From sequence record MN871449.1: 64,000 bases of DNA. One strand, written 5' to 3'. The position numbers were made by a program, and so were the translations under genes. Of this stretch, positions 1 to 64,000 are shown piece by piece; within the stretch, counting starts at the first letter, position 1, and each line of letters begins with the position of its first letter. The notes beneath the pieces are model-generated. The model did no database searches. It was given only the letters and a program-made list of their open reading frames with translations, and was not told where the DNA came from.

Positions 1-579
1 GTTTTCGATTTAGATGACACTAAATTCGAAACTGAAGTGGCGATGACTAACTGGATCAATCGGACCTTCAACTGTGGTCTGATTTGGAAGAACCGTCTCT
101 CGAGAACCGATCCGTTTGAAGCGCCTTACCTCAAGGCGGTTTTAGAAGACGGCCATTTCATGGAAGAAGCAGAATGGGTTTCGGGCTTTGAGCAACTCCC
201 TTCGCTCATTAAAGAAATGCAAACGGTCTTTGGTTCTCGCATTCAAACGATGTTCGCCACGCACCGCGGGTATCATCCTCGCGCAGCAGAGTTTACGCAG
301 AAACAGTTTGATCGTCTGGGCATTGAGATGGAAGGGGTTTTCCTTGACCCTGCCATTGTACCGTGTAAAAAGACGTGGTTAGACCAGAACCTTAAGGGGT
401 ATCAGTATTACCTCTTTGACGATAACCCGCACTGGAATGGTACTGATCGCAACGAAGTCAGTAACGTCTTTTTGATGGACAAGTTGTGGAACCAGAAAGA
501 AACCGCTTACGAACGTCTGTTCACCTTCGATGACGTGAAGCAAAAAGTCTTCGATCTCGCGGTGAAGCATTTAGGGTAA
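1..579 (+). CDS. HAD-superfamily hydrolase, 5'(3')-deoxyribonucleotidase-like; 5'-truncated by the window edge
   Basis: Frame 1 is open from base 1 and reads VFDLDDT (HAD motif I, DxDxT) upstream of the ORF-track start at 37; LFDDNP near the C-terminus fits HAD motif IV. Confidence 0.6.
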   Translation, partial: VFDLDDTKFETEVAMTNWINRTFNCGLIWKNRLSRTDPFEAPYLKAVLEDGHFMEEAEWVSGFEQLPSLIKEMQTVFGSRIQTMFATHRGYHPRAAEFTQKQFDRLGIEMEGVFLDPAIVPCKKTWLDQNLKGYQYYLFDDNPHWNGTDRNEVSNVFLMDKLWNQKETAYERLFTFDDVKQKVFDLAVKHLG

Positions 580-584
580 AACAC

Positions 585-614
585 AAAGAGAGAGTCCATT
601 TGGACTCTCTCTTT
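585..614. terminator. Bidirectional intrinsic terminator between convergent genes
   Basis: AAAGAGAGAGTCC-ATTT-GGACTCTCTCTTT: 13-bp stem with A-tract before and T-tract after. Confidence 0.75.
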
Positions 615-617
615 TAA

Positions 618-743
618 TTATTCATCTTTTTTATTTTTGTCATCAAACAGGATAGAAATAACAAACGCTGTTGTAGCCATGGTGACAAGAATACCGGTGC
701 AAATAATTATAACGTCAACACCGGTAAGAGTACTCACACCCAT
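618..743 (-). CDS. 41-aa single-pass membrane microprotein (not in ORF track)
   Basis: Manual translation MGVSTLTGVDVIIICTGILVTMATTAFVISILFDDKNKKDE; GAGG 4 nt before the ATG; starts 10 nt after the endolysin stop and ends at the terminator. Confidence 0.55.
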   Translation of the reverse strand: MGVSTLTGVDVIIICTGILVTMATTAFVISILFDDKNKKDE

Positions 744-753
744 ATCGCCTCGC

Positions 754-1398
754 TTAAAGCGGTCGGCGTTTTTCGATTAAACAACCTTCCGCATACATGT
801 TGTAAATAACTTTAGCCACTTCCCCACGCGTAATCAACCCATCTTTGTTCACGTCGAGACCCTTGTTCTGGAGATAGGTCGTCGGACGCGTTTTATTGTC
901 CCACATGACGTAAGAATCCGGTTTGGTCACGGCAACGGGCCAGAGAATTCTTAAATACCAAGACGGCAGATCGTTCAGTTTCCCTTTATAAGGGATATAC
1001 CATTTATACACGTAGTCTAGCTGTTGTACGTTGGTCATGGACTTCCACTGATCAAGTGTGATCCCGACGTCTTTGCAGAATGCGGCACCGCCCTGAATGA
1101 TTCCCCAGTAAGGCGCGCCTGCACCGTTTTTAATTGTGGGGCTAAAGGTACGGCCGGTTTCAAACGCCATGCACGACATCAAATGACTCGGATCACCGCC
1201 TAATTTTGCCACGATGTCTTTCGTCTTGTTGACGAACTCCAGTGAGGGAATTGCACTCCACGCGATGTCATACTTCTCGAAAGAAGCATCAAGTGCCGCT
1301 TGCGAGTTCTTACCCCATAAACCATCAACGCCTTTCGGATCGAAACCCGCGTTCTTTAACGACTGCTGTAATTTTAATGCTGCGTTTTTATCAAACAT
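754..1398 (-). CDS. Modular endolysin: N-terminal peptidoglycan-binding domain plus lysozyme-like/transglycosylase domain
   Basis: LQQSLKNAGFDPKGVDGLWGKNSQAAL fits the PG_binding_1 pattern (DGxxGxxTxxA); MAFETG supplies a candidate catalytic Glu; GIIQ fits the lysozyme-fold GxxQ motif. Confidence 0.8.
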   Translation of the reverse strand: MFDKNAALKLQQSLKNAGFDPKGVDGLWGKNSQAALDASFEKYDIAWSAIPSLEFVNKTKDIVAKLGGDPSHLMSCMAFETGRTFSPTIKNGAGAPYWGIIQGGAAFCKDVGITLDQWKSMTNVQQLDYVYKWYIPYKGKLNDLPSWYLRILWPVAVTKPDSYVMWDNKTRPTTYLQNKGLDVNKDGLITRGEVAKVIYNMYAEGCLIEKRRPL

Positions 1399-1421
1399 AA
1401 TTCACCTCTCAACTATTCTTT

Positions 1422-1425
1422 CATA
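1422..1425 (-). promoter_or_regulatory. Possible late promoter core (TATG) for the endolysin
   Basis: TATG on the minus strand 24 nt upstream of the start; phiKZ-type late promoters have a TATG core. A 4-mer is weak evidence. Confidence 0.3.
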
Positions 1426-1471
1426 GGATGATTATTGCGGGCCGGCAAAATAAAAAACTTAAGAGAATAAA

Positions 1472-1499
1472 CCTCAAGGAACCCGAAGGTTCCTTGAGG
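1472..1499 (-). terminator. Terminator after the tail sheath/tube operon
   Basis: Minus strand CCTCAAGGAACC-TTCG-GGTTCCTTGAGG then TTTATT; cUUCGg tetraloop. Confidence 0.75.
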
Positions 1500-1525
1500 A
1501 ATCTATTTACTAAGGTGTTGATAAC

Positions 1526-2401
1526 TTAGATCGCCACACCAGGTTTAGACAGGCTCGAAACTAATTGTTCGATATACCCGTCGTCTCTTGCCGCCACGTC
1601 TGCTTCACGATCGCTCAGGAAGGCAGGTTGGGCGTTAAGATCGATACCCGTCTGGGACGCGCGGTCCAGCATCATCTGACCGAGCTTATCAACGCCGCGA
1701 CCTACCATCTGCAGACCGGTCATCGTCAAGGATACCTGGAGCTGTTCCGGTGAAGAGGTCTGATCTTTTGACATGCGCATTTCTGGGCCTTGGCCGGTCG
1801 GTTGCATGTTAGTGATCAGCGTAGAACGCAACGCGTAACGTTCGGTCGGATCCGGTTCCACAAACAGGATGGAGAAGGTGTTGTAATCCGGGTAAGTTGC
1901 AGCCGGGGTAATACCACCTTTACCAATAATCCCTGCGACGTTGGAGTTCGGTTCGCCCATGAAGTACAGGATGTAGTTGTTCCAGTAACGGGAAACCGGC
2001 ATCCCTACTTTTTCTACCCAGGTAAAGACCGGGACAGAACGAGCGCGACGAACCTTGGACAGCGTTTGCATCATTTCGCCGCCGCCACCGAACGGGGTTT
2101 CAACGTGTTCTACTTCCAGCGTGTAATCAATACCGTCGATCGTACGAGCGTGCATCTCGATTAGCGCTTTCAGTGAACCGCCCCATTTTTCCGGGTCATC
2201 GGTGTCTTTGAAGCAGTTAGGCAACTCCATCAGAAACGCGATGGTCGGGCGACGAGTATAATCGGCCGCAGCGTGGTAATAACGGAAGTCAGGGGTATAG
2301 CCATAGGGTGCTGGGATTTCCAAGTTCGTCACGGGACCATTGGCCCCGTTAGCGTACGAACTATTAGCACTCATGACTGTGTTCGGATCTTTCTTAGCCA
2401 T
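1526..2401 (-). CDS. Tail tube protein (phiKZ gp30-like)
   Basis: 291 aa, overlaps the sheath stop, strong expression-type codon bias; size and position match the chimallivirus tube gene. Confidence 0.75.
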   Translation of the reverse strand: MAKKDPNTVMSANSSYANGANGPVTNLEIPAPYGYTPDFRYYHAAADYTRRPTIAFLMELPNCFKDTDDPEKWGGSLKALIEMHARTIDGIDYTLEVEHVETPFGGGGEMMQTLSKVRRARSVPVFTWVEKVGMPVSRYWNNYILYFMGEPNSNVAGIIGKGGITPAATYPDYNTFSILFVEPDPTERYALRSTLITNMQPTGQGPEMRMSKDQTSSPEQLQVSLTMTGLQMVGRGVDKLGQMMLDRASQTGIDLNAQPAFLSDREADVAARDDGYIEQLVSSLSKPGVAI

Positions 2402-4463
2402 TTGCTAATTCCTCTCTGGTGTATGCGACAGAAGACATATCCATTACGGTACGGAACGCGTTAGCACCGAAGTCAATGCGCATAGACCAAGAATAACCAC
2501 GTTCTTTATCGGCCTGGGTAATCTCAGAATGCGGCGTAAAGATCAGGCGGTTATCGAAGGCACCGGCACCGCGGGTGCTCACGATTTCGTCAGAGCGCTC
2601 AATCAACTGATCGTCGGTGAGTTTCTGAGTACCGCTCAGGTCACGCCACGCTTCGAAGGCGAAGCGGTTCAGGTTAGCCACGCACAGACCCACGATAGCC
2701 GCCTTCAGTACGGAACCTTGTTCGCTGTAGAACGACTGCTGGCCCGGGTAGAACTGCGAACCGGTATCGTAGTCTTCTACGTAAACCAGGTTGTTGTTCC
2801 ACTGCGCACGACGAACGCGCCAGGATTTATCGAGGTTGTTAATATTTTTAACCACCTGGACTTTCCGGTTCTCACCTTCATCCACCGCGTATTCCGGTTT
2901 GAGTACACCGTCAGAAGCACCGGCATACTGACAGTAAGCACGGAAACGGTCGAGAGTCAGCGGGACCGCCAGCTTACGCGTAGTTTCCGTGTAATAACCT
3001 GCACCACCTACGATCATACCGCGGAACGCCGGGGTACCGAAATCAGAGGAGTCCGGGAAAGCGTTTACGCGAGACATCAGGGACAGCGCGATCGATTCTT
3101 CTTCTTCATTGCTGTTGAAGTCGAGACTGATGTCCTGAGTCGACAGGGCGATCCAGGTGTCTGCACGCAGACCGATCAGTTGCGGAATCAGTTGTTTGGT
3201 CTTCAGGTCGAAACCGGAGTCCCAGAACGCATTGAACGGATAACGCGCGTAGTTACCGATATTGAAAGATGCGCCGCTGGACATGTTGAACAGCACCAGG
3301 TTAGCGGCAGCGTTGAAACTGGCGTTACCCAGCGTACCGTCACCACCGCCTTGCAGGTAGTTGGTGGAGGTTTCTGTCAGCGTGACGCCACCGTCCAGTA
3401 CGCCCATAATCTGAACAGCGTGATACGGTACACCTTCTACCGTCTGCGCGCCGAACAGGTTAATTGTGTAGAGATCCGCTTCATCGTCAGAAACCGTACC
3501 GAAGGTGGATTCCACCGACTGTACTGCTTTCAGGACGGTATCAATGTTGGACTGATACAGGTACGGCGCATCGATCGGCGACATCAGGTAAGTCGATGGA
3601 TCTTCGTCGTTGTAACGACTTTCGATACGTTCCGCGAAATCGTAAACCACTTCGGTCTGCGGATCGACTAAGTTCTCACCGAAACCGACCGACAGAGACG
3701 CTTCATTATAGATCGTCTCAAAAATAGTTGGTGAACTGTTTTTATCGGTACGGGTCAGGAGCTGGAAGCGGTACAGGAACGATTTGATACGTTCTTGCAG
3801 ATCGGCATCAGCGGCCTGAGTCGAATTGACAGTCGGTGCCCAAATACGGATCGCTGTATTCGCGCCGAGAGACGATTTATAACGGCAACGGAAATCGGCC
3901 AGTGGCGTGATCGTTGACGGGTTCTCAGCGGTACCGATTGTCCCCGCAGAAGCGGTACGTTTTTTGTACTGGGAAACGCCCGACTCGTCCGTCTCGATTT
4001 TAGAGAGAACAAAGCGGAACTTGATCCCGTCTACTTGCGTGGCCAGCGGAATTTTGTCACCGTTGGTATCGGTTTTATAAGTTCCGTCGTCGTTACGCTC
4101 ATAGTCGTCGATTTTGGTTTTTACCCAATCGACGGAGAGACCCAGCGTGGCGACGTCAGGGATATCTGCCGGTTCCAGACGCAAGGCCAGGAACTGGTTA
4201 CCCGCTGCAATCGCTTCCTTAATAAAAGGAGTACTGTGGGTCGCATAAACGCCGGAAAGGTTGGTAGTTTCGCTACCGTAAATGTCTTCGAATTTTACCG
4301 GATCGATCCAGGTAGGGACAGTTGGACCTTTCTGGCCGAAGAACATGATGAGCGGTCGATGAAGAGCCAGGGTCGTCGTTGAACCCGTAGAACGGGTGAA
4401 CGAAATATCCTTCGTACCGCGGTAATAAATTCTGGGTGTTGATCCCGTAATTTGTTCTGACAT
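2394..4463 (-). CDS. Contractile tail sheath protein (phiKZ gp29-like)
   Basis: 689 aa; N-terminal PLIMFFGQKGP..P and C-terminal NAFWDSGFDLKTK resemble phiKZ-type sheath proteins; divergent from the structural/terminase operon as in phiKZ. Confidence 0.85.
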   Translation of the reverse strand: MSEQITGSTPRIYYRGTKDISFTRSTGSTTTLALHRPLIMFFGQKGPTVPTWIDPVKFEDIYGSETTNLSGVYATHSTPFIKEAIAAGNQFLALRLEPADIPDVATLGLSVDWVKTKIDDYERNDDGTYKTDTNGDKIPLATQVDGIKFRFVLSKIETDESGVSQYKKRTASAGTIGTAENPSTITPLADFRCRYKSSLGANTAIRIWAPTVNSTQAADADLQERIKSFLYRFQLLTRTDKNSSPTIFETIYNEASLSVGFGENLVDPQTEVVYDFAERIESRYNDEDPSTYLMSPIDAPYLYQSNIDTVLKAVQSVESTFGTVSDDEADLYTINLFGAQTVEGVPYHAVQIMGVLDGGVTLTETSTNYLQGGGDGTLGNASFNAAANLVLFNMSSGASFNIGNYARYPFNAFWDSGFDLKTKQLIPQLIGLRADTWIALSTQDISLDFNSNEEEESIALSLMSRVNAFPDSSDFGTPAFRGMIVGGAGYYTETTRKLAVPLTLDRFRAYCQYAGASDGVLKPEYAVDEGENRKVQVVKNINNLDKSWRVRRAQWNNNLVYVEDYDTGSQFYPGQQSFYSEQGSVLKAAIVGLCVANLNRFAFEAWRDLSGTQKLTDDQLIERSDEIVSTRGAGAFDNRLIFTPHSEITQADKERGYSWSMRIDFGANAFRTVMDMSSVAYTREELANG

Positions 4464-4494
4464 GTCTTTTGCCTCTTAAAAAGAGTGGGTACCG

Positions 4495-4505
4495 CATAAA
4501 TTATG
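4495..4505. promoter_or_regulatory. Back-to-back TATG cores (possible divergent late promoters)
   Basis: CATA at 4495-4498 (TATG on minus, toward the sheath) and TATG at 4502-4505 (plus, toward 4627) in the divergent intergenic region. Confidence 0.35.
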
Positions 4506-4626
4506 TAGCTACTTGATGACGCTAAATCCAAGCTTGGGTGGTTTTTAAACCATAGTTTACCGGTAATACGGAAACGTCGTCATATTAACATTCTATAGGT
4601 CACGGTCATTATCGGAGAATTAAGCA

Positions 4627-5565
4627 ATGTTTAAACACAGTTTTGACACCTCAGCCGGCAGTTCTATTTTTCCTGCGAGTCTACCCGGGAAGATGTTGGT
4701 GGCGAACGCAGAAGGTGCATTAACCCCAATTAACCACTTTAAAGGGCTGTTCGCGGTACTGGAGAAAACCCCAGAATTGGAAGCCATTCCTGTCTTTCGT
4801 CATCCCCTTTCTCAAGAAGTTCAAAGTATACCGTATACATATATTGATCTTCGCCCTTACCGCGGGACGTTAAAATTAAATGCAGACGGCACCACAGACT
4901 TTGTTAATGAAGGTTCTGTCGGGATCATTTTCCGCCGTGCTGTTCTGGAGATGGCTTGGTCGGAAGGGAATATCGATGCGTTCTATTTCAACGTCGATGT
5001 CCCGTTGGCAATCTTTGCTAAGTGGTTAACTGGGCTGCTCAAAAACAAACTGAACCTGAATGAGCTGGTTGCAGAAAAACTCAAAGCAATCACTGCTTAT
5101 TATTACTACTGCTTACACTGCGATGCGAAAGACTTTAACGATCGTCGTCACGAGGTCTTCTGCGTGAAGATCAGTCGCATCCTGAATATCCCTTATCAGA
5201 AACTGGATTTGTGGTTGCGTCCGGTTGGCTACATGGCGAACCTCGATGACTATTGCAAAGCGTTAGCTGAATTCGGTGAGAGTTTATCACTGAAACGAAT
5301 TGACAAACGCATTCTCTGGACGTTGACATCAACTAGCTGGTTTGGTAGTTCAGAAGTCCGTGAGCAATTGGCCGTGGCGCTCGAATACCCGCCGATGTTT
5401 ATTGCCATGATTTATTCAGCGTGTGCCGGTGAAAAACAATACCGTAAAGCATGGTTAACGCAGTTGATTGACCGTGAAGGTCGTAATCTGAAAACCGACG
5501 ATTTCGTTGCTCGTGTTAACGACCTGATCGCATTGACGGCGAATCATCACGAGAAAACTTATTAA
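4627..5565 (+). CDS. Virion structural protein (phiKZ gp28 position)
   Basis: 312 aa; first of three genes between sheath and terminase, as in phiKZ-like phages. Confidence 0.6.
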   Translation: MFKHSFDTSAGSSIFPASLPGKMLVANAEGALTPINHFKGLFAVLEKTPELEAIPVFRHPLSQEVQSIPYTYIDLRPYRGTLKLNADGTTDFVNEGSVGIIFRRAVLEMAWSEGNIDAFYFNVDVPLAIFAKWLTGLLKNKLNLNELVAEKLKAITAYYYYCLHCDAKDFNDRRHEVFCVKISRILNIPYQKLDLWLRPVGYMANLDDYCKALAEFGESLSLKRIDKRILWTLTSTSWFGSSEVREQLAVALEYPPMFIAMIYSACAGEKQYRKAWLTQLIDREGRNLKTDDFVARVNDLIALTANHHEKTY

Positions 5566-5573
5566 AGTAGAAG

Positions 5574-8132
5574 GTGCGTGTAATGAATTCCGTAACCGAA
5601 AGTTTCCTTCTCGATCATGCACGCACGAATTTGTGGTGTGCACCTATTCAGGATCGTCAGGTCATTCTCGATCTGACGCGAATCAGTCGAGACAGTGGTG
5701 CGAAAGTTTCCAGTACCATTCTCTGGGTTGATACCCCATTACCTACCGAAGGCGACGTCTATCATCTTTATCAGATCGGGGCAAACAGTCGTTGGCGTAC
5801 AGGTCTCCCTGACGTTCGCGGAAAATGGATGGCGTTGGGACCTTACAGCGAAGCGACTGCGCTGATCATTGACCTCTATCTGGAAACGGGCGTTAAACTC
5901 CCGCTCTTTAGCAGTTACGTTCTTCGTACCTACGACGACAATTTGATCATTGCGATTAAAGAGCACGCTATCTTTGGCGAGTTAAGTGAAAAGAAAGCGT
6001 ATCTCAGAATTTACAACAACGCCTTTTTCCGTTCAGAGCGAAGTAATAACATCGGTCAGAAAGTGGCTTATATCGGCAGAGAGATTACTAAGCAAACTGA
6101 TATCGCTGCGTTTATTAATGGGTTGCGGCCGCTGCAAACCTTAACCGGTGTAACCAATATTTACCATAATGGCGTGTGGAAGCCGGAAATCAAATCGACT
6201 GATATTTCCATTGGTGACCTGGTTGAGGCAGTTTACGACGCCGCGGTGAGTCACGTGGTGGACTTCAAAGTCTCGTCGCTGTACGACTATACGTCGACGT
6301 TAGACAACCTGAAGAAGTACCTGCTGCACCCGAGTAAAAATACGCACGATAACGAAATCTATTACGTCGACGATATCGATTTGTTCATGTACAAAGTCGG
6401 CGCGAATGATTCGGTTTCAGGTCGCTATTATCACCGCAATAAAGAGAACAGTCTGCGTAACGTAACTCATGCTGATTACAGTATTCCGACGGGTTATGTT
6501 TCGGCTTATCTGAATGATGGCTGGACAACGTACGACAACCTTTATATTCGTCTTCATCTTCGTGAGTCCGGTTTTAAACGCCCTCTCATCGACGAGGTGA
6601 ATCGGATTGAAACACTTTACCGTTTAAGCGACACTGACATTCTCAGAGCAATGATTGGACTCGATTCCACGTTGGCTGAGTGGCGTGTAGAGAACCTGGA
6701 AAACTCTCTTTATACGGCGATCATGCGAAACTTCTGGGGCTCGTTTACAGCGACGGACGTCATCAACGCTTACGGTTACAACGCATTAGCAAAACTCTTT
6801 GCGTTAAACCCAACGAAGGTGACGCCTTCCTCGAACGGTGGTTTTGTCGATCTACCCTTTGGACTCTCGCTCTGTTCTACGCTCTTTGAGTACGACGAAG
6901 ACGGGGTGTTGTTGGGCTGGAATCAGCACGGTTACTCGGAACGCTACTTCGTGAAGAATGAGCGGGCAGCGCTGGTTGAGGGGTTCATGGGGTGGGGTAA
7001 GAAAGCCATTACCTGGGCGCCCAGTAACAACAACTACACGCTGGACGATAAGTACCAATACTACTTCTTTAAAGCGGCGATCAACAAAGGAGTTGTCTCC
7101 GACGTCTGGGAACCGGCCGTAGAAGGGACGGATTACACGGTCTTAAATAATGTCGTCACGTGGATTCACGTCAAGGCCAGAAACATGGGCCTGATCCTCA
7201 GTAGCTCTGAGGCGCTTGTATACGATCAGGTTGTAGGGAGTTCGGACGGGATCTTCCGCTTTACACTGACCTACGGTAAGACGCTCGGGACGATTCTTCC
7301 TATTCGGCCACAACAACTGCGCGTGTGGATGAATGGCCATCCGTTGATTGAAGGGCTCGACTATATCCTGGACGGAAATAAAGGAACGGTCATCACCAAT
7401 CGTTACTACGATGAAACGTTAGGCAACAGTCAAAACTTTACTTTTGCCTGTTTAGGTTGGGAAACGCCAAGCGCGAAGTACAAAAGACCGCTGAATATCG
7501 GATTCGTGGATCACGGTTATGTCAGTGTGAACGGTACGTTTGATATTCGTGACGACAAGGTTATACGTACGATTATTGACGGGAAAGTGGTTGACCCTTC
7601 AACAGTGCCGTTTATTGAAGACGCTGACGAAAAACAAATCCCGTTACTCCCTAACGGCTTACCTTACTGCGAAGAGACGGTTTTCGTTCCGCTGTACGGG
7701 ATATCGACGAATGCGAACGCTGAGTTGATTCAGATGGGTGCCGAAAGCGATAAGCGTGTCAGTGACTACATGACGTTGAAGTACCCGGAGAAGGTCTTAA
7801 CCGGCCCTAACCCAATCAGCGAACGTTATCGGATGTTCTCGGTAGTGATCACACGACTGATCTTCGATCTTGATAACGGAACCATCACTGAGCCGTTGAA
7901 CGTTAATGACAAAGTCTCGCTTGACCGTGTCATGAAGAACTACAGCGAGTACCTCGATATTGACCCGTGCCGAAGCGTCTGGAATACAAACTACATTTTC
8001 ATTGACGCACATCCGTTTAGCTCCGCCGTCGCGGTAACCACAAAGCGCTGGAAGTTCCTTCAGAACGTCAATCAGTATTACCTGAATAATCGTCTGTCGC
8101 TTAATAACTATTTCTTTATAAAGGAATCCTGA
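5574..8132 (+). CDS. Large virion structural/baseplate protein (phiKZ gp27 position)
   Basis: 852 aa; beta-rich VWMNGHPLIEGLDY segment typical of tail/baseplate proteins; synteny. Confidence 0.65.
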   Translation: MRVMNSVTESFLLDHARTNLWCAPIQDRQVILDLTRISRDSGAKVSSTILWVDTPLPTEGDVYHLYQIGANSRWRTGLPDVRGKWMALGPYSEATALIIDLYLETGVKLPLFSSYVLRTYDDNLIIAIKEHAIFGELSEKKAYLRIYNNAFFRSERSNNIGQKVAYIGREITKQTDIAAFINGLRPLQTLTGVTNIYHNGVWKPEIKSTDISIGDLVEAVYDAAVSHVVDFKVSSLYDYTSTLDNLKKYLLHPSKNTHDNEIYYVDDIDLFMYKVGANDSVSGRYYHRNKENSLRNVTHADYSIPTGYVSAYLNDGWTTYDNLYIRLHLRESGFKRPLIDEVNRIETLYRLSDTDILRAMIGLDSTLAEWRVENLENSLYTAIMRNFWGSFTATDVINAYGYNALAKLFALNPTKVTPSSNGGFVDLPFGLSLCSTLFEYDEDGVLLGWNQHGYSERYFVKNERAALVEGFMGWGKKAITWAPSNNNYTLDDKYQYYFFKAAINKGVVSDVWEPAVEGTDYTVLNNVVTWIHVKARNMGLILSSSEALVYDQVVGSSDGIFRFTLTYGKTLGTILPIRPQQLRVWMNGHPLIEGLDYILDGNKGTVITNRYYDETLGNSQNFTFACLGWETPSAKYKRPLNIGFVDHGYVSVNGTFDIRDDKVIRTIIDGKVVDPSTVPFIEDADEKQIPLLPNGLPYCEETVFVPLYGISTNANAELIQMGAESDKRVSDYMTLKYPEKVLTGPNPISERYRMFSVVITRLIFDLDNGTITEPLNVNDKVSLDRVMKNYSEYLDIDPCRSVWNTNYIFIDAHPFSSAVAVTTKRWKFLQNVNQYYLNNRLSLNNYFFIKES

Positions 8133-8133
8133 A

Positions 8134-9843
8134 ATGACCACATCGACCACGAGTAGTGGGGTGCGTTACGCATTAGCGTTAACGGACAGTACGCCGTCTG
8201 ACGTCCCCATTTGGAACCCGAATGGATTATGGAAAGAATGGGACATGTCCGAGATCTATGTCGGACCAGCAGGGATTGGTAGCGGTAACAAAGGCCGGTT
8301 TGTGCCGAATGTTGGTAACCGTATCTTCGACAAAACTTCAGGTCTCTATATCGTTACCGAAGTCGATACCTCAACATTACTTTCTAAGTGGATTGCGTAC
8401 AATGTTCCTACTACGATTGATAACTCCATCGATATTCTGCTGGGAGTCGGTAGCCGTTACCCGCAACCTGGCTATTTCGTTTATGTCGACAATACCGTTT
8501 CACCACCGGAGATGGCATTCGACAGTTTAATGAGAGCCTATCAACCTACTGCGACTTACGTGCGAGTTTTCTCTAACATGTCCAGTACTGGTAACCTCGA
8601 AGTGCTTTCAGCGTATTACAATCAGTCCGGTGAACTCGAAAGCGATAAAATCCCTCTGATGACAATCGATGGGGATGGAACCGGTAATTACCGTATTCCC
8701 GTGACTGCCAACGCTACGCGTAAAATCACCAACGGTGAGACAGTCCTGGTGGTGTTCTACGACGCTGCGGGGTTACCGACGTCCCGTTTCACAATGACCG
8801 TTGTTGACTCTGGTATTATTCGTCAATCGAATTCAGCGAAACGTTCTATTGACTCGGTCGCCTTGGTCAGCAGTTACCTGTCGGCAACCGACCCTAACCG
8901 CCTGAATGTTCCGGTCAATCTTCTGATGACCTCCATCGATGTCAGCGCGAAGGTAACGTACACTGATGGCAGCTCGGTCATTAAACCGGTGGACGGCAGT
9001 AAGATCTACCTGTCTGGTTTAGCGGAGTTTATCCCGACGCAATCGGGTCAAAACAGCCCACTGACGCTTTTCTATCAGCTCGACACGACAGAGAGCTTTA
9101 AAGGGACAACGACAGCTTCTGGAACGATCACGGTTCCCTATACGATCGAAACTGTAACTTTACCGAATGCCTATGCGGTTAAACTCTTCATGTTCCCGGA
9201 ATGGCAGCGGAACGGTAACGGGTTTAAGCTCCGTCACTTTATGTATTCGCTCGATCGTCTGGCGATGTACGAAGTGACCGATATCGTCGAAGCGTCGCCG
9301 GGTTCGGCGGTTTGGGACCCTACGCTTTACAACACCAAACAGCACATGATATTTGCGCTTGATATTTCCAAAGTCTCTGCTTCGTTTGGCTCCTATCGAC
9401 ATGTACAGAGCAACGACATCACCCTGATGGCCAATGGTGAATCGGGCGTTGATAGTCCGTGGTACGTCAACTACGAACTGGGTGACGAAGACTACGGCGG
9501 ATCGTTAGAATGTCGTCTGAAATACATTTCGTCTCAGGTTTGGTCGACTGACCTTACCATGGGAGCCCAGACACAGAACGAATGGCTGGATCGGTTATAT
9601 TACCGTCTTCACCCGTTGTTTGACACTGAGACAGAAACGGAAGCGCCGATGCCGACGCACTTCATTCTTCAGGTGGATAACATTCGAGTCAGACAACCGA
9701 TCTCTGCCTGGAACACGACGTTTACCATTGCAACCGGTGGGCACGTAGGTGAATTGGCGCTCGTTCATTGGGTACGTTCAGTGAACGGGGTGGATTTACA
9801 ACTTGCGTCTTCCGGTTTGATCATACGTCAAACACTGAGTTAA
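8134..9843 (+). CDS. Virion structural/baseplate protein (phiKZ gp26 position)
   Basis: 569 aa, Thr/Ser/Val-rich, Ig-like segment (VSAKVTYTDGS); directly upstream of the terminase. Confidence 0.65.
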   Translation: MTTSTTSSGVRYALALTDSTPSDVPIWNPNGLWKEWDMSEIYVGPAGIGSGNKGRFVPNVGNRIFDKTSGLYIVTEVDTSTLLSKWIAYNVPTTIDNSIDILLGVGSRYPQPGYFVYVDNTVSPPEMAFDSLMRAYQPTATYVRVFSNMSSTGNLEVLSAYYNQSGELESDKIPLMTIDGDGTGNYRIPVTANATRKITNGETVLVVFYDAAGLPTSRFTMTVVDSGIIRQSNSAKRSIDSVALVSSYLSATDPNRLNVPVNLLMTSIDVSAKVTYTDGSSVIKPVDGSKIYLSGLAEFIPTQSGQNSPLTLFYQLDTTESFKGTTTASGTITVPYTIETVTLPNAYAVKLFMFPEWQRNGNGFKLRHFMYSLDRLAMYEVTDIVEASPGSAVWDPTLYNTKQHMIFALDISKVSASFGSYRHVQSNDITLMANGESGVDSPWYVNYELGDEDYGGSLECRLKYISSQVWSTDLTMGAQTQNEWLDRLYYRLHPLFDTETETEAPMPTHFILQVDNIRVRQPISAWNTTFTIATGGHVGELALVHWVRSVNGVDLQLASSGLIIRQTLS

Positions 9844-9857
9844 AAGTACAAACCCTT

Positions 9858-9887
9858 GGTACAGGAGGCTTAATGGCCTCCTGTACC
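9858..9887 (+). terminator. 12-bp hairpin without a clear U-tract
   Basis: GGTACAGGAGGC-TTAATG-GCCTCCTGTACC, followed by a TATG at 9899-9902 upstream of terL. Confidence 0.45.
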
Positions 9888-9934
9888 GCTATATTCCCTA
9901 TGATATTGTCTTTTCGTTGTCAGAGGGAAACTCT

Positions 9935-12109
9935 ATGACCTCCTCCATTATTCTAGAGAATGACTCGCGTCCTATTCTCCACCTTAGCGATTGGGATTAT
10001 CATCCCTCTGCTATCCCGGATTGGGATACGCCAAACAAAGAATTCCTACGTTTTGTTGGTGTCTTACAAAACATGGGAATTAAAAACCACCACTGGCCGA
10101 TTGCACTTTTAAACCCGGACCTTGTCGGTGTCGATCCTTTCAGTCCCGATCTGACTGAAGAACAGATGATCGCAATTAAGATCGAAGCGGAATATAACAT
10201 CTGGTATTATCTCAGAGAGTGTCTTCGCGTTCCGCCGGTTGTCGGTGAAGAAGGTGATCTTTTAAGAGCAAACCGCGCGAACATGTCTTTGATCTGGTCG
10301 TACATGAACCATATCGATTACCTGTTGATACAACCCCGTCAGACTGGTAAGTCACTTATCTCTTATTGTCTTTACTCCTGGCTGCTGTATATGCGATATA
10401 CAAAGGCCCGTATCTCACTCGTGACCAAATCAGACGAATTACGTTCTGAAACAACCACGATGATACGTCGTATCCGTGAATACTTGCCACCTTATCTGAC
10501 AGTAACAGACCGTTCAGACACGATTGCTAACGAGAAGGTGACCTATAACACCCGTGGTAACTTGTTTGCGGTAGCAGTATCTCGTTCTGACCCAGGTGGT
10601 GCGAATAAAGTTGGCCGTGGTAACACCTCGCCTACGGTAGGCTGGGATGAAACCCCCTTCATCAACTATATCGAAATTGCGTTTAAAGCAGCAATGCCCG
10701 GTATGAACGCCGCGATTCAAAAAGCGAAAGCGAGAAACATGCCCTGGGGCAGTATCATGACCACTACCGCGGGTGACCAAACGTCTCGCGATGGTCGCTT
10801 TGTTTTCAAAATGTGGAACGAAGCTGCTCGGTGGTCTGAGCACTTTTACGACGCAGGGAGTCAAGAAGAACTTCGTGAGATCGTTCAGCGCAATCTGAAA
10901 TCCTCTGATGCGAAACTCTTAATCAACGGAACGTGGAGTCACAACCAGGTTGGGGTCTCTGACGAACAGCATTACGAGAACATGCGTCGTGCTATGGCAC
11001 GTGGCCCAGAAGCAGATCGTGACTTCTTTAACATCTGGACCGCAGCGGGGACGAACAACCCGATTGATAAAGAGCTGTTAGCAAAAGCCATTGCCTCACA
11101 GCGTTATTCCGATTATTCCGAAATCTTCAGGAACGGTTACATTGTCCACTGGTATGTCTCCAAAGAATATCTGGATGCAAATCGTAAGACGATGACCTTT
11201 GTCATTGGGGCCGATACCTCAGAAGGCGGTGGACGAGATGCGCTGTCGTTGGTGTTCCTTGATCCTTATACTGCGGACGTTATCGGGATTTCAGTAATCA
11301 ACGAAGCACTGATTCCTAAATACGCTGAGTTCTTAGGTGATCTGTTAATTTCTTATCCTAAGGCTGTCTTCATCCCGGAACGTAAATCCACCGGACAAAC
11401 GTTTATTGATTACCTCTGTCTGATATTGCACAGCAAGGGAATTGATCCGTTCAAACGAATCTTTAACTTAATTGTCGATAATAAGTCAGTGGACACCGCG
11501 GCGTTCCTTGAGCTGCAGGGTGACATGAACCGTCGTGATGACGCATTCTATATTCGCCGTAAAACGAAGTTTGGTTTCTGCACGGGAACCACCACCCGAC
11601 GTCAGCTTTACGAAACCGTTCTGAAGATCGCCATGCAGAAAGGGGCTACACGTCTTCATGATAAAATTCTCATTGCGGAATTGACCGGGTTGGTCGAGAA
11701 GAACGGAAGAATTGACCATCCACCGGGTGGACATGACGATACCGTTATCGCCTACCTTCTGACCGTCTATCTGTTATTGTACGGATCGAACTTAGACTAT
11801 TACGGGTTAGATTCCAGAAGGGTATTGACGGGGGCAGTAGATGCGTTGGCAGGGAATGCGCAGGAAATTGACGAGCAGCAGGAAGAGATTGATTTCCTCC
11901 ATCGTGAAATTGAAAAGACATTGTCAGCCATCGAAAATGCCGATAATCCAATTATCACTATGAAGCTTGAGCGACGTCTCAATTACCTTAACGAGTGTTT
12001 ACAAGAGGCGGGTGCGGAACCGATTAACGTCGCAGGTAAGATCGAGGAGATGAACGCTAATCGTCACGCTGACTTCCAAAAATACATGGGGACGAATTTC
12101 TATAGGTAA
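9935..12109 (+). CDS. terL: Terminase large subunit
   Basis: Walker A IQPRQTGKS, Walker B VGWDE, coupling motif TTTAG, nuclease GADTSEG...D and HDD. Start moved to ATG 9935 (GAGGG upstream) from TTG 9917. Confidence 0.92.
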   Translation: MTSSIILENDSRPILHLSDWDYHPSAIPDWDTPNKEFLRFVGVLQNMGIKNHHWPIALLNPDLVGVDPFSPDLTEEQMIAIKIEAEYNIWYYLRECLRVPPVVGEEGDLLRANRANMSLIWSYMNHIDYLLIQPRQTGKSLISYCLYSWLLYMRYTKARISLVTKSDELRSETTTMIRRIREYLPPYLTVTDRSDTIANEKVTYNTRGNLFAVAVSRSDPGGANKVGRGNTSPTVGWDETPFINYIEIAFKAAMPGMNAAIQKAKARNMPWGSIMTTTAGDQTSRDGRFVFKMWNEAARWSEHFYDAGSQEELREIVQRNLKSSDAKLLINGTWSHNQVGVSDEQHYENMRRAMARGPEADRDFFNIWTAAGTNNPIDKELLAKAIASQRYSDYSEIFRNGYIVHWYVSKEYLDANRKTMTFVIGADTSEGGGRDALSLVFLDPYTADVIGISVINEALIPKYAEFLGDLLISYPKAVFIPERKSTGQTFIDYLCLILHSKGIDPFKRIFNLIVDNKSVDTAAFLELQGDMNRRDDAFYIRRKTKFGFCTGTTTRRQLYETVLKIAMQKGATRLHDKILIAELTGLVEKNGRIDHPPGGHDDTVIAYLLTVYLLLYGSNLDYYGLDSRRVLTGAVDALAGNAQEIDEQQEEIDFLHREIEKTLSAIENADNPIITMKLERRLNYLNECLQEAGAEPINVAGKIEEMNANRHADFQKYMGTNFYR

Positions 12110-12127
12110 TCGAAAACAATAGACGAA

Positions 12128-12144
12128 TATATCACTCTATTGAA
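12128..12144 (+). promoter_or_regulatory. Phage early promoter motif
   Basis: TATATCAC-TC-TATTGAA; identical to the copy at 46623; resembles the phiKZ early consensus TATATTAC. Confidence 0.7.
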
Positions 12145-12153
12145 ATACGCAAC

Positions 12154-12185
12154 AGAATGTCGGCGTTATTGCTGACATTCTTTTT
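12154..12185 (+). terminator. Terminator-like hairpin between the promoter motif and gene 12212
   Basis: AGAATGTCGGC-GTTATT-GCTGACATTCT (one G-U pair) then TTTT. Confidence 0.55.
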
Positions 12186-12211
12186 ATTATCCACACTAAA
12201 AGGAGAACGAC

Positions 12212-13258
12212 ATGGCAACGATAGAAACGTTTGTTTACAGTACCGTTTACGATAAGAAAACAGGGACTGATTTTCACTACGAAGGGGTTTTGGAGATCAG
12301 TAAAAAGGATCGTCTTTTTGGTTATCGTAACGAAAACGGATTTATCTTTACGGACAAGGACGACAATATTGTTTTACGGTTTAGCACTAACCCTACCTTA
12401 GAAATGAAACACCTTGTCTTCGTTACCGAAGGCGGCGATACTACGCGGTATCATTTCACTCAGGAAACGAAAAGCCCGTTTAGTTTCCTGGCGATCCAAC
12501 ACGCTTTCCAAGGGTTTATTGGTCAGAAAGCGCGAGCACGGTTTATGCTCAACTGTCGTTTTAAAATTCATGTCATGCAGCGGACGTTGTTGATGAATGG
12601 TCGCCCGATCGCAGTCGGAACTATGGCCGACGACAAGAGTACGTGGACCGGTGACTTTTACGGCCGTACCTGGCAGAAACAACTGGGTGAAGATTTTATC
12701 CTGTACATGCGGGAACACTTCGAATTAAGCTGGGCGCACAAAGTGGTTTGTCAACGCCGCGGTGAATACCAGTTTCTCCCGAACGTTGCCCTGTTCTTTG
12801 ACAGCACAACCGACCTTGTTCTAAAGCTGATTAATCGATCCAACGATAAAGACACCTGTGAAGGCTTCTACGTAGGGTCAATACTCGGTAAGGGGTTTGG
12901 TTACCATATCGACGGAAACGTCGAGAAAATCCCGCTGATTGATTCTTACATGCGAAAAGCAGTGGAAGATATCATCGGTTCACCGTTGAGCGAAGAAGAG
13001 TTTAAAACCGATCGCTTTATCACGGACGTCGAATACCGGGAAGATCAGGGGCGTTGGGTGTTAACTTCCAGCGTAGGTGATATTGCCTATATGGTGAAAG
13101 GCCCACGACCCGAGAACACCTGTGCGGTACGCAAACACGTCACCTGGAACTACAACGTCTTTGGACAGAGTATCGCTTCCATTCCGCTTCTGGAGAATCT
13201 TCTGATCGACGCATTCTATCGTGGTTATTGCCGACTGGCGAAACAAATCGGGTTATAA
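12212..13258 (+). CDS. Hypothetical protein (348 aa)
   Basis: AAGGAG ribosome-binding site, long ORF, ends at a terminator; no motif recognised. Confidence 0.8.
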   Translation: MATIETFVYSTVYDKKTGTDFHYEGVLEISKKDRLFGYRNENGFIFTDKDDNIVLRFSTNPTLEMKHLVFVTEGGDTTRYHFTQETKSPFSFLAIQHAFQGFIGQKARARFMLNCRFKIHVMQRTLLMNGRPIAVGTMADDKSTWTGDFYGRTWQKQLGEDFILYMREHFELSWAHKVVCQRRGEYQFLPNVALFFDSTTDLVLKLINRSNDKDTCEGFYVGSILGKGFGYHIDGNVEKIPLIDSYMRKAVEDIIGSPLSEEEFKTDRFITDVEYREDQGRWVLTSSVGDIAYMVKGPRPENTCAVRKHVTWNYNVFGQSIASIPLLENLLIDAFYRGYCRLAKQIGL

Positions 13259-13267
13259 CGAAAATAT

Positions 13268-13299
13268 AAAAAGAGAGGGTTACCCCTCTCTTTTTTTTT
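13268..13299. terminator. Bidirectional terminator
   Basis: AAAAAGAGAGGG-TTAC-CCCTCTC-T9 between convergent genes. Confidence 0.8.
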
Positions 13300-13302
13300 G
13301 GT

Positions 13303-14556
13303 TTAATTTTGGTAGTAGTTCATTGTCAGGGTACGCAGAATCAAATACAGAATAAACGATGTTCGTTCCGCAGAGACTGGCGTAGGTTCGCGTTTACCGG
13401 TGGCTGCACGCACAATCTTATCGCCTTCGGTTCTGAGGTACATGACCTCCGGTTCTTTGTTACGGGAGGCGTTCAATACCGCTTTGATGCTGCCGATTAA
13501 CTCGACGAGGTTGCGTGGGTTGATTCCCTTACCGTGAATAAAGTCGAAAGTATATTCGAGCGTTCTTTCCGTAAACTCAACCAATTGACGCGTTTCTTTA
13601 CTCTGCTTAACTTCTTTCCCACGGTTGGTGTTAAATAACGTTTCCGGGTTAATGACATGCAAGCTGGTATATTGCAACGTGGCAATTAACGCTTTTTTCT
13701 GCGAAGGGGCATTCTTTGTCAGAATATCCACTAACTCCAAACGTATAAAACTAGCCGGGTCAGTCATTTGTTCAAAGAGGTAACGCCGGTATTTCGGGAA
13801 GGCACGTTTAACGTCTCGCAGCTCGAGGTTACCCTCGACCTCAACCATACTGGAGACCGAGATAACTCGACCATCGTTTTCTCTGACCTGGTAATAGAGC
13901 GCCGTTAACGTTTTGATCACGGTTCGAATACGGGTCTGGATATCCGAGAGCATGTACTTGACAGCGTCGTCGTCAGTGAAGGTCTGGATCGTTTTCGCGT
14001 GGATGCCGTGAGGCTCAATAATTGACTGTGCGCGGGCCGTAATGAGTTTGCCCCAAGTCTTGTAGATCTTGAGGTCGAAGCGGTTAGTCATGGCCTCATA
14101 CGTCCGCAGTGCGATCTGTACGTCTGTTCCATGCGGGAAGTAACGGGTGATGATCCCGCAGATGAATTTAAAGTGGAGAATTCTTAACAGGTTAATCGCG
14201 GTTTCTTTTCGTTGTACCGCCGAGAGTTTACCACTGGTCATCGCACGATGGACGCAGTAGACGATCATCAAGTTAAAGGCGTCCGTAGTCACGATATGAC
14301 TTGGATCGATGCAATCCAGTTCGTCGATGTCAGCTTTCAGGTCATCGGGGTCGATTTTTAAAATGTCATCAAAGAACCCGTTGGTTTCGGTGTTTGTCCA
14401 ACGAATCCTGACGGTGCCGAGTAGACCGCTACCAAAGAAGTTTGCATGTTCGCCTTTGTTTTCGAAGGTCTTCGTGAAAACAGCGACATCCCTGGCAAAG
14501 CGACTATCGTAAACGACGTTCTTAAAACGATCGTCAAAAAGGTTTTTGATTTCCAC
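13303..14556 (-). CDS. Conserved chimallivirus virion protein (phiKZ gp32-like position)
   Basis: Helical protein of about 420 aa on the late strand near terL. Start placed at GTG 14556 (AAGGA 7 nt upstream); the track ATG at 14589 overlaps a TATG that may be a late promoter. Confidence 0.55.
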   Translation of the reverse strand: MEIKNLFDDRFKNVVYDSRFARDVAVFTKTFENKGEHANFFGSGLLGTVRIRWTNTETNGFFDDILKIDPDDLKADIDELDCIDPSHIVTTDAFNLMIVYCVHRAMTSGKLSAVQRKETAINLLRILHFKFICGIITRYFPHGTDVQIALRTYEAMTNRFDLKIYKTWGKLITARAQSIIEPHGIHAKTIQTFTDDDAVKYMLSDIQTRIRTVIKTLTALYYQVRENDGRVISVSSMVEVEGNLELRDVKRAFPKYRRYLFEQMTDPASFIRLELVDILTKNAPSQKKALIATLQYTSLHVINPETLFNTNRGKEVKQSKETRQLVEFTERTLEYTFDFIHGKGINPRNLVELIGSIKAVLNASRNKEPEVMYLRTEGDKIVRAATGKREPTPVSAERTSFILYLILRTLTMNYYQN

Positions 14557-14630
14557 AACAGTGTCCTTCAAAATTAGAATGGGTAACATAAAAACTTTCT
14601 AAGAGAATGAAATGCAGTTTTTTTGATGTA

Positions 14631-14647
14631 TATATAGCCAAGGTGAA
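14631..14647 (+). promoter_or_regulatory. Variant early promoter motif
   Basis: TATATAGC-CA-AGGTGAA; shares downstream GTGAAGAAGG and a leader hairpin with the chmA promoter at 33158. Confidence 0.45.
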
Positions 14648-14697
14648 GAAGGAAAGGTAAAGACCTTTCTGAATAACTAAGCTTAGAGGAAAAGAAA

Positions 14698-15375
14698 ATG
14701 GCTGACTTAAAAACAACCGTAGAAACGGCTAAAGATATTCTGGCATGGTTTGACACTGTAAAGGACACGGAAATTTCCCGGATTGAAATTGCTTACCAGT
14801 TGATTCAGCGCGCAGAGGTGTTCTACAACCTACCGTTAACCGAAGTGTTTATAATGAATAGCGCAGTGAGAAGGATGCTAATTTCTGTATCAACAACGCG
14901 AGGTTCTATTCGTGATTCAACACCATCTGGGGAAGAGTTAACCCTTATTGCGGCGTCTTCGATCATTGATGGATTGAAAGAAATTATTACGCTTTCAGAA
15001 GAACCGTTTGAAGTAGTTCGTCTCGAAGATACTCCTCAGGTAGATATCTACGGCACACCCGATAATTCTAAAGTCGTTGTTTTTGAAGACGCTGACACAA
15101 TCAACGATAAAGATGTCGCAGCATTACTCCGACTTTCGGAGCAAACCACCAACCACTCTATGTTTTCTACGGAGCCAAGTAATGGTTATGGTATTTCTGG
15201 TAGTCCGGTCATTGGTCTTTATGCAAATAAAGGACCTAGCGCCCCTGGCTTTGTAGATTTTGATGGCGATGTAATAAAAGCATATCGTCTCACGCTGTCG
15301 AGCCCAATTAAACGTGGTCCGGGTAAAGGTCGTATTCGCGTTGTAAGTCGCTTCATTTCCGTTTTCAACCAATAG
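14698..15375 (+). CDS. Hypothetical protein (225 aa), possible paralog of 22313..23134
   Basis: GAGGA RBS; shares D.D.I.D..VAA...E and G.YA....A.G..DF patterns with 22313. Confidence 0.75.
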   Translation: MADLKTTVETAKDILAWFDTVKDTEISRIEIAYQLIQRAEVFYNLPLTEVFIMNSAVRRMLISVSTTRGSIRDSTPSGEELTLIAASSIIDGLKEIITLSEEPFEVVRLEDTPQVDIYGTPDNSKVVVFEDADTINDKDVAALLRLSEQTTNHSMFSTEPSNGYGISGSPVIGLYANKGPSAPGFVDFDGDVIKAYRLTLSSPIKRGPGKGRIRVVSRFISVFNQ

Positions 15376-15384
15376 AGGTTAAAC

Positions 15385-15705
15385 ATGCGCTTTTCAAAAA
15401 TGAACTCCGTGGTCTTTCTCGAGAACGATATCGAATCAAACGACGTCCGCAGTATCGAGCTGATCTTTTCCCACGATGACGCCAACGCGCTGGGCGATCG
15501 CCTTCTCCTGCCCGGGGATTCGTACAACACCGTTGTATTAGTTCGTAAAGCAGACCATAGCGTCTACGAGGCGGCATTGAAGATACTGCAAACCTACGAC
15601 GACTACATCTTCACGCTGACCAATCATTACGTCGAACCCGCGAGCATCGTTTGCTTCACTATCGATGCGGGCGTCTTCAAACGGTTAGTTAAAAACATTT
15701 CCTAA
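15385..15705 (+). CDS. Hypothetical protein (106 aa)
   Basis: GAGG RBS, tightly spaced in the operon. Confidence 0.7.
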   Translation: MRFSKMNSVVFLENDIESNDVRSIELIFSHDDANALGDRLLLPGDSYNTVVLVRKADHSVYEAALKILQTYDDYIFTLTNHYVEPASIVCFTIDAGVFKRLVKNIS

Positions 15706-15746
15706 GACATTCTTTTACCTCAACAATTCTACCGGAGTATCCAAAA

Positions 15747-16136
15747 ATGATCACTTTCACTGATAAACAAACCCTCGCTATCACCGCTGCTCGCATCGCC
15801 GGTTTACTGAGAGCGCTTTACCACGAAACTGAATTCGTCGATACTCCGGCACAGATTCTTTTCGAAACCGAATACTACCCGCTTTATGCGCAGCTGCAAG
15901 ACATTGCCTTCGACCGTAAAGGTGATATCAAATGGCTGTTACTGAACGCCATTGAAAACACCAACGATAAATACCGTGACATCGAATGTTACAAAACCGA
16001 TCTGGGCTTTGGTATTCAGATTCGTAAAAACGTTCGCATCGAAGTTGCTTCTCGTCAGGAAGCATTGCGCCCAGGGAAAGAAGTTGGTTTCGATTTCCCT
16101 TCAGAAATTCGTATCAAAATGGCTGAAGCCGCTTAA
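15747..16136 (+). CDS. Hypothetical protein (129 aa)
   Basis: GGAG RBS; expression-type codon usage. Confidence 0.75.
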   Translation: MITFTDKQTLAITAARIAGLLRALYHETEFVDTPAQILFETEYYPLYAQLQDIAFDRKGDIKWLLLNAIENTNDKYRDIECYKTDLGFGIQIRKNVRIEVASRQEALRPGKEVGFDFPSEIRIKMAEAA

Positions 16137-16204
16137 TCCTATTTACACTTCCTTCGGTCGTTTGACCGAAGGACTATGCTAACTAAACCAATAAGGAATT
16201 CAAA

Positions 16205-16570
16205 ATGAACTTTACTCAGAACGTTGCCAAACAATGGGACTCAGCGAAAGAAAAAGAAAATACTATTGTCCCTAAGATGGTTCTTAGTCGTCACTACGCC
16301 AAAAAGCTCCGGGCGACTATCGCCGCTGACCTTGAAGAAAATCAGGGCGAAGATATTCTGGTCCGTGTCATCGATATTGACGACGGTCTTCTTCAGATCT
16401 GGTTAGGCAATCGTCACTACTGGAAGCTAACTCGCAGTCAGGCGTTTCGTTTGATGTTACGTTGCGAAGCTTTCTTAGCGAAACGTCAATCTGATCGACT
16501 GGTGATGTCTTTTAACCAAGTGCGTTTTTCTCAAATTCAGCTGATGGCGGTAAATAAAAATGGCCGTTGA
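16205..16570 (+). CDS. Hypothetical protein (121 aa), tandem paralog A
   Basis: AAGGA RBS; WKLTRSQAFRL...LAKRQ matches the next gene. Confidence 0.75.
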   Translation: MNFTQNVAKQWDSAKEKENTIVPKMVLSRHYAKKLRATIAADLEENQGEDILVRVIDIDDGLLQIWLGNRHYWKLTRSQAFRLMLRCEAFLAKRQSDRLVMSFNQVRFSQIQLMAVNKNGR

Positions 16571-16925
16571 GATTCAAGTTTACGGGTATCGAGATATGGT
16601 TATCGAGCCCCGTGAAATGAAAGCGCTCTATAACGCGCTGAATGACAAGCTAACCGACTCTATCAAAACCCCTGGTCATTTACTGACGTTGGAATTACCG
16701 ACGCTGAGAGAGCGTCTCATCGCTTCTGAGAACAATATCATCCGTATCTCCACGGGCGCTTACTGGGGGTTCTGGAAATGTGTCACGCGCAAAGAGATTG
16801 TCTGGGACTTAACCCGGCTACAAGCAATCAAACTGCGGGCGGTGCTGGAACGTGCGTTGGCGAAACGAAAACGGAGCCGTATTACTGTCAGTAAACGGTT
16901 TCTCGAGATCGTTCCGATCAGCTGA
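16560..16925 (+). CDS. Hypothetical protein (121 aa), tandem paralog B
   Basis: Overlaps the previous stop; WDLTRLQAIKL...LAKRK. Confidence 0.75.
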   Translation: MAVEIQVYGYRDMVIEPREMKALYNALNDKLTDSIKTPGHLLTLELPTLRERLIASENNIIRISTGAYWGFWKCVTRKEIVWDLTRLQAIKLRAVLERALAKRKRSRITVSKRFLEIVPIS

Positions 16926-16957
16926 AAAGAGAGGGGTTCGCCCCTTTCTTTTTTTTT
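16925..16957 (+). terminator. Intrinsic terminator
   Basis: AAAAGAGAGGGG-TTCG-CCCCTTTC-T9; one mismatch from the copy at 37300. Confidence 0.8.
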
Positions 16958-16978
16958 GTTTCAAATTGAATTAAAAAC

Positions 16979-16995
16979 TATATCACGTTATTGAA
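16979..16995 (+). promoter_or_regulatory. Phage early promoter motif
   Basis: TATATCAC-GT-TATTGAA, after a terminator and 24 nt before gene 17020. Confidence 0.7.
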
Positions 16996-17019
16996 TGTAC
17001 TAACTAGAGGAGTATTACC

Positions 17020-17427
17020 ATGGCCATTCGCCACTATGACGTTGCGGAACGTTTCCTTCGCTCTTTTGGATTCAGTGATGACTATATCGATCGGTTAATC
17101 CCTTCTGAGAAAAATCCAGAGATTTCTGACAATGAACTCTTTGAACGTCTCTCTCGTTACTTAGAATCCCCGAAACGCCGTCCGCTGCTCTTACGCATTA
17201 AAGTCTTACGGACGTTTGACGAACTGACGGAACCCGAGCAACGCCTACTGAAACGTTTTATGAAAAACCCGATGTTGTTCTGGTTAGGAGATCGTTTCGG
17301 TTTACGAGTGGATCGGTCATTGAAAGAGATTCGTCTCTTTAAGGAACAAATGGAACGGAACGATTTCAAACTTCCCGATTCGATGGTCAGTGAGATTTTG
17401 AAGGTAATCGCGTTGTACAAAAGTTGA
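17020..17427 (+). CDS. Hypothetical helical protein (135 aa)
   Basis: GAGGAG RBS; appears monocistronic. Confidence 0.8.
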   Translation: MAIRHYDVAERFLRSFGFSDDYIDRLIPSEKNPEISDNELFERLSRYLESPKRRPLLLRIKVLRTFDELTEPEQRLLKRFMKNPMLFWLGDRFGLRVDRSLKEIRLFKEQMERNDFKLPDSMVSEILKVIALYKS

Positions 17428-17460
17428 TTCATCGAAAAATAAATTTATTTATATTTATCT

Positions 17461-17580
17461 GTTGACCTTCGCACGGCGAAGCCTGTGCGTTAATTAGACC
17501 GTAGGTCCATCCTTAGAGTTATGACTCTAAAAGTCATAACGGTTAAGTAGTTGACCTTGACTTCGATTTGCAAAGTCACG
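17461..17580 (+). ncRNA. Candidate structured non-coding element (five consecutive hairpins)
   Basis: Stems at 17470-17489, 17497-17507, 17518-17540, 17541-17556 and 17558-17578 in a 200-bp ORF-free gap; GTTGACCTT repeated at 17461 and 17550. Confidence 0.4.
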
Positions 17581-17626
17581 TTACCTTCTCTTGATTTGTT
17601 AGACTAACCTTAATACGGAAAAGAAA

Positions 17627-18274
17627 ATGAGTAAACCAGAACTTAAAATCTTCCAGACCGGTAACTTCACGTTGGATAACGCTACGGAAACTTTGACCCT
17701 GACCGTTCCAATCAGTGCGGAAGAAACTCAAAACTTCGAGAACGTGCCACACCCAGGGAGCAAGTTATTGGACGAACCCGTTGTCTTCAGTAGTGTTATC
17801 GGTCAGTACGGTAGCGCAACCGCTATTGAGGAACTGAATGCAGCGGTAGGAGAGGATCACAAAGATCTCTTCTGGGTACTCTTTGAACTCTGTGCGACTT
17901 TCCCAACAGTGCAGCAGATTGCTCTTGATCTCACTCGCCCGGATATTCCTGCGGTGATGTTGAAGGTGAAAGAAGGCGTGCACAAATACGCATGGTGGCA
18001 TCGAGGAACAACACACATCTTCGTGGCGGCAGAAGTATTGTCATTGCCTGTCGATAACGTCGAGGGGAACAGTATACCGTTTAATCCGGGTGAGCTGCTG
18101 TACGCATTCAGTGTCGTCGCGGAACATATCCGACTCGGTACTACGCGTTTTGTTATTGGTAATCTGGTTGACCGTGAACGCGTCTATATCAGCTTCTTTG
18201 ATCACGAGATTGTCGATTTCCGGACGAATCTTGATTTCCCTTTGATGAAAGAGCGGGTGATTTCGGTACAATAG
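17627..18274 (+). CDS. Hypothetical protein (215 aa)
   Basis: Long ORF with upstream GGA; no motif recognised. Confidence 0.75.
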   Translation: MSKPELKIFQTGNFTLDNATETLTLTVPISAEETQNFENVPHPGSKLLDEPVVFSSVIGQYGSATAIEELNAAVGEDHKDLFWVLFELCATFPTVQQIALDLTRPDIPAVMLKVKEGVHKYAWWHRGTTHIFVAAEVLSLPVDNVEGNSIPFNPGELLYAFSVVAEHIRLGTTRFVIGNLVDRERVYISFFDHEIVDFRTNLDFPLMKERVISVQ

Positions 18275-18370
18275 TTCGCCTTTCTATAGTCAGGGTATGC
18301 CCGGTTACGTTGAGATACGTAACCAAGGGTTACCTTGGCTTTCTTTTGATTTGAATAGGAAATATGAGAA

Positions 18371-19051
18371 ATGCCAAACTATTTCTGGGCGCTTGTCCTT
18401 TGCCTGGTAAGCATTATTGCTACCCCAGCAACCGCATCTGTCTCGACTAATAGCGTAGGCTTTGCAAAGCATAGCGATACCTTATATCGAGTATCTCAAA
18501 AAACCGACGTTAAAATGATTGACTTGGTTACCATGGCTTCCATTGAAAGTACGATGGGCGCCGGTATGCACAATAAACACTCTTCAGCAAAAGGACTATT
18601 TGGTTTTACAGATCGAACGTGGCGAGCCACGGTAAAGAAGTACGGTAAACAGTACGGGGTCAAACCCGGAACCAGTGTAAAAAACTCACGTGCGAACACG
18701 CTTATGGCGGTAGCGTACATGAAGGAGAACAAAGAGTTTTTAGAGCGTTCACTCCAGCGTCAGGTCGGGATCAATGAAATCTACATGGCCCATCTGTTAG
18801 GACCCGGCGGTGCAGTGAAAATATTGAAGGCACGAAATGATCGGTTAGCGGTAAGGGTGGCAGGAGGCGCAGCAGGTAATCGCGCGTACTTCTACACTGA
18901 TAAAGGTAAACCCCGCACAGTTGCCGGATTCAAGCAATACGTCAACTCCGTCGTTTCAAATCACCGCAAGGCGTATAAACAGGAAGTCACGCTTTACGCG
19001 TTTCAGAACCAGTTACCTATAGCCCTTGCAGATAACCATTCACCTCGCTGA
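18371..19051 (+). CDS. Lytic transglycosylase (SLT/phiKZ gp144-like catalytic domain) with N-terminal signal peptide
   Basis: Hydrophobic leader FWALVLCLVSIIATPATA with an A-x-A cleavage site; ASIES (catalytic Glu), SSAKGLFGFTDRTW, and YMAHLLGPGGA. Confidence 0.8.
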   Translation: MPNYFWALVLCLVSIIATPATASVSTNSVGFAKHSDTLYRVSQKTDVKMIDLVTMASIESTMGAGMHNKHSSAKGLFGFTDRTWRATVKKYGKQYGVKPGTSVKNSRANTLMAVAYMKENKEFLERSLQRQVGINEIYMAHLLGPGGAVKILKARNDRLAVRVAGGAAGNRAYFYTDKGKPRTVAGFKQYVNSVVSNHRKAYKQEVTLYAFQNQLPIALADNHSPR

Positions 19052-19063
19052 ATAAAATACTCC

Positions 19064-19091
19064 CCTCTAGAGACGTTTCCGTCTCTAGAGG
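19064..19091. terminator. 12-bp hairpin after the transglycosylase gene
   Basis: CCTCTAGAGACG-TTTC-CGTCTCTAGAGG; poor U-tract. Confidence 0.5.
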
Positions 19092-19119
19092 TTCTATAAT
19101 CGTTAAGAGGGTTTTTTTG

Positions 19120-19461
19120 ATGAAATTGCCTATGAGTATAATTAAAACTACACCTTGTGTTAAATTTTATCGCAATGAAAAAAGAATCATCGCTACCTTT
19201 TCCCGGGCGGTTCGTAGAAGTTGTCGAATACCTGACGTCAAGGTAGAAATTGGAACCCTGGAAAATAAAGAAATGTTTCGATTCCGGTTTCTTCCTTTAG
19301 AGAGTAACGTGGGAAGACGCGTCCGTGCCAACGAGACATCATGGCCTGTTAAATACGTTTTTGATAAGGAATGGATTCCATTGGAAGGCGGAAGTCGGAT
19401 CGTTGTCACGTTGGCGCCGGATGGATGGTGGTACGGAAATTACACCGACAGGATCGAATAA
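19120..19461 (+). CDS. Hypothetical protein (about 113 aa)
   Basis: GAGGG RBS; abuts the next gene. Confidence 0.65.
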   Translation: MKLPMSIIKTTPCVKFYRNEKRIIATFSRAVRRSCRIPDVKVEIGTLENKEMFRFRFLPLESNVGRRVRANETSWPVKYVFDKEWIPLEGGSRIVVTLAPDGWWYGNYTDRIE

Positions 19462-19462
19462 G

Positions 19463-19981
19463 ATGACGACAAGTGAATACCTGCATTTGTTGAGGAAAGT
19501 CTACAAGGAGTTCTTTCTGACTAACAACCTAAATCTCGGTCAACATTGTTGGGACTGGGGGATAGTGCGGGCGAAAGAAATCGGTTTTGTTCCAGGCGAT
19601 GATTTTGATATCTGGTTATACGGTTCAGCGGATCAAGGCCCTGGCGAAGTCTATTCAGGGTGTTGCTTAGCCATCAGTGATTTAGGTAAAGAACTGTGTA
19701 CCGATCACCCGGAAGAATTTTTATTTTATTACCAAGAGATTTCTTACGACGACAATACGCCGACTGATTTTTGTTTTGGTCATTCGTTATTGAAAGTAGG
19801 GGATTATTATTACGATCTTTTATACCCTGATGGGTTATTAGATTATCGGGATCATTTCCTTTGGCAAGAAGACGAGGAGAATCGGTTTTACCTTCTCAGT
19901 CCTTCGGAAGCCCCAGAACAAATCGGTTACCAACCAGAAGCTTTCAAACTTTTTAAAGGATTACTCAGTGATTACATTTGA
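19463..19981 (+). CDS. Transglutaminase/papain-like Cys-His-Asp protein, paralog of 54306
   Basis: SGCCLAI...GHSLLKVGDYYYDLLYPDG. Start placed at ATG 19463, one base after the previous stop (track start 19325 overlaps the upstream gene). Confidence 0.55.
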   Translation: MTTSEYLHLLRKVYKEFFLTNNLNLGQHCWDWGIVRAKEIGFVPGDDFDIWLYGSADQGPGEVYSGCCLAISDLGKELCTDHPEEFLFYYQEISYDDNTPTDFCFGHSLLKVGDYYYDLLYPDGLLDYRDHFLWQEDEENRFYLLSPSEAPEQIGYQPEAFKLFKGLLSDYI

Positions 19982-20420
19982 ACTAACAGGCTGCGCCGGT
20001 CTACAAGAGCGCCGTGAAGACGGGATGGTTGCGACTATCCATCACGGAAACCTGCTCTTGGCAAAGGACGGTAAACTGATCGCGGAACTCTCGGCAGAGA
20101 ATTACCGGGAAGTCAAAGGTCAAGTCACTAAAATGGAGATCTACAAGCTCTACAGTGATCTTCAAAATAAAGTGATGTGCCGCACCTACCGTATTGTTTC
20201 TCGCCACCCTGTCGCGTATGATGACAGAAAATTCGAGTATGAATATCGTTGGCTGGAAGACAAGAAAGAAGACGTGGGCTACCTTACACTCGAGTTCAAT
20301 ACGGGAACGGTCGCAGAAGGACTGCGTAAAAAGCGGATTACTTCGCCCACTAACCGTGACGACCTGAACGATAAGATTCTTCGTTTGGTGTTAGAGAACG
20401 CGTTAATCGCTGGTCAATAA
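19968..20420 (+). CDS. Hypothetical protein (150 aa)
   Basis: GTG start overlapping the upstream stop; no motif recognised. Confidence 0.7.
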   Translation: MITFELTGCAGLQERREDGMVATIHHGNLLLAKDGKLIAELSAENYREVKGQVTKMEIYKLYSDLQNKVMCRTYRIVSRHPVAYDDRKFEYEYRWLEDKKEDVGYLTLEFNTGTVAEGLRKKRITSPTNRDDLNDKILRLVLENALIAGQ

Positions 20421-20454
20421 CCGTACCGCCACGCCAGTAAATAAGGAGCGAGTA

Positions 20455-21009
20455 ATGTACTATAATTTTGATCTGGGCAAAATTAGAGCGAAGAGTTACG
20501 TGACACAAGGGAACGTCATCCATGAATTACGACACTACGGCTCGTTAGTGACGTCGTTTAAAACGAAAGAGGCGAAAACTGATATTCAGAACATCGTCAA
20601 AGAACACTACAGTACGCTGGTACTTAAATACGCGCTGAAAGAACCGAACAAACGATTCCCAGTTACCCAGTTGGGGGTTGACATAGCAGACCTCTATCTT
20701 TCCATGACCGGTGACGACATCAATCGTCTCGCGTCAGAAGGAGGGTATTGCCTTAACGTTCGCGGGTTCACCGAGCAGTGGGACATTCTCACCGAGAAAC
20801 ATCCGTTACCGTTAAGAGCGATCAACGCAGGGTTACGGTTAGAGCTTGGTAAAGTTTTTCTCTACGCAACGTTCGAAAGTCAGTTCGGACAGATCAGGCT
20901 GAAGGAACAACTCCCGCCTGGATTAGATATCCAACTGAAGGCTGCGGTGCTCGCTAAATACATTAAAGAGTTGAATTCTTTCCAACGTCTTTTGGCCGGG
21001 TTTTCATAA
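20455..21009 (+). CDS. Hypothetical protein (184 aa)
   Basis: AAGGAG RBS. Confidence 0.75.
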   Translation: MYYNFDLGKIRAKSYVTQGNVIHELRHYGSLVTSFKTKEAKTDIQNIVKEHYSTLVLKYALKEPNKRFPVTQLGVDIADLYLSMTGDDINRLASEGGYCLNVRGFTEQWDILTEKHPLPLRAINAGLRLELGKVFLYATFESQFGQIRLKEQLPPGLDIQLKAAVLAKYIKELNSFQRLLAGFS

Positions 21010-21045
21010 TTTATTCCTCTTGCTATTTATAGTGCATCTGTCACG

Positions 21046-21075
21046 AAAGAAGGTGTTTTCACACCTTCTTTTTTT
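21046..21075 (+). terminator. Intrinsic terminator
   Basis: AAAGAAGGTGT-TTTC-ACACCTTCTTT plus T-tract. Confidence 0.75.
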
Positions 21076-21182
21076 ATTTTTTCTGTTTCTTTTTTGGCCT
21101 TCGGACGTTACTTATGCAAGGTAGGCGAAATGACCAGTGGTTCCCTACCGTCCAAATTAACTACAGAATAACGAGCTTCTTC

Positions 21183-21800
21183 ATGGGTAATAAAAAGAGT
21201 AACGAAAATGAAGTAGCCATTTTCTTTAAGGTCGATGAGGCGAGTTTCCGAAGACTAAAAGAAAGTACAGGCGACTATTACCAAATAACGCAATCAGAAA
21301 CGAATGCGTTAACAACAAACAATACCCGCATTACCGTTCGGGTTAGACGAACTGAAGTTTTCTCCGAAAGCAAAGACGTTGCTGGTCAAGTGGTTTATGA
21401 AGCGGCGACGAAGTATCGTTTACCTTACGATGCTAAAACTCAGACATCTCGGTGCATTGAACTTGAAAAGGTCATTACACCAGAAGAGTATGAAATGGCA
21501 TTACCGTTCGGCGAACGTCTTTACCAAAAAAGACGCTCACTGATTGATCTGGGTAACGGGATAATTGGGGAACTGGACTGGTACTTCGATAAAGAAGAGA
21601 ATGACTTTGGCCGCTATTGTAAACTCGACATCAATACACCACCAGAGGGATTCACTACCGGACAGATTACGGCGCTGTTGAAAAAACTCCCTGATCTCGG
21701 GATTGTCATTTCTGAACTGATCAACCCGCCATGGATCGCCAGTCCGCGAATCAAAGATCGCATTAGCGAATTAATGGAAAAACGTTGGAATTTACTCTAA
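21183..21800 (+). CDS. CYTH-like (triphosphate tunnel metalloenzyme) protein
   Basis: N-terminal ExE (ENE), TVRVR, YEAATK, IELEKVI, YQKRR and GELDWY appear in the order expected for CYTH strands; start placed at ATG 21183. Confidence 0.5.
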   Translation: MGNKKSNENEVAIFFKVDEASFRRLKESTGDYYQITQSETNALTTNNTRITVRVRRTEVFSESKDVAGQVVYEAATKYRLPYDAKTQTSRCIELEKVITPEEYEMALPFGERLYQKRRSLIDLGNGIIGELDWYFDKEENDFGRYCKLDINTPPEGFTTGQITALLKKLPDLGIVISELINPPWIASPRIKDRISELMEKRWNLL

Positions 21801-21830
21801 TAAATACACACTGGCCACGGGAGGCGTTGA

Positions 21831-22292
21831 ATGAGTACTACAGTTCGTTTTACCGATGGCCATCTTCTTGATCTCACTTTAATGAACGACACGGATTGTC
21901 TTTTAACCCTTTCGCTTTCCTCGAAGACAATTCGACATAGCGTGGTAGTTGCCATTGACGGAACACTCGTTGTTTACCGTATTCTCAGGAAGAGTAAAGA
22001 AGCTGGTCCGATTAGAAGCCTGTTAAATCAGGTAGAAGAGAACCTTTCTTCGCATTATCATTTCGAGATGAAAGGGTTAGTCTGGGGGCAGCCTGCAATC
22101 ACCCGGATCAAAGGGCGATGGTGGTGGCTCTTAAACGAAATCCCAATCATTGATGAGTTGGGTAACTTATCTGCTTTATTCCAGGAAATTTTAGACAAGT
22201 ATAACATTGTTGTTACCGATAAGACGCAGTTGCTCCAATATTTTAATAGCGTTAGAAATACGGCTGTGTTTAAAAGATTAGAAACAAACTGA
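21831..22292 (+). CDS. Hypothetical protein (153 aa)
   Basis: GGAGG RBS. Confidence 0.75.
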   Translation: MSTTVRFTDGHLLDLTLMNDTDCLLTLSLSSKTIRHSVVVAIDGTLVVYRILRKSKEAGPIRSLLNQVEENLSSHYHFEMKGLVWGQPAITRIKGRWWWLLNEIPIIDELGNLSALFQEILDKYNIVVTDKTQLLQYFNSVRNTAVFKRLETN

Positions 22293-22312
22293 GTTTATAC
22301 CTGGGGGTAGGA

Positions 22313-23134
22313 ATGGAGACGGTAGTTGAAAATGCAGTGGGCTTGTCTACATCAGAGAAATCGAAGGGTACTGTCAGTATACATCCGCTTCCTAAAAAGA
22401 GTGACATCGGTATTGGGACGATTCTCGTCACGATGACGTTCCCTACCGGTGGTCACACGGTTTGGGCGATATCGTTTACCGGCGTCCCTGAAACCGAGAC
22501 ACCTTCGCTATCGTTACTAGAAGTTTCTTTGTTGCTGTCGGATGTCGATGCGATACCGGACGACGCGGTAGTCGCTGCAGTGTTCCAGATAAAGGAACTT
22601 AACGAAGGCTCACCGTTCCCTTACGTCAATGGTGGAGTGTACGCCAGGCCCACCTTTGACGCTGACGGTATTTTAGATTTCTACGAACTGATGGCGAAGA
22701 ACAATGAAGATTATTTCATCTTTTGGAATATCGAAGAAGGTTTTGAAATAAAGGACAGCAAGACCAGCAAAACTTTGTTGGTCTATCAATACGCTGACCA
22801 GAATAACCCGCACTTCATTGGTAAAGATGCGCTCTTACTCATCGAAGAGAGAACCAACGCCAGAATCCTGTTCTCTGTCTTTCAGGGAGAAACGTGGCAG
22901 GAATCAGAATGGAACTACGTTATCGGTTCCATGCTTGCGATGTGCTACGGGACGGTCGAAGGTTATACGTTTGCCAGCGGAAAAACCGAGATTGAAGAAA
23001 CCGTTTACAGCGATCGATTAATGGGCGCAGTGAACGAGGTCAACTTTTACCGCCTTGCTATCTCCGATAAAGAAAACGAAGGGGTCACTGCGATTGATCT
23101 CGACGCTAGTTGCGTCGTATTACGACTACACTAA
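22313..23134 (+). CDS. Hypothetical acidic protein (273 aa), possible paralog of 14698
   Basis: Long ORF; motif similarity as noted for 14698. Confidence 0.75.
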   Translation: METVVENAVGLSTSEKSKGTVSIHPLPKKSDIGIGTILVTMTFPTGGHTVWAISFTGVPETETPSLSLLEVSLLLSDVDAIPDDAVVAAVFQIKELNEGSPFPYVNGGVYARPTFDADGILDFYELMAKNNEDYFIFWNIEEGFEIKDSKTSKTLLVYQYADQNNPHFIGKDALLLIEERTNARILFSVFQGETWQESEWNYVIGSMLAMCYGTVEGYTFASGKTEIEETVYSDRLMGAVNEVNFYRLAISDKENEGVTAIDLDASCVVLRLH

Positions 23135-23141
23135 ACATAGA

Positions 23142-23166
23142 GGTAGGAGGGTTTACCCCTCCTACC
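23142..23166. terminator. Hairpin between convergent genes
   Basis: GGTAGGAGGG-TTTAC-CCCTCCTACC. Confidence 0.6.
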
Positions 23167-23168
23167 CG

Positions 23169-23999
23169 TTATGCGCCACCGCCAATCAAATTACGGAGAT
23201 ACCACGAGTTACGTGTATCATCGTTACTGAACTGAACCATCTGCCATTCGTTCTCGTAATACTCAGAATACTGTTCAGCAGCATCAGAGTAGCTGTCCAC
23301 GACATTTTGGATCTCTCCCAGCTCGGTACCACCTGAAAGATACCCGCCGTTCAACTTAACTTTTAACGTGTTGTAGATGTACGCTTTACAAGCCAGTTGA
23401 CAGAGTTTGGAGAACTGTGGAACTGCACGGGGACCGATAGAATTCATCTCGGAATCGTGGCTCACTAAACAAACCAATGAACCTTGTGTAATCGAGCCGA
23501 TATAGTCGTTAATCGTTACCGTGTTTTCACCGATCAATCTTACTGCCGCGGTACCGGTAGCATCGGAGTTCGCGGAGGATTGTAGGATTCGACTGGCCTG
23601 TGCCATTAACGGTGAGTTACCACACGTGTTGCTCGAGTAGTTATTGGCCATGTAGCCACCAACTTGACCGATCGCCCCGGTGTAGTAGTAATAGTTAAAG
23701 TAAGTGGGGAGCACGATAGAACGTCCGCCGGTTAATGACTTAGGGATTCTTACCGTGTTGCGGTAAAGACCGCTGGTATCGTAAGTTACTTCTGCGTTTG
23801 CCAGCGGAATGTTCATTTCCAGCGCACCCAGTAAATTACAATCGGGTCTGACTTTCGCGTCGATCACTTTGTTACGAATTTCCCAATCCAATGAACCGGG
23901 TCGTTTTCTTTCCAACCCGACGTCACCTAAAAAGGCAACTTCGAGTACCTCTTTAGGAATGATAAAACGAATATCAGAAATCACTTTCTGTAACACCAT
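23169..23999 (-). CDS. Probable conserved virion protein (276 aa), divergent from phuZ
   Basis: Late-strand gene at a position where chimalliviruses usually carry a structural gene; GGAGG RBS. Function inferred from synteny only. Confidence 0.5.
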   Translation of the reverse strand: MVLQKVISDIRFIIPKEVLEVAFLGDVGLERKRPGSLDWEIRNKVIDAKVRPDCNLLGALEMNIPLANAEVTYDTSGLYRNTVRIPKSLTGGRSIVLPTYFNYYYYTGAIGQVGGYMANNYSSNTCGNSPLMAQASRILQSSANSDATGTAAVRLIGENTVTINDYIGSITQGSLVCLVSHDSEMNSIGPRAVPQFSKLCQLACKAYIYNTLKVKLNGGYLSGGTELGEIQNVVDSYSDAAEQYSEYYENEWQMVQFSNDDTRNSWYLRNLIGGGA

Positions 24000-24085
24000 C
24001 TTTGAGATCCTCCATCGATTATTTTACGTCTTGTTATAAAGTACTATGATACGACTTTTGGTCCAACATAAGGAGCGACCGTATT

Positions 24086-25054
24086 ATGTCATCGAATAAC
24101 ACAGTAACTATTTACGGCGCAGGTGGTGCGGGTATCGACATCCTCACTAAACTCATGCGCACCGATCTTTCTGAACTTGCTAACGTCAAAGAAGCGTATG
24201 TTGACGGTAGTCGTTCCAACGTTTCCGAGCGGTCTGTTCAAGACCCTGACAAATGGTATTTCCTCGAGGGCGTAGACGGCGCAGGGAAAATCCGTAAAAC
24301 CAACTACGACGTCACGAACCGAAGCATCAGCGACATTCTCTTTAAGTTGAAGCCGTCCGATCTCAACATTCTGATCTTCTCCGCCTCCGGCGGCAGCGGT
24401 TCGGTCATTGGTCCGAAACTGATCGAAGCGCTTTATGCGCAGAATAAAGCGGTGCTGGTCTTTTTAGTCGGTTCGACAGAATCGGGTAATACCACCGAAA
24501 ACACCATGAAGACTATTTCGTCGCTGCGTAACATTGCGATCAAGAACAATCAGTTCTGTAACGTCTGTTACGAGAGCAATGAGAACAACCTGCGCAACGC
24601 CGAAGTCGATGCGATCATGATCGCTACCATCCGCGCCGTTCTGGATCTTTATTCCGGGAAACATCATGGACTGGATTCTGCGGACGTACTGACCTGGGCG
24701 AAACCCGTTCTTGGTGCAGGCGTAAGCCCGGAGCTCGGTCTCCTTGACGTCTTCCAGGACCGTGATGATGCAGTGAGCGTTAACGCACCTATTTCAGTTG
24801 CGGAACTCTACGGCGACAACAAGCCGGTAGCCGGTACTATCCCAGCGGACTATAACACGTTCGGTACCCGTAAACGTACAGGGGAAGATTCGCTTTATTT
24901 TGTCATTCATACAGATGGACTGAATGAGATCTTAATGGAACTTCGCCAAACGTTTGACGACTACGAACAACGTCGCGCTGCACGCGATAAGAAGTCCAAG
25001 GCTGCGCAGAACTTTATCCGTGGCGATGTTCAGGGCGACGGGATGGAACTCTAG
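24086..25054 (+). CDS. phuZ: Phage tubulin PhuZ
   Basis: YGAGGAG (G1 loop), SASGGSGSVIGP (tubulin signature loop), GLDSADV (T7 loop) and a C-terminal DGMEL tail like other PhuZ proteins. Confidence 0.92.
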   Translation: MSSNNTVTIYGAGGAGIDILTKLMRTDLSELANVKEAYVDGSRSNVSERSVQDPDKWYFLEGVDGAGKIRKTNYDVTNRSISDILFKLKPSDLNILIFSASGGSGSVIGPKLIEALYAQNKAVLVFLVGSTESGNTTENTMKTISSLRNIAIKNNQFCNVCYESNENNLRNAEVDAIMIATIRAVLDLYSGKHHGLDSADVLTWAKPVLGAGVSPELGLLDVFQDRDDAVSVNAPISVAELYGDNKPVAGTIPADYNTFGTRKRTGEDSLYFVIHTDGLNEILMELRQTFDDYEQRRAARDKKSKAAQNFIRGDVQGDGMEL

Positions 25055-25102
25055 TCGTTAGTATGTAGGACTTTTATCTGCTTCAATCATTTAAGATCAT
25101 CA

Positions 25103-25134
25103 ACGGAGCGGGGTTTTCCCGCTCCGTCTTTTTT
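25103..25134 (+). terminator. Terminator after phuZ
   Basis: ACGGAGCGGG-GTTTT-CCCGCTCCGT then CTTTTTT. Confidence 0.8.
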
Positions 25135-25164
25135 ATTTTGTTTTGTTGGAAAAGAAATAGGACA

Positions 25165-25181
25165 TATATTACCCTATTGAA
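25165..25181 (+). promoter_or_regulatory. Phage early promoter motif driving the small-gene array
   Basis: TATATTAC-CC-TATTGAA. Confidence 0.7.
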
Positions 25182-25258
25182 CATAGTTGTAATCGCTTTG
25201 TACGGGTTTATCAATTTATTTGATAGATAGTACTACTGACAGTAAAAAGAGGCTTAGA

Positions 25259-25669
25259 ATGACTTACAGGAAGTCTGGTGACGTCATGATTGTTAAAGGC
25301 GAGATCCCAAAGATCTTTTACTGGATTAATTCACCTTATCACGGTATTTTCACCGTGAAAGAAATTTTCTACGCGACCTGGATGACGTGGTTTCATTTCC
25401 GGGAAAGAAAGCATTGGGCGCAAGGGATCTATTTGTTAACCGATAAGGTAGAACCCAGCAAAATGCTACCGGGTAGAGATAAACGTGATTTTAACGCAAT
25501 GATCGAAGCGATCTTCAATCGAGTTAATGAAAAAGAAAAGGAACTCACTACGCTCTTTCAATTGGAGGGTGTCCCGCGTCATTATCGTGTCCTCGACTTT
25601 TCTTTCCAACACAATCATTTTGAAATTACACTGGGAACTGAAGACCATGTTGATTGTCATCGATATTAA
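25259..25669 (+). CDS. Array member 1 (hypothetical, about 136 aa)
   Basis: ATG 25259 with GAGG; C-terminal strand-turn-strand RVLDFSFQHNHFEITL. Confidence 0.7.
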   Translation: MTYRKSGDVMIVKGEIPKIFYWINSPYHGIFTVKEIFYATWMTWFHFRERKHWAQGIYLLTDKVEPSKMLPGRDKRDFNAMIEAIFNRVNEKEKELTTLFQLEGVPRHYRVLDFSFQHNHFEITLGTEDHVDCHRY

Positions 25670-26051
25670 GCATTTTCTCGATATGACACCGACAATGGAT
25701 CGGTTCTATCGGTTAAGGATTTTAGCCCACTGGTTAGACCGGACGTATAACACGATTCCGCCTGAGTATTTAATTATTGATAATGACCATTGGGAGACAG
25801 AGAAGATATGGCAAGTAGCCAGGGTATTGGAAAAAGAGTACGGTGGCGTACCATTGAAACTTCCGGTTAATCTGCTTCATATCGAATCGCTCGATATACA
25901 ACGGAACGCATTAATGGTTTGGGTAGATGATGAAGAGTTTCGTCAGAGGAATCCTGATTTATGGCAGTGCAAAAATATCTCTTCGAAATCCCCCCGGCGC
26001 TTAAGGTCTTCACCGACGGCTATAAGGGTCTCTGGCGGGATCAGATTATAG
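25647..26051 (+). CDS. Array member 2 (hypothetical, 134 aa)
   Basis: Starts MLIVIDI; contains IESLDIQRNALMVWV. Confidence 0.7.
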   Translation: MLIVIDIKHFLDMTPTMDRFYRLRILAHWLDRTYNTIPPEYLIIDNDHWETEKIWQVARVLEKEYGGVPLKLPVNLLHIESLDIQRNALMVWVDDEEFRQRNPDLWQCKNISSKSPRRLRSSPTAIRVSGGIRL

Positions 26052-26365
26052 ACGCTTTCCTTTCTACCGCGTACCACTGGGAAAAAGGAAAAGCTAAAGA
26101 TTATAACAAACTGTTCATTGAGATTTATTACTCGAACAACATTGACCCGCTGGAAAGCGATTTTGAAACGATTCCCGATGATCCTTATTATCGGGACCAG
26201 TTATCGTTTTACATGTCTCTTCAGGAAGAAATTGAAAAAATGAAAAATACAGGCGTATTAGAAAAAATCCTTAGCGATCTTCGTTCTCAATGGGATCGAT
26301 ACGGTATTTACGGTGAATGTTACACGGAACGGATGAACTCACGTACCTATCTTGTTTATCGATAA
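25961..26365 (+). CDS. Array member 3 (hypothetical, 134 aa)
   Basis: KYLFEI near the N-terminus; ends CYTERMNSRTYLVYR. Confidence 0.7.
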   Translation: MAVQKYLFEIPPALKVFTDGYKGLWRDQIIDAFLSTAYHWEKGKAKDYNKLFIEIYYSNNIDPLESDFETIPDDPYYRDQLSFYMSLQEEIEKMKNTGVLEKILSDLRSQWDRYGIYGECYTERMNSRTYLVYR

Positions 26366-26375
26366 GGTCTCTATT

Positions 26376-26879
26376 ATGCGTTATGTTATTGATATTGATT
26401 ATCTCGCCAGACGACTATCGTCCATTCTCTATTCAGTCCGTCGCCAACACAGTGTTATCGACCGGTACGCTGACAAGAACCTTCGTGTAGAAGATCTTAA
26501 GGAAACCGCCCTCCGTCTCTTTTGGAATGCCATCAATAAAGACGCTAAATATCCTTGGGAATGTTGGGACGACGATGCTGCTATTCGTGGTTGGTTTAAA
26601 GGTTACACGTTAGAGCCTATTGGTTTTAATCCGTACAACGAAGAGATCGTGGATGAGCCGTCCCAAGAACTCTACCGCGAAGTTATCGATATCTTTATCG
26701 TGTTCGCGGTAGAGTATTTTCGTGACATGGGGATACGAAAAAATAGGTTCTGGGATGAAATTGTGGTGGTCGAAGTCAGAAACAACGCATTGATTGTCGA
26801 GAACCTTGGCGATTGGCGAATTCGGGATTGGGAAAGGATACAACGAGAAAAACGTGAAGAACAAAATAGAGATTATTGA
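26376..26879 (+). CDS. Array member 4 (hypothetical, 167 aa)
   Basis: ATG 26376 with AAGGT; MRYVIDI...IVVVEVRNNALIVE. Confidence 0.7.
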   Translation: MRYVIDIDYLARRLSSILYSVRRQHSVIDRYADKNLRVEDLKETALRLFWNAINKDAKYPWECWDDDAAIRGWFKGYTLEPIGFNPYNEEIVDEPSQELYREVIDIFIVFAVEYFRDMGIRKNRFWDEIVVVEVRNNALIVENLGDWRIRDWERIQREKREEQNRDY

Positions 26880-27216
26880 CATCGCGTTATTACGACCTCG
26901 CCTCGAGAAGATCTACCGTTGCTTTTTCTCTGACACTTTAGAGCCGGTGACGTTTGGCGAGGCGTATGGTTTACTTTTGCTCTTTAGTCTGGAGAAACTG
27001 ATTTATGGTTACTCTACGATGGAACAGCGGTTACTTTCCGTTTTTTCTACGCCTGAACTAAATTTATCTGATACTGACGCACTTCTGGAATTGTCGCTAC
27101 AAGAAATCAAAACGTTTCTTGAGAAAACAAGCGAAGAACGTATCATTGACTATTATGGATGGGAGATCTCACGTGACCAACGGTCGATTAGATTATTCAC
27201 AAACCTTCATCTATGA
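26854..27216 (+). CDS. Array member 5 (hypothetical, 120 aa)
   Basis: GTG 26854; EIIDI...WEISRDQRSIRLF. Confidence 0.65.
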   Translation: MKNKIEIIDIALLRPRLEKIYRCFFSDTLEPVTFGEAYGLLLLFSLEKLIYGYSTMEQRLLSVFSTPELNLSDTDALLELSLQEIKTFLEKTSEERIIDYYGWEISRDQRSIRLFTNLHL

Positions 27217-27586
27217 CCTGCATTGGGACGCGTCAGAAATAAAGAAAATAGAAAACCTATACTCAATACACAGCCGGGAGATTATTCTCCCGGCTTTTCT
27301 ATTTTCTTTATCACGTTACCAAAGAACCTTCTTCATGCCCTTCTTTTTCAAGGCTAACGAAGAAGCGGAAAAGGTCTTAGATAACTTATTGTGCTCCGAC
27401 GGAATGGAACATCTGGACGAGAAGCTCAAAGAAGAATTCAAGCGAAATTTCTACATCGATATTCAATTATTAGGCTCGAAGATATCAAGGAAGACTTTAG
27501 CCATGAAAGATATCGTTTTGAGTCCTGATCAAATCAGAAACGTAAGATTCGTTAGAGGAGACCTCTATGTTACCGTCAGTGACTGA
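27173..27586 (+). CDS. Array member 6 (hypothetical, about 137 aa)
   Basis: In-frame GTG 27173 with GGGAG 7 nt upstream; TFIYDL...IRNVRFVRGDLYVTV. Confidence 0.65.
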   Translation: MTNGRLDYSQTFIYDLHWDASEIKKIENLYSIHSREIILPAFLFSLSRYQRTFFMPFFFKANEEAEKVLDNLLCSDGMEHLDEKLKEEFKRNFYIDIQLLGSKISRKTLAMKDIVLSPDQIRNVRFVRGDLYVTVSD

Positions 27587-27977
27587 AACTACGACACGTC
27601 TTTTTGTTTTGCCTTATCGAAGAGAGACCGCTGCCATACTGCACGAACTGATGTATTGCGATTTACTCTATCGCCGACTTGTTCTGCAAATGATATTCGA
27701 CTTCATTATCGGCACCGACGAAGAAAATCTATCGTTATCGGGTACGCGGCGTATCAGAGTTGAAATCGAGAATTTCTTACGTTCGTATCCGCACGCTAAG
27801 ATGCCGGATGTTACGACGCAAGAGTTGATAGAGACAGCAGAAGAACTCTTCGTCTCGTTTTATCGTGATTATCGACGGGAGATACGAAGTAACTTTTCAC
27901 GTTCCCCCCGTATTGATTTTGTAGAATTACGCCACCACGGCATCGCCTTCCAACTGACTGTTCGCAGAGGATCTTAA
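27567..27977 (+). CDS. Array member 7 (hypothetical, 136 aa)
   Basis: GAGGAG RBS; RLFVLP...IDFVELRHHGIAFQL. Confidence 0.7.
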   Translation: MLPSVTETTTRLFVLPYRRETAAILHELMYCDLLYRRLVLQMIFDFIIGTDEENLSLSGTRRIRVEIENFLRSYPHAKMPDVTTQELIETAEELFVSFYRDYRREIRSNFSRSPRIDFVELRHHGIAFQLTVRRGS

Positions 27978-28441
27978 TGTCCCGTTTCTTTCGTACTATC
28001 TTAATCTTTACGGTGAAGGATTGGCCAACGTCAAACTTTCACCTTTTCTTCAGTCGATATATCGATGGGTTTAATCGTTATATCCCCCGAAACAAAATTC
28101 GTTTTGAAGTGACTGACTTTATCGGCTGTACCATCGCTTATGTATTGGACGTTAAGCACTTCGGTCAGCAGGAGGCATCGGAAAGACTCGATGACACGAT
28201 TGATCTTTTCTTTGTCCCTGATGCAGATGATCCCAGCGATCAGTTACGGTTAGATAGGGGTACTCGACACCGGTTGCTTTGTTACATTGAAGATATGGCT
28301 GAAGTGATTGCGACCGATTTACTGTTGTCCTTCGAGAGGAGTCAACTCCGATATCACGAAGATATCGATATCGGCGACGTACTCTTACGAAACAACGCAA
28401 TCTCATTTGTAGTGGAGGACCTTAGCCGGGAGGTATGGTGA
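27977..28441 (+). CDS. Array member 8 (hypothetical, 154 aa)
   Basis: TAATG overlap; TILIFTV...IGDVLLRNNAISFVVE. Confidence 0.7.
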   Translation: MSRFFRTILIFTVKDWPTSNFHLFFSRYIDGFNRYIPRNKIRFEVTDFIGCTIAYVLDVKHFGQQEASERLDDTIDLFFVPDADDPSDQLRLDRGTRHRLLCYIEDMAEVIATDLLLSFERSQLRYHEDIDIGDVLLRNNAISFVVEDLSREVW

Positions 28442-28863
28442 AAAACAAAAATGCAACGTTGGTTGTTTTACCCTGCCAGTCTTTTTATTCTGGTTTATCG
28501 ACGCTCCTAGATAATATGCCAAGAGATGTCTGGATAAAAGCACGTGATCTTTCGTCGCTTTTTGTCGAAGATATTTTGGAACCGGAAAAAATGGCGATGC
28601 ACCCCGAGGTCTTAAAAGGATTCTTTATTGCGAGTGATCCTGGTTTACTCGAGTACGGCATGGAAATCATTCTGGAAAACTACGATTGTCTCCATACTCG
28701 ACTTTACCGTGAGATGGAGAAAGTCCATCCCTTCCTATTAGAGAAACGTTATCATCTTGAGAACTTATTCCTGTACACGGGAAGTTATTCTCTTGGTTTA
28801 AGGATTGAAGAACATGAAAATAAAAGTTCTTACTTCCCTTGTACGACTCCCTTTAATCTTTAG
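28435..28863 (+). CDS. Array member 9 (hypothetical, 142 aa)
   Basis: GGAGG RBS; TLVVLP...LENLFLYTGSYSLGLRI. Confidence 0.7.
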   Translation: MVKNKNATLVVLPCQSFYSGLSTLLDNMPRDVWIKARDLSSLFVEDILEPEKMAMHPEVLKGFFIASDPGLLEYGMEIILENYDCLHTRLYREMEKVHPFLLEKRYHLENLFLYTGSYSLGLRIEEHENKSSYFPCTTPFNL

Positions 28864-29164
28864 TTATTTTTATCAGGGTCTTTTAGACGAAGTCCAATGC
28901 GATGAAGATGATGATACGGTTATTGACATCGAATACCTAAAGGACTCGACCAGGAAGCTCGTATTGGAAGTCATTGACAGCGGATTGAAAACTACTGTTC
29001 CTTCTATTGAACACGGTGAGATTGCTGGTCATCTTTTTCTCACCCACGAAACCTTGAAAGAACGAGTGGAAGAAATCACCAGTAAAACAACCTTTCGTTA
29101 TGTAGACCTCGAGTACTTCGACTCTACTACGTTAATGTTGCTTTTCGAATCGGGAGAAAATTAA
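28814..29164 (+). CDS. Array member 10 (hypothetical, 116 aa)
   Basis: ATG 28814 with AAGGA; SLVRLP...YVDLEYFDSTTLMLLF. Confidence 0.7.
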   Translation: MKIKVLTSLVRLPLIFSYFYQGLLDEVQCDEDDDTVIDIEYLKDSTRKLVLEVIDSGLKTTVPSIEHGEIAGHLFLTHETLKERVEEITSKTTFRYVDLEYFDSTTLMLLFESGEN

Positions 29165-29587
29165 ATGACGTCTACAGACCTCATCCTCGGTAAATTTACA
29201 CTGAACTCCACGGTGACCTTTCAGGTTTATCCGTCTGCGCTTTACGGGGATGTTTTCCGTAACGTGGTTCCGACTGACATTGTGTCGGCCAGAGGTGCTA
29301 CTAAATTCGGTATTGACCCGGAAGCAGAGCACGCGAAGGTTTATCCTCTTCTGCCATCGGGTAGCGTTGAAGACAATGCCCGTTCTTACAACTGGTTGGT
29401 ATTGGCCTTAGAAGACGGCACAGAACGCGTCATCGGATTACCCTGGATCAAAGTTGATACGATCAACGTTGTTGAGACAGTGAATGCCCTTGTCACTATT
29501 CCCGGGATTGGTACAGGCGATATTGAAAAGATCCGGCTGGCGATTAACAGCGCAGGCTTCAACAATTTCACCATCGTCACCAGTTAA
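29165..29587 (+). CDS. Conserved chimallivirus protein upstream of the DNA polymerase (phiKZ gp49 position)
   Basis: 140 aa, beta-rich, GGGAG RBS; synteny. Confidence 0.6.
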   Translation: MTSTDLILGKFTLNSTVTFQVYPSALYGDVFRNVVPTDIVSARGATKFGIDPEAEHAKVYPLLPSGSVEDNARSYNWLVLALEDGTERVIGLPWIKVDTINVVETVNALVTIPGIGTGDIEKIRLAINSAGFNNFTIVTS

Positions 29588-29594
29588 CTATTCT

Positions 29595-29650
29595 CTTCTC
29601 CTGTAACCGAAAGGTTACAGGAGAAGGTTATCTTTTCTTTTTTTCTTTTT
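29595..29650 (+). terminator. Intrinsic terminator
   Basis: CTTCTCCTGTAACC-GAAA-GGTTACAGGAGAAG (GNRA loop) followed by a T-rich tract. Confidence 0.7.
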
Positions 29651-29699
29651 TCAGTGACCGTACTATTCCTGTAGAAGACCGATTACATAGGACGATAGC

Positions 29700-31916
29700 G
29701 TGAAAGTTTCTAACCCATTTACGCGCACCGCTAAGGATTACCATCGAGACCTTGGCGTGCACGAGTCGTACATTATTCAAACTGCTTTATTCATACAACG
29801 CAGCACTGGAAGACCTTTCGAAGAATGTCGTGACTTTGTTGTCGAGGAACTGAAAAACCCGGATAACGGCGTGACCGATCCTGTTTTTTGCATGTTGGAA
29901 CGCGATGAGAATCTGGATCAAAAACCGATTATGGTACCTTTCTCACAGTACCTCAAAGACATTCTCGATAACGAATGGTTAATGGCACCTACGTTCACGA
30001 CCGTGTTACCGCCGCACCAAAAGTTATCGTTACTCTCTGAATATATCAAAGGTAACTTGAAAAAGCGCTCCGCCGAAAAACATGAAATGTTTGAAGCGAA
30101 GAAAGTCGGTAACTTTATTAAGGCAACCTTCCACAACAACAATCAGAACAACAAAAAGATTCTGAACAACGCCATCTCCGGTAACCACCGTTCTGAGCAC
30201 TCACCGCTTTACGACCGCTCAACGCACCCGGTATTGACAAGTTGCTGTCGTATTGCCAACGGTATTGCCAACTCCAACAATGACCGTTTATTGTCTGGCT
30301 CTCGCCACTATTGGCGACCTGATGTTGTCTACGCTAACTTGACCAGTATTCTTGAACTGACCGATTGGGCAAAAGTAGAAAATACCGTTAAGAAGTTTAA
30401 TCTGCATATCCCGTCGGTTGAAGAAACGTTAGCGGTACTGTCGTATTCGTCTGACCTCTACTGGCGATCAGAAGGGGGAGACCGCAATTTAAAACGTTTC
30501 CTGAAAGGCTGTAGCGATTACGAACGAGCAGCGTTCGTTTACATGGGCGACCTTTATCATATTCGTCAGTTCAACGAGGCGATTGTAAGGGATCTGATTC
30601 GTGGTTTAGTCACTCCAGCAGAAACGCCGGTACCTGACTACGAAGGATGGATGAAGTTTGTCGATGAAGACACCATCGCACAGATCACGGTTATGTTCCC
30701 GGAAATCATTGGCGATAAAAACCCGTTCCACGAAGAAGTTATTGCTAAAGCCGATTACTGGCGTTTAGGTTCCACCTGTGCACTCATTTACCAGACGCTG
30801 GACAAATATAAAGAAATCATCGATACGTTCCTGATGTCAAGAAACATCCCGTTCCTGATTTCTGACTTCCCCCATGCCGTTAGACGCAGTGGTGTAGGGT
30901 CTGATACCGACTCCGCTATCTTTACGGTTCAGGATTGGATTCGTTGGTACTCTGATAATGATTTGCTAACGAAAGAAAACATCATTCTAGCTGAAGGGAT
31001 TGCGTTCCTTGTCTCGCAGACGACCACGCATAACCTTGCTACCATGACCGTAAACATGGGTGTTCAGGACGAGAAAGAAGTCTTCCGTCTGGCAATGAAG
31101 AACGAATTCCTTTTCCCGGTGTTCATGTTGACCAGTCGTGCTAAGCACTATGCGGCAAACAAACGCGTACAAGAAGGGGTCTATATCGAAGACCGAGAGA
31201 AGAAAGGCGTAGAGCTCATTGCTTCCAACTCACCAGCCGGAGTACGTAAAGATCTTGATTTGATGATCGAAGAGATTGTCGACAGTGTTACGGAAGGGAA
31301 AATGTTGGAACTGAGCCGTTACTTACGGTGGGTAGCCCGGTGGGAGTATACGATCTACGAATCGATTCGTAAAGGGGAGACCACGTACCTTAAAGCGGCA
31401 CGTGTTAAAGAAGAGGAAGGGTACACTAAGAAGACCGAAGAACAGAATACGCCGTATCTGAACTACGAACTGTGGCAAGAAGTCTTTGCGCCGAAGTTTG
31501 GTCTTATTGAACCGCCGCCATACTCAGCGTTGTCGTTCAGTATTATCCACGATACGAAAACCAAAACGGAGAAATGGTTAGCGAACTGGAAAGATCAGGA
31601 AATGGCGAAACGAATGCGACAATTCCTGGCAGCGAAGAATAAGACTTATTTGGGTCGTATCCTGCTGCCAGAAAGTATTGTCATGTCAATCGGGATTCCA
31701 GAGGATATCCTTGAGGCGACAAACATTCGTAAAATTATCGGCAGCGCCATGTCACCTTTCTACCTGGTTCTTGAGTCACTGGAATACTACCTCTTTGATA
31801 AAGACCAATCTAAACTGGTCTTTGATCAAATTTCTCGTGAGGATGCTTTCTCTGACTTTAACGAAGTGGAATCAGCACTTCGTCCAACAGAACCTGTAGA
31901 GTATCTTGAGGATTAA
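29700..31916 (+). CDS. Family-B DNA polymerase, polymerase-domain subunit of the split chimallivirus enzyme (phiKZ gp50-like)
   Basis: KILNNAISG (motif B-like), SDTDS (motif C), YAA and KGVE; no exonuclease or motif A region, as expected for a split enzyme. Confidence 0.88.
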   Translation: MKVSNPFTRTAKDYHRDLGVHESYIIQTALFIQRSTGRPFEECRDFVVEELKNPDNGVTDPVFCMLERDENLDQKPIMVPFSQYLKDILDNEWLMAPTFTTVLPPHQKLSLLSEYIKGNLKKRSAEKHEMFEAKKVGNFIKATFHNNNQNNKKILNNAISGNHRSEHSPLYDRSTHPVLTSCCRIANGIANSNNDRLLSGSRHYWRPDVVYANLTSILELTDWAKVENTVKKFNLHIPSVEETLAVLSYSSDLYWRSEGGDRNLKRFLKGCSDYERAAFVYMGDLYHIRQFNEAIVRDLIRGLVTPAETPVPDYEGWMKFVDEDTIAQITVMFPEIIGDKNPFHEEVIAKADYWRLGSTCALIYQTLDKYKEIIDTFLMSRNIPFLISDFPHAVRRSGVGSDTDSAIFTVQDWIRWYSDNDLLTKENIILAEGIAFLVSQTTTHNLATMTVNMGVQDEKEVFRLAMKNEFLFPVFMLTSRAKHYAANKRVQEGVYIEDREKKGVELIASNSPAGVRKDLDLMIEEIVDSVTEGKMLELSRYLRWVARWEYTIYESIRKGETTYLKAARVKEEEGYTKKTEEQNTPYLNYELWQEVFAPKFGLIEPPPYSALSFSIIHDTKTKTEKWLANWKDQEMAKRMRQFLAAKNKTYLGRILLPESIVMSIGIPEDILEATNIRKIIGSAMSPFYLVLESLEYYLFDKDQSKLVFDQISREDAFSDFNEVESALRPTEPVEYLED

Positions 31917-32952
31917 TCCCCGTTATCGGTGTCAGGTAACCTCCGTTAACAAAACGCGCGTACCAACGTTCCAGTTGAGTTTTTACACTACCGTTGTCTT
32001 TAGACCCTGTTTCACCAGAAAGACGGGACAGGGTACTTAAGTACGGTAAATTTGCCAATGTGTAAAGACCGAGGTTCTGACGGTTGAAAAAGATATCCGG
32101 GATCGTAATCGCTTCAAGAAGTGTTTCTGTAAATAACCCGGGGATTTGTGCCGGAAGGTCAATGAAGCGCCGCGGAGCGCTTCTGGCGCGTTGTAACCAC
32201 TGTTCCCAGACTTTATCAACCAGTGGACGTAAATCGTAGATTGCCAAGCCGTGTCGTGCGGCGTCATCGTTAACCGGGATATACCCTGTCGACAACCGAA
32301 GACGATTGAAGAAACAAAAATTCATGTCCTCTTCGATCATGTTGACTAAAGGGTACTGATAAACAAATTGGTTGATAGAAACGGGATGCGGGTTCGCTTC
32401 TGTACCGACGTTAAACTGCGACCAGTGCCGATACTGGACTGCCAGAAGACCGATGTCGATAGACAGGAAAGCGTTTCCTTTATAGTGACTAAAGTGCTGC
32501 CCGTCACGGGCGTTAAAAGAAAGCCCTGTCAGATTGTGCGAAATTGGGCGTACTGGAATAAGTTCTTGCCAGTAGTTCTTTGCGTCGAATCGATAAGGGA
32601 GATCTTTTTCCTCAACGATGTAGAACTCGGTCATACCTTGACCGTAAAACCATGGTTTACTGGCTTTACCAGAAAGCACGGTTTCCGTATTGAGGTTCAA
32701 CGCCCTGTGTGTCAGTTTACTGGCGGAGTGACAGAATCGATAATACTGTTCATCGTTCATGTCTACCCGTGACGGTAAATGTTGAAGTATCTGAATCAGT
32801 ATATGATCACTCTCAACAGCACGGATGCTATTACGGTAATGTTGTTTAATGTTCTTTAAATTAATGCCGGCATTGTTGCGCAGCAAGGTGAGTTGTCCCG
32901 GAAAAAACGTCTTCACGGATTGACGGTTTAGAAATTCGAAAGCTGAGATCAT
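31858..32952 (-). CDS. Conserved chimallivirus protein between DNA polymerase and chmA (probably virion-associated)
   Basis: 364 aa, GGAG RBS, opposite strand; synteny only. Confidence 0.55.
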   Translation of the reverse strand: MISAFEFLNRQSVKTFFPGQLTLLRNNAGINLKNIKQHYRNSIRAVESDHILIQILQHLPSRVDMNDEQYYRFCHSASKLTHRALNLNTETVLSGKASKPWFYGQGMTEFYIVEEKDLPYRFDAKNYWQELIPVRPISHNLTGLSFNARDGQHFSHYKGNAFLSIDIGLLAVQYRHWSQFNVGTEANPHPVSINQFVYQYPLVNMIEEDMNFCFFNRLRLSTGYIPVNDDAARHGLAIYDLRPLVDKVWEQWLQRARSAPRRFIDLPAQIPGLFTETLLEAITIPDIFFNRQNLGLYTLANLPYLSTLSRLSGETGSKDNGSVKTQLERWYARFVNGGYLTPITGINPQDTLQVLLDEVLIPLR

Positions 32953-33157
32953 TAGTTTTCTCCGAGCGACTAATCATTTTTAAAGTGCATCTGCTATATT
33001 ATGAAAGAACTCCTTCATAACGAAGGACTAGCCCTAAATGGGCATAATGACTATTATATGTAGAAAGTTCTAATCGGAAACCCGATTGACTCTCTATTGA
33101 GTGAGGTCTATTATATCTCATCGCTATAAAAGACCCATTTCAAACTTTTTTCACATC

Positions 33158-33174
33158 TATATCACAATAGTGAA
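33158..33174 (+). promoter_or_regulatory. Early promoter motif for chmA
   Basis: TATATCAC-AA-TAGTGAA followed by leader hairpin GAAGGTA-ATGAG-TACCTTC. Confidence 0.7.
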
Positions 33175-33236
33175 GAAGGTAATGAGTACCTTCAGAATCG
33201 CGATAAAAATTGTTTTAACTCCTAGGAGATTTAAAG

Positions 33237-35138
33237 ATGGCCTTACGTGATGACGATCACAACAAAAACAAAGCAGAAGAAGCAGCAGTAGAAACTGGTG
33301 CGCAGGAAACTTCTCGCGACGAAGGTCGCCAGGAAGAATCCTCTGCACGCCGCCGTTCCTTTTACACCCGTTCCAACGAAAATGATTCCCGTCAGGAGAA
33401 AAAAGTGACTTCATCCTATAACTTCCGTAAAGATGCGCCAGTACTGTCCCTGAACTCTGCGGCAGGCGACGTAGCCAAATTCGTCGAACTGACCAAAGAA
33501 ATCCAGAAACAGCACAGCGCCGCGATCAGCCTGAACGGTGTCCTGGAATGGACGGTAACGCCGGCAACAGGCAAAGATACCCAAATGAAACTGGACGCTG
33601 CGGTCATCGCTGCCCGTCTGAAAGACAACGGCATGATCTTCGCGTCTACCGTGATCTTCGTGGGTAACACCGTGATGCCGAAACAGGCCGTGCAGGTTGG
33701 TCGTGACCACACCGTGCGTTTCACCACCACCGCAAACGACCAGTACGAAGCGATCGGCTATAAAGAGTCCCTGGACGATCTGATTGCCCTGTCCAACCCG
33801 GCATTCACCGGCCAGGTTCAGCATCTGGCGGCGTCCCCGATCTTCCTGGACAAACCGACCGACGCAGAACTGGAGCGTATCGCTTCTGCCGTGATCAACC
33901 AGATCATCTATTCCGTTAACGCGATCCTGACCACTAACGAGTTCAGCATTGCGGCGCTGGACCTGAAAAATAACGATCTGCTGGCGAACATCGCGTTCCA
34001 TCAAGGTGACGTTGCTGACGACATCACCGAAATGCCGCATCGCGCCGATATCGTTGTTGATCTGATGGTGGCGCCGCGTGACGAACGTCGTGGCGGTATT
34101 GTTAACGTATTGTCCGAGCGTGAGTCCACTCAGCTGGCCGGTCTGATCTCCCACGTCGACCTGTATTACAAAGGCGAAGAAGAGCAGTCCAACAGTTTCT
34201 TTGCACTGCGCAAAAAGAAAGCGGAAGACTTCGATACCCGTATCTACGGTATCGCTCTGGTGATCAGCGATCTGAAATGCGTGGCGATTCCTGAATACCT
34301 GATGTTCTCTCTGGCACAGGTATCTGCACTGATGACTGAACCGGCTCTGATTCAGGGTCTGCGTCCGCTGAACACCAAAGGCGCGCTGCGTACCGCTGAA
34401 GCTCTGACCTATGAACTGAAAGGCGAGTTTGAAAAACTCCCGGAAGTTCTGAACGACGACGAATGGGCTGGCCTGGTGGCTAACGTTGTTCGTGAGAACA
34501 GCCAGATCGTTCAGATCCAGATCCCGCGTTCTTCCATCAACACCCCGCTGCTGCAGCTGCTGGTTGATGCGTGCGACGAAACGAACCCGAACCGTAAAGA
34601 AGCTGTTGACGTGCTGATCGAAGCCGCCGACAACATCTCCGGCGATCGTTTCTCTACCATCATGAACACCTCAGATCTGTACGACGTGGGTATCATCCGC
34701 GACATGCCGCAACTGCTGGGCACCTGGATCGACGAACAGGGTCATAAACGTGACCTGCGTGAAATCGGTTACTACGAAATTCTGACCAACTTCGGTCTGA
34801 AATCTCCGCAGGTGGTTGCCGATTACGATCGTTGCCTGAACGACGATTCGATCGATCTGCAAGTCCGTATGGACCAGATGGAAAAAATCATCGAAGACTA
34901 CACCGGCGGTCAGTATCAGATCACCGACCGTGCAGACGTCATCGAAGTGAACGCCAACTGGCTGTTCGGCCTGACCCGCGCACTGTCTGCAGCAGGCATG
35001 GTGGTTACCGCTGATGGTATTACTCAGGATGGCCGTACCAGCCGTCGTGGTTATACCTCTCGTTACGAATCCAACGGCTATGACGGTGCAGGTTTCCGTT
35101 CTCGTGCCCGTTCTTCTTACGGTTTCGGCGGTCGTTAA
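33237..35138 (+). CDS. chmA: Chimallin, phage nuclear shell protein (phiKZ gp54-like)
   Basis: 633 aa, directly upstream of the nvRNAP beta-prime gene; extreme high-expression codon bias (CTG, CGT, AAC, TTC); disordered N-tail and G/R/Y/F-rich C-tail; own early promoter and terminator. Confidence 0.85.
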   Translation: MALRDDDHNKNKAEEAAVETGAQETSRDEGRQEESSARRRSFYTRSNENDSRQEKKVTSSYNFRKDAPVLSLNSAAGDVAKFVELTKEIQKQHSAAISLNGVLEWTVTPATGKDTQMKLDAAVIAARLKDNGMIFASTVIFVGNTVMPKQAVQVGRDHTVRFTTTANDQYEAIGYKESLDDLIALSNPAFTGQVQHLAASPIFLDKPTDAELERIASAVINQIIYSVNAILTTNEFSIAALDLKNNDLLANIAFHQGDVADDITEMPHRADIVVDLMVAPRDERRGGIVNVLSERESTQLAGLISHVDLYYKGEEEQSNSFFALRKKKAEDFDTRIYGIALVISDLKCVAIPEYLMFSLAQVSALMTEPALIQGLRPLNTKGALRTAEALTYELKGEFEKLPEVLNDDEWAGLVANVVRENSQIVQIQIPRSSINTPLLQLLVDACDETNPNRKEAVDVLIEAADNISGDRFSTIMNTSDLYDVGIIRDMPQLLGTWIDEQGHKRDLREIGYYEILTNFGLKSPQVVADYDRCLNDDSIDLQVRMDQMEKIIEDYTGGQYQITDRADVIEVNANWLFGLTRALSAAGMVVTADGITQDGRTSRRGYTSRYESNGYDGAGFRSRARSSYGFGGR

Positions 35139-35160
35139 TTCGTAGTTTGGTAATACTCTA

Positions 35161-35191
35161 AAAAGAAAGGACTTCGGTCCTTTCTTTTTTT
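35161..35191 (+). terminator. Terminator after chmA
   Basis: AAAAGAAAGGAC-TTCG-GTCCTTTCTTTTTTT. Confidence 0.85.
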
Positions 35192-35221
35192 GTCTTGACT
35201 TTTAATGCTTAGAGGGGAATC

Positions 35222-36676
35222 ATGGGCATTTATTACGCGTTACCTGACTACGACAAAGACATACAACGGCTCAAACGTCCTCCTATTATTCTCAATGAAA
35301 TTCGTTCCGACGAATATGAACTCATTGACCCTGTCCGTGAATTAACCATGACAGAGTATGAAGGCGACGTGATCGATACGTTACCCTCGTGTGAATGTGG
35401 GATGACCACTGGTCGTTATAATACCTCAACCAAACCTGGCACCGCCAATACCGTGTGTCCGTATTGTGACACTGAAGTGATGTCACCGATTGACCGAGGT
35501 TTTGAGTCCAGTGTTTGGATGAAAGTCCCTCATGGCGTTAGAGCCTTTATACGCGTTAATGCGCTCGATATGTTAATGCGGGCTTTTAAGCAAGACGATT
35601 TTAGTGCGATAGAATGGCTCTGTAATACGCGGTATGAGCCTAAGAATCGCAACAGCATAGTCTATGAACGATTCAAGAAGTTAGGGATACCAAGAGGGTA
35701 TAACCACTTCATTGATCACTTCGACGAAATTCTGGAATTACTGATGACGGCCCCTGTCTTCAAACCCGACCAGAAGCGAACCGAAGTTTATGACTTCATG
35801 CGCAACAATCGTCATCTCCTCTTTTCGCAATATATCCCGTTACCCAGTCGGCGTAGTATCATTACAGAACTCTCAAACAAAACGCGCTTTTGCGCGGAGG
35901 GCTATGTCAATGTGGTTGACGCAGCAAGGGCCATTTACGGGCTTGTTGGGAAAGAGGAACCCCGTTATCAAAACACCCGTGAGCATAATACGTTTAAAGC
36001 ATTAACAATGCTGATTGCGTATCGTGAGTTTGTCGATAAGAATGTTTTGGGTTCGAAACCTGGTTGGTATCGTAAACAGATCTTCGGTTCTCGTACAGGA
36101 CCGACTTATCGTGGCGTGGTGAGTTCGTTGTCCGGTGCACATGACTACGAAGAAATGCACATGCCTTGGGGTATGGGTATAACCTTGTATCATACGCATC
36201 TTCTTGGGATGTTAATGCGTGACGGATTAACCTTGGCGCAGAGTGAGCGGTTCATTTTGGATTGTGTAGGGCAATACGACCCGTACATGCACGATCTTCT
36301 CAATCGTCTGATTGATCGTTCTCCTTACGAAACGCTTCAGGGTAAACGTGGCTTACCGCAGATCTTGGGTCGTAACCCGACCTTAAACCTGCGTTCAGTA
36401 CAGTCTCTGTTCGTTACACGCTTCAAGACAGACCCTCACGACAATACCATCGGTCTAAGCTTACTCGTGCTCCGAGCCCCCAACTGCGATTTCGACGGGG
36501 ACCAGCTCGCGGGAATGCCTATTCTTTCACGTGAGGACTTTATTGCTATACGGAAGCTTTCTCCGCACACGGGGACTTTTGATCTCAATAAACCTCTGAG
36601 TTTGAATAGCAACATGGAGATTGGGAAACCTGTGCGTTCCACAATCAACAATTTCTTATACGGGAGACACTTTTGA
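35222..36676 (+). CDS. Non-virion RNA polymerase beta-prime N-terminal subunit (phiKZ gp55-like)
   Basis: Zn ligands CECG...CPYC, RKQIFGSR, GRNPTL and catalytic APNCDFDGDQ. Confidence 0.93.
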   Translation: MGIYYALPDYDKDIQRLKRPPIILNEIRSDEYELIDPVRELTMTEYEGDVIDTLPSCECGMTTGRYNTSTKPGTANTVCPYCDTEVMSPIDRGFESSVWMKVPHGVRAFIRVNALDMLMRAFKQDDFSAIEWLCNTRYEPKNRNSIVYERFKKLGIPRGYNHFIDHFDEILELLMTAPVFKPDQKRTEVYDFMRNNRHLLFSQYIPLPSRRSIITELSNKTRFCAEGYVNVVDAARAIYGLVGKEEPRYQNTREHNTFKALTMLIAYREFVDKNVLGSKPGWYRKQIFGSRTGPTYRGVVSSLSGAHDYEEMHMPWGMGITLYHTHLLGMLMRDGLTLAQSERFILDCVGQYDPYMHDLLNRLIDRSPYETLQGKRGLPQILGRNPTLNLRSVQSLFVTRFKTDPHDNTIGLSLLVLRAPNCDFDGDQLAGMPILSREDFIAIRKLSPHTGTFDLNKPLSLNSNMEIGKPVRSTINNFLYGRHF

Positions 36677-37293
36677 AAATTGCAATTATCGATGGCGGTG
36701 AGTCTGTTTTTAGGGCAGCGGCCTTCGGTCTTCCCGATCGTGAGGACATTCAGCGCTCTTACGATAGACTGGAGCGTTTTAGTTCCAATCTGTCTGACCG
36801 GGCGAAAGGAATGCTGAACTCGGCGAAGACAATGATTTCATCGCTTTATGATGACACAGTCAGAAGTCAGCTCAAGCGTTTGAACAGCAGTAAACGCGGT
36901 CTCTATCGTGATAACATCATTCAGTTCTTGGACAGTCCTGAGGAAGTGGCCAGTGCACCGCTGAAGATGCGGCGTTGGTTACTCAGTAGTCCGAGAACCC
37001 GTTCACTTTGGGATCGCCAGAGTACGCACGGCTGGGGCTCTAAACGCGACGCCTTTGTGTTTGAGACTACGCCGGAAAACGACCCTTACTGGAAAGCGAT
37101 TCGCAACGGAGTCGCAGAGAAAAACAGTAAAGGGGAGTGGTGGGTGGAATACACCTATGGCGCTTGTGATGTTGAGGGTGAAGAACATCTGACGTTGGAA
37201 CAGCAGATGGAACTTTGCGCGACCTTTGACGTGATCAATAACGCGATTGATGAAGGCATTGACCCCTTCAGTCCGTTAGGTGAGAAACTGTAA
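36673..37293 (+). CDS. Conserved hypothetical protein (206 aa)
   Basis: TTGA overlap with the RNAP stop; ends at a terminator. Confidence 0.75.
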   Translation: MKIAIIDGGESVFRAAAFGLPDREDIQRSYDRLERFSSNLSDRAKGMLNSAKTMISSLYDDTVRSQLKRLNSSKRGLYRDNIIQFLDSPEEVASAPLKMRRWLLSSPRTRSLWDRQSTHGWGSKRDAFVFETTPENDPYWKAIRNGVAEKNSKGEWWVEYTYGACDVEGEEHLTLEQQMELCATFDVINNAIDEGIDPFSPLGEKL

Positions 37294-37299
37294 AATAAT

Positions 37300-37329
37300 A
37301 AAAGAAAGGGGTTCGCCCCTTTCTTTTTT
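37300..37329 (+). terminator. Intrinsic terminator
   Basis: AAAAGAAAGGGG-TTCG-CCCCTTTCTTTTTT. Confidence 0.8.
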
Positions 37330-37379
37330 GTTTCTGTTCTGTATTTCTGTAGACCAAACTTAATAACTAGGAGTAAAAA

Positions 37380-37778
37380 ATGGCCACTGTACACCCCAGT
37401 TTAAACGGTCACGGTTATACGAAAAATCCTTTTGTGATTGCCGATGAATTATTCGCTTCCTCTATTTGGGCAAAGGACAGTCAGTCTGAACTGTATCACG
37501 GTCAAATCATTTCCCTTGACATGATGATACAAAGGTACTCGGATGACCCGAATAGCCTTTGTACGGAAATGACGGAACAATACACTACTTTATTCAGTAC
37601 GCATTTTTCCGACGTAAAAGTCCTGGTTACGCCTGAAATCGACGAGACAAAAGATACCTTCGGTGTAATCTTCAAAGTGCGTTTTACGCGAGAAGGGAAA
37701 AGTTACGACTTCTCACGAATTATTGAATATTACAACGGTGTGATTAAAAATGTTTTGGGGGTTTTAAATAATGACTGA
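37380..37778 (+). CDS. Conserved 132-aa protein, possibly a T4 gp25-like baseplate fold
   Basis: AGGAG RBS; helix-helix then C-terminal beta strands (VKVLV...FGVIFKVRF). Fold call is inference. Confidence 0.4.
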   Translation: MATVHPSLNGHGYTKNPFVIADELFASSIWAKDSQSELYHGQIISLDMMIQRYSDDPNSLCTEMTEQYTTLFSTHFSDVKVLVTPEIDETKDTFGVIFKVRFTREGKSYDFSRIIEYYNGVIKNVLGVLNND

Positions 37779-38328
37779 TGCAACGCCTAAGTTAACAAGA
37801 GAAGACCTGGAACGGGATCTGAGCGACGTTATGCAATATTCCGCAGAGATGATCAGTAAGCTCAGTATGCGGGATTTTGCAGCCAATTGGGCGCCGCGTT
37901 TCTTTAACACCGAACCAGCTGTCCAAACACAAGCGTTAGAGGAATGGGAGCGCCTGATTGCGTTTGGGCGGAATAAACCGGTTTTCCTCTTCGATGAGGA
38001 TAGAACGATTAAATGGGTTTTCCCGCCTATTCTCGGCGATTTCCAACCTCGTTACACCGGCGAACATAATTCGTTATTTTCCATCGGGATGGAGATAAAA
38101 ACGGTTATGAATCGGATGCGTAAACAGGGCGAAGCCATGAGCGAGAAAATCTACTCCTCACTCGCGCTTGAAACAGCCGATAAAGAAATGTGGCAACGTC
38201 ACCTCCACGAAATCAGGATGCACTGTGGTTATCCTTATCCTGGCCAAACGACAATAACGACAGGTAAAGGGAACGCTGCTCCTGTAACTCCCTCTTCACT
38301 GAGTCAACCGGACGATTATGATTTCTGA
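37771..38328 (+). CDS. Conserved hypothetical protein (185 aa)
   Basis: Overlaps both neighbours. Confidence 0.75.
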   Translation: MTDATPKLTREDLERDLSDVMQYSAEMISKLSMRDFAANWAPRFFNTEPAVQTQALEEWERLIAFGRNKPVFLFDEDRTIKWVFPPILGDFQPRYTGEHNSLFSIGMEIKTVMNRMRKQGEAMSEKIYSSLALETADKEMWQRHLHEIRMHCGYPYPGQTTITTGKGNAAPVTPSSLSQPDDYDF

Positions 38329-39439
38329 CAAAAAACTCACAATAGGTGCTGTCAGCGATATTCACTTCTTCCATAAGCGAACCAAATCCCCGCGAATGCT
38401 TGCGGGGTTAAGGCGACTTTACCCGATGGAAGAAAAACCCGATTTAGACATCCTCACGGTGTCAGGGGATTACTTCGATCATTTGGTCAGTTTCAATGAG
38501 CCCGATATATACTACGCAATTGAAGGTGTTCGTCATCTCTTGCGCTATTGTAAAAAATGGAACATTTTACTCCGTGTATTAGAAGGGACCAACTCTCATG
38601 ACCGTCGACAGAATCAGATTTTCGATTTTATCAACGACGGCGAGGGGATTGACGCGCAACTGAAATACGTTGATACGTTGAGTATCGAATATTTTGAGGC
38701 GTGGGATATCAACGTACTTTACCTTCCCGATGAATGGACTCATAACGCGGAACTAACGCTCCAGCAGGTTAAGGATTTGATTCATTCTCGCGGGCTGGAA
38801 AAAGTCGATATCGCTATTGTTCATGGGGGCTGTACTTATCAGTTGCCTGGGATTCATTCCCCTGCGTTACACGATGCGGTGAAATGGAGTGATCTTGTCT
38901 CCCTGGTCGTTCTCTCTGGGCATATCCATAACCACAGTCGGTATCTGAAATGGGTCTCTGTAGGCTCATTGGAGCGACTTGGTCATGGGGAAGAAGAACC
39001 TAAAGGTGTGATCGAACTGACGTTCTTAAACGGGAAAGAGGTCGACTTTAAACGCCGGATTAATCAGCAGGCGAAAATATATCGTACGCTTTCTGCTATC
39101 GGTTTAGATTTCCCGGAAATTATCGATCTCATCGACAGGCAGAGTGATCTTCCGAAAGGCTCGGCGATAAGATTAGAATTTATGTCCGATGACCCGGTGA
39201 CGGCGTGGATGGAAATTCTTAAATCTACTTTCCCTGATTATGAACTCAGTGAGATCAGAAGAGGGAAGAAAACCCAAACGGTGGCGGGGAGCACGTTCAC
39301 TCAGAAACGTTTTGAGTTTACTCCTATCACGCCGTCAAGTATTCAACCTCTGTTCAAACAGCGCTGGGAGAACGAACAAATCCCGGCAAGTAAAATTGAA
39401 AAGACGCTTTCGTTATTGAATGAATTAATTGAGGAATAA
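38318..39439 (+). CDS. sbcD: SbcD/Mre11-like metallophosphoesterase nuclease
   Basis: SDIH, GDYFD, EGTNSHD, IVHG, GHIH and GSLER motifs. Confidence 0.85.
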   Translation: MISDKKLTIGAVSDIHFFHKRTKSPRMLAGLRRLYPMEEKPDLDILTVSGDYFDHLVSFNEPDIYYAIEGVRHLLRYCKKWNILLRVLEGTNSHDRRQNQIFDFINDGEGIDAQLKYVDTLSIEYFEAWDINVLYLPDEWTHNAELTLQQVKDLIHSRGLEKVDIAIVHGGCTYQLPGIHSPALHDAVKWSDLVSLVVLSGHIHNHSRYLKWVSVGSLERLGHGEEEPKGVIELTFLNGKEVDFKRRINQQAKIYRTLSAIGLDFPEIIDLIDRQSDLPKGSAIRLEFMSDDPVTAWMEILKSTFPDYELSEIRRGKKTQTVAGSTFTQKRFEFTPITPSSIQPLFKQRWENEQIPASKIEKTLSLLNELIEE

Positions 39440-39440
39440 G

Positions 39441-39665
39441 ATGGATAAGCCGGCGACGAACATTATTCTGGAGATTATTGCGGCATCAGGATTTTGGTTT
39501 TTATTTTGGTTTATGTCCTCTTTCGCCAGTCTCTTTCACCCTAATGACTACAACGTTCCCGCTCATGCGACATTAGCGTTGTTCGCATTGATTTTGGCCC
39601 GGGTCATCTATGCGATTTTAAGCTCGGTGACCAAAAGTAAGAACGTCGACCAAGGAGCAGAATGA
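39441..39665 (+). CDS. Small two-TM membrane protein (74 aa)
   Basis: GAGGA RBS; hydrophobic runs IILEIIAASGFWFLFWFMSSFASLF and ATLALFALILARVIYAIL. Confidence 0.65.
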   Translation: MDKPATNIILEIIAASGFWFLFWFMSSFASLFHPNDYNVPAHATLALFALILARVIYAILSSVTKSKNVDQGAE

Positions 39666-40507
39666 ATATCTACGACATCCTTGCGAGAAGAGCGGTAGGG
39701 GAACTACCGCTCAGCATCGGTACCAGTTTGGCTATGGAGACCCTTGAACCAAACAAACGTTACGGAGGGCTCTGGATCAACACACGGACGCTTTATCGTA
39801 ACATCTACGATGCGTTAGACGGTGAAGACAGAAAAGCGCTTGTAGGGTCTCTGATGCAGGATAAAAGCCAGCGTAATAATCAGGTGGTGGTCGCAGCATT
39901 TGCCGATACCCTCGAAGAAGAGCTCCATCAAATTCTTCAGTACGGGCAAGGGAAACTTGACAAAGTTACCTTATATCACCGTGAATACGCCAACTTGTTA
40001 CGAGACTATCGTCACGCGATTTTGTTTAACCCGAAGACTCCGCTTCAGAAAACGTTTCGTCATTTAATGGACAATGTTATCGATGAGGTTTTACGTCGAC
40101 CTATCGGACGCTATGTCGACTTTGATAAAGGCTCTCAATTAAAAGGGGAACCCATCAAAGCTCTGATCATGACTCATTACTCCATTGACTTACTTTCCCG
40201 TACTGAGTTTACGCAATTACGTTTGATTGAATCGTATTCAGGTGCGATCAAATCGAAGAGTCAGTGGAACACCAAATTGACGGATGGAAAGCTCTACCCG
40301 AGGATTCCGTTTAACGCGTTCACGATTCAGGTCTTCGGTGACCGAAATATTCTTTTTATGCGTTACCCCAAACCGGTGAGGGAGGCTGTTCTTGAATTGT
40401 CAGAACGTTTCAAATGGACAACGATGACAACGATGGACAAAATAAGGCTCAACCTGAACTGGATGAACGACCGCTACACTGCTGAGATGCTAAAAAGACT
40501 TTTCTAA
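39662..40507 (+). CDS. Conserved chimallivirus protein (281 aa), function unknown
   Basis: ATGA overlap; lies in the nvRNAP/nucleus gene block. Confidence 0.75.
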   Translation: MNIYDILARRAVGELPLSIGTSLAMETLEPNKRYGGLWINTRTLYRNIYDALDGEDRKALVGSLMQDKSQRNNQVVVAAFADTLEEELHQILQYGQGKLDKVTLYHREYANLLRDYRHAILFNPKTPLQKTFRHLMDNVIDEVLRRPIGRYVDFDKGSQLKGEPIKALIMTHYSIDLLSRTEFTQLRLIESYSGAIKSKSQWNTKLTDGKLYPRIPFNAFTIQVFGDRNILFMRYPKPVREAVLELSERFKWTTMTTMDKIRLNLNWMNDRYTAEMLKRLF

Positions 40508-40577
40508 GAGTCTCAGTTTTTACGCGAGGGTGAGTTAATACGATACCCTTTTCTTAACCGTGAAATTAAGGCTAGTT

Positions 40578-41396
40578 ATGGCTAACAACAATACATTTGA
40601 TCTCGGACGTCCTCTTCGCGCGATGGATGCTTGGGACTGCCGTTTGAGCGCGCCCGCAACACAAAGCAGTGACGGTAAAGAGCCGTTTCTGTTCGTCGAT
40701 TTCCGTTACCACAAAGTTGACGGTAATCACGTTAAAGTCCGTGATATCAAAATGGGCGTGAACCTGCGTAAACAAGGTCGTGACGGGAAAATCGATTTCT
40801 ACCCTTCGTTGACGCAGTTCAGAATGATCACAATAGCAATCGAAGACATTGCTTCGGGTCGCGCGCTGGATGAGAATGGGCAGCCGCTTTCGATCGTTAA
40901 ACTTGAAAGCATGACTACTTTCATGTTCGGCAAAAAGCTCGATCGCCCTGAAACCGAAGTCATGGTTGTTGTAGGTAAAGACCAGGAAGGCGTTTTCATT
41001 GGTCTGATGATGAAAGGGCGCGATAACGTGAAGTTCTACTTCACTCCGCCGAAGATGACGCAGCTGCGTCTTTCTTCCGGTGAAGTCCTGACTAACGGTT
41101 ATGTTTCCTCTCTGGCGGCCCGTGCTCGTGCAGACATCTGGTGGGATCACGTTAACAGCATTCTGAAAGCGGGTTATATGTCTGACCAAGAAGTTCAAGA
41201 AGCGAAAGACCGTAACCGTCAGCAGAACCAGCAGAACTTTGCTAAACGTCAAGGCGGTAACGGCGGGGGGAACTGGAACAACAATTCCGGTGGTGGTAAC
41301 GGCGGTAATAGTTGGGGTGGCGGCAACCAAGCGTCTTCTCAACCTGCAGCACCTGCGGCGCCGCAAGGCACTTTTGATAACGACGTTCCTTGGTAA
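40578..41396 (+). CDS. chmC: ChmC, nucleus-associated nucleic-acid-binding protein (phiKZ gp67 position)
   Basis: Directly upstream of the gp68-like subunit; beta-rich core plus a long Q/N/G-rich disordered tail, as described for ChmC. Confidence 0.7.
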   Translation: MANNNTFDLGRPLRAMDAWDCRLSAPATQSSDGKEPFLFVDFRYHKVDGNHVKVRDIKMGVNLRKQGRDGKIDFYPSLTQFRMITIAIEDIASGRALDENGQPLSIVKLESMTTFMFGKKLDRPETEVMVVVGKDQEGVFIGLMMKGRDNVKFYFTPPKMTQLRLSSGEVLTNGYVSSLAARARADIWWDHVNSILKAGYMSDQEVQEAKDRNRQQNQQNFAKRQGGNGGGNWNNNSGGGNGGNSWGGGNQASSQPAAPAAPQGTFDNDVPW

Positions 41397-41405
41397 CAGG
41401 AATAC

Positions 41406-41431
41406 CCGAGCGAGTCGTGAGACTCGCTCGG
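41406..41431 (+). terminator. Hairpin after chmC
   Basis: CCGAGCGAGTC-GTGA-GACTCGCTCGG (GNRA loop), interrupted U-tract. Confidence 0.6.
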
Positions 41432-41450
41432 TTCCATTTGTTTTCGTGCA

Positions 41451-41467
41451 TATATTACTCTATTGAT
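41451..41467 (+). promoter_or_regulatory. Phage early promoter motif
   Basis: TATATTAC-TC-TATTGAT. Confidence 0.7.
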
Positions 41468-41490
41468 AGCCGTAAACCCGAGGAAAAACC

Positions 41491-43032
41491 ATGCAATTTT
41501 ATTTTGATGAAAGTTTAGGTGGTCGAGCAAAAACACGTGTACTCTGTATGAGTCACGGGGAATACGACACGCTCTTTTGGGAGATGAAGAAATTAACCTG
41601 GAACGAAACAACGTTTCGTGACATTAATCGATTCTTCTCTTATCTCGAAGAAGACATTCAGGAAAAGGTCTTCTTAGTTTATCGTAATATTCGTGATAAA
41701 CTGGACAATGCGTACGAATTCAATACCACGAGTAAAATGGTCAACGAGGACATCATTGAACTTTATCAGTTCTTGCCGTTAGCCTTGATCGATCACTGGA
41801 TGCGTCACTACAGCGATATCCGTTTACCCCCAGATTTGAAAACGTCTTTGCTGGAAGATGATCGTCCAGAGCAAACGTATCTGGAACCGGATTATCGTCA
41901 ACTGACCGTGATGTCGATTGCTCTGAAAGCAATGGTGCCGATCTGGAGTGAGTTCTTGGCGTTGGAATCCGCAATGGCAGAATCCAACAAAGAGATCTAC
42001 GCGCAACAGCTTTTACGTCGAACTGAAATCTATGAATCACAGGCGATGGAACGTTTCCGTGAGTTCGTAGATGCGGTGGTTTCGGGGACGACACCGGGGA
42101 TGAAGAATATCATCTTTGGGATCGGTTCAGCGGATATTCCCGAATGGATGTTGGCGTATCTCGTGGTGAGTCGGTTGTCAGTGATTCAGTTGAGTCATGA
42201 TGATGACGATGATCAAGTCGAAACCGTTAACCTGATCAGTAAGATGTGGAGCGCGATCAAAACGCAGCTTCCAAGTGACGGCGGACGGAGCGGCAAAGAT
42301 GACGTCAGACCAAAAACCATGGTCAAAGACTCAGGCGGGGAAGAAGATAACCTGTCTACGGCGGAAAGTTATAAAGTCAGGGAAAGTATTTCTGACGGCG
42401 AACGTATCGCGTTTGACTATTGGGCGAAAGAACTGCGGGCGAAAGCCAGTCGTATTCTCGGTGATGACTACGACCAAGCGTTACTTTTCTCGGTGATTGC
42501 GCGTAATAAGTCCAGGAAGTTTTTCAACCCGAACGAAGCGCAACTGAAGTTGGTAGCGGTGACGTTACATCAACAGGTTGTTACGCGTTCTATTCCGCAT
42601 ACGGAGCGCAGCGGAGCGATTGATCTGATCTCTATTGCGCAGGTCTATCTTTATCAAAACGGGTTCGCGGCGCTGGCGGACTTGATTGGTGCTACGCAGA
42701 AAGAAAGAATCCAAAATATCTTCAATGCAGGACAAATCAAAGAGGAGCAACTGAATGTCTTCAATGAAATTTATCCATATCGACGCTATTCAACTTTAGG
42801 GTCTGCCCGCTCTAAAGCCATGCTAAAAACTCCCGGCGAAATCGCCGTTAACGCCTTCTATAATGAATTTGCGAACAACTATTGGCAACGCGATGTCGTT
42901 GCTGAGATTGCAAACGAAAGTACGATGATTGAAGATAATCATCGCGGATTAATGGTACCGCCTAACTTTAAACAGTTACTGGCTGAGTTCATTATCTTCA
43001 TTAAGACGCGTTCTACCATTGCTAAACCTTAA
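41491..43032 (+). CDS. Non-virion RNAP promoter-specificity (sigma-like) subunit (phiKZ gp68-like)
   Basis: 513 aa, helical; size and position between chmC and picA. Confidence 0.7.
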   Translation: MQFYFDESLGGRAKTRVLCMSHGEYDTLFWEMKKLTWNETTFRDINRFFSYLEEDIQEKVFLVYRNIRDKLDNAYEFNTTSKMVNEDIIELYQFLPLALIDHWMRHYSDIRLPPDLKTSLLEDDRPEQTYLEPDYRQLTVMSIALKAMVPIWSEFLALESAMAESNKEIYAQQLLRRTEIYESQAMERFREFVDAVVSGTTPGMKNIIFGIGSADIPEWMLAYLVVSRLSVIQLSHDDDDDQVETVNLISKMWSAIKTQLPSDGGRSGKDDVRPKTMVKDSGGEEDNLSTAESYKVRESISDGERIAFDYWAKELRAKASRILGDDYDQALLFSVIARNKSRKFFNPNEAQLKLVAVTLHQQVVTRSIPHTERSGAIDLISIAQVYLYQNGFAALADLIGATQKERIQNIFNAGQIKEEQLNVFNEIYPYRRYSTLGSARSKAMLKTPGEIAVNAFYNEFANNYWQRDVVAEIANESTMIEDNHRGLMVPPNFKQLLAEFIIFIKTRSTIAKP

Positions 43033-43060
43033 TACCAAACTACCGAAAAGGAACCTGTAA

Positions 43061-44584
43061 ATGAAACCGACTGTAATTAGTGCATTCTTCTTCACCACTT
43101 CTAATTACGATGACCAATACGGTAGCTCATTCACGACTCATTTCGACAATGGCGTGAAAGACCGTCTTGTCAAAGCAACCGATCGCGGCAGAAACATCAA
43201 CTCGATTTCGTTATCAGCAGCTGTTAACGATGCGATCAGCATGACTGCAAAACGCGGTTCGATTATTGATATCCCCGGGGGTTGGGGTGAGAAACGTTTG
43301 AGTTTCATTATCACGTTCCTGATCTCTGACTATGCTGGATCTACCCAACGTCAGGTACTGACCGGGTTCACCGATTATAACGGCGTCAGCATGGTCAGCG
43401 GTGAACTGGATGACCAAATGGATCTCTTCATCAATAACTCCATCATCATCCGTGACACCGTTCTCGATACGGGCCGTGGCCGTATTCTGCGTCCACGAAT
43501 TGAATCCTCTGAGTACGTTATCCGTGGTCGGGGCCGTAACGAAGGCCAACGTGGTCTTCGCCGTGACCGTGGCGAGCGTTTAATTCGTCCGCACGATATC
43601 TTCAATGACGTAGGTATCCAAGATTATCAGCGTTACCATTCTGGCGGCGATCAGATTATCGATACCCGTGCTGATCTGGTGGGCGATATCAAGATGGGTT
43701 CTCGTCGTGAAAATAATGCGGCGGATTACATCTCGACGGTATTGAAGGCGGGTGTACTGGCGGAGACAATGGAGCAGCCGAGCTGGAACCCCGACTCTGC
43801 GTTAGCAGGGGAAGAGATGTCAAAATCGGAACTGGCGGCAGGAGCAGTTAACCTGAGCAAAACAGAAGATAACCCACTCTTTGCACAGTTCCTGCAAGAA
43901 TGCGACTTCTATCAAGAAGGCGTCATTCGCCTCGAAGACTTAGCGCGGATGGTAGATTGGCCAGAGACTTATCGTGGTCAGCCCGTCACGCAGTTTATCA
44001 ATCCGAAACAGGTCGAAGAGCGTGGTTATAAAAGCTATGAACGTGGACGTGGGAACAACCTCGGCGGTGCAGGTGTTGATGCAGTAGCCGTTCGTATCAT
44101 CTCTCAAGCCGTACCTTCTATCCTGATGACCAACCACATCTCTGATGCCATGATCGCTTTCAGTAATGATAACGATATCGGAGAAATGCAGGTTGAGGTC
44201 TGGGGTGAACGTCCGTTGATTCCGGGTTCGAACGTCTCGGGCGCGGTGAACGCGGTTCGTCAGTTGATTGAGTATCAAGTAGCGAAACCCGTTTCCCATA
44301 ACGGTCAGATGATCGTTACCTGTACGATCGACTGTTCTGCAATCACGGACATTAAAATCAATCTGTCGTTAGACGGCCAACCGGAAGAACTTTACGTTAT
44401 TCCAATGTATTGCGATGGTCTTATCTCACCGCAGAAAACTGATGACTACGATCTGGCATCTAAGATCGTCACTGACTTGCAAAGTACGATCACCGAATTG
44501 GCAGACAGTCAATTCTCCATGGAAGAAAACCGTATCGATGACGCGTTGACTGGTTTCAGTTGGGGCGGGAACGGCCGTTTTTAA
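43061..44584 (+). CDS. picA: PicA/Imp1 nuclear protein-import factor (phiKZ gp69-like)
   Basis: 507 aa directly downstream of the gp68-like gene; GGW.E.R...F...F and LTGFTDY segments; assignment mainly by synteny. Confidence 0.7.
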   Translation: MKPTVISAFFFTTSNYDDQYGSSFTTHFDNGVKDRLVKATDRGRNINSISLSAAVNDAISMTAKRGSIIDIPGGWGEKRLSFIITFLISDYAGSTQRQVLTGFTDYNGVSMVSGELDDQMDLFINNSIIIRDTVLDTGRGRILRPRIESSEYVIRGRGRNEGQRGLRRDRGERLIRPHDIFNDVGIQDYQRYHSGGDQIIDTRADLVGDIKMGSRRENNAADYISTVLKAGVLAETMEQPSWNPDSALAGEEMSKSELAAGAVNLSKTEDNPLFAQFLQECDFYQEGVIRLEDLARMVDWPETYRGQPVTQFINPKQVEERGYKSYERGRGNNLGGAGVDAVAVRIISQAVPSILMTNHISDAMIAFSNDNDIGEMQVEVWGERPLIPGSNVSGAVNAVRQLIEYQVAKPVSHNGQMIVTCTIDCSAITDIKINLSLDGQPEELYVIPMYCDGLISPQKTDDYDLASKIVTDLQSTITELADSQFSMEENRIDDALTGFSWGGNGRF

Positions 44585-44612
44585 ACGATAAGATTCTCTT
44601 TGAGGAAAAGAA

Positions 44613-45866
44613 ATGAACAAGAAAAAGTTGACTACGATCTATCGCGAGATTCTTACCGCGTTAGGTTTTGAGGTGGATGAGAAGGGCGGCGTCTATTTCG
44701 AAGCATTGGGCGTCAGAGCACCTTTCACCATGAACAAACGTCAGTTGGTTATTCCGACCGACGAATGGCTGAAAAATCCGGATTGGGAAAATACTATCCC
44801 GTTCCACCCGCTATCCGAAAACACCCAACGGAAAAAGTCCGAAGTACTGGAACGGTTGACGCTCTGTGTTTGTAACCGACTCTATCAGGTTGGGGCAACG
44901 ATGATCTGTTTCCTGACCGAACTGGCCGCGGACACAGATCGCCATGCAAAACTGACGCCGGAGCAACGCGACTATCTTCGCCTCTTACCGGAAGCCGATA
45001 AACGTACGGTTGAAGATACCCGTAAACTGATGATGTCGAAGTTGACCTTTAAAGGCGATAACGCGTTTATCAACATATTCATCAAACGTGGCGGCGTATG
45101 GAAAGGCGAAGAGTATTCTCGCGTGGCGGTAACCACCTTCCCGATTGCGGACCAGGAGAATAACGAAGATAAGAAAATCTTCGATGTCACCTTCCGCGTT
45201 CGTGACCGTGCAGCGCTGTTTAACCTGCTCCGTCACATCTTCCCTAATTTCGATAAATCGATTGACGAATACAGCTATGGTAGTCGTTCATCGGTCGCGC
45301 CGAATTTCCATTCGCTGATGATGGCGTTTGCAAATCTGGCGTTTGATCTGAATAAGGTCACGAAAGTATTCCAGGAAGACTTTGAAGAAATGAAAGGTCT
45401 GTTGATCGGAACGAATTGGGTTAAGAACATGGCGGAGCTGACGGAGTATCGTAATGACATTCCGCCGCTGGAAGGTAACGAAGGCGAAGCGAACGAAGAC
45501 GAGCTGGCGAAGCCTAAGGCTAAAGCGGAAAACCGCGAACGTATTCGTGAAGAACGCGAACAACGTCGTGAAGTTTCCTCTGGCCGTCGGCAAGTACTTC
45601 GTTCAACAGATGAGCGTCGTGATGAACCGCGGAGTTTAATCGGCGGAAGTCGTAACGATCGTCGTTACGAAGATGATCGCCGGGGCGGTGGCTTACTGCG
45701 TCGTGTTTCTCATGACGACCGGGACGATCGTGATTACGATGAGGATCGTCGTGGTTCACGTCCTCGTTCATTACTCGACCGTTACGATGATCGTGACTAC
45801 GACCGTCGCGGAAGCGGATTCGGAGAACGAAGTGCATTTGGTTCCCGCAACCGTTTCCGTCGTTAA
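44613..45866 (+). CDS. Conserved nucleus-block protein (phiKZ gp70 position) with an Arg/Asp/Glu-rich disordered tail
   Basis: 417 aa; roughly the last 110 aa are RE/RD/RG-rich low complexity. Confidence 0.7.
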   Translation: MNKKKLTTIYREILTALGFEVDEKGGVYFEALGVRAPFTMNKRQLVIPTDEWLKNPDWENTIPFHPLSENTQRKKSEVLERLTLCVCNRLYQVGATMICFLTELAADTDRHAKLTPEQRDYLRLLPEADKRTVEDTRKLMMSKLTFKGDNAFINIFIKRGGVWKGEEYSRVAVTTFPIADQENNEDKKIFDVTFRVRDRAALFNLLRHIFPNFDKSIDEYSYGSRSSVAPNFHSLMMAFANLAFDLNKVTKVFQEDFEEMKGLLIGTNWVKNMAELTEYRNDIPPLEGNEGEANEDELAKPKAKAENRERIREEREQRREVSSGRRQVLRSTDERRDEPRSLIGGSRNDRRYEDDRRGGGLLRRVSHDDRDDRDYDEDRRGSRPRSLLDRYDDRDYDRRGSGFGERSAFGSRNRFRR

Positions 45867-45877
45867 GACATAAAACC

Positions 45878-45901
45878 GAGAGAGGGCATTTGCCCTCTCT
45901 C
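45878..45901 (+). terminator. Hairpin after the gp70-like gene
   Basis: GAGAGAGGGC-ATTT-GCCCTCTCTC; delayed U-tract. Confidence 0.55.
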
Positions 45902-45920
45902 AATCTGTTCTTTTAAGGAG

Positions 45921-46151
45921 ATGAAAATGCGTCAATCAAAAGACGATTCGCAGATGAAACTTATCCTCGACGACGTAGAGGCACAAGTTAATCTCTACCG
46001 GACAACGATCGATAATCACCTGCATCGTTTGGTGGTATCGGCGGCTGAGCGGGGCTATCTCAACGAAGAAATTGCTGCGTTTCTGGAAATACCGGTCGGT
46101 GCTGTAGACAACTTTCTTAGCTACTCACCCGATGTTTTCGAACCCAATTAA
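45921..46151 (+). CDS. Small HTH protein (sigma-70 region-4-like pattern)
   Basis: AAGGAG RBS; RGYLNEEIAAFLEIPVGAVDNFL. Confidence 0.55.
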   Translation: MKMRQSKDDSQMKLILDDVEAQVNLYRTTIDNHLHRLVVSAAERGYLNEEIAAFLEIPVGAVDNFLSYSPDVFEPN

Positions 46152-46163
46152 TTCGTTATAAAC

Positions 46164-46197
46164 GAGAAGAGGTTTTCGCCTCTTCTCTTTATTTTTT
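46164..46197 (+). terminator. Intrinsic terminator
   Basis: GAGAAGAGG-TTTTCG-CCTCTTCTC-TTTATTTTTT. Confidence 0.75.
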
Positions 46198-46242
46198 GTT
46201 TTCTCATTTTCAACGGCTGGGTCTAATGATATAGAAAACCTT

Positions 46243-46593
46243 TTAATTCGTCGGCAGAGACGACGTATACCGCGTGTATATCTGCTCGATTTTATTAATT
46301 GAAGGGAAGATGAGCAAATCAAACTTTTCCCCGAATTGATCGGGTGATGTCATGTTGTTAGCACGAAGATAAGGGTAAAAGTATTGTGGTTGCGTTACCT
46401 TCGCTACGTCACGGAGGAAAGCGTAGAACCTTCCTTTATACCGTGCTCGCTCCATTCCCGTGGGACGGTAAGTTTCGCCGTTACCTGGGTCTTGAAGGAA
46501 CAGTAAATGATCTTCAACACAATTCAGCCAACTTTCCGTGTAATATTGAGGTTGTCCTGGGTTCCTCAATTTCGTTATTAAAGGTTCTGCCAT
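46243..46593 (-). CDS. 116-aa protein, possibly a LysM/tail-X-like baseplate component
   Basis: GGAG RBS; FYAFL...YFYPYLRANNMTSPDQF...LLIFP pattern. Confidence 0.4.
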   Translation of the reverse strand: MAEPLITKLRNPGQPQYYTESWLNCVEDHLLFLQDPGNGETYRPTGMERARYKGRFYAFLRDVAKVTQPQYFYPYLRANNMTSPDQFGEKFDLLIFPSINKIEQIYTRYTSSLPTN

Positions 46594-46622
46594 AACAAGG
46601 TTTCTCCAACTGACTTAAAGAA

Positions 46623-46639
46623 TATATCACTCTATTGAA
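46623..46639 (+). promoter_or_regulatory. Early promoter motif for the nvRNAP beta/beta-prime/helicase genes
   Basis: TATATCAC-TC-TATTGAA followed by leader hairpin TTTAGAC-ACTGA-GTCTAAA. Confidence 0.7.
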
Positions 46640-46710
46640 GGCTGTTTAGACACTGAGTCTAAATCTATTTTTAACTATCGTGAAAGAAGCATAAAGGGGT
46701 TTAGTCTGTC

Positions 46711-48981
46711 ATGAGAGAAAAGTTACCTAATGAACATCAAATGGATGTTGATCTGATAGGGACAGCCACTCACCTCGGACCCTGGGCAGTTTGTACTTCG
46801 CCTTCTCGTTTGGTTATGCTGGCATCGCAGATACAGCAAAAACTGATCACAAAAGGGATCAATCGACCCCGCTTTTTCGTGGGTGTTGAGAAAGAGTATG
46901 CCGAATATACTTTCGGTTGTCGTGTTCAGTTCCCTGCGGAAGTGATTGCGGTAATCGACAAGTTTGAGGTGGGTCGAGGTTCCGAGAGTTTTAAAAGTAA
47001 CCCGAAAAAGATTGTTATCGTACGTAACATGGAAACGCGTGAATACGACTACCTGGACTACGATACCTATTGTTCCCATCACACTAGCTTCGGCTTTGAA
47101 TTCGTCCCGGTCATAGAGAATCAAAAACTCATGCGGCCTGGCGAGATTCTTCAGCGAGGAGTTCGACTCAATCGTTCTCCGGGGGTAACGCCAGACGGCG
47201 ATTACATTTATTCTACCCGTACCAAAACAACCTTCCAAAGTCATCACGCTGTGACCGAAGACGGTTTTCTGGTGTCAGAAGAATGGTGTAAGGAGAATCA
47301 GACCACGGGCTTTGGCGAGGTCACGATTATTGTTCCTAAAGGTAAGTACCCGATCAATACCTACGGGAACAGTAAACGTTATCGTCCTCTTCCGTTACCA
47401 GGTGAGCAGATTCGTAAAGACGGACTCTTAATGGCGCTGCGCGAATATGACGACATGTTAGGTTGTGTCGAAATGACAGCGGAAGCCATGGAAGATTACG
47501 ACTACTATTTCGATGAGAAATATTTTATCGAAGCAGGCGTTGAGAATGCGCGAGTCGTTGATATCGACCTGTGGATGTCTGATGGGGATAAACTTGATGC
47601 CATGCCGGAGTTTACCGGGAAAGAATACGGTGAAGATGATGCGATCACACGTCTGTGGAAAGCGAAATTGCGTTACATGGATGCGATCGTCAAAGTCTAT
47701 CGTCAACTGCGTCGTGAAGCAGGGCAAGGAAAGGAACCCGCACTGTCGAAGAAACTCCATCGTCTTATCACTGATGCAATCGTCTTCACTTCGGCCCCAG
47801 AAGGAAAACGACGTTTCCGTTTAAAGAAACAGAGCATCCCCACGCTGTACGTGAAGATCTCTTTCATGTACGACATCACCCCCACTATCGGTTATAAGCT
47901 CTCGACTGACTATGGCATGAAAGGCGTTATCTGTGCGAAGAAACCTCGTGCTAAAATGCCGCGTTATGAAGACGGAACGACTGCTGACCTGATCGTTGAC
48001 GGTTTCAGTATTGCAAACCGAATGAACCCCAGTATGTTCATCGAGCAGTATTGTAATTACATCGCCGAACAGAGGGTGGAGAAACCGATTCGTGCCATGC
48101 TGAAGGAGAGTAAGAGTAAGGAGACGTATCTCGAATGTTACGAATTACTTCGTCGTTATTATCGGGCGGCGACGCCTGTTTATCTCGATAAGATTGATCA
48201 GCAAAACTGGTCGTTTGATCGGATTAAACAACACGTTGATGCCGTGGCAGAAGATGCGATTTTCGCCTATATGCCACCGTACACACCGGGCCTGGGGGCA
48301 GAACAATGTCGGCGGTTACGTGAGGCATTTCCTGAACCGGTTGAGCATGTTACCTGGATCAATGATCTGGGCGAACGTGTTACCAGTACGAAGCCAACGA
48401 TGATCGGGGAAATCAAGGTCATTGTCCTTGAGAAAACCGGCCATGACTGGGGTGCAGTGGATATCGCTAAACGACAGGTGCATGGTGTTCCTACCAAGCC
48501 TTCCGGTCGTGAGCGTTTCAACTTACCTTTCCGTAAAATCCCGTTCCGTCTCTTCGGTGAATCGGAGATTCGAAACTATGTTGGTATCGTTGGCGGGAAG
48601 TGGGCGGCTGATATGCTGGATCGTGCCAATAACCCGAAAGCGCAGGAATACCAATGGAGTAAGATTATCTCTGCGGAAAACCCTGTTGATCTCGATTTCT
48701 GTATTGACCGTAACGAGATCCCGCTGGGTAACAGCATGGCGCTGAACTATCTGAACAATACACTCTATTGCTCAGGGGTGAAAATGGCGTACATGAACGT
48801 GGATAACATTACCCCAGTGGAAGAAGAGAAAATCCGAGCGGCAACCCGAACCAAGCCGGGTTACAGAGACGATTTCTCCGACATTCCTGAAATAGAAATC
48901 AACTACGATGAAGACCCGGAACTGGAAGATGAGTTTGAAATTCCAGAAGAAGATAACGACGCGCTCGAAGAGGATGAATAA
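46711..48981 (+). CDS. Non-virion RNAP beta subunit, C-terminal part (phiKZ gp71-73-like)
   Basis: RLVMLASQIQQ, TEDGF, GYKLSTDYGMKGVI, NRMNPS and RLFGESE correspond to RpoB RALMGSNMQRQ, EDA, GDKxxxRHGxKG, SRMNxG and RFGEME. Confidence 0.92.
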   Translation: MREKLPNEHQMDVDLIGTATHLGPWAVCTSPSRLVMLASQIQQKLITKGINRPRFFVGVEKEYAEYTFGCRVQFPAEVIAVIDKFEVGRGSESFKSNPKKIVIVRNMETREYDYLDYDTYCSHHTSFGFEFVPVIENQKLMRPGEILQRGVRLNRSPGVTPDGDYIYSTRTKTTFQSHHAVTEDGFLVSEEWCKENQTTGFGEVTIIVPKGKYPINTYGNSKRYRPLPLPGEQIRKDGLLMALREYDDMLGCVEMTAEAMEDYDYYFDEKYFIEAGVENARVVDIDLWMSDGDKLDAMPEFTGKEYGEDDAITRLWKAKLRYMDAIVKVYRQLRREAGQGKEPALSKKLHRLITDAIVFTSAPEGKRRFRLKKQSIPTLYVKISFMYDITPTIGYKLSTDYGMKGVICAKKPRAKMPRYEDGTTADLIVDGFSIANRMNPSMFIEQYCNYIAEQRVEKPIRAMLKESKSKETYLECYELLRRYYRAATPVYLDKIDQQNWSFDRIKQHVDAVAEDAIFAYMPPYTPGLGAEQCRRLREAFPEPVEHVTWINDLGERVTSTKPTMIGEIKVIVLEKTGHDWGAVDIAKRQVHGVPTKPSGRERFNLPFRKIPFRLFGESEIRNYVGIVGGKWAADMLDRANNPKAQEYQWSKIISAENPVDLDFCIDRNEIPLGNSMALNYLNNTLYCSGVKMAYMNVDNITPVEEEKIRAATRTKPGYRDDFSDIPEIEINYDEDPELEDEFEIPEEDNDALEEDE

Positions 48982-50948
48982 TGCAAGTTGTGTGGGCAGA
49001 AGACATCGTACACTGGACCGAGGAAGAACTCTGGAAAAAGGAACACGACCACGATCGATTTCGTTTAGTCTTCAGTGATGGCGAGATCATTACAGATTGG
49101 TCGCAGACGATTGTTAGTTGGTATTTCTGGGAGGTATTTCGAGACTACCCTGACGCACAAATCAGTATTCGTCATCATCTCTGGGATGACTTTGATTCGC
49201 CGGGGTTGGAATTAAAAATCCTCAACCGCATGAAGGAGGTTGTTCTCGAAGCGTATCCGCATGAAGACATTGAAAACCTACAGGCTGCTATCTATCGCGG
49301 CAATAACCGGTTACACAATGCCTTCACGACGCGCGGCGAGGCGTATATCGATACCGTTGATGTTCTGACGTTATTGGATATCTACGACCGCCCTGAGATC
49401 CAGAATGCGCTCTATAACATGGAACCGAGCCCTGGCGGGGTCAACCGTGCATACGGGGTGATTTCCCGTGTGATTGCCACTGACCCCTTCTTACAAGGGA
49501 ACAGCATGGCGCTGGCCTGTCACATCGGTCAGACGAAGATGGCGCAGTTCCATCAGGTCATCGGGAAACGAGGGTGGTGTTCTGAAGTTGATCAGAGCAT
49601 CTTCCCTAACGTCGTCAATGCGGGGTTCTTCGAAGGGATACATCGGGCCAGTTTCTTTGCCATGATCTCCAGAGACGCCTCTAAAGCGCTCCAGGCGACG
49701 GACGATCCCGTTAAGCAGACGGAGTACTATAACCGTGAACTGCAGCTCTTTACGTACGTTGTGAAGAGTATTTGGATGGGGGATTGTGGAAGTACGGAAA
49801 CGATCCCGTGGACGGTGAAGAAAAACGAACTGGATAATATCTTACCCGGTAAGTTTTATCTCACTGAAACAGGACAACTCAAAGCCATTAAGGCAGGAGA
49901 CGTCTTCCTGGTAGGGAAAACGATCCAGCTGCGGAATGTGGCGTGTTGTTGGCACCCCGATGACGGTGTAGTCTGTAGCACCTGTATGGGCCAGTTGGCG
50001 CGGTCCGTACAACGAGGCACTAACCTGGGCCATGCGGCAACCGTAACCCAGAACGAAAAGGTCTCTCAGGACGTTATCTCGACGAAACACCTTCTGCGCT
50101 CTGCTGAGACGGAAGGTTTTGAAATCGATCCGTTCTATAAGGACTATATGGTCAATGCGTCGGATATTTCTGAGCTGATGCTGTCTGAGGCGATCTGGAA
50201 TCATCATGTGGAAATCGAAATCGATATGGCGTATCTGCCACGTCTTTCCGATATTCATGCGATGACCGAGTTCAGTCAAAATGACCTCCGTCGTATTTCA
50301 GGCGTAGAAGACGTCATGATCATCGTTCACCAAGGCGATGTCAAAGGGACTATCAAGGAAGAATTGATCGCTACAAGTCATTCGTCTTATAAACCGTTCT
50401 TAACCGCTGCCTTTATTCAGCACATGAAGGATTACGGTTTCCAGAACTTAGGGCGTAAGATTCGGGTTGATCTGAAAAACTGGGACCCTTCAGAAAGTAT
50501 TCTGAAATTCCCGGAACGTCATAGCTCGACGCTCGAGATGATGATGGAGTTAAAATCCAATATCTTCATGTCGAGTAAAGAATCGAAAGAGCGGTTACGG
50601 TATGACTTAACCGACCCTGACATTCTGGCAATGGCGTTGAAAGACATCTCGGAAATGACGAACCGTAAGTTCTCGGTTAACCTGGCGATTGTGGAAATTG
50701 TCCTTTACGCCATGATGTCGCGTGATCCGAAGAACGGCGATTTCCGTTTACCGAAGAAAGGGACGGGACGTTACTTCGCTACGAAATCCGATATCATGTC
50801 TGGACGGAGTCTCTCGGTGAAATGTGCTTACGAGAAGCAGTATCAAAACATGCTCTCTCCGGGCTCGTATGACCCGATTAAAGAGAACCATCCTTTCGAC
50901 TATCTGTTGTTGGATGTCGATAAGGAAATGCGTTTAAAACGTATCTAA
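48981..50948 (+). CDS. Non-virion RNAP beta-prime subunit, C-terminal part (phiKZ gp74-like)
   Basis: Bridge-helix-like KQTEYYNRELQL, DCGS, Zn motif CC...VCSTCMG, trigger-loop-like QDVISTKH. Confidence 0.9.
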   Translation: MQVVWAEDIVHWTEEELWKKEHDHDRFRLVFSDGEIITDWSQTIVSWYFWEVFRDYPDAQISIRHHLWDDFDSPGLELKILNRMKEVVLEAYPHEDIENLQAAIYRGNNRLHNAFTTRGEAYIDTVDVLTLLDIYDRPEIQNALYNMEPSPGGVNRAYGVISRVIATDPFLQGNSMALACHIGQTKMAQFHQVIGKRGWCSEVDQSIFPNVVNAGFFEGIHRASFFAMISRDASKALQATDDPVKQTEYYNRELQLFTYVVKSIWMGDCGSTETIPWTVKKNELDNILPGKFYLTETGQLKAIKAGDVFLVGKTIQLRNVACCWHPDDGVVCSTCMGQLARSVQRGTNLGHAATVTQNEKVSQDVISTKHLLRSAETEGFEIDPFYKDYMVNASDISELMLSEAIWNHHVEIEIDMAYLPRLSDIHAMTEFSQNDLRRISGVEDVMIIVHQGDVKGTIKEELIATSHSSYKPFLTAAFIQHMKDYGFQNLGRKIRVDLKNWDPSESILKFPERHSSTLEMMMELKSNIFMSSKESKERLRYDLTDPDILAMALKDISEMTNRKFSVNLAIVEIVLYAMMSRDPKNGDFRLPKKGTGRYFATKSDIMSGRSLSVKCAYEKQYQNMLSPGSYDPIKENHPFDYLLLDVDKEMRLKRI

Positions 50949-50952
50949 GGTG

Positions 50953-50986
50953 AAAGAAGGAGGGGTAATTCCCTCCTTCTTTTTTT
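50953..50986 (+). terminator. Intrinsic terminator
   Basis: AAAGAAGGAGGG-GTAATT-CCCTCCTTCTTTTTTT. Confidence 0.8.
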
Positions 50987-51013
50987 GTTTTATCTACGGT
51001 ATTTTTACACTAA

Positions 51014-53197
51014 GTGAGTAATTCCTATAGAGACCTATACCTAGAGAAAAGAATCTACGAGATTCGATTATCACCTGTGAGGGCTAAGACATTGGATCTA
51101 CGTATCACGCAATATAGCCACTACTTTTCCGTTTTTGCCTATACCGCCAAAGGCCGACAATTCCGTCGACAATTCACTGAGCACTTTATTGAGAAAAACT
51201 TAGTGAAGAAACGTGGGCGATTCCGAATGGAACCTACCAAGGTTTACGCACGCCGAGACCTTGAAACGGAAGAGACGTGTTTCCACATCAACACACTGGA
51301 ACGCTTTAAACAGGAAGCGGAAAAATACCAATGGAATGGCTGCACGTTTGAAATCGATGTTGTCCCGATGTACGAACCGGTGAAGTTTGAGTTTGAGATG
51401 GACTTCACGCCGTGGGATAACCAGGTGCCGATTATTGAATTCGGTTCGGGTCCCGGTATCCAGAAAGCGATCACCGCAGAGCCTGGGTTCGGTAAGGCTC
51501 AGACACTTTCTTCTAAAATCAGAGTCCCTGGCGGTTGGTTAACCATGGGCGAGATGAAAGTCGGGCAACAGGTTGTGACACCTAAGGGACGCCTCGCTTC
51601 TGTCATCGGGGTCTTCCCGCAGGGCGTGACCGACGTCTGGCGTATCCACTTTGCTGATGGGCGGTATACCGATGTTAACCCGGAACATCTCTGGTCAGTA
51701 CGAGAAAACGAGGAACAACAAGATAAAGTTATCACGACCCGCGAAATAAAAGACCGGCTAGGGGAAAGTTCTTTCTCTGTGCCGCTCATTCTCGGTCAGA
51801 CTTTACCTGCCGACTTCCGAATGGTAACAGAGACCTCGCAGGACGAAATGGAGTTTACGGTTAGTTTAGGGGGCCTTGAATTGTTGGAGGCAATACAATA
51901 TACCGCACGGGCTTATGGTGGCCTTGCCTACTTAGATGAGGCAAGGGACACATTACGTGTCGATTTCACCCAAGAGCGGTTAGCTATTACTTCAATCGAA
52001 GAACGCGAGCCTGAGGCCACTCAGTGCATCATGATTGATGACCCTGAACATCTCTACATCACCGATGACTATATCGTGACCCATAACACGGCTTGTTCAT
52101 TGGCGATGGCAAAGAATAACGGAACCCGTTTTGCGGTGGTAACACTCGGCGGCTACGAGGATAGATGGATACCGGAGTTTTACGCTAAACTCAATCTCAA
52201 GCCGGAAGAGGTTCGATCGTGTTGTGGTTGTGTAAAGCTCTATCGTTTATTACGGGAAGCGAAGACCACCGGCATTGATAATGTTAAGGCGATTTTCATT
52301 TCCACGGCCACGTTGAGGGACTTTTACAAGAACTGGAATAACGGGAGAGTGGTTGGGACTGATTGCGAAGATATCAATCCGAGAGATCTCTGGGAGTTTC
52401 TGGGGATAGGTCTGGTTATCATTGATGAAGCGCATAAAGAGATTCATGCGAACTTTGTCTCTGATCTCTATTCGCATGTTCCGAAAAAGATCTACTTGAC
52501 CGCGACGTTATTGGCTAAGATGGATTTTCAACTTTTCATCTACGAAACCTTCTTACCGAAAAAACTGCGGCGAAATGGCGGGCAACCGAGTAGGTATATT
52601 GATCTGGTGAAAGTCCAGTATAATCTGAAGGATTGGCAGAAAGCGAAAGTCGTCGGAGGTCAAGGGTCTTACAGTCATACGACGTACGAAGCCTGGATCA
52701 TGGCAGACAGGCAACGAGAGCAACGGTGGCAGGAATCGCTTTTTGATTACACCAAGGATAACTGGTTAGAGAAGAGGAAAAAGGAACATAAGCTGCTAAT
52801 CTTCTCGGCGACTATTGAGATGTGCCAGCGCCTGGCAACATTCTTCAGGAAACGTCTCCCGGAACTGGTGATCAACTCCTTTACATCAGGAGACGATTAT
52901 CAATTGTTACTGGATTCGGATATCATTTTCAGTACGATTGGTAAATCCGGTACCGCGGTGGATATCCCTAACTTGACGCAAGCCTATCTGACCGTTGCGA
53001 TTGACTCACCGAACGCGAACGTTCAGGCGTTAGGGCGTTTACGTGAACTCAAAGGGGAGAAGAAATTCCCACAGAGTTATCATTGCTTTGTTTGCATGAA
53101 CATTGATAAACATCTCGATTACTGGCGGAGTAAAGAAGCACTCTTCCGGGGAAGGGTATTGAGCACACGTACCGCACACTTGAATCAGATCATCTAA
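51014..53197 (+). CDS. SF2 DEAH-box helicase (UvsW/Rad25-like, phiKZ gp75 position) containing an intein
   Basis: Walker A EPGFGK|T (split by the intein), IIDEAH, LTAT, STIGKSGTAVDIP, QALGRLR. Confidence 0.9.
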   Translation: MSNSYRDLYLEKRIYEIRLSPVRAKTLDLRITQYSHYFSVFAYTAKGRQFRRQFTEHFIEKNLVKKRGRFRMEPTKVYARRDLETEETCFHINTLERFKQEAEKYQWNGCTFEIDVVPMYEPVKFEFEMDFTPWDNQVPIIEFGSGPGIQKAITAEPGFGKAQTLSSKIRVPGGWLTMGEMKVGQQVVTPKGRLASVIGVFPQGVTDVWRIHFADGRYTDVNPEHLWSVRENEEQQDKVITTREIKDRLGESSFSVPLILGQTLPADFRMVTETSQDEMEFTVSLGGLELLEAIQYTARAYGGLAYLDEARDTLRVDFTQERLAITSIEEREPEATQCIMIDDPEHLYITDDYIVTHNTACSLAMAKNNGTRFAVVTLGGYEDRWIPEFYAKLNLKPEEVRSCCGCVKLYRLLREAKTTGIDNVKAIFISTATLRDFYKNWNNGRVVGTDCEDINPRDLWEFLGIGLVIIDEAHKEIHANFVSDLYSHVPKKIYLTATLLAKMDFQLFIYETFLPKKLRRNGGQPSRYIDLVKVQYNLKDWQKAKVVGGQGSYSHTTYEAWIMADRQREQRWQESLFDYTKDNWLEKRKKEHKLLIFSATIEMCQRLATFFRKRLPELVINSFTSGDDYQLLLDSDIIFSTIGKSGTAVDIPNLTQAYLTVAIDSPNANVQALGRLRELKGEKKFPQSYHCFVCMNIDKHLDYWRSKEALFRGRVLSTRTAHLNQII
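51497..52087 (+). mobile_element. Class-3 (Ala-initiated) mini-intein, 197 aa, with a degenerate homing endonuclease remnant
   Basis: Starts AQTLSSKI right after GFGK and ends HLYITDDYIVTHN followed by Thr+1; block B EHLW, block F TQCIMID, block G Thr (WCT triplet). Confidence 0.92.
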
Positions 53198-53200
53198 GTA

Positions 53201-53245
53201 AGGCACACGACTGAGAGAGGCAAAACCTCTCTCAGTCGTGTGCCT
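53201..53245. repeat. Perfect 20-bp inverted repeat
   Basis: AGGCACACGACTGAGAGAGG-CAAAA-CCTCTCTCAGTCGTGTGCCT. Confidence 0.9.
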
Positions 53246-53311
53246 GTGTAATTATTTTGTTATCGTTAAAATAGTAAGAAGTTAATTAACCAGTGAAGTT
53301 GGTTTAAAACA

Positions 53312-53328
53312 TATATTACCTTAATAGA
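53312..53328 (+). promoter_or_regulatory. Early promoter motif (variant second box)
   Basis: TATATTAC-CT-TAATAGA followed by leader hairpin AGAGCT-AACAGGA-AGCTCT. Confidence 0.6.
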
Positions 53329-53373
53329 GCTAACAGGAAGCTCTGTAAGCGATTTCATTTTCAGGGGAATAAA

Positions 53374-53856
53374 ATGACTCGTCCAAAACTAATAAAAAGC
53401 GTAGAAACTATCACGGAACGTTTTAAAGAGGCTTTCGTACAGATTAACGACAGCAGTGAGATTTATCGTTTGTGTCTGGAACACGAACTCTATTTGTACA
53501 AAGGGAAAATGTTAGAGGCGCTCTACGACCAACGACGGGGAGAGATTCCATGTCGAGCGATTTTCTACCGGGAAGACGCTGTTGTGGTATTAATACCGGG
53601 AGAGCGAGGGAACAAACGAGTCTGGGAAGGAATGCTTTACGTGAGGTCTGGTTATCGGGGAACCGGCTTAGCAGTAGAATTGGTAAAAGCGATTATGGCA
53701 GAGGCAGAAGATAAAGAAGTCTATTGGCATCCATGGGATTTGCAAAGTTGTGGCTTCTTCACGAAATTAAAACGAGAAGGGGTTTTAAACGAGACGCATT
53801 TCGATGGCAAGGCGCGGGCCATGTTCAAAGCCGCCAGCCTGGTTCGGCGCTGCTGA
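53374..53856 (+). CDS. GNAT-family acetyltransferase
   Basis: LYVRSGYRGTGLAVELV fits the acetyl-CoA-binding motif A; SCGFFTKL fits the A..FY.K.G motif B. Confidence 0.7.
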   Translation: MTRPKLIKSVETITERFKEAFVQINDSSEIYRLCLEHELYLYKGKMLEALYDQRRGEIPCRAIFYREDAVVVLIPGERGNKRVWEGMLYVRSGYRGTGLAVELVKAIMAEAEDKEVYWHPWDLQSCGFFTKLKREGVLNETHFDGKARAMFKAASLVRRC

Positions 53857-53892
53857 TCGCCCCGCCTATTCACTTATACCGAACGGCAATCT

Positions 53893-53925
53893 CTCTCCTG
53901 ACGGAGGGAAGGAGAGTTTTATTTC
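53893..53925 (+). terminator. Probable terminator after the GNAT gene
   Basis: CTCTCCT...AGGAGAG then TTTTATTT. Confidence 0.5.
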
Positions 53926-54064
53926 TTTCTATCGAAAGATTCTTTAAAATTGTTAATTCAAGGATTAAATAAACTAAGAAATAAATATTCCTAATCTATT
54001 CTCTCTAACGTTCGAATAGAGGAAATTAAAATTTTACTACTTTTATTATTATGAACAAAATTGA

Positions 54065-54188
54065 AACCGGCAAGAAGAGAGGAGTGAAGGGAACGAGAGC
54101 GAGAGTAGTGTAGTAGACTCACACTCGTAGAGGGGGAGGATACGGAACGGAGCGAGATCGAGTAGACTGAACGACATCCTTGCCGGTT
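54065..54188. other. Purine-skewed non-coding element bounded by a 10-bp inverted repeat
   Basis: AACCGGCAAG (54065) / CTTGCCGGTT (54179); internal repeats GGAACG, GAGCGAGA and AGTAGACT at about 50-nt spacing; AT-rich flanks. Confidence 0.6.
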
Positions 54189-54305
54189 ACTGGGGTTGAC
54201 CTATTCTTTTAGGGTAATCATTTTTTAAATACTATTTGATTAACTATTTATCGGAGTCCGTGAGGGACTTCGTTTTATGCTCTTAAAATACCAAAAGGAG
54301 GAGAA

Positions 54306-54986
54306 ATGACCGAAGCTCAGTTGTACGTACAAGATTGCTTAAAAACGTTGATTACATTATTTCATCTGACAGGACCGAAATACGAAACCGTAGACGAGAG
54401 TCGATTCATTCTCAGCAACGGGTGCTGTTATCAGGTTCGACAAGCGCTGAGTGTCGCGCTTCTGAAGAAAGGCTATAGCGCCGTCTGGAATGACCACGGC
54501 TGGCACGCGTGGATTGAGGTCGATGGGAAAGCCTTCGATTCGCTCCAACCCCTGGGCTATAGTACCAGTGTCAGCGAGTATTGGTTGGTCGGTGAGATGT
54601 TCCCGAATATGGATGTGGAACACGATGGTTCAGGGCACGTAGTGGATTGGGATAAAGTGGCACTCTCTCCCTACGCTCGTTTAACTGTAGCGCTCAAAGC
54701 GTTTGTGCGGTACTACGGGTTGGCGGTAGAACCTCAAAGACGAAAAGCAAATCGTTACAAGCTCCGGCGGTTTCAAAGGCGTTTAGAAAAGAGACAGAAG
54801 GCAGGTATCGATGTCGTCGTGACGACCTATCCGATCTCCAGTCCGAACGCGTACTTTACTGACTCGATCGAACCTGTGGATAATGGTCGGGTATTGTTAC
54901 CGTATCCGTATCGATTGAGTCATCGGTTTTGGATGTCCCGGGTAAAAGACCTGAAGAAAAGAAATCTCCCTATTTGGCAACGTTAA
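54306..54986 (+). CDS. Transglutaminase/papain-like Cys-His-Asp protein
   Basis: NGCCYQV...WHAWIEVDGKAFDSLQPLG fits G.C...HAW.E....D; GGAGGAG RBS. Confidence 0.6.
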   Translation: MTEAQLYVQDCLKTLITLFHLTGPKYETVDESRFILSNGCCYQVRQALSVALLKKGYSAVWNDHGWHAWIEVDGKAFDSLQPLGYSTSVSEYWLVGEMFPNMDVEHDGSGHVVDWDKVALSPYARLTVALKAFVRYYGLAVEPQRRKANRYKLRRFQRRLEKRQKAGIDVVVTTYPISSPNAYFTDSIEPVDNGRVLLPYPYRLSHRFWMSRVKDLKKRNLPIWQR

Positions 54987-55088
54987 CCATTTTCTTTGTT
55001 TAGAGGTATCTTTGGTCGGGTTTGAAGAGAAAACCGCTGAGGATGGATTCTGTGAAGCATTTAACGATAATGAGAACAGGAGAAGAAA

Positions 55089-55532
55089 GTGGGTATTTTA
55101 TATTTGCGGAAAGGGGATTTGTTTGAGGAAGAGGCTGAGGTCGTAAAGGTCGTAACCGTAAATTGCGTAGGGGCAATGGGTGCTGGAGTCGCCTTGACGT
55201 GTAAGCAACGCTACCCTGAGGTCTACGCGCGGTATAGAGCGCAGTGCGATAAAGCCCAATGGAAACCAGGGAACGTCTGGTATACGGAAGCGAACGACGG
55301 GACGCGACTGTTACTGGCGGCGACTAAAGACCATTGGCGTTACCCCTCTCGGTACCCGTGGGTAGAAGCCTGTTTAAAACGGATTGCAGTCTTTGTAGAA
55401 CGGGAACAGGTCAACACGCTTGCATTAACGCATTTGGGCTGTGGTAACGGTAAGTTAGACCCGGTCATCGTGAGGAAAATGACGGACGATGAATTGGGTG
55501 CAGCCTTAGTTGATGTTCATTTGTATTTTTAA
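55089..55532 (+). CDS. Macrodomain ADP-ribosylglycohydrolase, DarG/TARG1-like
   Basis: KGDLF, VNCVGAMGAGVA, KQRYP, ATKDHWR (Lys at the DarG catalytic position), LGCGNGKLD. Confidence 0.85.
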   Translation: MGILYLRKGDLFEEEAEVVKVVTVNCVGAMGAGVALTCKQRYPEVYARYRAQCDKAQWKPGNVWYTEANDGTRLLLAATKDHWRYPSRYPWVEACLKRIAVFVEREQVNTLALTHLGCGNGKLDPVIVRKMTDDELGAALVDVHLYF

Positions 55533-55541
55533 GGACGAAGG

Positions 55542-55907
55542 ATGAAAGTCACGATCGATATTACCGCTAACCAAACTCGACCGATGTCAGGGTTCCTGAA
55601 TGCGCCTCTGAGCATCGATCAGTTAGTTTTGGATAAGTACTACCTTATTGCAGTGAAAACGCCCTCAGAGATTCCTGAGGGTTATTTAACGACCGCTAAT
55701 GACTTCTTCGAAGAACAGCGGTTGATCGAAGAATGGAAACGACGGAATAATGTTGTTTATCAATCGGGACACCTTAAACATATCCGATTAGTTAAAATCA
55801 TCGGGTACAGTGATCAGGGTTTTCCGATCGGATTGCTCAGCGAAGGGAAAAGTCAACCCTTAGCTACTATCCCTGACGAATACTTCAACAGACTCATTAA
55901 ACACTAA
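55542..55907 (+). CDS. Hypothetical protein (121 aa)
   Basis: AAGGA RBS. Confidence 0.7.
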   Translation: MKVTIDITANQTRPMSGFLNAPLSIDQLVLDKYYLIAVKTPSEIPEGYLTTANDFFEEQRLIEEWKRRNNVVYQSGHLKHIRLVKIIGYSDQGFPIGLLSEGKSQPLATIPDEYFNRLIKH

Positions 55908-55919
55908 AAGGAAAATAAC

Positions 55920-56162
55920 ATGACTTTAGCACTGATTGAACACGATCTGAAAAAGCTGGCGACGCTGGATGAAGAAACTTGTAAGAATTTTCGTAAACGT
56001 ATTCGTGAAGCGTTACGTGAAAGAAAGCGACTGCCTGTCGGGATCCGTAGCCAGATTGTCATTAATCAAACTTTCCTTCGCATGTTAGGTCAGAGAGATC
56101 TTTCCGGGTTAGAGAAAGTTGGGTTTGTCGTCAATTTGAAGTACGGGGAGAAGGTCGCATGA
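55920..56162 (+). CDS. Hypothetical protein (80 aa)
   Basis: AAGGA RBS; ATGA overlap with the next gene. Confidence 0.7.
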   Translation: MTLALIEHDLKKLATLDEETCKNFRKRIREALRERKRLPVGIRSQIVINQTFLRMLGQRDLSGLEKVGFVVNLKYGEKVA

Positions 56163-57130
56163 AAAAGACACTATATCGCACAGAGCAAGCAGAAGAAAAC
56201 AATGATCTCGACATTTATTTCGATGGTAAAGATTTAGAAAATTCAATTGAACGGTTCAATCATCTTTTTGGAATAGATCAACAAGATCTCATTGCTGTAC
56301 AATTTTTCAGTCAGCGAAATGGGGTTATGGTACGGCTACCGGGTGATTCTTTATTCCGATCCAACGTTGCTACCAGTACTCATTTTAATCCTTCATGGGA
56401 TAAGAAGAAGCGGAAAGAAACCGTGGTTGATTTATTTCGGCGTTTTGCTGAGGCCGAATATTGCTTTACCGATTTAGCCCTTGACGATAGTCAAATAACT
56501 GAATATTTTCAAGAGGCTGCCCGGCGGTATATCGAAAATTTAACTTCCGATAAATGTACCTTTCAAATTGACACCGACTTTGGGGTAGGGTTATTAAGGA
56601 AACCTAAAGATCCGGAGTTAGCTGGGGTCATTGCCAATATTCGCAGAATGAAGGAGCTTCAATATTCGGTTAATTTACCAGAGGAACGTGTTATTGAACT
56701 CATTGATCGAGAGGTTAATTCTCTTTATCATGGCGATAACGAAGATGAGTTTGGACGGGGTGTTCCACTGGATCTTATTCTACGCAATCCAGAAAAATAC
56801 CAGTTGGTCATCAGGCACTCTGGCTGGAATTTTGATCGTTTCGTTTTAGATCCATCCGATAATGTTTACAAAGATTATTTCGATCACTACGAATCCTTAG
56901 ATGGGATCGATACTCAAAGTAAACTCATCAACCTGATCGTTTCTCTTGGTTACGCGTATTATGAAAGACCCTCTATCAATCGTTACAGGGATGTTCATAA
57001 ATCAGATAGCGAGTTTAAGAAGGCGATCTTTTACCACAATTTGATCTTAAATGAATACCGTGACAGATCCTATTTCCCGATTATTGAAACTGAATTATTT
57101 CGTTATCGGTTTATTGAGAAAAGTAATTAA
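56159..57130 (+). CDS. Hypothetical protein (323 aa), AT-rich coding
   Basis: Long ORF; no motif recognised. Confidence 0.8.
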   Translation: MKKTLYRTEQAEENNDLDIYFDGKDLENSIERFNHLFGIDQQDLIAVQFFSQRNGVMVRLPGDSLFRSNVATSTHFNPSWDKKKRKETVVDLFRRFAEAEYCFTDLALDDSQITEYFQEAARRYIENLTSDKCTFQIDTDFGVGLLRKPKDPELAGVIANIRRMKELQYSVNLPEERVIELIDREVNSLYHGDNEDEFGRGVPLDLILRNPEKYQLVIRHSGWNFDRFVLDPSDNVYKDYFDHYESLDGIDTQSKLINLIVSLGYAYYERPSINRYRDVHKSDSEFKKAIFYHNLILNEYRDRSYFPIIETELFRYRFIEKSN

Positions 57131-57275
57131 TATTTTTTAACGCTTTTTCTTTATATGTGAATCAAAGGTCGTTTTACTGGTCACTTTGAGGGTAATGGTA
57201 AAAATAAAGTTTTGGGGGAAAGGGGGTGGTTTAAATAATGCACCAATCCGAAACAGTTAGCTATTACGTACTGCA

Positions 57276-57333
57276 GGTACCTTCCTTAGAGAGAGTGAAC
57301 ACAGTGAGCTCTCGGTTAAGGTAAAGAGGTACC
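57276..57333. other. Nested three-stem hairpin in an intergenic region
   Basis: GGTACCT/AGGTACC, CCTTA/TAAGG and GAGAG/CTCTC enclose AGTGAACACAGTGAG. Confidence 0.5.
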
Positions 57334-57465
57334 GGAAGGGAGTAATGCTCATTCAAGTAATCTGATTGAAATGAAGATTACGCTGGTAGTTAACGATACG
57401 AATAATTGACCTGGAGAGAGAGTATAAAACTCTCCTCTGGGATTATGTCTCTTGAGGAGGAAAAG

Positions 57466-58134
57466 ATGAAGAAATCGTTGAGCATTGAGGAGTTAGTGAA
57501 ATGGACAAATACACAGACTGACTTATTAACTTTAACAAAGACTATTGTTGAAAGGTTAGAGTATCAGCATAAGCTGGGTCAAGCTAACCCTGAGATAGAT
57601 AAGATGCTTGCGGAAACAAAAGCGATCTTAGCAGAGATCAAAAAGCTGAATATTGGCGTGGGGTTTTTATCCGGTATCCCACAAAGGAAATTAGCGGAGA
57701 TGTACGAACTCTCTTCGGCCAGGATTTCTCAGATCATTAAAGAGTTAAAAGGTCCTAACGTTATCGAATCTGAGCACAGAGAGATAGAATTCATTCTGAC
57801 TGAACTCCCTTGTTATTCAGCCGGAAATTGGCAGATAGCCATAGTTCCCCCAGAAAATTATAAGGCTCTGGGAGGTTTTCATACGGATGATCAAGACTTC
57901 TTAGTCGAAAGGGGTTTAAAGGAGTTCCAAAATATTCCGTTTGAGGCATTTGGTTTCAGGGAAACTCACCGTCTACAACAGAGCGACCTTTTCCGTGATA
58001 ACATCCAGATTATCAGGGATGCAGCAGAAAGGTTGTTCTCGGACGAGAAAGACCCTGCAGAGAGCGTCGTGATTAAAGGTGATTTTGCTCACAACACTCA
58101 AAGATGGATGTTTTATGTTTCATTGAAGCAATAG
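57466..58134 (+). CDS. HTH-containing protein (222 aa)
   Basis: ATG 57466 with GAGGAGG; GIPQRKLAEMYELSSARISQII is a typical HTH after a coiled-coil-like N-terminus. Confidence 0.6.
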   Translation: MKKSLSIEELVKWTNTQTDLLTLTKTIVERLEYQHKLGQANPEIDKMLAETKAILAEIKKLNIGVGFLSGIPQRKLAEMYELSSARISQIIKELKGPNVIESEHREIEFILTELPCYSAGNWQIAIVPPENYKALGGFHTDDQDFLVERGLKEFQNIPFEAFGFRETHRLQQSDLFRDNIQIIRDAAERLFSDEKDPAESVVIKGDFAHNTQRWMFYVSLKQ

Positions 58135-58164
58135 AATGAATATCTTACCGGAAAGGGAAAAGAA

Positions 58165-58506
58165 ATGACCAAAGAACCTTATTTGGAATTTAACCGATTA
58201 ACTCAGGAGGATCATTACACTGCTCGTTTTGAGTTAATCGTGAATCAGCTTCAAAAGGATCTCTTACGTTTAAAGAAAGAAGATCCTCAGGGCGTTGACC
58301 AGTATACACGCTTTATTCAAGAATCTGAAAAAGCCGAAGGGTTACGTCTTTTTATCGATTGGTTACGGAAAAGTAAAGAAGGTTGGCAGGATGACAGTAT
58401 CATCCTGTACCATTCGCTGGACAGAGCCACTTTTAACGCCCGGTGGGCAAAAGGAGTGTTAGAATTTATTAGACGCTACCGAGAATTTGATATACAGGAA
58501 AATTAA
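58165..58506 (+). CDS. Hypothetical protein (113 aa)
   Basis: AAGGG RBS. Confidence 0.7.
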   Translation: MTKEPYLEFNRLTQEDHYTARFELIVNQLQKDLLRLKKEDPQGVDQYTRFIQESEKAEGLRLFIDWLRKSKEGWQDDSIILYHSLDRATFNARWAKGVLEFIRRYREFDIQEN

Positions 58507-58551
58507 AACATTACCCCTTGATAAAATTCATCACTTAACGGAGGAAATGAA

Positions 58552-58899
58552 ATGTACGGAATCAATCGATACAAAAACGGGTACGTCGTGATGTACAATA
58601 AATATCAGTTGTCGATTAACGACCTACCCATGGACAGAACGGCCACGAGCTATGACAATGAATATCGTATTACGCATGATACTGATCAATTTGGTTGTCG
58701 GACTTTCACGGTATATGGGACCGCAAAAGAAGCTCAGTGCCATGCCGACGCGTTAAACGAGAAAGAACAAGAATTACTGGCCAAAGAAAGGGAAAGGCTC
58801 TTAGAGCGTAATAAATCGCTGAGTAGTGTAATTAAGCCCGTTGTCGTAGGGGTGTTCATCGGTACGCTTTTTGGTATTGCTTTAGGGTTATTGGTTTAA
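58552..58899 (+). CDS. Hypothetical protein with a C-terminal membrane anchor (115 aa)
   Basis: GGAGG RBS; ends PVVVGVFIGTLFGIALGLLV. Confidence 0.7.
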   Translation: MYGINRYKNGYVVMYNKYQLSINDLPMDRTATSYDNEYRITHDTDQFGCRTFTVYGTAKEAQCHADALNEKEQELLAKERERLLERNKSLSSVIKPVVVGVFIGTLFGIALGLLV

Positions 58900-58911
58900 A
58901 GAGGGGACGAC

Positions 58912-59550
58912 ATGAGTCGAGTGTTGAATACAACTTTTCGGTACACGGATAAAAAACAATCGATTATCGGTGAAGTAGGTAAACACGGGGAGTTGGTAAA
59001 AGCCAGTATCTTCTTTGGTGAGCGCGCAATTGTGAGCTTAACCTGCGATATGCACAAAGTGCGTGACTTCGACGGGTTAATGGCAATAAATACCCAAGGG
59101 GAATTGTCGCAACTGATCGGGATTTATTTCCACGGTAACTTATACCCCTATAGCTGGAAGACCTTAGCGGACGATATCGTCAGGTTGATTCACAAAGGGG
59201 TTGAGAAAGGGCGAAGTGCGCGAGTTATTTTCTCCTCGTTAAAGTACGTTGACGCGTTACCCGAAAAAGGAATAGAAGTTCCTTACTTGTTAGGTGGCAA
59301 GACAAAGGTGTTTCGCGTTAATTATTTCGGAAGTGCTTTTGTTGACGGGGAATTGGCGAATAAAGCCTTAGGGACAGATCGGCGTTTTATTGAAAAACAA
59401 GGTAGAGTAATAGCCAATCAATTGGGTAAAGGCGAGGGGTTTGTGAAGTTTGTTTCAGGGAAAGGAAACGCCATGATTGGTGACAAGAAGACAAAAGCAC
59501 AATTAGTCAGTAAAGTAGAGAATCATCCTGTTTTAGTTCCCATTAATTAA
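58912..59550 (+). CDS. Hypothetical protein (212 aa)
   Basis: GAGGGG RBS. Confidence 0.75.
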   Translation: MSRVLNTTFRYTDKKQSIIGEVGKHGELVKASIFFGERAIVSLTCDMHKVRDFDGLMAINTQGELSQLIGIYFHGNLYPYSWKTLADDIVRLIHKGVEKGRSARVIFSSLKYVDALPEKGIEVPYLLGGKTKVFRVNYFGSAFVDGELANKALGTDRRFIEKQGRVIANQLGKGEGFVKFVSGKGNAMIGDKKTKAQLVSKVENHPVLVPIN

Positions 59551-59577
59551 ATCCATTTTTGTTCAAGGAGACAGTCA

Positions 59578-60846
59578 ATGTCCTTACATGCTTTCCGCGA
59601 AGAATCAGTAGAACTTCTAGCACCTTGGGAAGAAGCAGTCGAAGAAGAAACTAATACTCTATTATCTTCTCGTACTGCGATTTTCCATGAGATATTATTG
59701 AATTACCCGCCGCTTAATGAAGCATCTCGCGCTAAAAAGTACGAAGAAATTAAAGAATTCCACCGTCTGATTTTTAAAGGACTTTACCCCACGGTAGAAC
59801 GCGTTAGCGAAAACTTAAATAGTCAGGTATTACTAATGCGTTTCTTTCAACTGCTTGAAAGGGAAGCAGTGAGTATTCAAACGTTCATTAACTACGAACG
59901 TCCTTTTGGTGATACGGCCTTTCAATTTGAAATGGAAGTACTGAAACTTTTCTTGGACAAAATGAATCAGTACGGAATCTATACTGAACCATTTAGCCAC
60001 AGGAGCTTCTTTATCTTTCGTGATGATAAAATTGTAGGGACATGTCAGATAGAAGATAATGGTAACCAACAAAGATTTTTTTACGTTGGTGACTTTTCGA
60101 TCGGGAAAATCCTCAAAGATATTTTCAACAGCTTCCAAAATAAAGAGAAGAATATTACTATTCGTCGGCTCTGTTTAACGGGTAACAATGATGTTCAAAG
60201 TCAGTATAAAACACTGAAACAACGGCGCACAGTTACCGATCCAAAAGCCTTTTGGCCCTTCGCACCCAAATCACCTCGTGAGATGGCAGCCGAGTTTGAA
60301 GCCAGTGACTCGAACGTACTGATTCTGTACGGCGAGCCAGGGTTAGGTAAGAGCCAATATATCGCCGAGATGATCAAGTGGAAAGACGAGAACTCTTACG
60401 GTACCGTATTTGTTTGCGACGATAACCCGGTATTTAAATCCCCGCGGTTTACACCTTACGTTCACGACATGCCAAGTAACAGCTGGTTGGTGACTGAAGA
60501 CGCCCATGAAATGATCGAAGCACGTGATATGGGTAACAGTCTGATGGCTGGGATACTGAATGCTGCCGAAGGGATCACCTCTGGTAATGTCAAATTCATT
60601 ATCTCAACTAACATCACGTCGTTAAAAGACGTTGATCATGCCCTGTATCGTCCAGGTCGTACTTTACGCGTCATCCCGTTCAAAGCGTTAACAGCCGATC
60701 AAGCCAATGCCGCTCGCGCTGCGATAGGACACCCTCCGATTGATTTCGGTAACGTTTCCAAACTCAGCTTAGCGGAAGCATTAAACTGGGAATCGTATCA
60801 GGCGTTGCAAAGCGAGATCAAACAAGGCGGCTTTATCGGTCGTTAA
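59578..60846 (+). CDS. AAA+ ATPase, paralog 1
   Basis: Walker A GEPGLGKS, Walker B LVTED, sensor-1 FIISTN, Arg-finger DHALYRPGR. Confidence 0.88.
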   Translation: MSLHAFREESVELLAPWEEAVEEETNTLLSSRTAIFHEILLNYPPLNEASRAKKYEEIKEFHRLIFKGLYPTVERVSENLNSQVLLMRFFQLLEREAVSIQTFINYERPFGDTAFQFEMEVLKLFLDKMNQYGIYTEPFSHRSFFIFRDDKIVGTCQIEDNGNQQRFFYVGDFSIGKILKDIFNSFQNKEKNITIRRLCLTGNNDVQSQYKTLKQRRTVTDPKAFWPFAPKSPREMAAEFEASDSNVLILYGEPGLGKSQYIAEMIKWKDENSYGTVFVCDDNPVFKSPRFTPYVHDMPSNSWLVTEDAHEMIEARDMGNSLMAGILNAAEGITSGNVKFIISTNITSLKDVDHALYRPGRTLRVIPFKALTADQANAARAAIGHPPIDFGNVSKLSLAEALNWESYQALQSEIKQGGFIGR

Positions 60847-60852
60847 CCGTAT

Positions 60853-60870
60853 GGGCGGGAATTCCCGCCC
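60853..60870. repeat. Perfect 18-bp palindrome (operator or hairpin)
   Basis: GGGCGGGAATTCCCGCCC equals its own reverse complement. Confidence 0.85.
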
Positions 60871-60886
60871 CATGTCTATTTACGTA

Positions 60887-60894
60887 TATATCAC
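60887..60894 (+). promoter_or_regulatory. Early promoter core
   Basis: TATATCAC; the second box is divergent (ACGTAGA). Confidence 0.5.
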
Positions 60895-60925
60895 TTACGT
60901 AGATACCCTAAGGAGTCCAAATGAC

Positions 60926-61270
60926 ATGGCACGCAAAACGAAGTTTAATAGCCTCGATCGCCAAACGTATCGTTTAGGTCGCCAGATCGAACGTGAGCGA
61001 TTATTTCCTGAATTCAGTGCAGAGCTCTCTCCTACAGTCTTAAGGGTACGCGGGCTTTCTGATGAAGAAATAGCCCATGTTTTAGAATGTCCCGTAGGAG
61101 ACGTTGAGAAAGTGATCGAATTTGACCGCCACACTGCCGCAGTGAGTGCAGGGTCAGATAAAACACTTGTGAAGGAATTAGCGTTGGTTGACAAAGCGCT
61201 CGCTGAGATGGAAGTACAACTCAGTATTCTTGAAACCGGGATGAGACCCCCAAGTAGGAAAAAGAAATGA
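60926..61270 (+). CDS. HTH protein (114 aa), paralog of 45921
   Basis: ATG 60926 with AGGAG; RGLSDEEIAHVLECPVGDVEKVI; C-terminal coiled coil. Confidence 0.65.
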   Translation: MARKTKFNSLDRQTYRLGRQIERERLFPEFSAELSPTVLRVRGLSDEEIAHVLECPVGDVEKVIEFDRHTAAVSAGSDKTLVKELALVDKALAEMEVQLSILETGMRPPSRKKK

Positions 61271-61347
61271 TTATACTGACCATTGAAGATGTCATCTGCG
61301 AAAAGTGCTACGGGAGTATTTTCTCTGGTGGTTGTACTTGTCAATAA
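61267..61347 (+). CDS. 26-aa Cys4 microprotein (not in ORF track)
   Basis: ATGA overlap with the HTH stop, AGGA upstream; MIILTIEDVICEKCYGSIFSGGCTCQ; fills the gap to the next RBS. Confidence 0.5.
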   Translation: MIILTIEDVICEKCYGSIFSGGCTCQ

Positions 61348-61374
61348 CTAACTTTGTTTAATAAGGAAATCTAA

Positions 61375-62544
61375 ATGGCTAATGAAAGTAAAAACAATGT
61401 TTTGACTAAAGATTTTACGTCAAATGCACGCGCCGATTCAGGTAAGCTCAAAGAAGAAATGATGGAATTTTTCGATATTTACTGCCGGATAAATGTTGAA
61501 GGTCGAAGTAACGGCGACCATGTTAAAAAAGCGATCAAAATTTTCTTGGGGGTCAATAATCGCCCTATGGGTTTCTCAAGGAAAGGGTTTTGGTTAACAG
61601 GGAATGCACGCGACTTAGGGAAAAGTGTTGAGGAACTGCTTTCCAATCAGTTACGTAATTACCTCTCGAAATTCGACACTTTTGTTTACACCGAAATTAT
61701 TCCTGGGGCATTCCTTCTCGCTAACCTACGAGGAGAGATTGTAGGGATGCTCTATTTTGGGTCCGGTGTCTCAGAAAACTTTGTATTCTGTTACGGGCCT
61801 GACGATCTCTGCCAAGGGTTCGGGGAAATTATCAGTACGTTCTTCACGGCCCGCTTACCGGAAACGGTTTCTCGTTTGTCGCTGAATGCTGCCGGTAATG
61901 TCGTTGCGCGGAACAAACGACTGCAAGATAAAAAAGAGATAAAAGACTTTAAGGGATTCTGGCCTTATTTCTCATTATCCCCTGCGGAATTGGCGGAAGC
62001 GTTTGATAATTCAAACAACAATGTTTTAGTCCTTTACGGTGCACCAGGGTTAGGTAAGAGCCAGTTCATTCGTGAAATGATACGGTGGAAAAATGAACAA
62101 AAAAATGATAACGTCGTTGTAGCGGATACTGCGGACGTACTCAATTCGCCATCTATTGTTCCGTATATCCATGATTTGGATGACGGTACTTGGCTCGTCA
62201 CCGAAGACCAGCTAGTTATGTTGGAGCGTCGCGAAAACGGTAATAGCTTAATGTCCGGTTTATTAAACGCCGCAGAGGGGATCACTTCCGGTAACGTCAA
62301 ATTCATTATCTCAACTAACTTACTTAACCTCAAGTCAGTCGATAACGCAATTATTCGCCCCGGCCGTTTGTTTAAAGCCCTGTCATTCAGAACGTTAAAT
62401 GAAACCGAAGCTGCGAAGGCCCGGAGCGCAGTTGATCTCGAACCGGTAGATTTCGCTGGTCGTGAGAAAATCACGTTGGCGGAAGCATTAAACTGGGAGA
62501 CCTTCATCGAAACTGAAAGTATGATCAAAACAAGTTTTATTTAA
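61375..62544 (+). CDS. AAA+ ATPase, paralog 2
   Basis: GAPGLGKS, LVTED, FIISTN, DNAIIRPGR. Confidence 0.88.
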   Translation: MANESKNNVLTKDFTSNARADSGKLKEEMMEFFDIYCRINVEGRSNGDHVKKAIKIFLGVNNRPMGFSRKGFWLTGNARDLGKSVEELLSNQLRNYLSKFDTFVYTEIIPGAFLLANLRGEIVGMLYFGSGVSENFVFCYGPDDLCQGFGEIISTFFTARLPETVSRLSLNAAGNVVARNKRLQDKKEIKDFKGFWPYFSLSPAELAEAFDNSNNNVLVLYGAPGLGKSQFIREMIRWKNEQKNDNVVVADTADVLNSPSIVPYIHDLDDGTWLVTEDQLVMLERRENGNSLMSGLLNAAEGITSGNVKFIISTNLLNLKSVDNAIIRPGRLFKALSFRTLNETEAAKARSAVDLEPVDFAGREKITLAEALNWETFIETESMIKTSFI

Positions 62545-62556
62545 TCCGGAGGTAAA

Positions 62557-62844
62557 ATGATTGTTTATACCAAACATCTCTTCAAAGTAGATTCCCAGGC
62601 CAGCGAAAAAGGAAACGTCGTTACGATTGAAACCGATAACGCGTTCCACGCGATTGATCTTATTAACGTCGATGCGATGTCATTCTCGGTAGAAGACGGC
62701 CTGGAACCCTATCAAAAACTCCTGTTGATCGTTAACGGGTCGACGATTGAATTCCGTCACCGTACCGAAACCGGGTTTAATCCGATGGTGAAAACGGGTT
62801 TCCAGAAGTTATTTAAACAGCGTTTTAATGCTGCGCTTCGTTAA
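62557..62844 (+). CDS. Hypothetical protein (95 aa)
   Basis: GGAGG RBS. Confidence 0.7.
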   Translation: MIVYTKHLFKVDSQASEKGNVVTIETDNAFHAIDLINVDAMSFSVEDGLEPYQKLLLIVNGSTIEFRHRTETGFNPMVKTGFQKLFKQRFNAALR

Positions 62845-62902
62845 TCAAAGTTTAACGTTGTGATTATTCTTTGTGCAACTCTCAATTAGGATTCGTACGT
62901 AC

Positions 62903-63325
62903 ATGATTACCGAAGAACAAAAGATCAAGATTCAACGCGTCATTCTGAAAACCAAAGGCTTAGCCGAAAGTACAGGTTATCTCCCCGAAGTGAAATTCGT
63001 TGAGACCCTGGAAGAAGCCGAACAGTTAGCTTTCGCGGCCAATGCTCGTATCCTTTTGTCTAATCGCATTCATTCCCATGGTGATCGTTTTGATGCAAAA
63101 GAGTTTGTTTCTCTTTTTGGTCAAGGTGCTCGCGCGCTGGATGTCGCAAAAACAATTGACCGTGTTTGTAAATGCGGCTTAGGTACAGTGCGTGTTCACA
63201 TCGCCATGAAGGGCAAAGTTGGAGCCCGTACCAACGCGATCAAAATCTATGTCGAAGTTGACTGGGATCATTTTGATCAGCAGGAATATTTGTTCTCCTG
63301 CAAAAACGTACTGATGGCCGAATAA
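62903..63325 (+). CDS. Hypothetical protein (140 aa)
   Basis: ATG 62903 with AGGA upstream (track start 62873 is less likely). Confidence 0.65.
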   Translation: MITEEQKIKIQRVILKTKGLAESTGYLPEVKFVETLEEAEQLAFAANARILLSNRIHSHGDRFDAKEFVSLFGQGARALDVAKTIDRVCKCGLGTVRVHIAMKGKVGARTNAIKIYVEVDWDHFDQQEYLFSCKNVLMAE

Positions 63326-63332
63326 TTTACTG

Positions 63333-63354
63333 GGTAGGGGTTTCGACCCCTACC
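63333..63354 (+). terminator. Hairpin/terminator
   Basis: GGTAGGGGT-TTCG-ACCCCTACC with a delayed T-tract. Confidence 0.6.
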
Positions 63355-63382
63355 TGCCTTTATTTTGTTTTAGGAGAATAAC

Positions 63383-63961
63383 ATGTCAGAATTAATCTCG
63401 TTAGGAAAATTTGTTGCTGCGTTTAACTTGTCCGGAAAAGTTTCTGCTTCCACTACCAAACACATTCTTATCACGGTTACCCATATCTCACCCCCTGGAA
63501 CGAGCATCGTTGACCTGGACGTAGAGAATGACGCTAAAAACATCCTTGGGTTTGATCTCCCTTTTAATTACGAACTCAACGAAACACTCGACGAACTTTA
63601 TGCCGCCGGGGTACGTCAAATCAAGGCGTATACGCTGGAGGATAAAGATCGCAATATTACGCGGTTATCTATTACTCCGGTAATGGAGAGTTTTGACTGC
63701 GAAGTGTACGTCGCCTGGATGAAAGATATTTTAGTCGAGTACGCTTATAAGCTACTCCCAGATTTCGATTCTTTAATGGTACAAGTTCACCAACGTAATC
63801 TGCCGGATGATGTTGACGGTGATCGGTACGAACCGGCCGTTAATGTCGCAGGGTTTCGCTACATTGCGAGAGCGTTTGGCTTCCAGTGGATTTTGGCCAG
63901 CCGTATGGATTTAGGCGGTCATTACAGCGGGGTGGTTTTACGGTTGGCTATGGTAGATTAA
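63383..63961 (+). CDS. Hypothetical protein (192 aa)
   Basis: AGGAG RBS; ends at a terminator. Confidence 0.75.
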   Translation: MSELISLGKFVAAFNLSGKVSASTTKHILITVTHISPPGTSIVDLDVENDAKNILGFDLPFNYELNETLDELYAAGVRQIKAYTLEDKDRNITRLSITPVMESFDCEVYVAWMKDILVEYAYKLLPDFDSLMVQVHQRNLPDDVDGDRYEPAVNVAGFRYIARAFGFQWILASRMDLGGHYSGVVLRLAMVD

Positions 63962-63967
63962 TCTGCC

Positions 63968-64000
63968 AAAAAGAAAGGGTACGCCCTTTCTTTTTTTTTT
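63968..64000 (+). terminator. Intrinsic terminator
   Basis: AAAAAGAAAGGG-TACG-CCCTTTC-T10. Confidence 0.8.

Follow-up and report, generated by a model that had tools for sequence, protein, structure and literature searches.

Which protein carries the SSB-like C-terminus encoded in this 64,000-nucleotide stretch of record MN871449.1 (hereafter the window), and what could such a tail do in a phage that builds a nucleus? Bacterial SSB uses a short C-terminal docking peptide (SSB-Ct) to recruit DNA enzymes. A sequence-only reading had proposed that the ORF at 40578–41396 encodes ChmC with a C-terminal mimic of this peptide, which might bring SSB-partner enzymes to the phage nucleus or let the protein double as the phage SSB. 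ChmC/Imp6 is abundant, is essential in phiKZ and Goslar, and is placed where mRNA export, protein import and replication meet in the phage nucleus; a conserved SSB-Ct-type tip hints at the way in which this little-understood protein is linked to its partner proteins.

The gene and its surroundings are organized as follows:

33237–35138, plus strand: chimallin (ChmA); Pfam PF25677, E 3e-21
38318–39439, plus strand: SbcD/Mre11-like phosphoesterase (phiKZ gp65-like); PHROG 100, E 2e-37
39662–40507, plus strand: conserved upstream neighbour, phiKZ gp66-like; PHROG 3229, E 3e-71; same position in all loci examined
40578–41396, plus strand: ChmC/Imp6 gene, 272 aa plus stop; ATG at 40578, stop TAA at 41394–41396
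41406–41441, plus strand: terminator-like hairpin, 11 bp stem with 8 G-C pairs and a T-rich tail, 10 nt past the ChmC stop
41491–43032, plus strand: non-virion RNA polymerase (nvRNAP) subunit, ortholog of phiKZ gp68 and PhiPA3 gp62; tblastn hits to PhiPA3 062, to the position of Goslar gp175 and to a record annotated as an nvRNAP subunit
43061–44584, plus strand: PicA/Imp1 ortholog; full-length BLASTP match to PhiPA3 gp63, E 2e-20, same gene position

The ORF encodes ChmC, as had been proposed, and is the ChmC/Imp6 ortholog of a Klebsiella chimallivirus of about 300 kb; three lines of evidence support the assignment: profile matches to PhiPA3 gp61 and Goslar gp176, the same order of genes, and a fold of the Whirly/PUR type. 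A domain profile built without the tail (A2) matched PhiPA3 gp61 with a probability of 98.4% (E 5e-15) and Goslar gp176 with 97.8% (E 1e-12) in hhalign, and the ORF matches PHROG 3284 at E 1e-47. The gene order around ChmC matches that of PhiPA3, Goslar and a phiKZ-like phage; the conserved block SbcD-like–gp66–ChmC–nvRNAP gp68–PicA is present in this chimallin-encoding genome and recurs in the same order in metagenomic loci L004, L005, L006 and L009. The presence of ChmA marks the genome as that of a nucleus-forming phage. The Pfam Metallophos match of the SbcD/Mre11-like ORF (E 1e-3, 20 bits) falls under the curated cut-off of 21.5 bits. The longest ORF call opens at GTG 40560, but every homolog begins at the MA of ATG 40578. 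With ChmC of PhiPA3 (gp61) and Goslar (gp176), which is the same protein as Imp6 of phiKZ (gp67), the window protein shares orthology, fold, synteny and tail layout; it belongs to a Klebsiella/Serratia clade and is about 23–27% identical to the PhiPA3, phiKZ and Goslar orthologs over the hhalign-aligned domain.

The folded part of the protein comprises one feature:

40608–41177, plus strand: Whirly/PUR-like single-strand nucleic-acid-binding domain, about residues 11–200, from the AF2 model and structural matches

AF2 modeled residues 21–210 at pLDDT 83–97. The top structural matches of the domain were Trypanosoma brucei MRP1/MRP2 (Z 7.8 over 138 residues), human PURA (Z 6.0–6.9) and SsgB (Z 5.4), scores that are moderate but above the unrelated rows of the comparison (Z ≤4.1). 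The modeled domain shares the β-sheet/helix repeat fold of MRP1/2, PURA and SsgB, and the members of this superfamily, plant Whirly proteins among them, are tetrameric single-strand RNA/DNA binders, like ChmC. The kinship does not extend to a sequence-level match: no Pfam family, Whirly PF08536 included, was reached by the window protein at E ≤0.1, and neither the window protein nor the domain profile gave a useful result in sequence searches of Pfam, NCBIfam and PDB. The one link is an Atlas neighbour cluster of which 13% of members carry PF08536. Of the domain's core positions, only three are conserved to 90% among the best 150 of 786 family clusters. Bacterial SSB is built on an OB fold instead, and neither Pfam nor NCBIfam matched the OB-fold ssDNA-binding domain (PF00436 / TIGR00621) on the ChmC domain. 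We know of no Whirly/PUR superfamily member with an SSB-Ct-type tip.

Downstream of the domain, the tail is composed of four elements:

41184–41255, plus strand: predicted helix, residues 203–226, with the basic/Q-rich segment KDRNRQQNQQNFAKRQ; DSSP on the AF2 model gives H203–226, pLDDT falling from 81 to 55
41253–41327, plus strand: N/G-rich disordered linker with two W, residues 226–250, from sequence and pLDDT 30–34
41340–41366, plus strand: P/A spacer QPAAPAAPQ, residues 255–263, from sequence
41373–41393, plus strand: C-terminal tip FDNDVPW, residues 266–272, directly followed by the stop at 41394–41396

Residues 213–225 read NRQQNQQNFAKRQ and residues 226–250 (41253–41327) read GGNGGGNWNNNSGGGNGGNSWGGGN. 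The N/G/Q-rich linker, the P/A spacer and the FDNDVPW-stop ending are present in the ORF as described before, and the tail does have the layout of SSB: a disordered low-complexity linker, then an acidic tip whose free C-terminus has the order hydrophobic-Pro-aromatic. AF2 modeled the tail of the monomer at pLDDT 30–43; the tip stays at low confidence (pLDDT about 43–50), so no docking of the tip on the core is predicted there, which speaks neither for fold-back nor against it. The spacer aligns with SAPAAPS of E. coli SSB within a 31-residue BLASTP match (13/31 identical, E 8e-6 in a single comparison). It is real in the window protein and its close relatives; as a family-wide feature it was rejected, since a comparable A/P-rich stretch occurs in just 27 of 150 representatives (best 150 of 786 clusters), which makes it clade-specific.

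To analyze the conservation of the tip, the family was gathered with profile A2, which covers the folded domain alone; 786 clusters were obtained, and as the profile held no tail residues, tip conservation is independent of how the family was collected. All tip statistics refer to the best 150 of these 786 clusters, taken as representatives at ≤50% identity. The analysis revealed a conserved tip across ChmC homologs, with the consensus F-D-D-D-[I/L]-P-[F/W/M] over the last seven residues. Among these best 150, the last position is F in 86, W in 22, M in 16, L in 8 and Y in 4; P stands at -2 in 113, I, L, F or M at -3 in 131, D at -4 in 117, D or E at -5 in 124, D at -6 in 84 and F at -7 in 49. 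Lysine and arginine are absent from the last 8 residues in 144 of the 150, and 11 end exactly in DDDIPF. The linkers of the same representatives consist of G, N, Q and S to 60% and are not alignable. Across 22 homologs D269 never varies, and conservation is 90% or higher at D267 and P271; the tip is kept in homologs down to 20–29% identity, where the linker cannot be aligned.

The tip is also unique within its genome. Among 692 stop-to-stop segments of the window, ChmC is the sole one with an acidic-x-acidic-hydrophobic-Pro-aromatic end, and the tip motif has no other match in the 127,706 aa of the six-frame translation. A 302 kb genome with 741 ORFs, 97.4–99.6% identical to the window over aligned pieces, was used for comparison: the strict motif is found in 105 of the 150 family members versus 1 of these 741 ORFs, with no second protein bearing the same tip, and the lenient motif in 130 of 150 versus 12 of 357 (family counts from the best 150 of 786 clusters).

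The SSB likeness could in principle be an effect of chance or of composition in a low-complexity tail. The window tail itself is not significant against SSB models, about one in ten family members reach them at E ≤0.1, and the tail alone, run against the Atlas, scored an uninformative 0.52–0.66, with an SSB-fragment cluster only among weak named neighbours. Chance is nevertheless contradicted by the conservation data, with position-specific constraint at the extreme C-terminus while the rest of the tail drifts freely (best 150 of 786 clusters, ≤50% identity) and with a motif found in no other ORF of the comparison genome. When the family tails were scanned against 18,950 NCBIfam models, full-length SSB models matched the most members and with the best score: PRK06958 matched 9, PRK06341 3, PRK09010 2 (best E 2.6e-6) and PRK06461 1. 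Outside SSB, only NEAT_IsdX2 (5 members, best E 0.024) and Xaa-Pro dipeptidase (2 members, best E 0.034) matched more than one member; the other 18 families had one member each, at E of at least 0.004. The window protein reached no SSB model in this NCBIfam scan. We consider a chance origin hardly credible, and the pattern of sequence conservation indicates that the tip is not accidental.

E. coli K-12 SSB ends in QQSAPAAPSNEPPMDFDDDIPF in its genome record, and its tip, DFDDDIPF, is identical to the ChmC family consensus FDDD[IL]PF. Because this consensus is SSB-Ct itself, the resemblance is stronger family-wide than in the window protein, whose tip differs from SSB-Ct at three positions: -5 (N in place of D), -3 (V) and -1 (W). 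Even so, its D-V-P-W end is a nearer copy of SSB-Ct than the orthologous tips EIPNF of PhiPA3, DMPSF of a phiKZ-like phage and FDGLAF of Goslar. Bacterial SSB is, like ChmC, a homotetrameric single-strand binder with a low-complexity G/Q/N/P-rich tether of about 40–60 residues, and in both the tail is required for condensates. The two differ in that ChmC prefers RNA and in that its linkers are mostly N-rich, whereas the E. coli SSB linker is Q/P-rich. To our knowledge, ChmC would be the first case of a bacterial SSB tail on a non-OB, RNA-preferring protein. As far as the literature was searched, published accounts of ChmC/Imp6 or jumbo phages do not mention SSB, and no phage paper pairing ChmC with SSB was found.

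By analogy with SSB, we hypothesize, at roughly even odds (about 0.5), that ChmC/Imp6 is a Whirly-fold single-strand binder with an SSB-type tail, whose tip would act as a docking and self-regulating peptide for partners that are more likely phage-encoded. The long disordered N/G/Q-rich tether would present an acidic-hydrophobic peptide with a free carboxylate, and the last aromatic residue and the carboxylate may plug into a pocket on partner proteins, as the bacterial SSB-Ct does. Single strands coated by ChmC, be they nascent mRNA, R-loops or ssDNA, would thereby concentrate these partners, as would the condensates that ChmC forms at the nuclear shell or within it; an unengaged tip could bend back onto the basic surface with which ChmC binds nucleic acids, tuning binding and condensation. 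Candidate partners are PicA/Imp1, the Rhc–DNA polymerase complex, nvRNAP, ChmB and UvsX.

Published behavior of the orthologs is compatible with such a hub. phiKZ gp67 directly binds the import factor Imp1/PicA (10.1101/2024.03.27.586873), and Goslar Rhc pull-downs contain ChmC, which co-purifies with Rhc and both DNA polymerase subunits (PMC13648698). PhiPA3 ChmC pull-downs contain ChmB, nvRNAP gp62 and vRNAP gp77, and the protein lies in proximity to the recombinase UvsX. Without linker and tip, PhiPA3 ChmC loses shell localization and condensates and keeps tetramers and RNA binding, and deletion of the tail in Goslar ChmC leaves the titre unrescued (PMC11077065). Condensates of E. coli SSB are driven by its linker together with SSB-Ct, and RNase HI reaches forks through recruitment by SSB-Ct (PMC11253446). 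Against docking and self-regulation count the failure of the window protein to reach any SSB model, the absence of a predicted fold-back in the AF2 monomer and the outcome of pairing phiKZ Rhc by AF2 with every phiKZ protein, a screen in which gp67 is not listed. Tips that are buried (DFDQDIPF plus 16 residues in homolog P0027), extended by one residue (e.g., IPWN, LPWD) or altered (P-x-F in phiKZ and PhiPA3, FDGLAF) conflict with a strict need for a free carboxylate. The published ChmC deletions all remove linker and tip together; once the last seven residues are recognized as an SSB-Ct-type peptide, they offer a tangible and inexpensive way to find partners, and the role of the tip becomes separable from that of the condensate-forming linker.

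Could the tip instead regulate its own molecule alone? By imitating nucleic acid it would cover the basic Whirly surface, maintain solubility and heighten RNA selectivity, with no external partner. Acidic tails of Hfq, T4 gp32, T7 gp2.5 and SSB are the analogues invoked for such autoinhibition. T7 gp2.5 and T4 gp32 are phage single-strand binders of the OB fold whose acidic C-termini, which in gp2.5 end in Phe, serve both to bind partners in the replisome and to compete with DNA in the binding cleft; they lack the bacterial D-D-D-I-P-F consensus and a long N/G linker. Hfq has an Sm fold and lacks a conserved Pro-aromatic terminus, and we know of no partner docking through its tip. The acidic C-terminal domain of this RNA chaperone, a disordered tail with an acidic tip that autoregulates RNA binding, is the model for this account (PMC5606850). 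Self-regulation is also the ChmC authors' own interpretation of the tail end, an S/D/E-rich "electronegative cluster" (Enustun et al.; PMC11077065), and it agrees with the contacts that SSB-Ct makes with neighbouring SSB tetramers (PMC11253446). Among the best 150 of 786 clusters, the last 8 residues are 37% D/E and nearly free of K/R, while the preceding linker has 9% K/R. However, charge alone leaves unexplained the near-fixed Pro at -2, the hydrophobic residue at -3 and the aromatic residue or Met at the last position in 130 of these 150; the fixed Pro and the aromatic at the very end favor a pocket-binding peptide over mere negative charge. In addition, the tail-deleted PhiPA3 protein retains RNA binding with no reported gain in affinity, and its loss of shell localization points to an external contact (PMC11077065). 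We therefore regard purely intramolecular regulation as unlikely.

If the tip docks, its partners might be those of the host. Mimicry of the host SSB tip would capture SSB clients (RecQ, ExoI, PriA, chi, RNase HI, Topo III), either carrying them to or into the nucleus or titrating them off host DNA as a takeover or anti-defence decoy. Many family members do end exactly in DFDDDIPF, one of them with EPPMDFDQDIPF, 11/12 identical to E. coli SSB, and linkers of enterobacterial phages contain GGWGKPQQ versus GGWGQPQQ in SSB; ChmC is, moreover, abundant, partly cytoplasmic and found in complex with the import factor Imp1. However, TopA is the sole host protein reported inside the nucleus, its import has been mapped to Imp1, Imp3, Imp4 and Imp5 and not to gp67, and import reportedly relies on folded surfaces and not on terminal signals. 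ChmC pull-downs contain ribosomal proteins and RNAP, with no host SSB clients reported. As far as we know, the Enterobacterales hosts of these phages share one invariant SSB tip, whereas the phage tips vary (PW, PF, PM, P-x-F, GLAF). Recruitment of host enzymes for import is accordingly the least supported part of the sequence-only reading, and we hold host mimicry to be quite improbable. On a domain tree of 168 tips, the terminal residue (F/W/M/other) changed about 50 times, versus about 65–75 times in ten of 200 shuffles, which suggests some clade signal with frequent switching and is not decisive for any partner. Returning to a docking and self-regulating tail, these changes, together with the differences among Enterobacterales phages (PW, PF, GLAF), favor phage-encoded partners over host SSB clients.

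The other proposal made from sequence, that the protein doubles as the phage SSB, addresses a known gap: no SSB has been detected in phiKZ-like phages, and non-orthologous displacement has been suggested (PMC4889955). The ChmC tail offers a candidate answer. A Whirly-fold protein would have displaced the OB-fold SSB and kept or captured its tail, the tip would organize replisome and recombination enzymes on ssDNA in the nucleus, and mRNA binding would be a second job or by-product. A 2026 account of the chimallivirus replication toolkit does not mention SSB. With E. coli SSB as the phmmer query, ChmC was the sole match among all ORFs in the near-identical 302 kb genome, through its tail (E 5e-4), and no ORF matched the OB domain; phmmer with one SSB has little power to find divergent OB folds, so a further SSB may be present. 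PhiPA3 ChmC is a homotetramer that ranks with the most abundant early proteins and shows cooperative binding of ssDNA (Kd 184 nM, Hill 2.4), while Goslar ChmC knock-down yields smaller nuclei with less DNA (PMC11077065). The protein was found by proximity labelling from UvsX and by co-purification with Rhc and the polymerase subunits, and its gene lies in the conserved block with DNA polymerase and SbcD. Against a replicative SSB, PhiPA3 ChmC binds ssRNA about 3-fold more tightly (Kd 58 nM), crosslinks to phage mRNAs in eCLIP and is localized at the shell and in the cytoplasm, and tail-less Goslar ChmC still supports nucleus growth, with residual wild-type protein as a caveat, though an SSB-Ct hub should be needed for replication (PMC11077065). 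A replicative role of this kind is conceivable, if doubtful.

In its broader form this idea is a tentative possibility that we take somewhat more seriously: ChmC would be the long-missing SSB of nucleus-forming phages, with a complete SSB tail kept or captured from a bacterial or phage ssb, and SSB-Ct-type docking would tie replication, recombination and R-loop processing (Rhc–DNAP, UvsX) both to the handling of mRNA and, at the shell, to the PicA import complex. If true, one tail chemistry would organize nucleic-acid transactions in the bacterial cell and the phage nucleus alike. That E. coli ssb recently donated the tail by DNA transfer was considered and rejected, the window gene having no meaningful nucleotide match; together with the mostly third-position differences in P0027, this leaves recent capture unsupported. 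P0027, the most SSB-like homolog, shares 28 of 35 nt with E. coli ssb over the tip.

The window comes from a Klebsiella/Serratia jumbo phage of ~300 kb in the KpLz/KpYy group and aligns at 97.4–99.6% identity to the near-identical genome MN871451.1, which holds ~369 bp extra (44861–45228) absent from the window near 58142–58150. Both ends of that linear record are crossed (window 1–13299 corresponds to record 289141–302439, and window 13291 onward to record 1 onward), so that record either begins at an arbitrary point or comes from a permuted genome. The protein under study is encoded in ten GenBank records at 98.5–100% identity. Its start was set at 40578 (MA..), where all homologs begin; a mechanical ORF list had GTG 40560. 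The gene is part of the following block, upstream of which lie chimallin and a divergent B-family polymerase:

38318–39439, SbcD-like gene
39662–40507, gp66-like gene
40578–41396, + strand, ChmC ORF, 272 residues
41406–41441, + strand, strong terminator-like hairpin immediately 3' of chmC (hairpin itself 41406–41431)
41491–43032, nvRNAP subunit
43061–44584, PicA/Imp1

This gene order is exactly that of PhiPA3 gp59–63, Goslar gp178–174 and one phiKZ-like phage. A Pfam search of the window protein gave no match, and its PHROGs match is an unannotated family. A profile of the folded domain without the tail matched PhiPA3 gp61 (hhalign 98.4%, E 5e-15) and Goslar gp176 (97.8%, E 1e-12). The AF2 model (mean pLDDT 77.6; core 83–97, tail 30–43) has T. 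brucei MRP1/MRP2 (Z 7.8), PURA (Z 6.0–6.9) and SsgB (Z 5.4) as its top structural matches, in agreement with the Whirly/PUR fold class reported for ChmC (PMC11077065). Gene order, profile homology and fold thus identify the ORF as ChmC, the name it carried in the sequence-only reading. The strong hairpin and the ~95 nt spacer between the chmC stop codon and the nvRNAP gene fit separate, high expression of chmC.

The tail has the layout described from sequence, ending in an SSB-like tip:

Tail segment, NRQQNQQNFAKRQ
Residues 226–250, N/G-rich stretch with two W
Residues 255–263, P/A spacer QPAAPAAPQ
GT-FDNDVPW-stop, with FDNDVPW at 41373–41393

To assess this likeness with no family chosen beforehand, 150 ChmC members were compared with the complete NCBIfam set of 18,950 models. 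The full-length SSB models matched the most members and had the best score, and their alignments run through the tail portion of the model (e.g., positions 119–177 of 177).

NCBIfam models matched by ChmC members
PRK06958, 9 members
PRK06341, 3 members
PRK09010, 2 members, best E 2.6e-6
PRK06461, 1 member
NEAT_IsdX2, 5 members, weak, best E 0.024
Xaa-Pro dipeptidase, 2 members, weak, best E 0.034

The remaining 18 families gave single matches with E ≥0.004, and the window protein itself lies below the reach of the SSB models. When E. coli SSB was compared by phmmer with every ORF of the near-identical genome, ChmC alone was recovered (E 5e-4), via its tail; in BLASTP the two tails share 13/31 residues, covering SAPAAP...FD.D.P.

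Conservation of the tip, which the sequence-only reading had named as a check, was found across the family. In a word-indexed search yielding 21 homologs, the tip is retained down to 20–29% identity and the linker is full of indels. To prevent circularity, the domain-only profile was searched against 1.84 billion representatives, giving 786 clusters at E ≤1e-3. All four metagenomic members examined showed the chimallivirus gene order, with chimallin adjoining in two; the collected set is one chimallivirus core family. C-termini were compared in the best 150 of the 786 clusters.

Residues at positions numbered back from the C-terminus, best 150 of 786 clusters
−1: F 86, W 22, M 16, L 8, Y 4
−2: P 113
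−3: I 58, L 45, F 21, M 7
−4: D 117
−5: D 101, E 23
−6: D 84
−7: F 49

The consensus, F-D-D-D-[I/L]-P-F, equals the E. coli SSB tip (K-12 genome, ...EPPMDFDDDIPF). It is preceded by a linker composed of 60% G/N/Q/S, with a gradual shift toward S/D/G ahead of the tip. A strict motif occurs in 105/150 members versus 1/741 ORFs of the near-identical genome, that one being ChmC, and a lenient motif in 130/150 versus 12/357; judged from these sequences, conservation far exceeds chance expectation. Most "exceptions" end in the tip with a single residue added (IPWN, LPWD, IPWG, FPFH). Since only three core positions are ≥90% conserved in the 150 members, constraint on the tip equals that on the most conserved part of the fold. 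The observation is confirmed and extended to the whole ChmC family, in which the likeness to SSB is a shared property; the window protein is a mildly derived version (N at −5, V at −3, W at −1). Among individual members, P0069 has a tandem pair of tips (FDEDMPAW...EGDDFPM). The domain profile aligns at two places to each of P0043 (466 aa) and P0139 (404 aa), which may have arisen by duplication or fusion.

Several members have strongly SSB-like tails. That of the metagenomic P0027 reads EPPMDFDQDIPF, against EPPMDFDDDIPF in E. coli SSB; its tip region shares 11/12 residues with the E. coli SSB end, and its tip DNA 28/35 nt with E. coli ssb, the differences being synonymous. Here (L009:6001–6807), and on a second independent contig (L010), the SSB-like tip is internal, ...AAAEPPMDFDQDIPF being followed by 16 more residues (APIGLQYGKMSLYALA). 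Linkers of enterobacterial-phage ChmC carry GGWG/PQQ units (PhiEaH1 GGWGKPQQ, E. coli SSB GGWGQPQQ), and those of Pseudomonas phages are N/G/Y-rich; tail composition may track host group. The data fit either ancient capture of an ssb tail or convergence.

PhiPA3 ChmC is an abundant early homotetramer that binds ssRNA (58 nM) and ssDNA (184 nM, Hill 2.4) and was crosslinked to phage mRNAs; its tail was described as an N/G-rich segment leading into an S/D/E-rich "electronegative cluster", SSB being unmentioned (PMC11077065). In the phage literature searched, we found no co-mention of ChmC and SSB; the gene is known already, and the SSB-Ct nature of its terminus is, as far as that literature goes, apparently undescribed. 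As a tetramer, a single-strand binder of this build has four long, flexible tethers, each with an acidic end peptide that carries a fixed Pro and a terminal aromatic carboxylate. This is the SSB solution, and it suggests that the tip would be a docking peptide bringing partners to coated single strands. E. coli SSB forms condensates driven by its linker and tip, and RNase HI is brought to forks by the tip (PMC11253446). Deletion of PhiPA3 residues 204–251 (linker and tip) kept tetramers and RNA binding, and condensates and shell localisation were lost (PMC11077065). A likely secondary role would be fold-back on the basic Whirly face. That the tip serves purely in autoinhibition would explain its charge but neither the Pro-aromatic terminus nor the lost shell binding, and we consider it unlikely.

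The proposal that ChmC doubles as the phage SSB is genuinely helped by the missing-SSB problem. phiKZ-like phages yielded no SSB in a survey of viral replication genes, whose authors proposed non-orthologous displacement (PMC4889955), and a 2026 description of the replication toolkit in chimalliviruses leaves SSB unmentioned. However, ChmC prefers RNA, and the Goslar tail deletion supported nucleus growth without rescuing titre, which leaves this proposal doubtful.

As to the receptors of a docking tip, Klebsiella/Serratia phages end in PW, PhiEaH1, PCH45 and SPLA10 in PF, Goslar in FDGLAF and Pseudomonas phages in P-x-F, and the last residue switches ~50 times on a 168-tip tree. Because the tip is no faithful copy of the host tip, we favour phage-encoded receptors; capture of host SSB clients, as first proposed for enzyme import, is the weakest-backed reading and quite improbable. 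The only proven direct binder of the protein as a whole is PicA/Imp1, the import factor whose stable complex with phiKZ gp67 gave the latter the name Imp6 (10.1101/2024.03.27.586873). The phiKZ gene lacks disruptive transposon insertions and was read by the authors as essential. The RNase H-clamp Rhc is a subunit of the DNA polymerase, and in Goslar, GFP-Rhc pulled down ChmC (PMC13648698); when phiKZ Rhc was screened pairwise by AF2, gp67 was not among the proteins listed. Pull-downs and proximity labelling make Rhc-DNAP, nvRNAP, ChmB and UvsX candidate partners.

Directly upstream of the SbcD-like gene, a 185 aa protein (37771–38328, +) has an acidic/aromatic end (...SSLSQPDDYDF) after a disordered-looking stretch. 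Elsewhere among chimallivirus loci, proteins at this position terminate in VEGFDDF, EEEELYDDE, GGGMDYD and NSDFVYD, which may represent a second conserved tail motif within the block. Between the SbcD-like and gp66-like genes, a 78 aa ORF (39429–39665, +, TTG start) is very hydrophobic with two predicted membrane-like segments; two metagenomic loci hold small ORFs (48 and 76 aa) in this slot too. An antisense ORF (40572–41366, −, 264 aa) spans nearly all of chmC and is most likely a by-product of its codon composition, as its translation is R/C/T-rich, low-complexity and unsupported. Finally, PQ182779.1 labels the identical ChmC gene "attachment protein", probably a mis-annotation; other records list it as hypothetical.

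Follow-up and report, generated by a model that had tools for sequence, protein, structure and literature searches.

A probable class 3 mini-intein with a predicted homing-endonuclease remnant in the helicase P-loop of Klebsiella jumbo phage KpXa_1

Introduction

It has been known since 2009–2011 that phage helicases can carry class 3 inteins in their P-loops, and mini-inteins that retain endonuclease remnants are common. The definition and the mechanism of this class have been established in several studies (PMC2807308, PMC3196547, PMC5050341, PMC6195587), and its characteristic WCT triplet is defined as the residues at positions B:12, F:4, and G:5 (PMC5050341, PMC3196547, PMC2807308). The inteins of Bethlehem DnaB (the class 3 prototype), D. 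radiodurans Snf2, and Catera gp206 have a phage origin and are found in helicase-type ATPases, mostly in the P-loop (PMC2807308, PMC3196547). Two further members of the class, viz. M. smegmatis DnaBi1 (6bs8/6own) and M. chimaera DnaB1 (6rix/6riy), are mini-inteins of helicase P-loops that combine an N-terminal Ala1, the WCT triplet, a His-Asn end, and a hydroxyl residue at the +1 position, and the linker between their blocks B and F is thought to be an endonuclease remnant.

Our analyses have identified an element of this kind in the Klebsiella jumbo phage KpXa_1, within a window of 64,000 nucleotides of the sequence record MN871449.1 (positions given below are those of the window, and all features are on the plus strand). 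It has the signature and the proposed two-branched-intermediate chemistry of the Bethlehem, Snf2, and Catera inteins, and mycobacteriophage inteins match it at 30–36% identity in tblastn searches. However, the Bethlehem intein is a full-length form of 341 aa, which includes an endonuclease domain and has Pro as its first residue, following Gln(-1), whereas the KpXa_1 intein is a decayed form of 197 aa in a jumbo phage of Enterobacteria. The features of the two mycobacterial mini-inteins listed above are likewise shared by it, but its host is a phage SF2 helicase rather than the bacterial DnaB, and it has Thr at the +1 position and Asn at position 7 of block B, where the mycobacterial inteins have Ser and Asp, respectively. 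Unlike DnaBi1, which has a disordered linker (PMC6195587), it contains no second cysteine and hence no internal disulfide trap, and its remnant of about 60 aa is predicted to be folded. Literature searches on intein-bearing jumbo or chimalliviral helicases turned up no account of the KpXa_1 intein, and the gene does not feature in a preprint on gene essentiality by transposon insertion. It involves no new mechanism and is a neatly decayed case of a well-known selfish element. The comparisons presented here indicate that it is very probably a class 3 mini-intein in the P-loop of the phiKZ-like core helicase, which has decayed from a full-length LAGLIDADG intein, is non-mobile, and most likely splices constitutively.

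The Host Phage and Its Helicase Gene

KpXa_1 is a Siatvirus that belongs to the chimallin-encoding, phiKZ-like, nucleus-forming Klebsiella jumbo phages. Membership in the nucleus-forming family was settled by means of the supplementary lists of Prichard et al., in which KpLz-2_45, a phage 98.4% identical to KpXa_1, is included among the chimallin-encoding phages (PMC10299810); tblastn with phiKZ chimallin as the query gave no match in the genomes of the Siatviruses, FBKp24, or Moabite. The helicase gene is a core gene of this phage family, and its RAY orthologue, gp250, has been observed within the phage nucleus (PMC10299810). These observations agree with the first-pass annotation of this DNA, made from the sequence alone, which had placed the interrupted gene as a helicase of a nucleus-forming phage.

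The gene for the helicase precursor (51092..53197) comprises 701 codons and a stop. It probably starts at the TTG codon at 51092 (701 aa) rather than at the GTG codon at 51014 (727 aa), because the sequence GAGGG is present 8 nt upstream of the TTG and the same start is annotated in MJ359 and LPKP23. Directly upstream is the gene for the nvRNAP beta' subunit 2 (48981..50948), the orthologue of RAY gp249 and phiKZ gp74, which was recognised by synteny and whose 1968 nt equal the length of RAY gp249. The order of RNAP subunit followed by helicase is common to Centimanus, Moabite, Rebecca, Kwan, phiKZ, and RAY, and this synteny identifies the helicase as the orthologue of phiKZ gp75 and RAY gp250. 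Both its homology (tblastn matches to the phiKZ, PhiPA3, Goslar, and RAY-like helicases) and its location immediately after the gene for nvRNAP beta' subunit 2 mark it as the core non-virion SF2 helicase of the Chimalliviridae.

The precursor matches the DNA helicase family PHROG 16 with an E value of 2.9e-30, and removal of the intein leaves a UvsW/SNF2-like SF2 helicase of 504 aa. The N-extein (135 aa; 51092..51496) ends with the leading half of Walker A (...AEPGFGK), and the C-extein (369 aa and the stop; 52088..53197) starts with TACSL and contains both the DEAH box (IIDEAH) and the C-terminal motifs of the helicase. In public records of these Klebsiella jumbo phages the gene is labelled only as "DNA helicase" or "hypothetical protein". 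The mature helicase would consist of 504 aa and not 701, which matters for expressing, tagging, and modelling this protein.

Boundaries of the Insertion

The insertion (AQTLSSKI...DDYIVTHN; 51497..52087), identified as a class 3 mini-intein by sequence, family, and model comparisons, is 591 nt long and thus contributes 197 codons in frame, from GCT (Ala1, 51497–51499) to AAC (Asn197, 52085–52087), which is followed by ACG (Thr+1, 52088–52090). It had been proposed to split the Walker A motif as GK|T, with GFGKT restored upon its removal, and these boundaries are exact: the in silico junction GFGKTACSL reads exactly as in the Klebsiella phage Centimanus, whose orthologue is intein-free and uninterrupted at this point and shows 85.3% identity, over 504 aa, to the product spliced in silico. 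The intein-free Serratia phage Moabite reads GFGKTMISL across the insertion point, and the RAY orthologue is also uninterrupted at Walker A. DNA similarity to Centimanus and FBKp24 ends at query base 483, which corresponds to window position 51496, the last base before the insertion. The intein-free orthologues rule out that the insertion is a normal domain of the helicase. A group I or group II intron is ruled out as well, since the insert is an open and conserved protein-coding frame with no Rfam support, the Rfam search over 50900–53300 having returned only spurious sub-threshold matches on terminator hairpins. One such intein is present in the window, and it occupies one place in the genome.

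The Splicing Domain

Pfam scans, run on both the intein and the complete precursor, detected no intein, Hint, or LAGLIDADG family and gave only sub-threshold helicase matches. The intein was recognised through the intein-bearing terminase, primase, and helicase families of PHROGs, through PDB sequences, and through a large protein search. The PDB sequences that it matches are the class 3 inteins 6bs8, 6rix, and 6riy, the best match having an E value of 1.9e-8. In its AlphaFold (AF2) model (pLDDT 91.6, pTM 0.88), the intein is predicted to adopt the HINT fold; the model superposes on 6bs8 (VIA) with a Z score of 20.0 and an rmsd of 1.5 Å at 27% identity, Z scores are 19–20 across class 3 inteins, and class 3 inteins rank at the top in Foldseek searches with the model (E 1e-8).

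The N-terminal HINT lobe (residues 1–96; 51497..51784), which contains block A with Ala1 and block B (N61-P-E-H64-L-W66), is 45% identical to the Rebecca intein (E 1e-21) and aligns with residues 4–70 of 6bs8. Within it, the codons at 51686..51694 specify His64 (B:10), Leu65, and Trp66 (B:12, the W of WCT); His64 and Trp66 are invariant in all 72 family members and align with His65 and Trp67 of 6bs8. The C-terminal lobe (residues 161–197; 51977..52087) contains block F (TQ-C177-IMIDDPEHLY) and block G (IV-T195-H196-N197), is 41% identical to Rebecca (E 9e-9), and aligns with residues 103–139 of 6bs8. Cys177 (F:4; 52025..52027), located in TQCIMIDDPEHLY, is the sole cysteine of the intein and its predicted initiating nucleophile and branch point; it too is invariant (72/72) and aligns with Cys118 of 6bs8, which lies in VRCVEVDNPEHLY. 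The codons at 52079..52090 specify Thr195 (G:5, the T of WCT), His196 (G:6), Asn197 (G:7), and Thr+1 (G:8, the Thr of Walker A). In the family, Thr195 and Asn197 are found in 72/72 members and His196 in 71/72; as the +1 residue, 68 of the 72 have Thr and the other 4 have Ser. Position 1 provides no Cys, Ser, or Thr nucleophile, being Ala here and in 66/72 relatives.

With Ala1, the WCT triplet, the HN end, and Thr+1 all present, the class 3 assignment of the first-pass annotation holds. Its placement of the triplet was correct for EHLW (Trp66) and TQCIM (Cys177) but not for YITDD: as the third residue of the triplet is by definition G:5, the true Thr is Thr195 of V-T-H-N (52079–52081).

The Endonuclease Remnant

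The two lobes are separated by residues 97–160 (51785..51976), which an alignment series of full, half, and 197-aa forms indicates to be a remnant of a LAGLIDADG homing-endonuclease domain, with a predicted helix-strand-helix-strand-strand arrangement (AF2 block-mean pLDDT 74–95). In such endonucleases, block H is the strand-helix-strand that follows the second LAGLIDADG motif. The core of the remnant, residues 116–149 (DEMEFTVSLGGLELLEAIQYTARAYGGLAYLDEA; 51842..51943), is matched to block H by hhalign. The resemblance of LELLEAIQYTARAYGGLAY to the last endonuclease block, suggested earlier, was thus recovered as block H homology by profile-profile comparison and model superposition. When the middle regions of KpXa_1, P0003, and P0004 were compared by hhalign with a profile of 84 full-length endonuclease regions, the probability was 95.1% (E 3.1e-8), whereas KpXa_1 alone gave probabilities of 59% and 8%. 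The KpXa_1 middle alone scored 9.6 bits against the HMM of the 84 endonuclease regions, which is weak but higher than all 2000 shuffles, and the score fell to -1.5 bits when its block-H part was taken by itself. When the intein was compared with the Rebecca precursor by pairwise BLASTP, the two splicing lobes aligned and the middle was left without a match. The homology of the remnant is therefore drawn through two 198-aa relatives (P0003 and P0004) as intermediates, together with the predicted structure.

In the model, the remnant occupies the place of the PI-SceI endonuclease domain. PI-SceI aligns with 205 of the 207 model residues (191–205 over its alignments), as against 140 for its domain I alone, and sequence identity is 12–14% across the LAGLIDADG inteins compared (viz. 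PI-SceI (Sce VMA1), PhoVMA, TliVMA, and PI-TkoII). These inteins have the HINT fold and the inserted-domain position in common with KpXa_1 but, unlike it, they are of class 1 (Cys1) and possess a complete, active endonuclease and a DNA-recognition region.

Both LAGLIDADG motifs, which had been noted as missing, fall in alignment gaps, and no strict DOD-type motif is present in the KpXa_1 intein as compared with 80/87 inteins of 330–420 aa. Blocks C and E with the catalytic Asp/Glu of an active LAGLIDADG (DOD) endonuclease are lacking; the remnant has no catalytic acidic residue and block H alone is left. A block-H-like QxxxRxxGG motif is kept in all 4 inteins of 197–198 aa. Taken on the profile comparisons and the predicted structure, the middle region is a genuine remnant of homing-endonuclease block H. 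A second fossil piece, LPADFRMVTETSQDEMEF, which MAFFT aligned with a strand pair of the first endonuclease half-domain, is not claimed, because hhalign gave no separate support for it and LAGLIDADG half-domains are pseudo-symmetric.

The Intein Family and Alleles at the Site

The segment is matched by 239 database proteins at E ≤ 1e-3. In all of the 123 proteins examined (120 among the matches listed, plus KpXa_1, Rebecca, and Kwan), the insertion is flanked by the same pair of N- and C-terminal blocks; with few exceptions these insertions are located after the P-loop GK and before Thr or Ser, and the homologous P-loop inteins are 143–786 aa long. The number of matches and the shared block boundaries place this observation far beyond chance.

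The first-pass annotation had proposed that alleles in related phages be compared, and empty, full-length, and decayed forms were all found at the site. Orthologous helicases elsewhere carry inteins of 342–356 aa with LAGLIDADG endonucleases at the same GK|T position. Full-length alleles are present in Erwinia phages Rebecca (gp251, 345 aa) and Kwan (gp48, 342 aa) and in Serratia phage Haymo (HAYMO_291, 348 aa); together with the metagenomic P0005 and P0006, they share the host gene, site, and splicing blocks of KpXa_1, with 45–57% identity in the N-terminal lobe and an alignable block H. Unlike KpXa_1, the full-length alleles keep a LAGLIDADG domain (motifs LGDG and LLDTDG; Pfam PF14528, E 1e-10 to 1e-11), and they are presumably mobile. 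The orthologues of FBKp24, Centimanus, Moabite, PhiEaH1, and RAY are intein-free, forming presence/absence pairs such as Rebecca/RAY and Haymo/Moabite, and some such pairs fall within one phage species. The empty RAY site has variants at positions -4, -1, and +1, the +1 residue being Ser. Eight relatives of 143–169 aa lack the remnant, and four of them (143–147 aa) reside in orthologous helicases. In the phylogenetic tree, the splicing domain of KpXa_1 is placed among the full-length inteins P0005, P0006, and P0009, which reside in orthologous helicases (starred forks, 97/83 and 98/83), and KpXa_1 and P0003/P0004 represent two non-sister lineages that both keep the block-H-like motif. Such a set of empty, full-length, and decayed alleles is what the homing cycle of a selfish element ordinarily produces.

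Discussion

The origin of the KpXa_1 intein can be outlined as follows. A full-length LAGLIDADG intein would have homed into the GK|T P-loop of the core non-virion SF2 helicase, and in the Siatvirus lineage its endonuclease would have been lost through internal deletions that left a folded block-H remnant. As this remnant has no catalytic motif, the intein should be unable to home by itself; it would be inherited along with the helicase gene and would persist because Walker A is restored by exact deletion only.

From the homology with the inteins of Bethlehem DnaB, Deinococcus Snf2, and M. smegmatis DnaBi1, we infer that the KpXa_1 intein splices by class 3 chemistry. The 701-aa precursor, with its P-loop split, is presumably ATPase-dead. 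His64 and Trp66 would activate Cys177 for an attack on the Lys(-1)-Ala1 bond, resulting in a branched intermediate with a block-F thioester, and the N-extein would then be handed to the hydroxyl of Thr+1. Cyclisation of Asn197, aided by His196, would free the 197-aa intein, and an O-to-N shift would form the Lys-Thr bond, yielding the 504-aa helicase with its GFGKT motif intact. In all likelihood, splicing is constitutive.

Selection was compared among five Siatvirus alleles, all of which bear the intein. Of the variable codons in the exteins, 42 are synonymous and 2 are non-synonymous (omega about 0.02–0.03), and omega for the intein is about 0.03–0.12. The non-synonymous share of variable codons is 10/32 in the intein versus 2/44 in the exteins (Fisher p 0.003), i.e., the intein protein evolves faster than the exteins. 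The strong purifying selection on the helicase implies that its P-loop must be restored and is an indirect sign of splicing. The Gly31Arg change in the KpLz-2_45 and MJ359 alleles affects a position that is Gly in 71/72 relatives, and hence splicing efficiency may vary among alleles.

The first-pass annotation had also suggested a redox- or stress-sensitive switch, and the proposal that the intein is kept as a gate on the helicase, responding to oxidants, metals, temperature, ssDNA, or phage-nucleus import, is an unlikely one. The catalytic nucleophile is a cysteine, and oxidation reversibly inhibits M. smegmatis DnaBi1 (PMC6195587) and, in the form of H2O2, N-cleavage of MchDnaB1 (PMC7664689), but oxidant sensitivity is generic to thiol nucleophiles. 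The redox trap of DnaBi1 is an intramolecular Cys48-Cys118 disulfide (PMC6195587), and with one cysteine counted in the KpXa_1 intein, Cys48 and hence the trap have no counterpart here. Cys+3 of the C-extein (TACSL) might in principle pair with Cys177; however, it is an extein feature that is present in the intein-free Centimanus, absent in Moabite, and variable in the family. Insertion in the P-loop should make the unspliced precursor inactive, and RAY gp250 works inside the phage nucleus (PMC10299810), yet the close relatives FBKp24, Centimanus, Moabite, PhiEaH1, and RAY lack the intein altogether, so that sister phages run the same helicase without it. Purifying selection acts on the intein, but the need to splice already accounts for this, and mobile full-length inteins at the same site elsewhere are the pattern of a selfish element and not of a recruited regulator. 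The switch suggestion is consequently unsupported. Its specific form, in which the exposed catalytic Cys177, perhaps with Cys+3 or the folded remnant, ties helicase maturation to the redox or metal state or to arrival in the phage nucleus, we regard as very unlikely; if true, it would represent a post-translational timer on recombination or replication in a nucleus-forming phage.

It is highly improbable that the endonuclease remnant has been recruited (e.g., for binding of DNA or a partner) or is required for folding of the splicing domain. Recruitment would explain the survival of a folded piece of about 60 aa, well ordered in the model unlike the DnaBi1 linker, instead of a bare linker, as well as the retention of QxxxRxxGG in two non-sister lineages and the identity of residues 97–160 between most Siatvirus alleles. 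However, the remnant is wholly lost in the eight relatives of 143–169 aa, including the four in orthologous helicases, and is therefore dispensable for splicing in the family, and Pfam and PHROGs searches found no functional motif in it. Its omega is about 0.19 from 10 changes, sites too few to separate purifying selection from neutrality, and in KpSz_1, where it has 4 non-synonymous versus 6 synonymous changes, its omega exceeds that of every other part. A dead intein or pseudogene, with no splicing and a helicase that is non-functional or acts as a fusion, is scarcely credible: the endonuclease is gone, some alleles carry Gly31Arg, and an inactive class 3-like intein is documented in Arthrobacter (Arth_1007; PMC3196547), but here, unlike in Arth_1007, the catalytic His B:10, Cys F:4, Asn G:7, and Thr+1 are all intact, all intein-bearing alleles have full-length exteins on which purifying selection is very strong, the gene is core to the family (PMC10299810), and 197 aa between the Walker A Lys and Thr are incompatible with ATP binding.

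In nucleus-forming phages, the core helicase is a much-used site for inteins, where empty, full-length, half-decayed, and minimal alleles all occur; these provide a convenient natural series for studies of intein homing and decay. The KpXa_1 intein, a class 3 intein of an enterobacterial phage that is compact and has a single cysteine, could also be tried as a tool in protein engineering.

Identification of a Class 3 Mini-intein in the Helicase P-loop

The phage KpXa_1 (MN871449.1, recorded as 'Serratia phage KpXa_1') has a 304 kb genome and infects Klebsiella pneumoniae, and the DNA of its helicase gene shares 97.6-98.5% identity with nine related records, including KpLz-2_45 (genus Siatvirus), MJ359, and LPKP23. 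Our reading of the codons places Ala1 of the insertion at 51497-51499, His64-Leu-Trp66 at 51686-51694, Cys177 at 52025-52027, Thr195-His196-Asn197 at 52079-52087, and Thr+1 at 52088-52090; the boundaries (51497-52087), 197 aa length, Ala start, HN end, and Thr+1 reported in the first-pass annotation are all exact. The orthologues from the phages Centimanus (504 aa) and Moabite (505 aa) read uninterrupted through the site (viz. GFGK-TACSL and GFGK-TMISL). In silico removal of residues 136-332 from the KpXa_1 protein leaves a sequence with 85.3% identity to all 504 residues of Centimanus, and nucleotide similarity with Centimanus/FBKp24 stops at query base 483 (window position 51496), the final base before the insert. 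At the same point, Rebecca and Kwan carry insertions of 345 and 342 aa, with a LAGLIDADG endonuclease domain in which both motifs are visible in the alignment (Pfam PF14528, E 2e-10 and 1e-11). The intein-free, full-length, and mini alleles whose comparison had been proposed are all found among the relatives. That the 197 aa segment is a normal helicase domain is ruled out by the Centimanus and Moabite orthologues, which have no insert there.

Class 3 inteins are without an N-terminal nucleophile, possess a Trp/Cys/Thr (WCT) triplet at positions B:12, F:4, and G:5, and are mostly found at the P-loop of helicase-like ATPases with Ser or Thr at +1 (PMC2807308; PMC3196547; PMC5050341). The KpXa_1 intein displays every one of these characteristics, viz. 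no nucleophile at position 1, the WCT triplet, a P-loop site in a helicase, and Thr+1. The triplet had been recognized initially with its Thr placed in YITDD; the true residue is Thr195 of V-T-H-N (G:5). In the PDB, the sequence matches best to the DnaB inteins of M. smegmatis (6bs8, E 1.9e-8) and M. chimaera (6rix, 6riy), both class 3, with gp41-1 next. An AlphaFold2 model built from the family alignment (mean pLDDT 91.6, pTM 0.88) has these class 3 DnaB inteins as its closest folds (Foldseek E 1e-8, target-normalised TM 0.84-0.89), and VIA superposition on a class 3 intein gave Z 20.0 and an rmsd of 1.5 Å over 123 residues with 27% identity. The element is confirmed as an ordinary class 3 mini-intein, so far unannotated, of a kind already well known.

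A Family of P-loop Inteins

A search with the insert only identified 239 proteins at E <= 1e-3, and intein segments were cut from 123 proteins (120 listed matches plus KpXa_1, Rebecca, and Kwan). Nearly all of the 123 inteins lie after the P-loop Gly-Lys and before Thr (sometimes Ser), their usual ends being AQPLxSKI...DDYIVTHN, in hosts that include SF2 helicases, DnaB, PhoH, AAA+ ATPases, SMC-like proteins, RecA, and terminases. Eight are 143-169 aa long, four are 197-198 aa (KpXa_1, its 98% twin P0001, and the search relatives P0003 and P0004), 22 are 211-312 aa, and 87 are 332-418 aa; two far bigger inserts (P0002, P0010) reach ~785 aa. Lys(-1), Gly13, His64, Trp66, Cys177, Tyr187, Thr195, and Asn197 are invariant in a 72-sequence alignment, and Ala1, His196, and Thr+1 almost so. 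A minority of the family has another residue at position 1 (Val in Kwan gp48, L004:1210-3930; elsewhere Ser, Glu, Asp, Leu, His, or Pro) while retaining W, C, and T, which fits a non-catalytic position 1 in class 3 inteins.

A Remnant of the Homing Endonuclease

Loss of the endonuclease was traced by aligning full-length inteins with intermediate and short relatives. The full-length inteins carry LGxxLGDG...LLQGLxDTDG...SxxLAxxVQYLVRSLGGIA; in those of 226-237 aa (P0044, P0008, P0012) the first motif is gone and the second is degenerate (e.g., LLQSITNG); those of 197-198 aa retain the final endonuclease piece alone, and those of 143-147 aa retain none. The alignment shows a stepwise endonuclease loss, with LELLEAIQYTARAYGGLAYL of KpXa_1 placed on LAESVQYLVRSLGGIAKL. 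The remnant was not detected by pairwise BLASTP. With an HMM of 84 full-length endonuclease regions, KpXa_1 scores just 9.6 bits and exceeds 2000 of 2000 shuffles (top shuffle 4.9), while P0004 reaches 25.2 bits and P0003 16.2 bits; the middle of KpXa_1 matches that of P0004 at E 2.6e-6. A profile of three 197-198 aa middles aligned with the full-length profile (hhalign probability 95.1%, E 3.1e-8) over residues 116-149, which fall on the block after the second LAGLIDADG motif. Intein nomenclature divides the endonuclease into blocks C, D, E, and H (PMC3196547), and by this profile match residues 116-149 correspond to H, the last of them.

In the model the middle folds as helix-strand-helix-strand-strand. 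The extra ~60 residues sit where an endonuclease domain belongs, because full-length PI-SceI aligns over 191-205 of 207 model residues, vs. 140 for PI-SceI domain I alone and 123-140 for mini-inteins; this modeled support is independent of sequence statistics. The 'fossil' endonuclease suggested initially, with its LAGLIDADG motifs absent, is borne out by the block H match and the superposition. A strict LAGLIDADG-type motif occurs in none of the inteins below 260 aa vs. 80 of the 87 inteins of 330-420 aa and, judged from its sequence, the KpXa_1 intein cannot be an autonomous homing endonuclease.

Evolutionary History of the Intein

The exteins of 33 of the 123 hosts match the spliced KpXa_1 helicase, all except P0050 (14 bits) at >80 bits, the level taken to indicate orthologues, and the inteins of these 33 span 143-359 aa. 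In a tree of the splicing lobes (109 alignment columns, with many forks lacking resolution), KpXa_1 groups with the full-length inteins of the orthologous helicases P0005, P0006, and P0009 (starred forks, 97/83 and 98/83), and P0003 and P0004 form a separate pair (support 100/97) beside a full-length intein. Because they group apart, the ~197 aa forms of KpXa_1 and of P0003/P0004 may be independent, possibly convergent, decays. The 198 aa mini-inteins of P0003 (134-331) and P0004 (158-355) share the remnant architecture of KpXa_1 and are 62% identical without gaps; one host is a gp75-type helicase and the other a second SF2 type common to P0008/P0012. Since these inteins are alike while their exteins are unrelated, their sequences imply that a reduced, endonuclease-less intein moved from one helicase gene to another.

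Two pairs of close relatives differ in the presence of the intein. Within the species Agricanvirus ray, RAY gp250 (L011:3307-4854, 515 aa) is intein-free and Rebecca gp251 (L003:1483-4065, 860 aa) carries, at GK|T, its full-length class 3 intein of 345 aa with a LAGLIDADG endonuclease. Their exteins differ at 26 of 1548 nt, three of these at -4, -1, and +1 of the site, and residue +1 is Ser in the empty RAY allele and Thr in Rebecca; these differences could be a tract of co-conversion or mark a site that resists homing. Moabite (L002:1510-3024), which has no intein, and Serratia phage Haymo (HAYMO_291, P0013), with a full-length intein of 348 aa, have exteins 99.8% identical over 505 aa, indicating a very recent gain or precise loss.

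In the homing cycle model, an empty site is invaded by an intein whose endonuclease subsequently decays. The intein lengths, the tree, and the presence/absence pairs together fit this textbook cycle. The KpXa_1 intein completes this series of decaying forms in a core helicase of phages that build a nucleus, which adds modest interest. Between MJ359 and KpSz_1, intein dS is 0.19 (23 changes) and extein dS 0.041 (13 changes), and because of this 4.6-fold difference (Fisher p 1e-5) the intein seems to have a history different from that of its host gene, e.g., through allele exchange by recombination in co-infection.

Selection, Splicing, and Possible Function

Across five Siatvirus alleles, each with the intein, the variable codons comprise 42 synonymous and 2 non-synonymous in the exteins (omega 0.02-0.03) and 22 and 10 in the intein (omega 0.03-0.12; Fisher p 0.003 vs. 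exteins); for the remnant a single comparison, with 10 changes, gives an omega of ~0.19. A helicase so strongly constrained must be functional. Since 197 residues split Walker A between its Lys and its Thr, function requires excision and ligation, and extein constraint thus argues indirectly that the intein splices. All catalytic residues of the KpXa_1 intein are intact, which sets it apart from a class 3-like intein in Arthrobacter that is documented as dead (PMC3196547). By analogy with characterised class 3 inteins (PMC2807308; PMC6195587), Cys177 would attack the Lys(-1)-Ala1 bond, the N-extein would be transesterified onto Thr+1, Asn197 cyclisation would free the intein, and an O-to-N shift would create the Lys-Thr peptide bond. 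In MJ359, KpLz-2_45, and P0001, the Gly at turn position 31, present in 71 of the 72 family members, is replaced by Arg (Gly31Arg, PKGR to PKRR), and a variable position carries Gly12Asp; Gly31Arg could slow splicing in MJ359 and KpLz-2_45.

In the chimallin-encoding phage family the helicase belongs to the core genes, and in RAY its orthologue is found within the phage nucleus (PMC10299810); KpLz-2_45 is listed among chimallin-encoding phages with FBKp24, PhiEaH1, Moabite, and PCH45. The nuclear setting initially proposed agrees with both observations. The RAY protein fused to GFP (PMC10299810) is the intein-free form. The further proposal that the intein regulates the helicase by redox- or stress-sensitive splicing is very improbable: oxidants and zinc affect thiol nucleophiles in general, so that some in vitro sensitivity would be unsurprising, but the redox trap of M. 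smegmatis DnaBi1 requires an intramolecular Cys48-Cys118 pair (PMC6195587) whereas the KpXa_1 intein has a single Cys, extein Cys+3 varies across the family and is found also in Centimanus, which has no intein, and sister phages live without the intein. Nothing here points to regulation; the first-pass annotation is confirmed on what the element is and was speculative on what it is for.

The Helicase Gene and its Surroundings

The helicase ORF as listed (51014-53197, + strand) begins with GTG and encodes 727 aa. The GTG lacks a ribosome-binding site, and 51014-51091 overlaps AT-rich intergenic DNA; TTG 51092 (+ strand) has GAGGG 8 nt upstream and is the annotated start in MJ359 and LPKP23, making it the likely start of a precursor of 701 rather than 727 aa. 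An antisense ORF of 96 aa (51499-51789, - strand) lies entirely within the intein-coding segment; nothing marks it as a gene, and sequence composition probably accounts for it. The helicase gene is preceded by a 1968 nt RNA polymerase subunit gene (48981-50948), a pairing also seen in Centimanus, Moabite, Rebecca, Kwan, phiKZ (gp74-gp75), and RAY, where gp249 is nvRNAP beta' subunit 2 and gp250 the non-virion SWI/SNF helicase. G+C-rich hairpins with T runs after the polymerase subunit gene (50953-50985) and after the helicase stop (53186-53258) resemble intrinsic terminators, the latter also giving spurious sub-threshold Rfam miRNA matches on both strands. Because of these terminator-like hairpins on either side, the helicase may form its own transcription unit.
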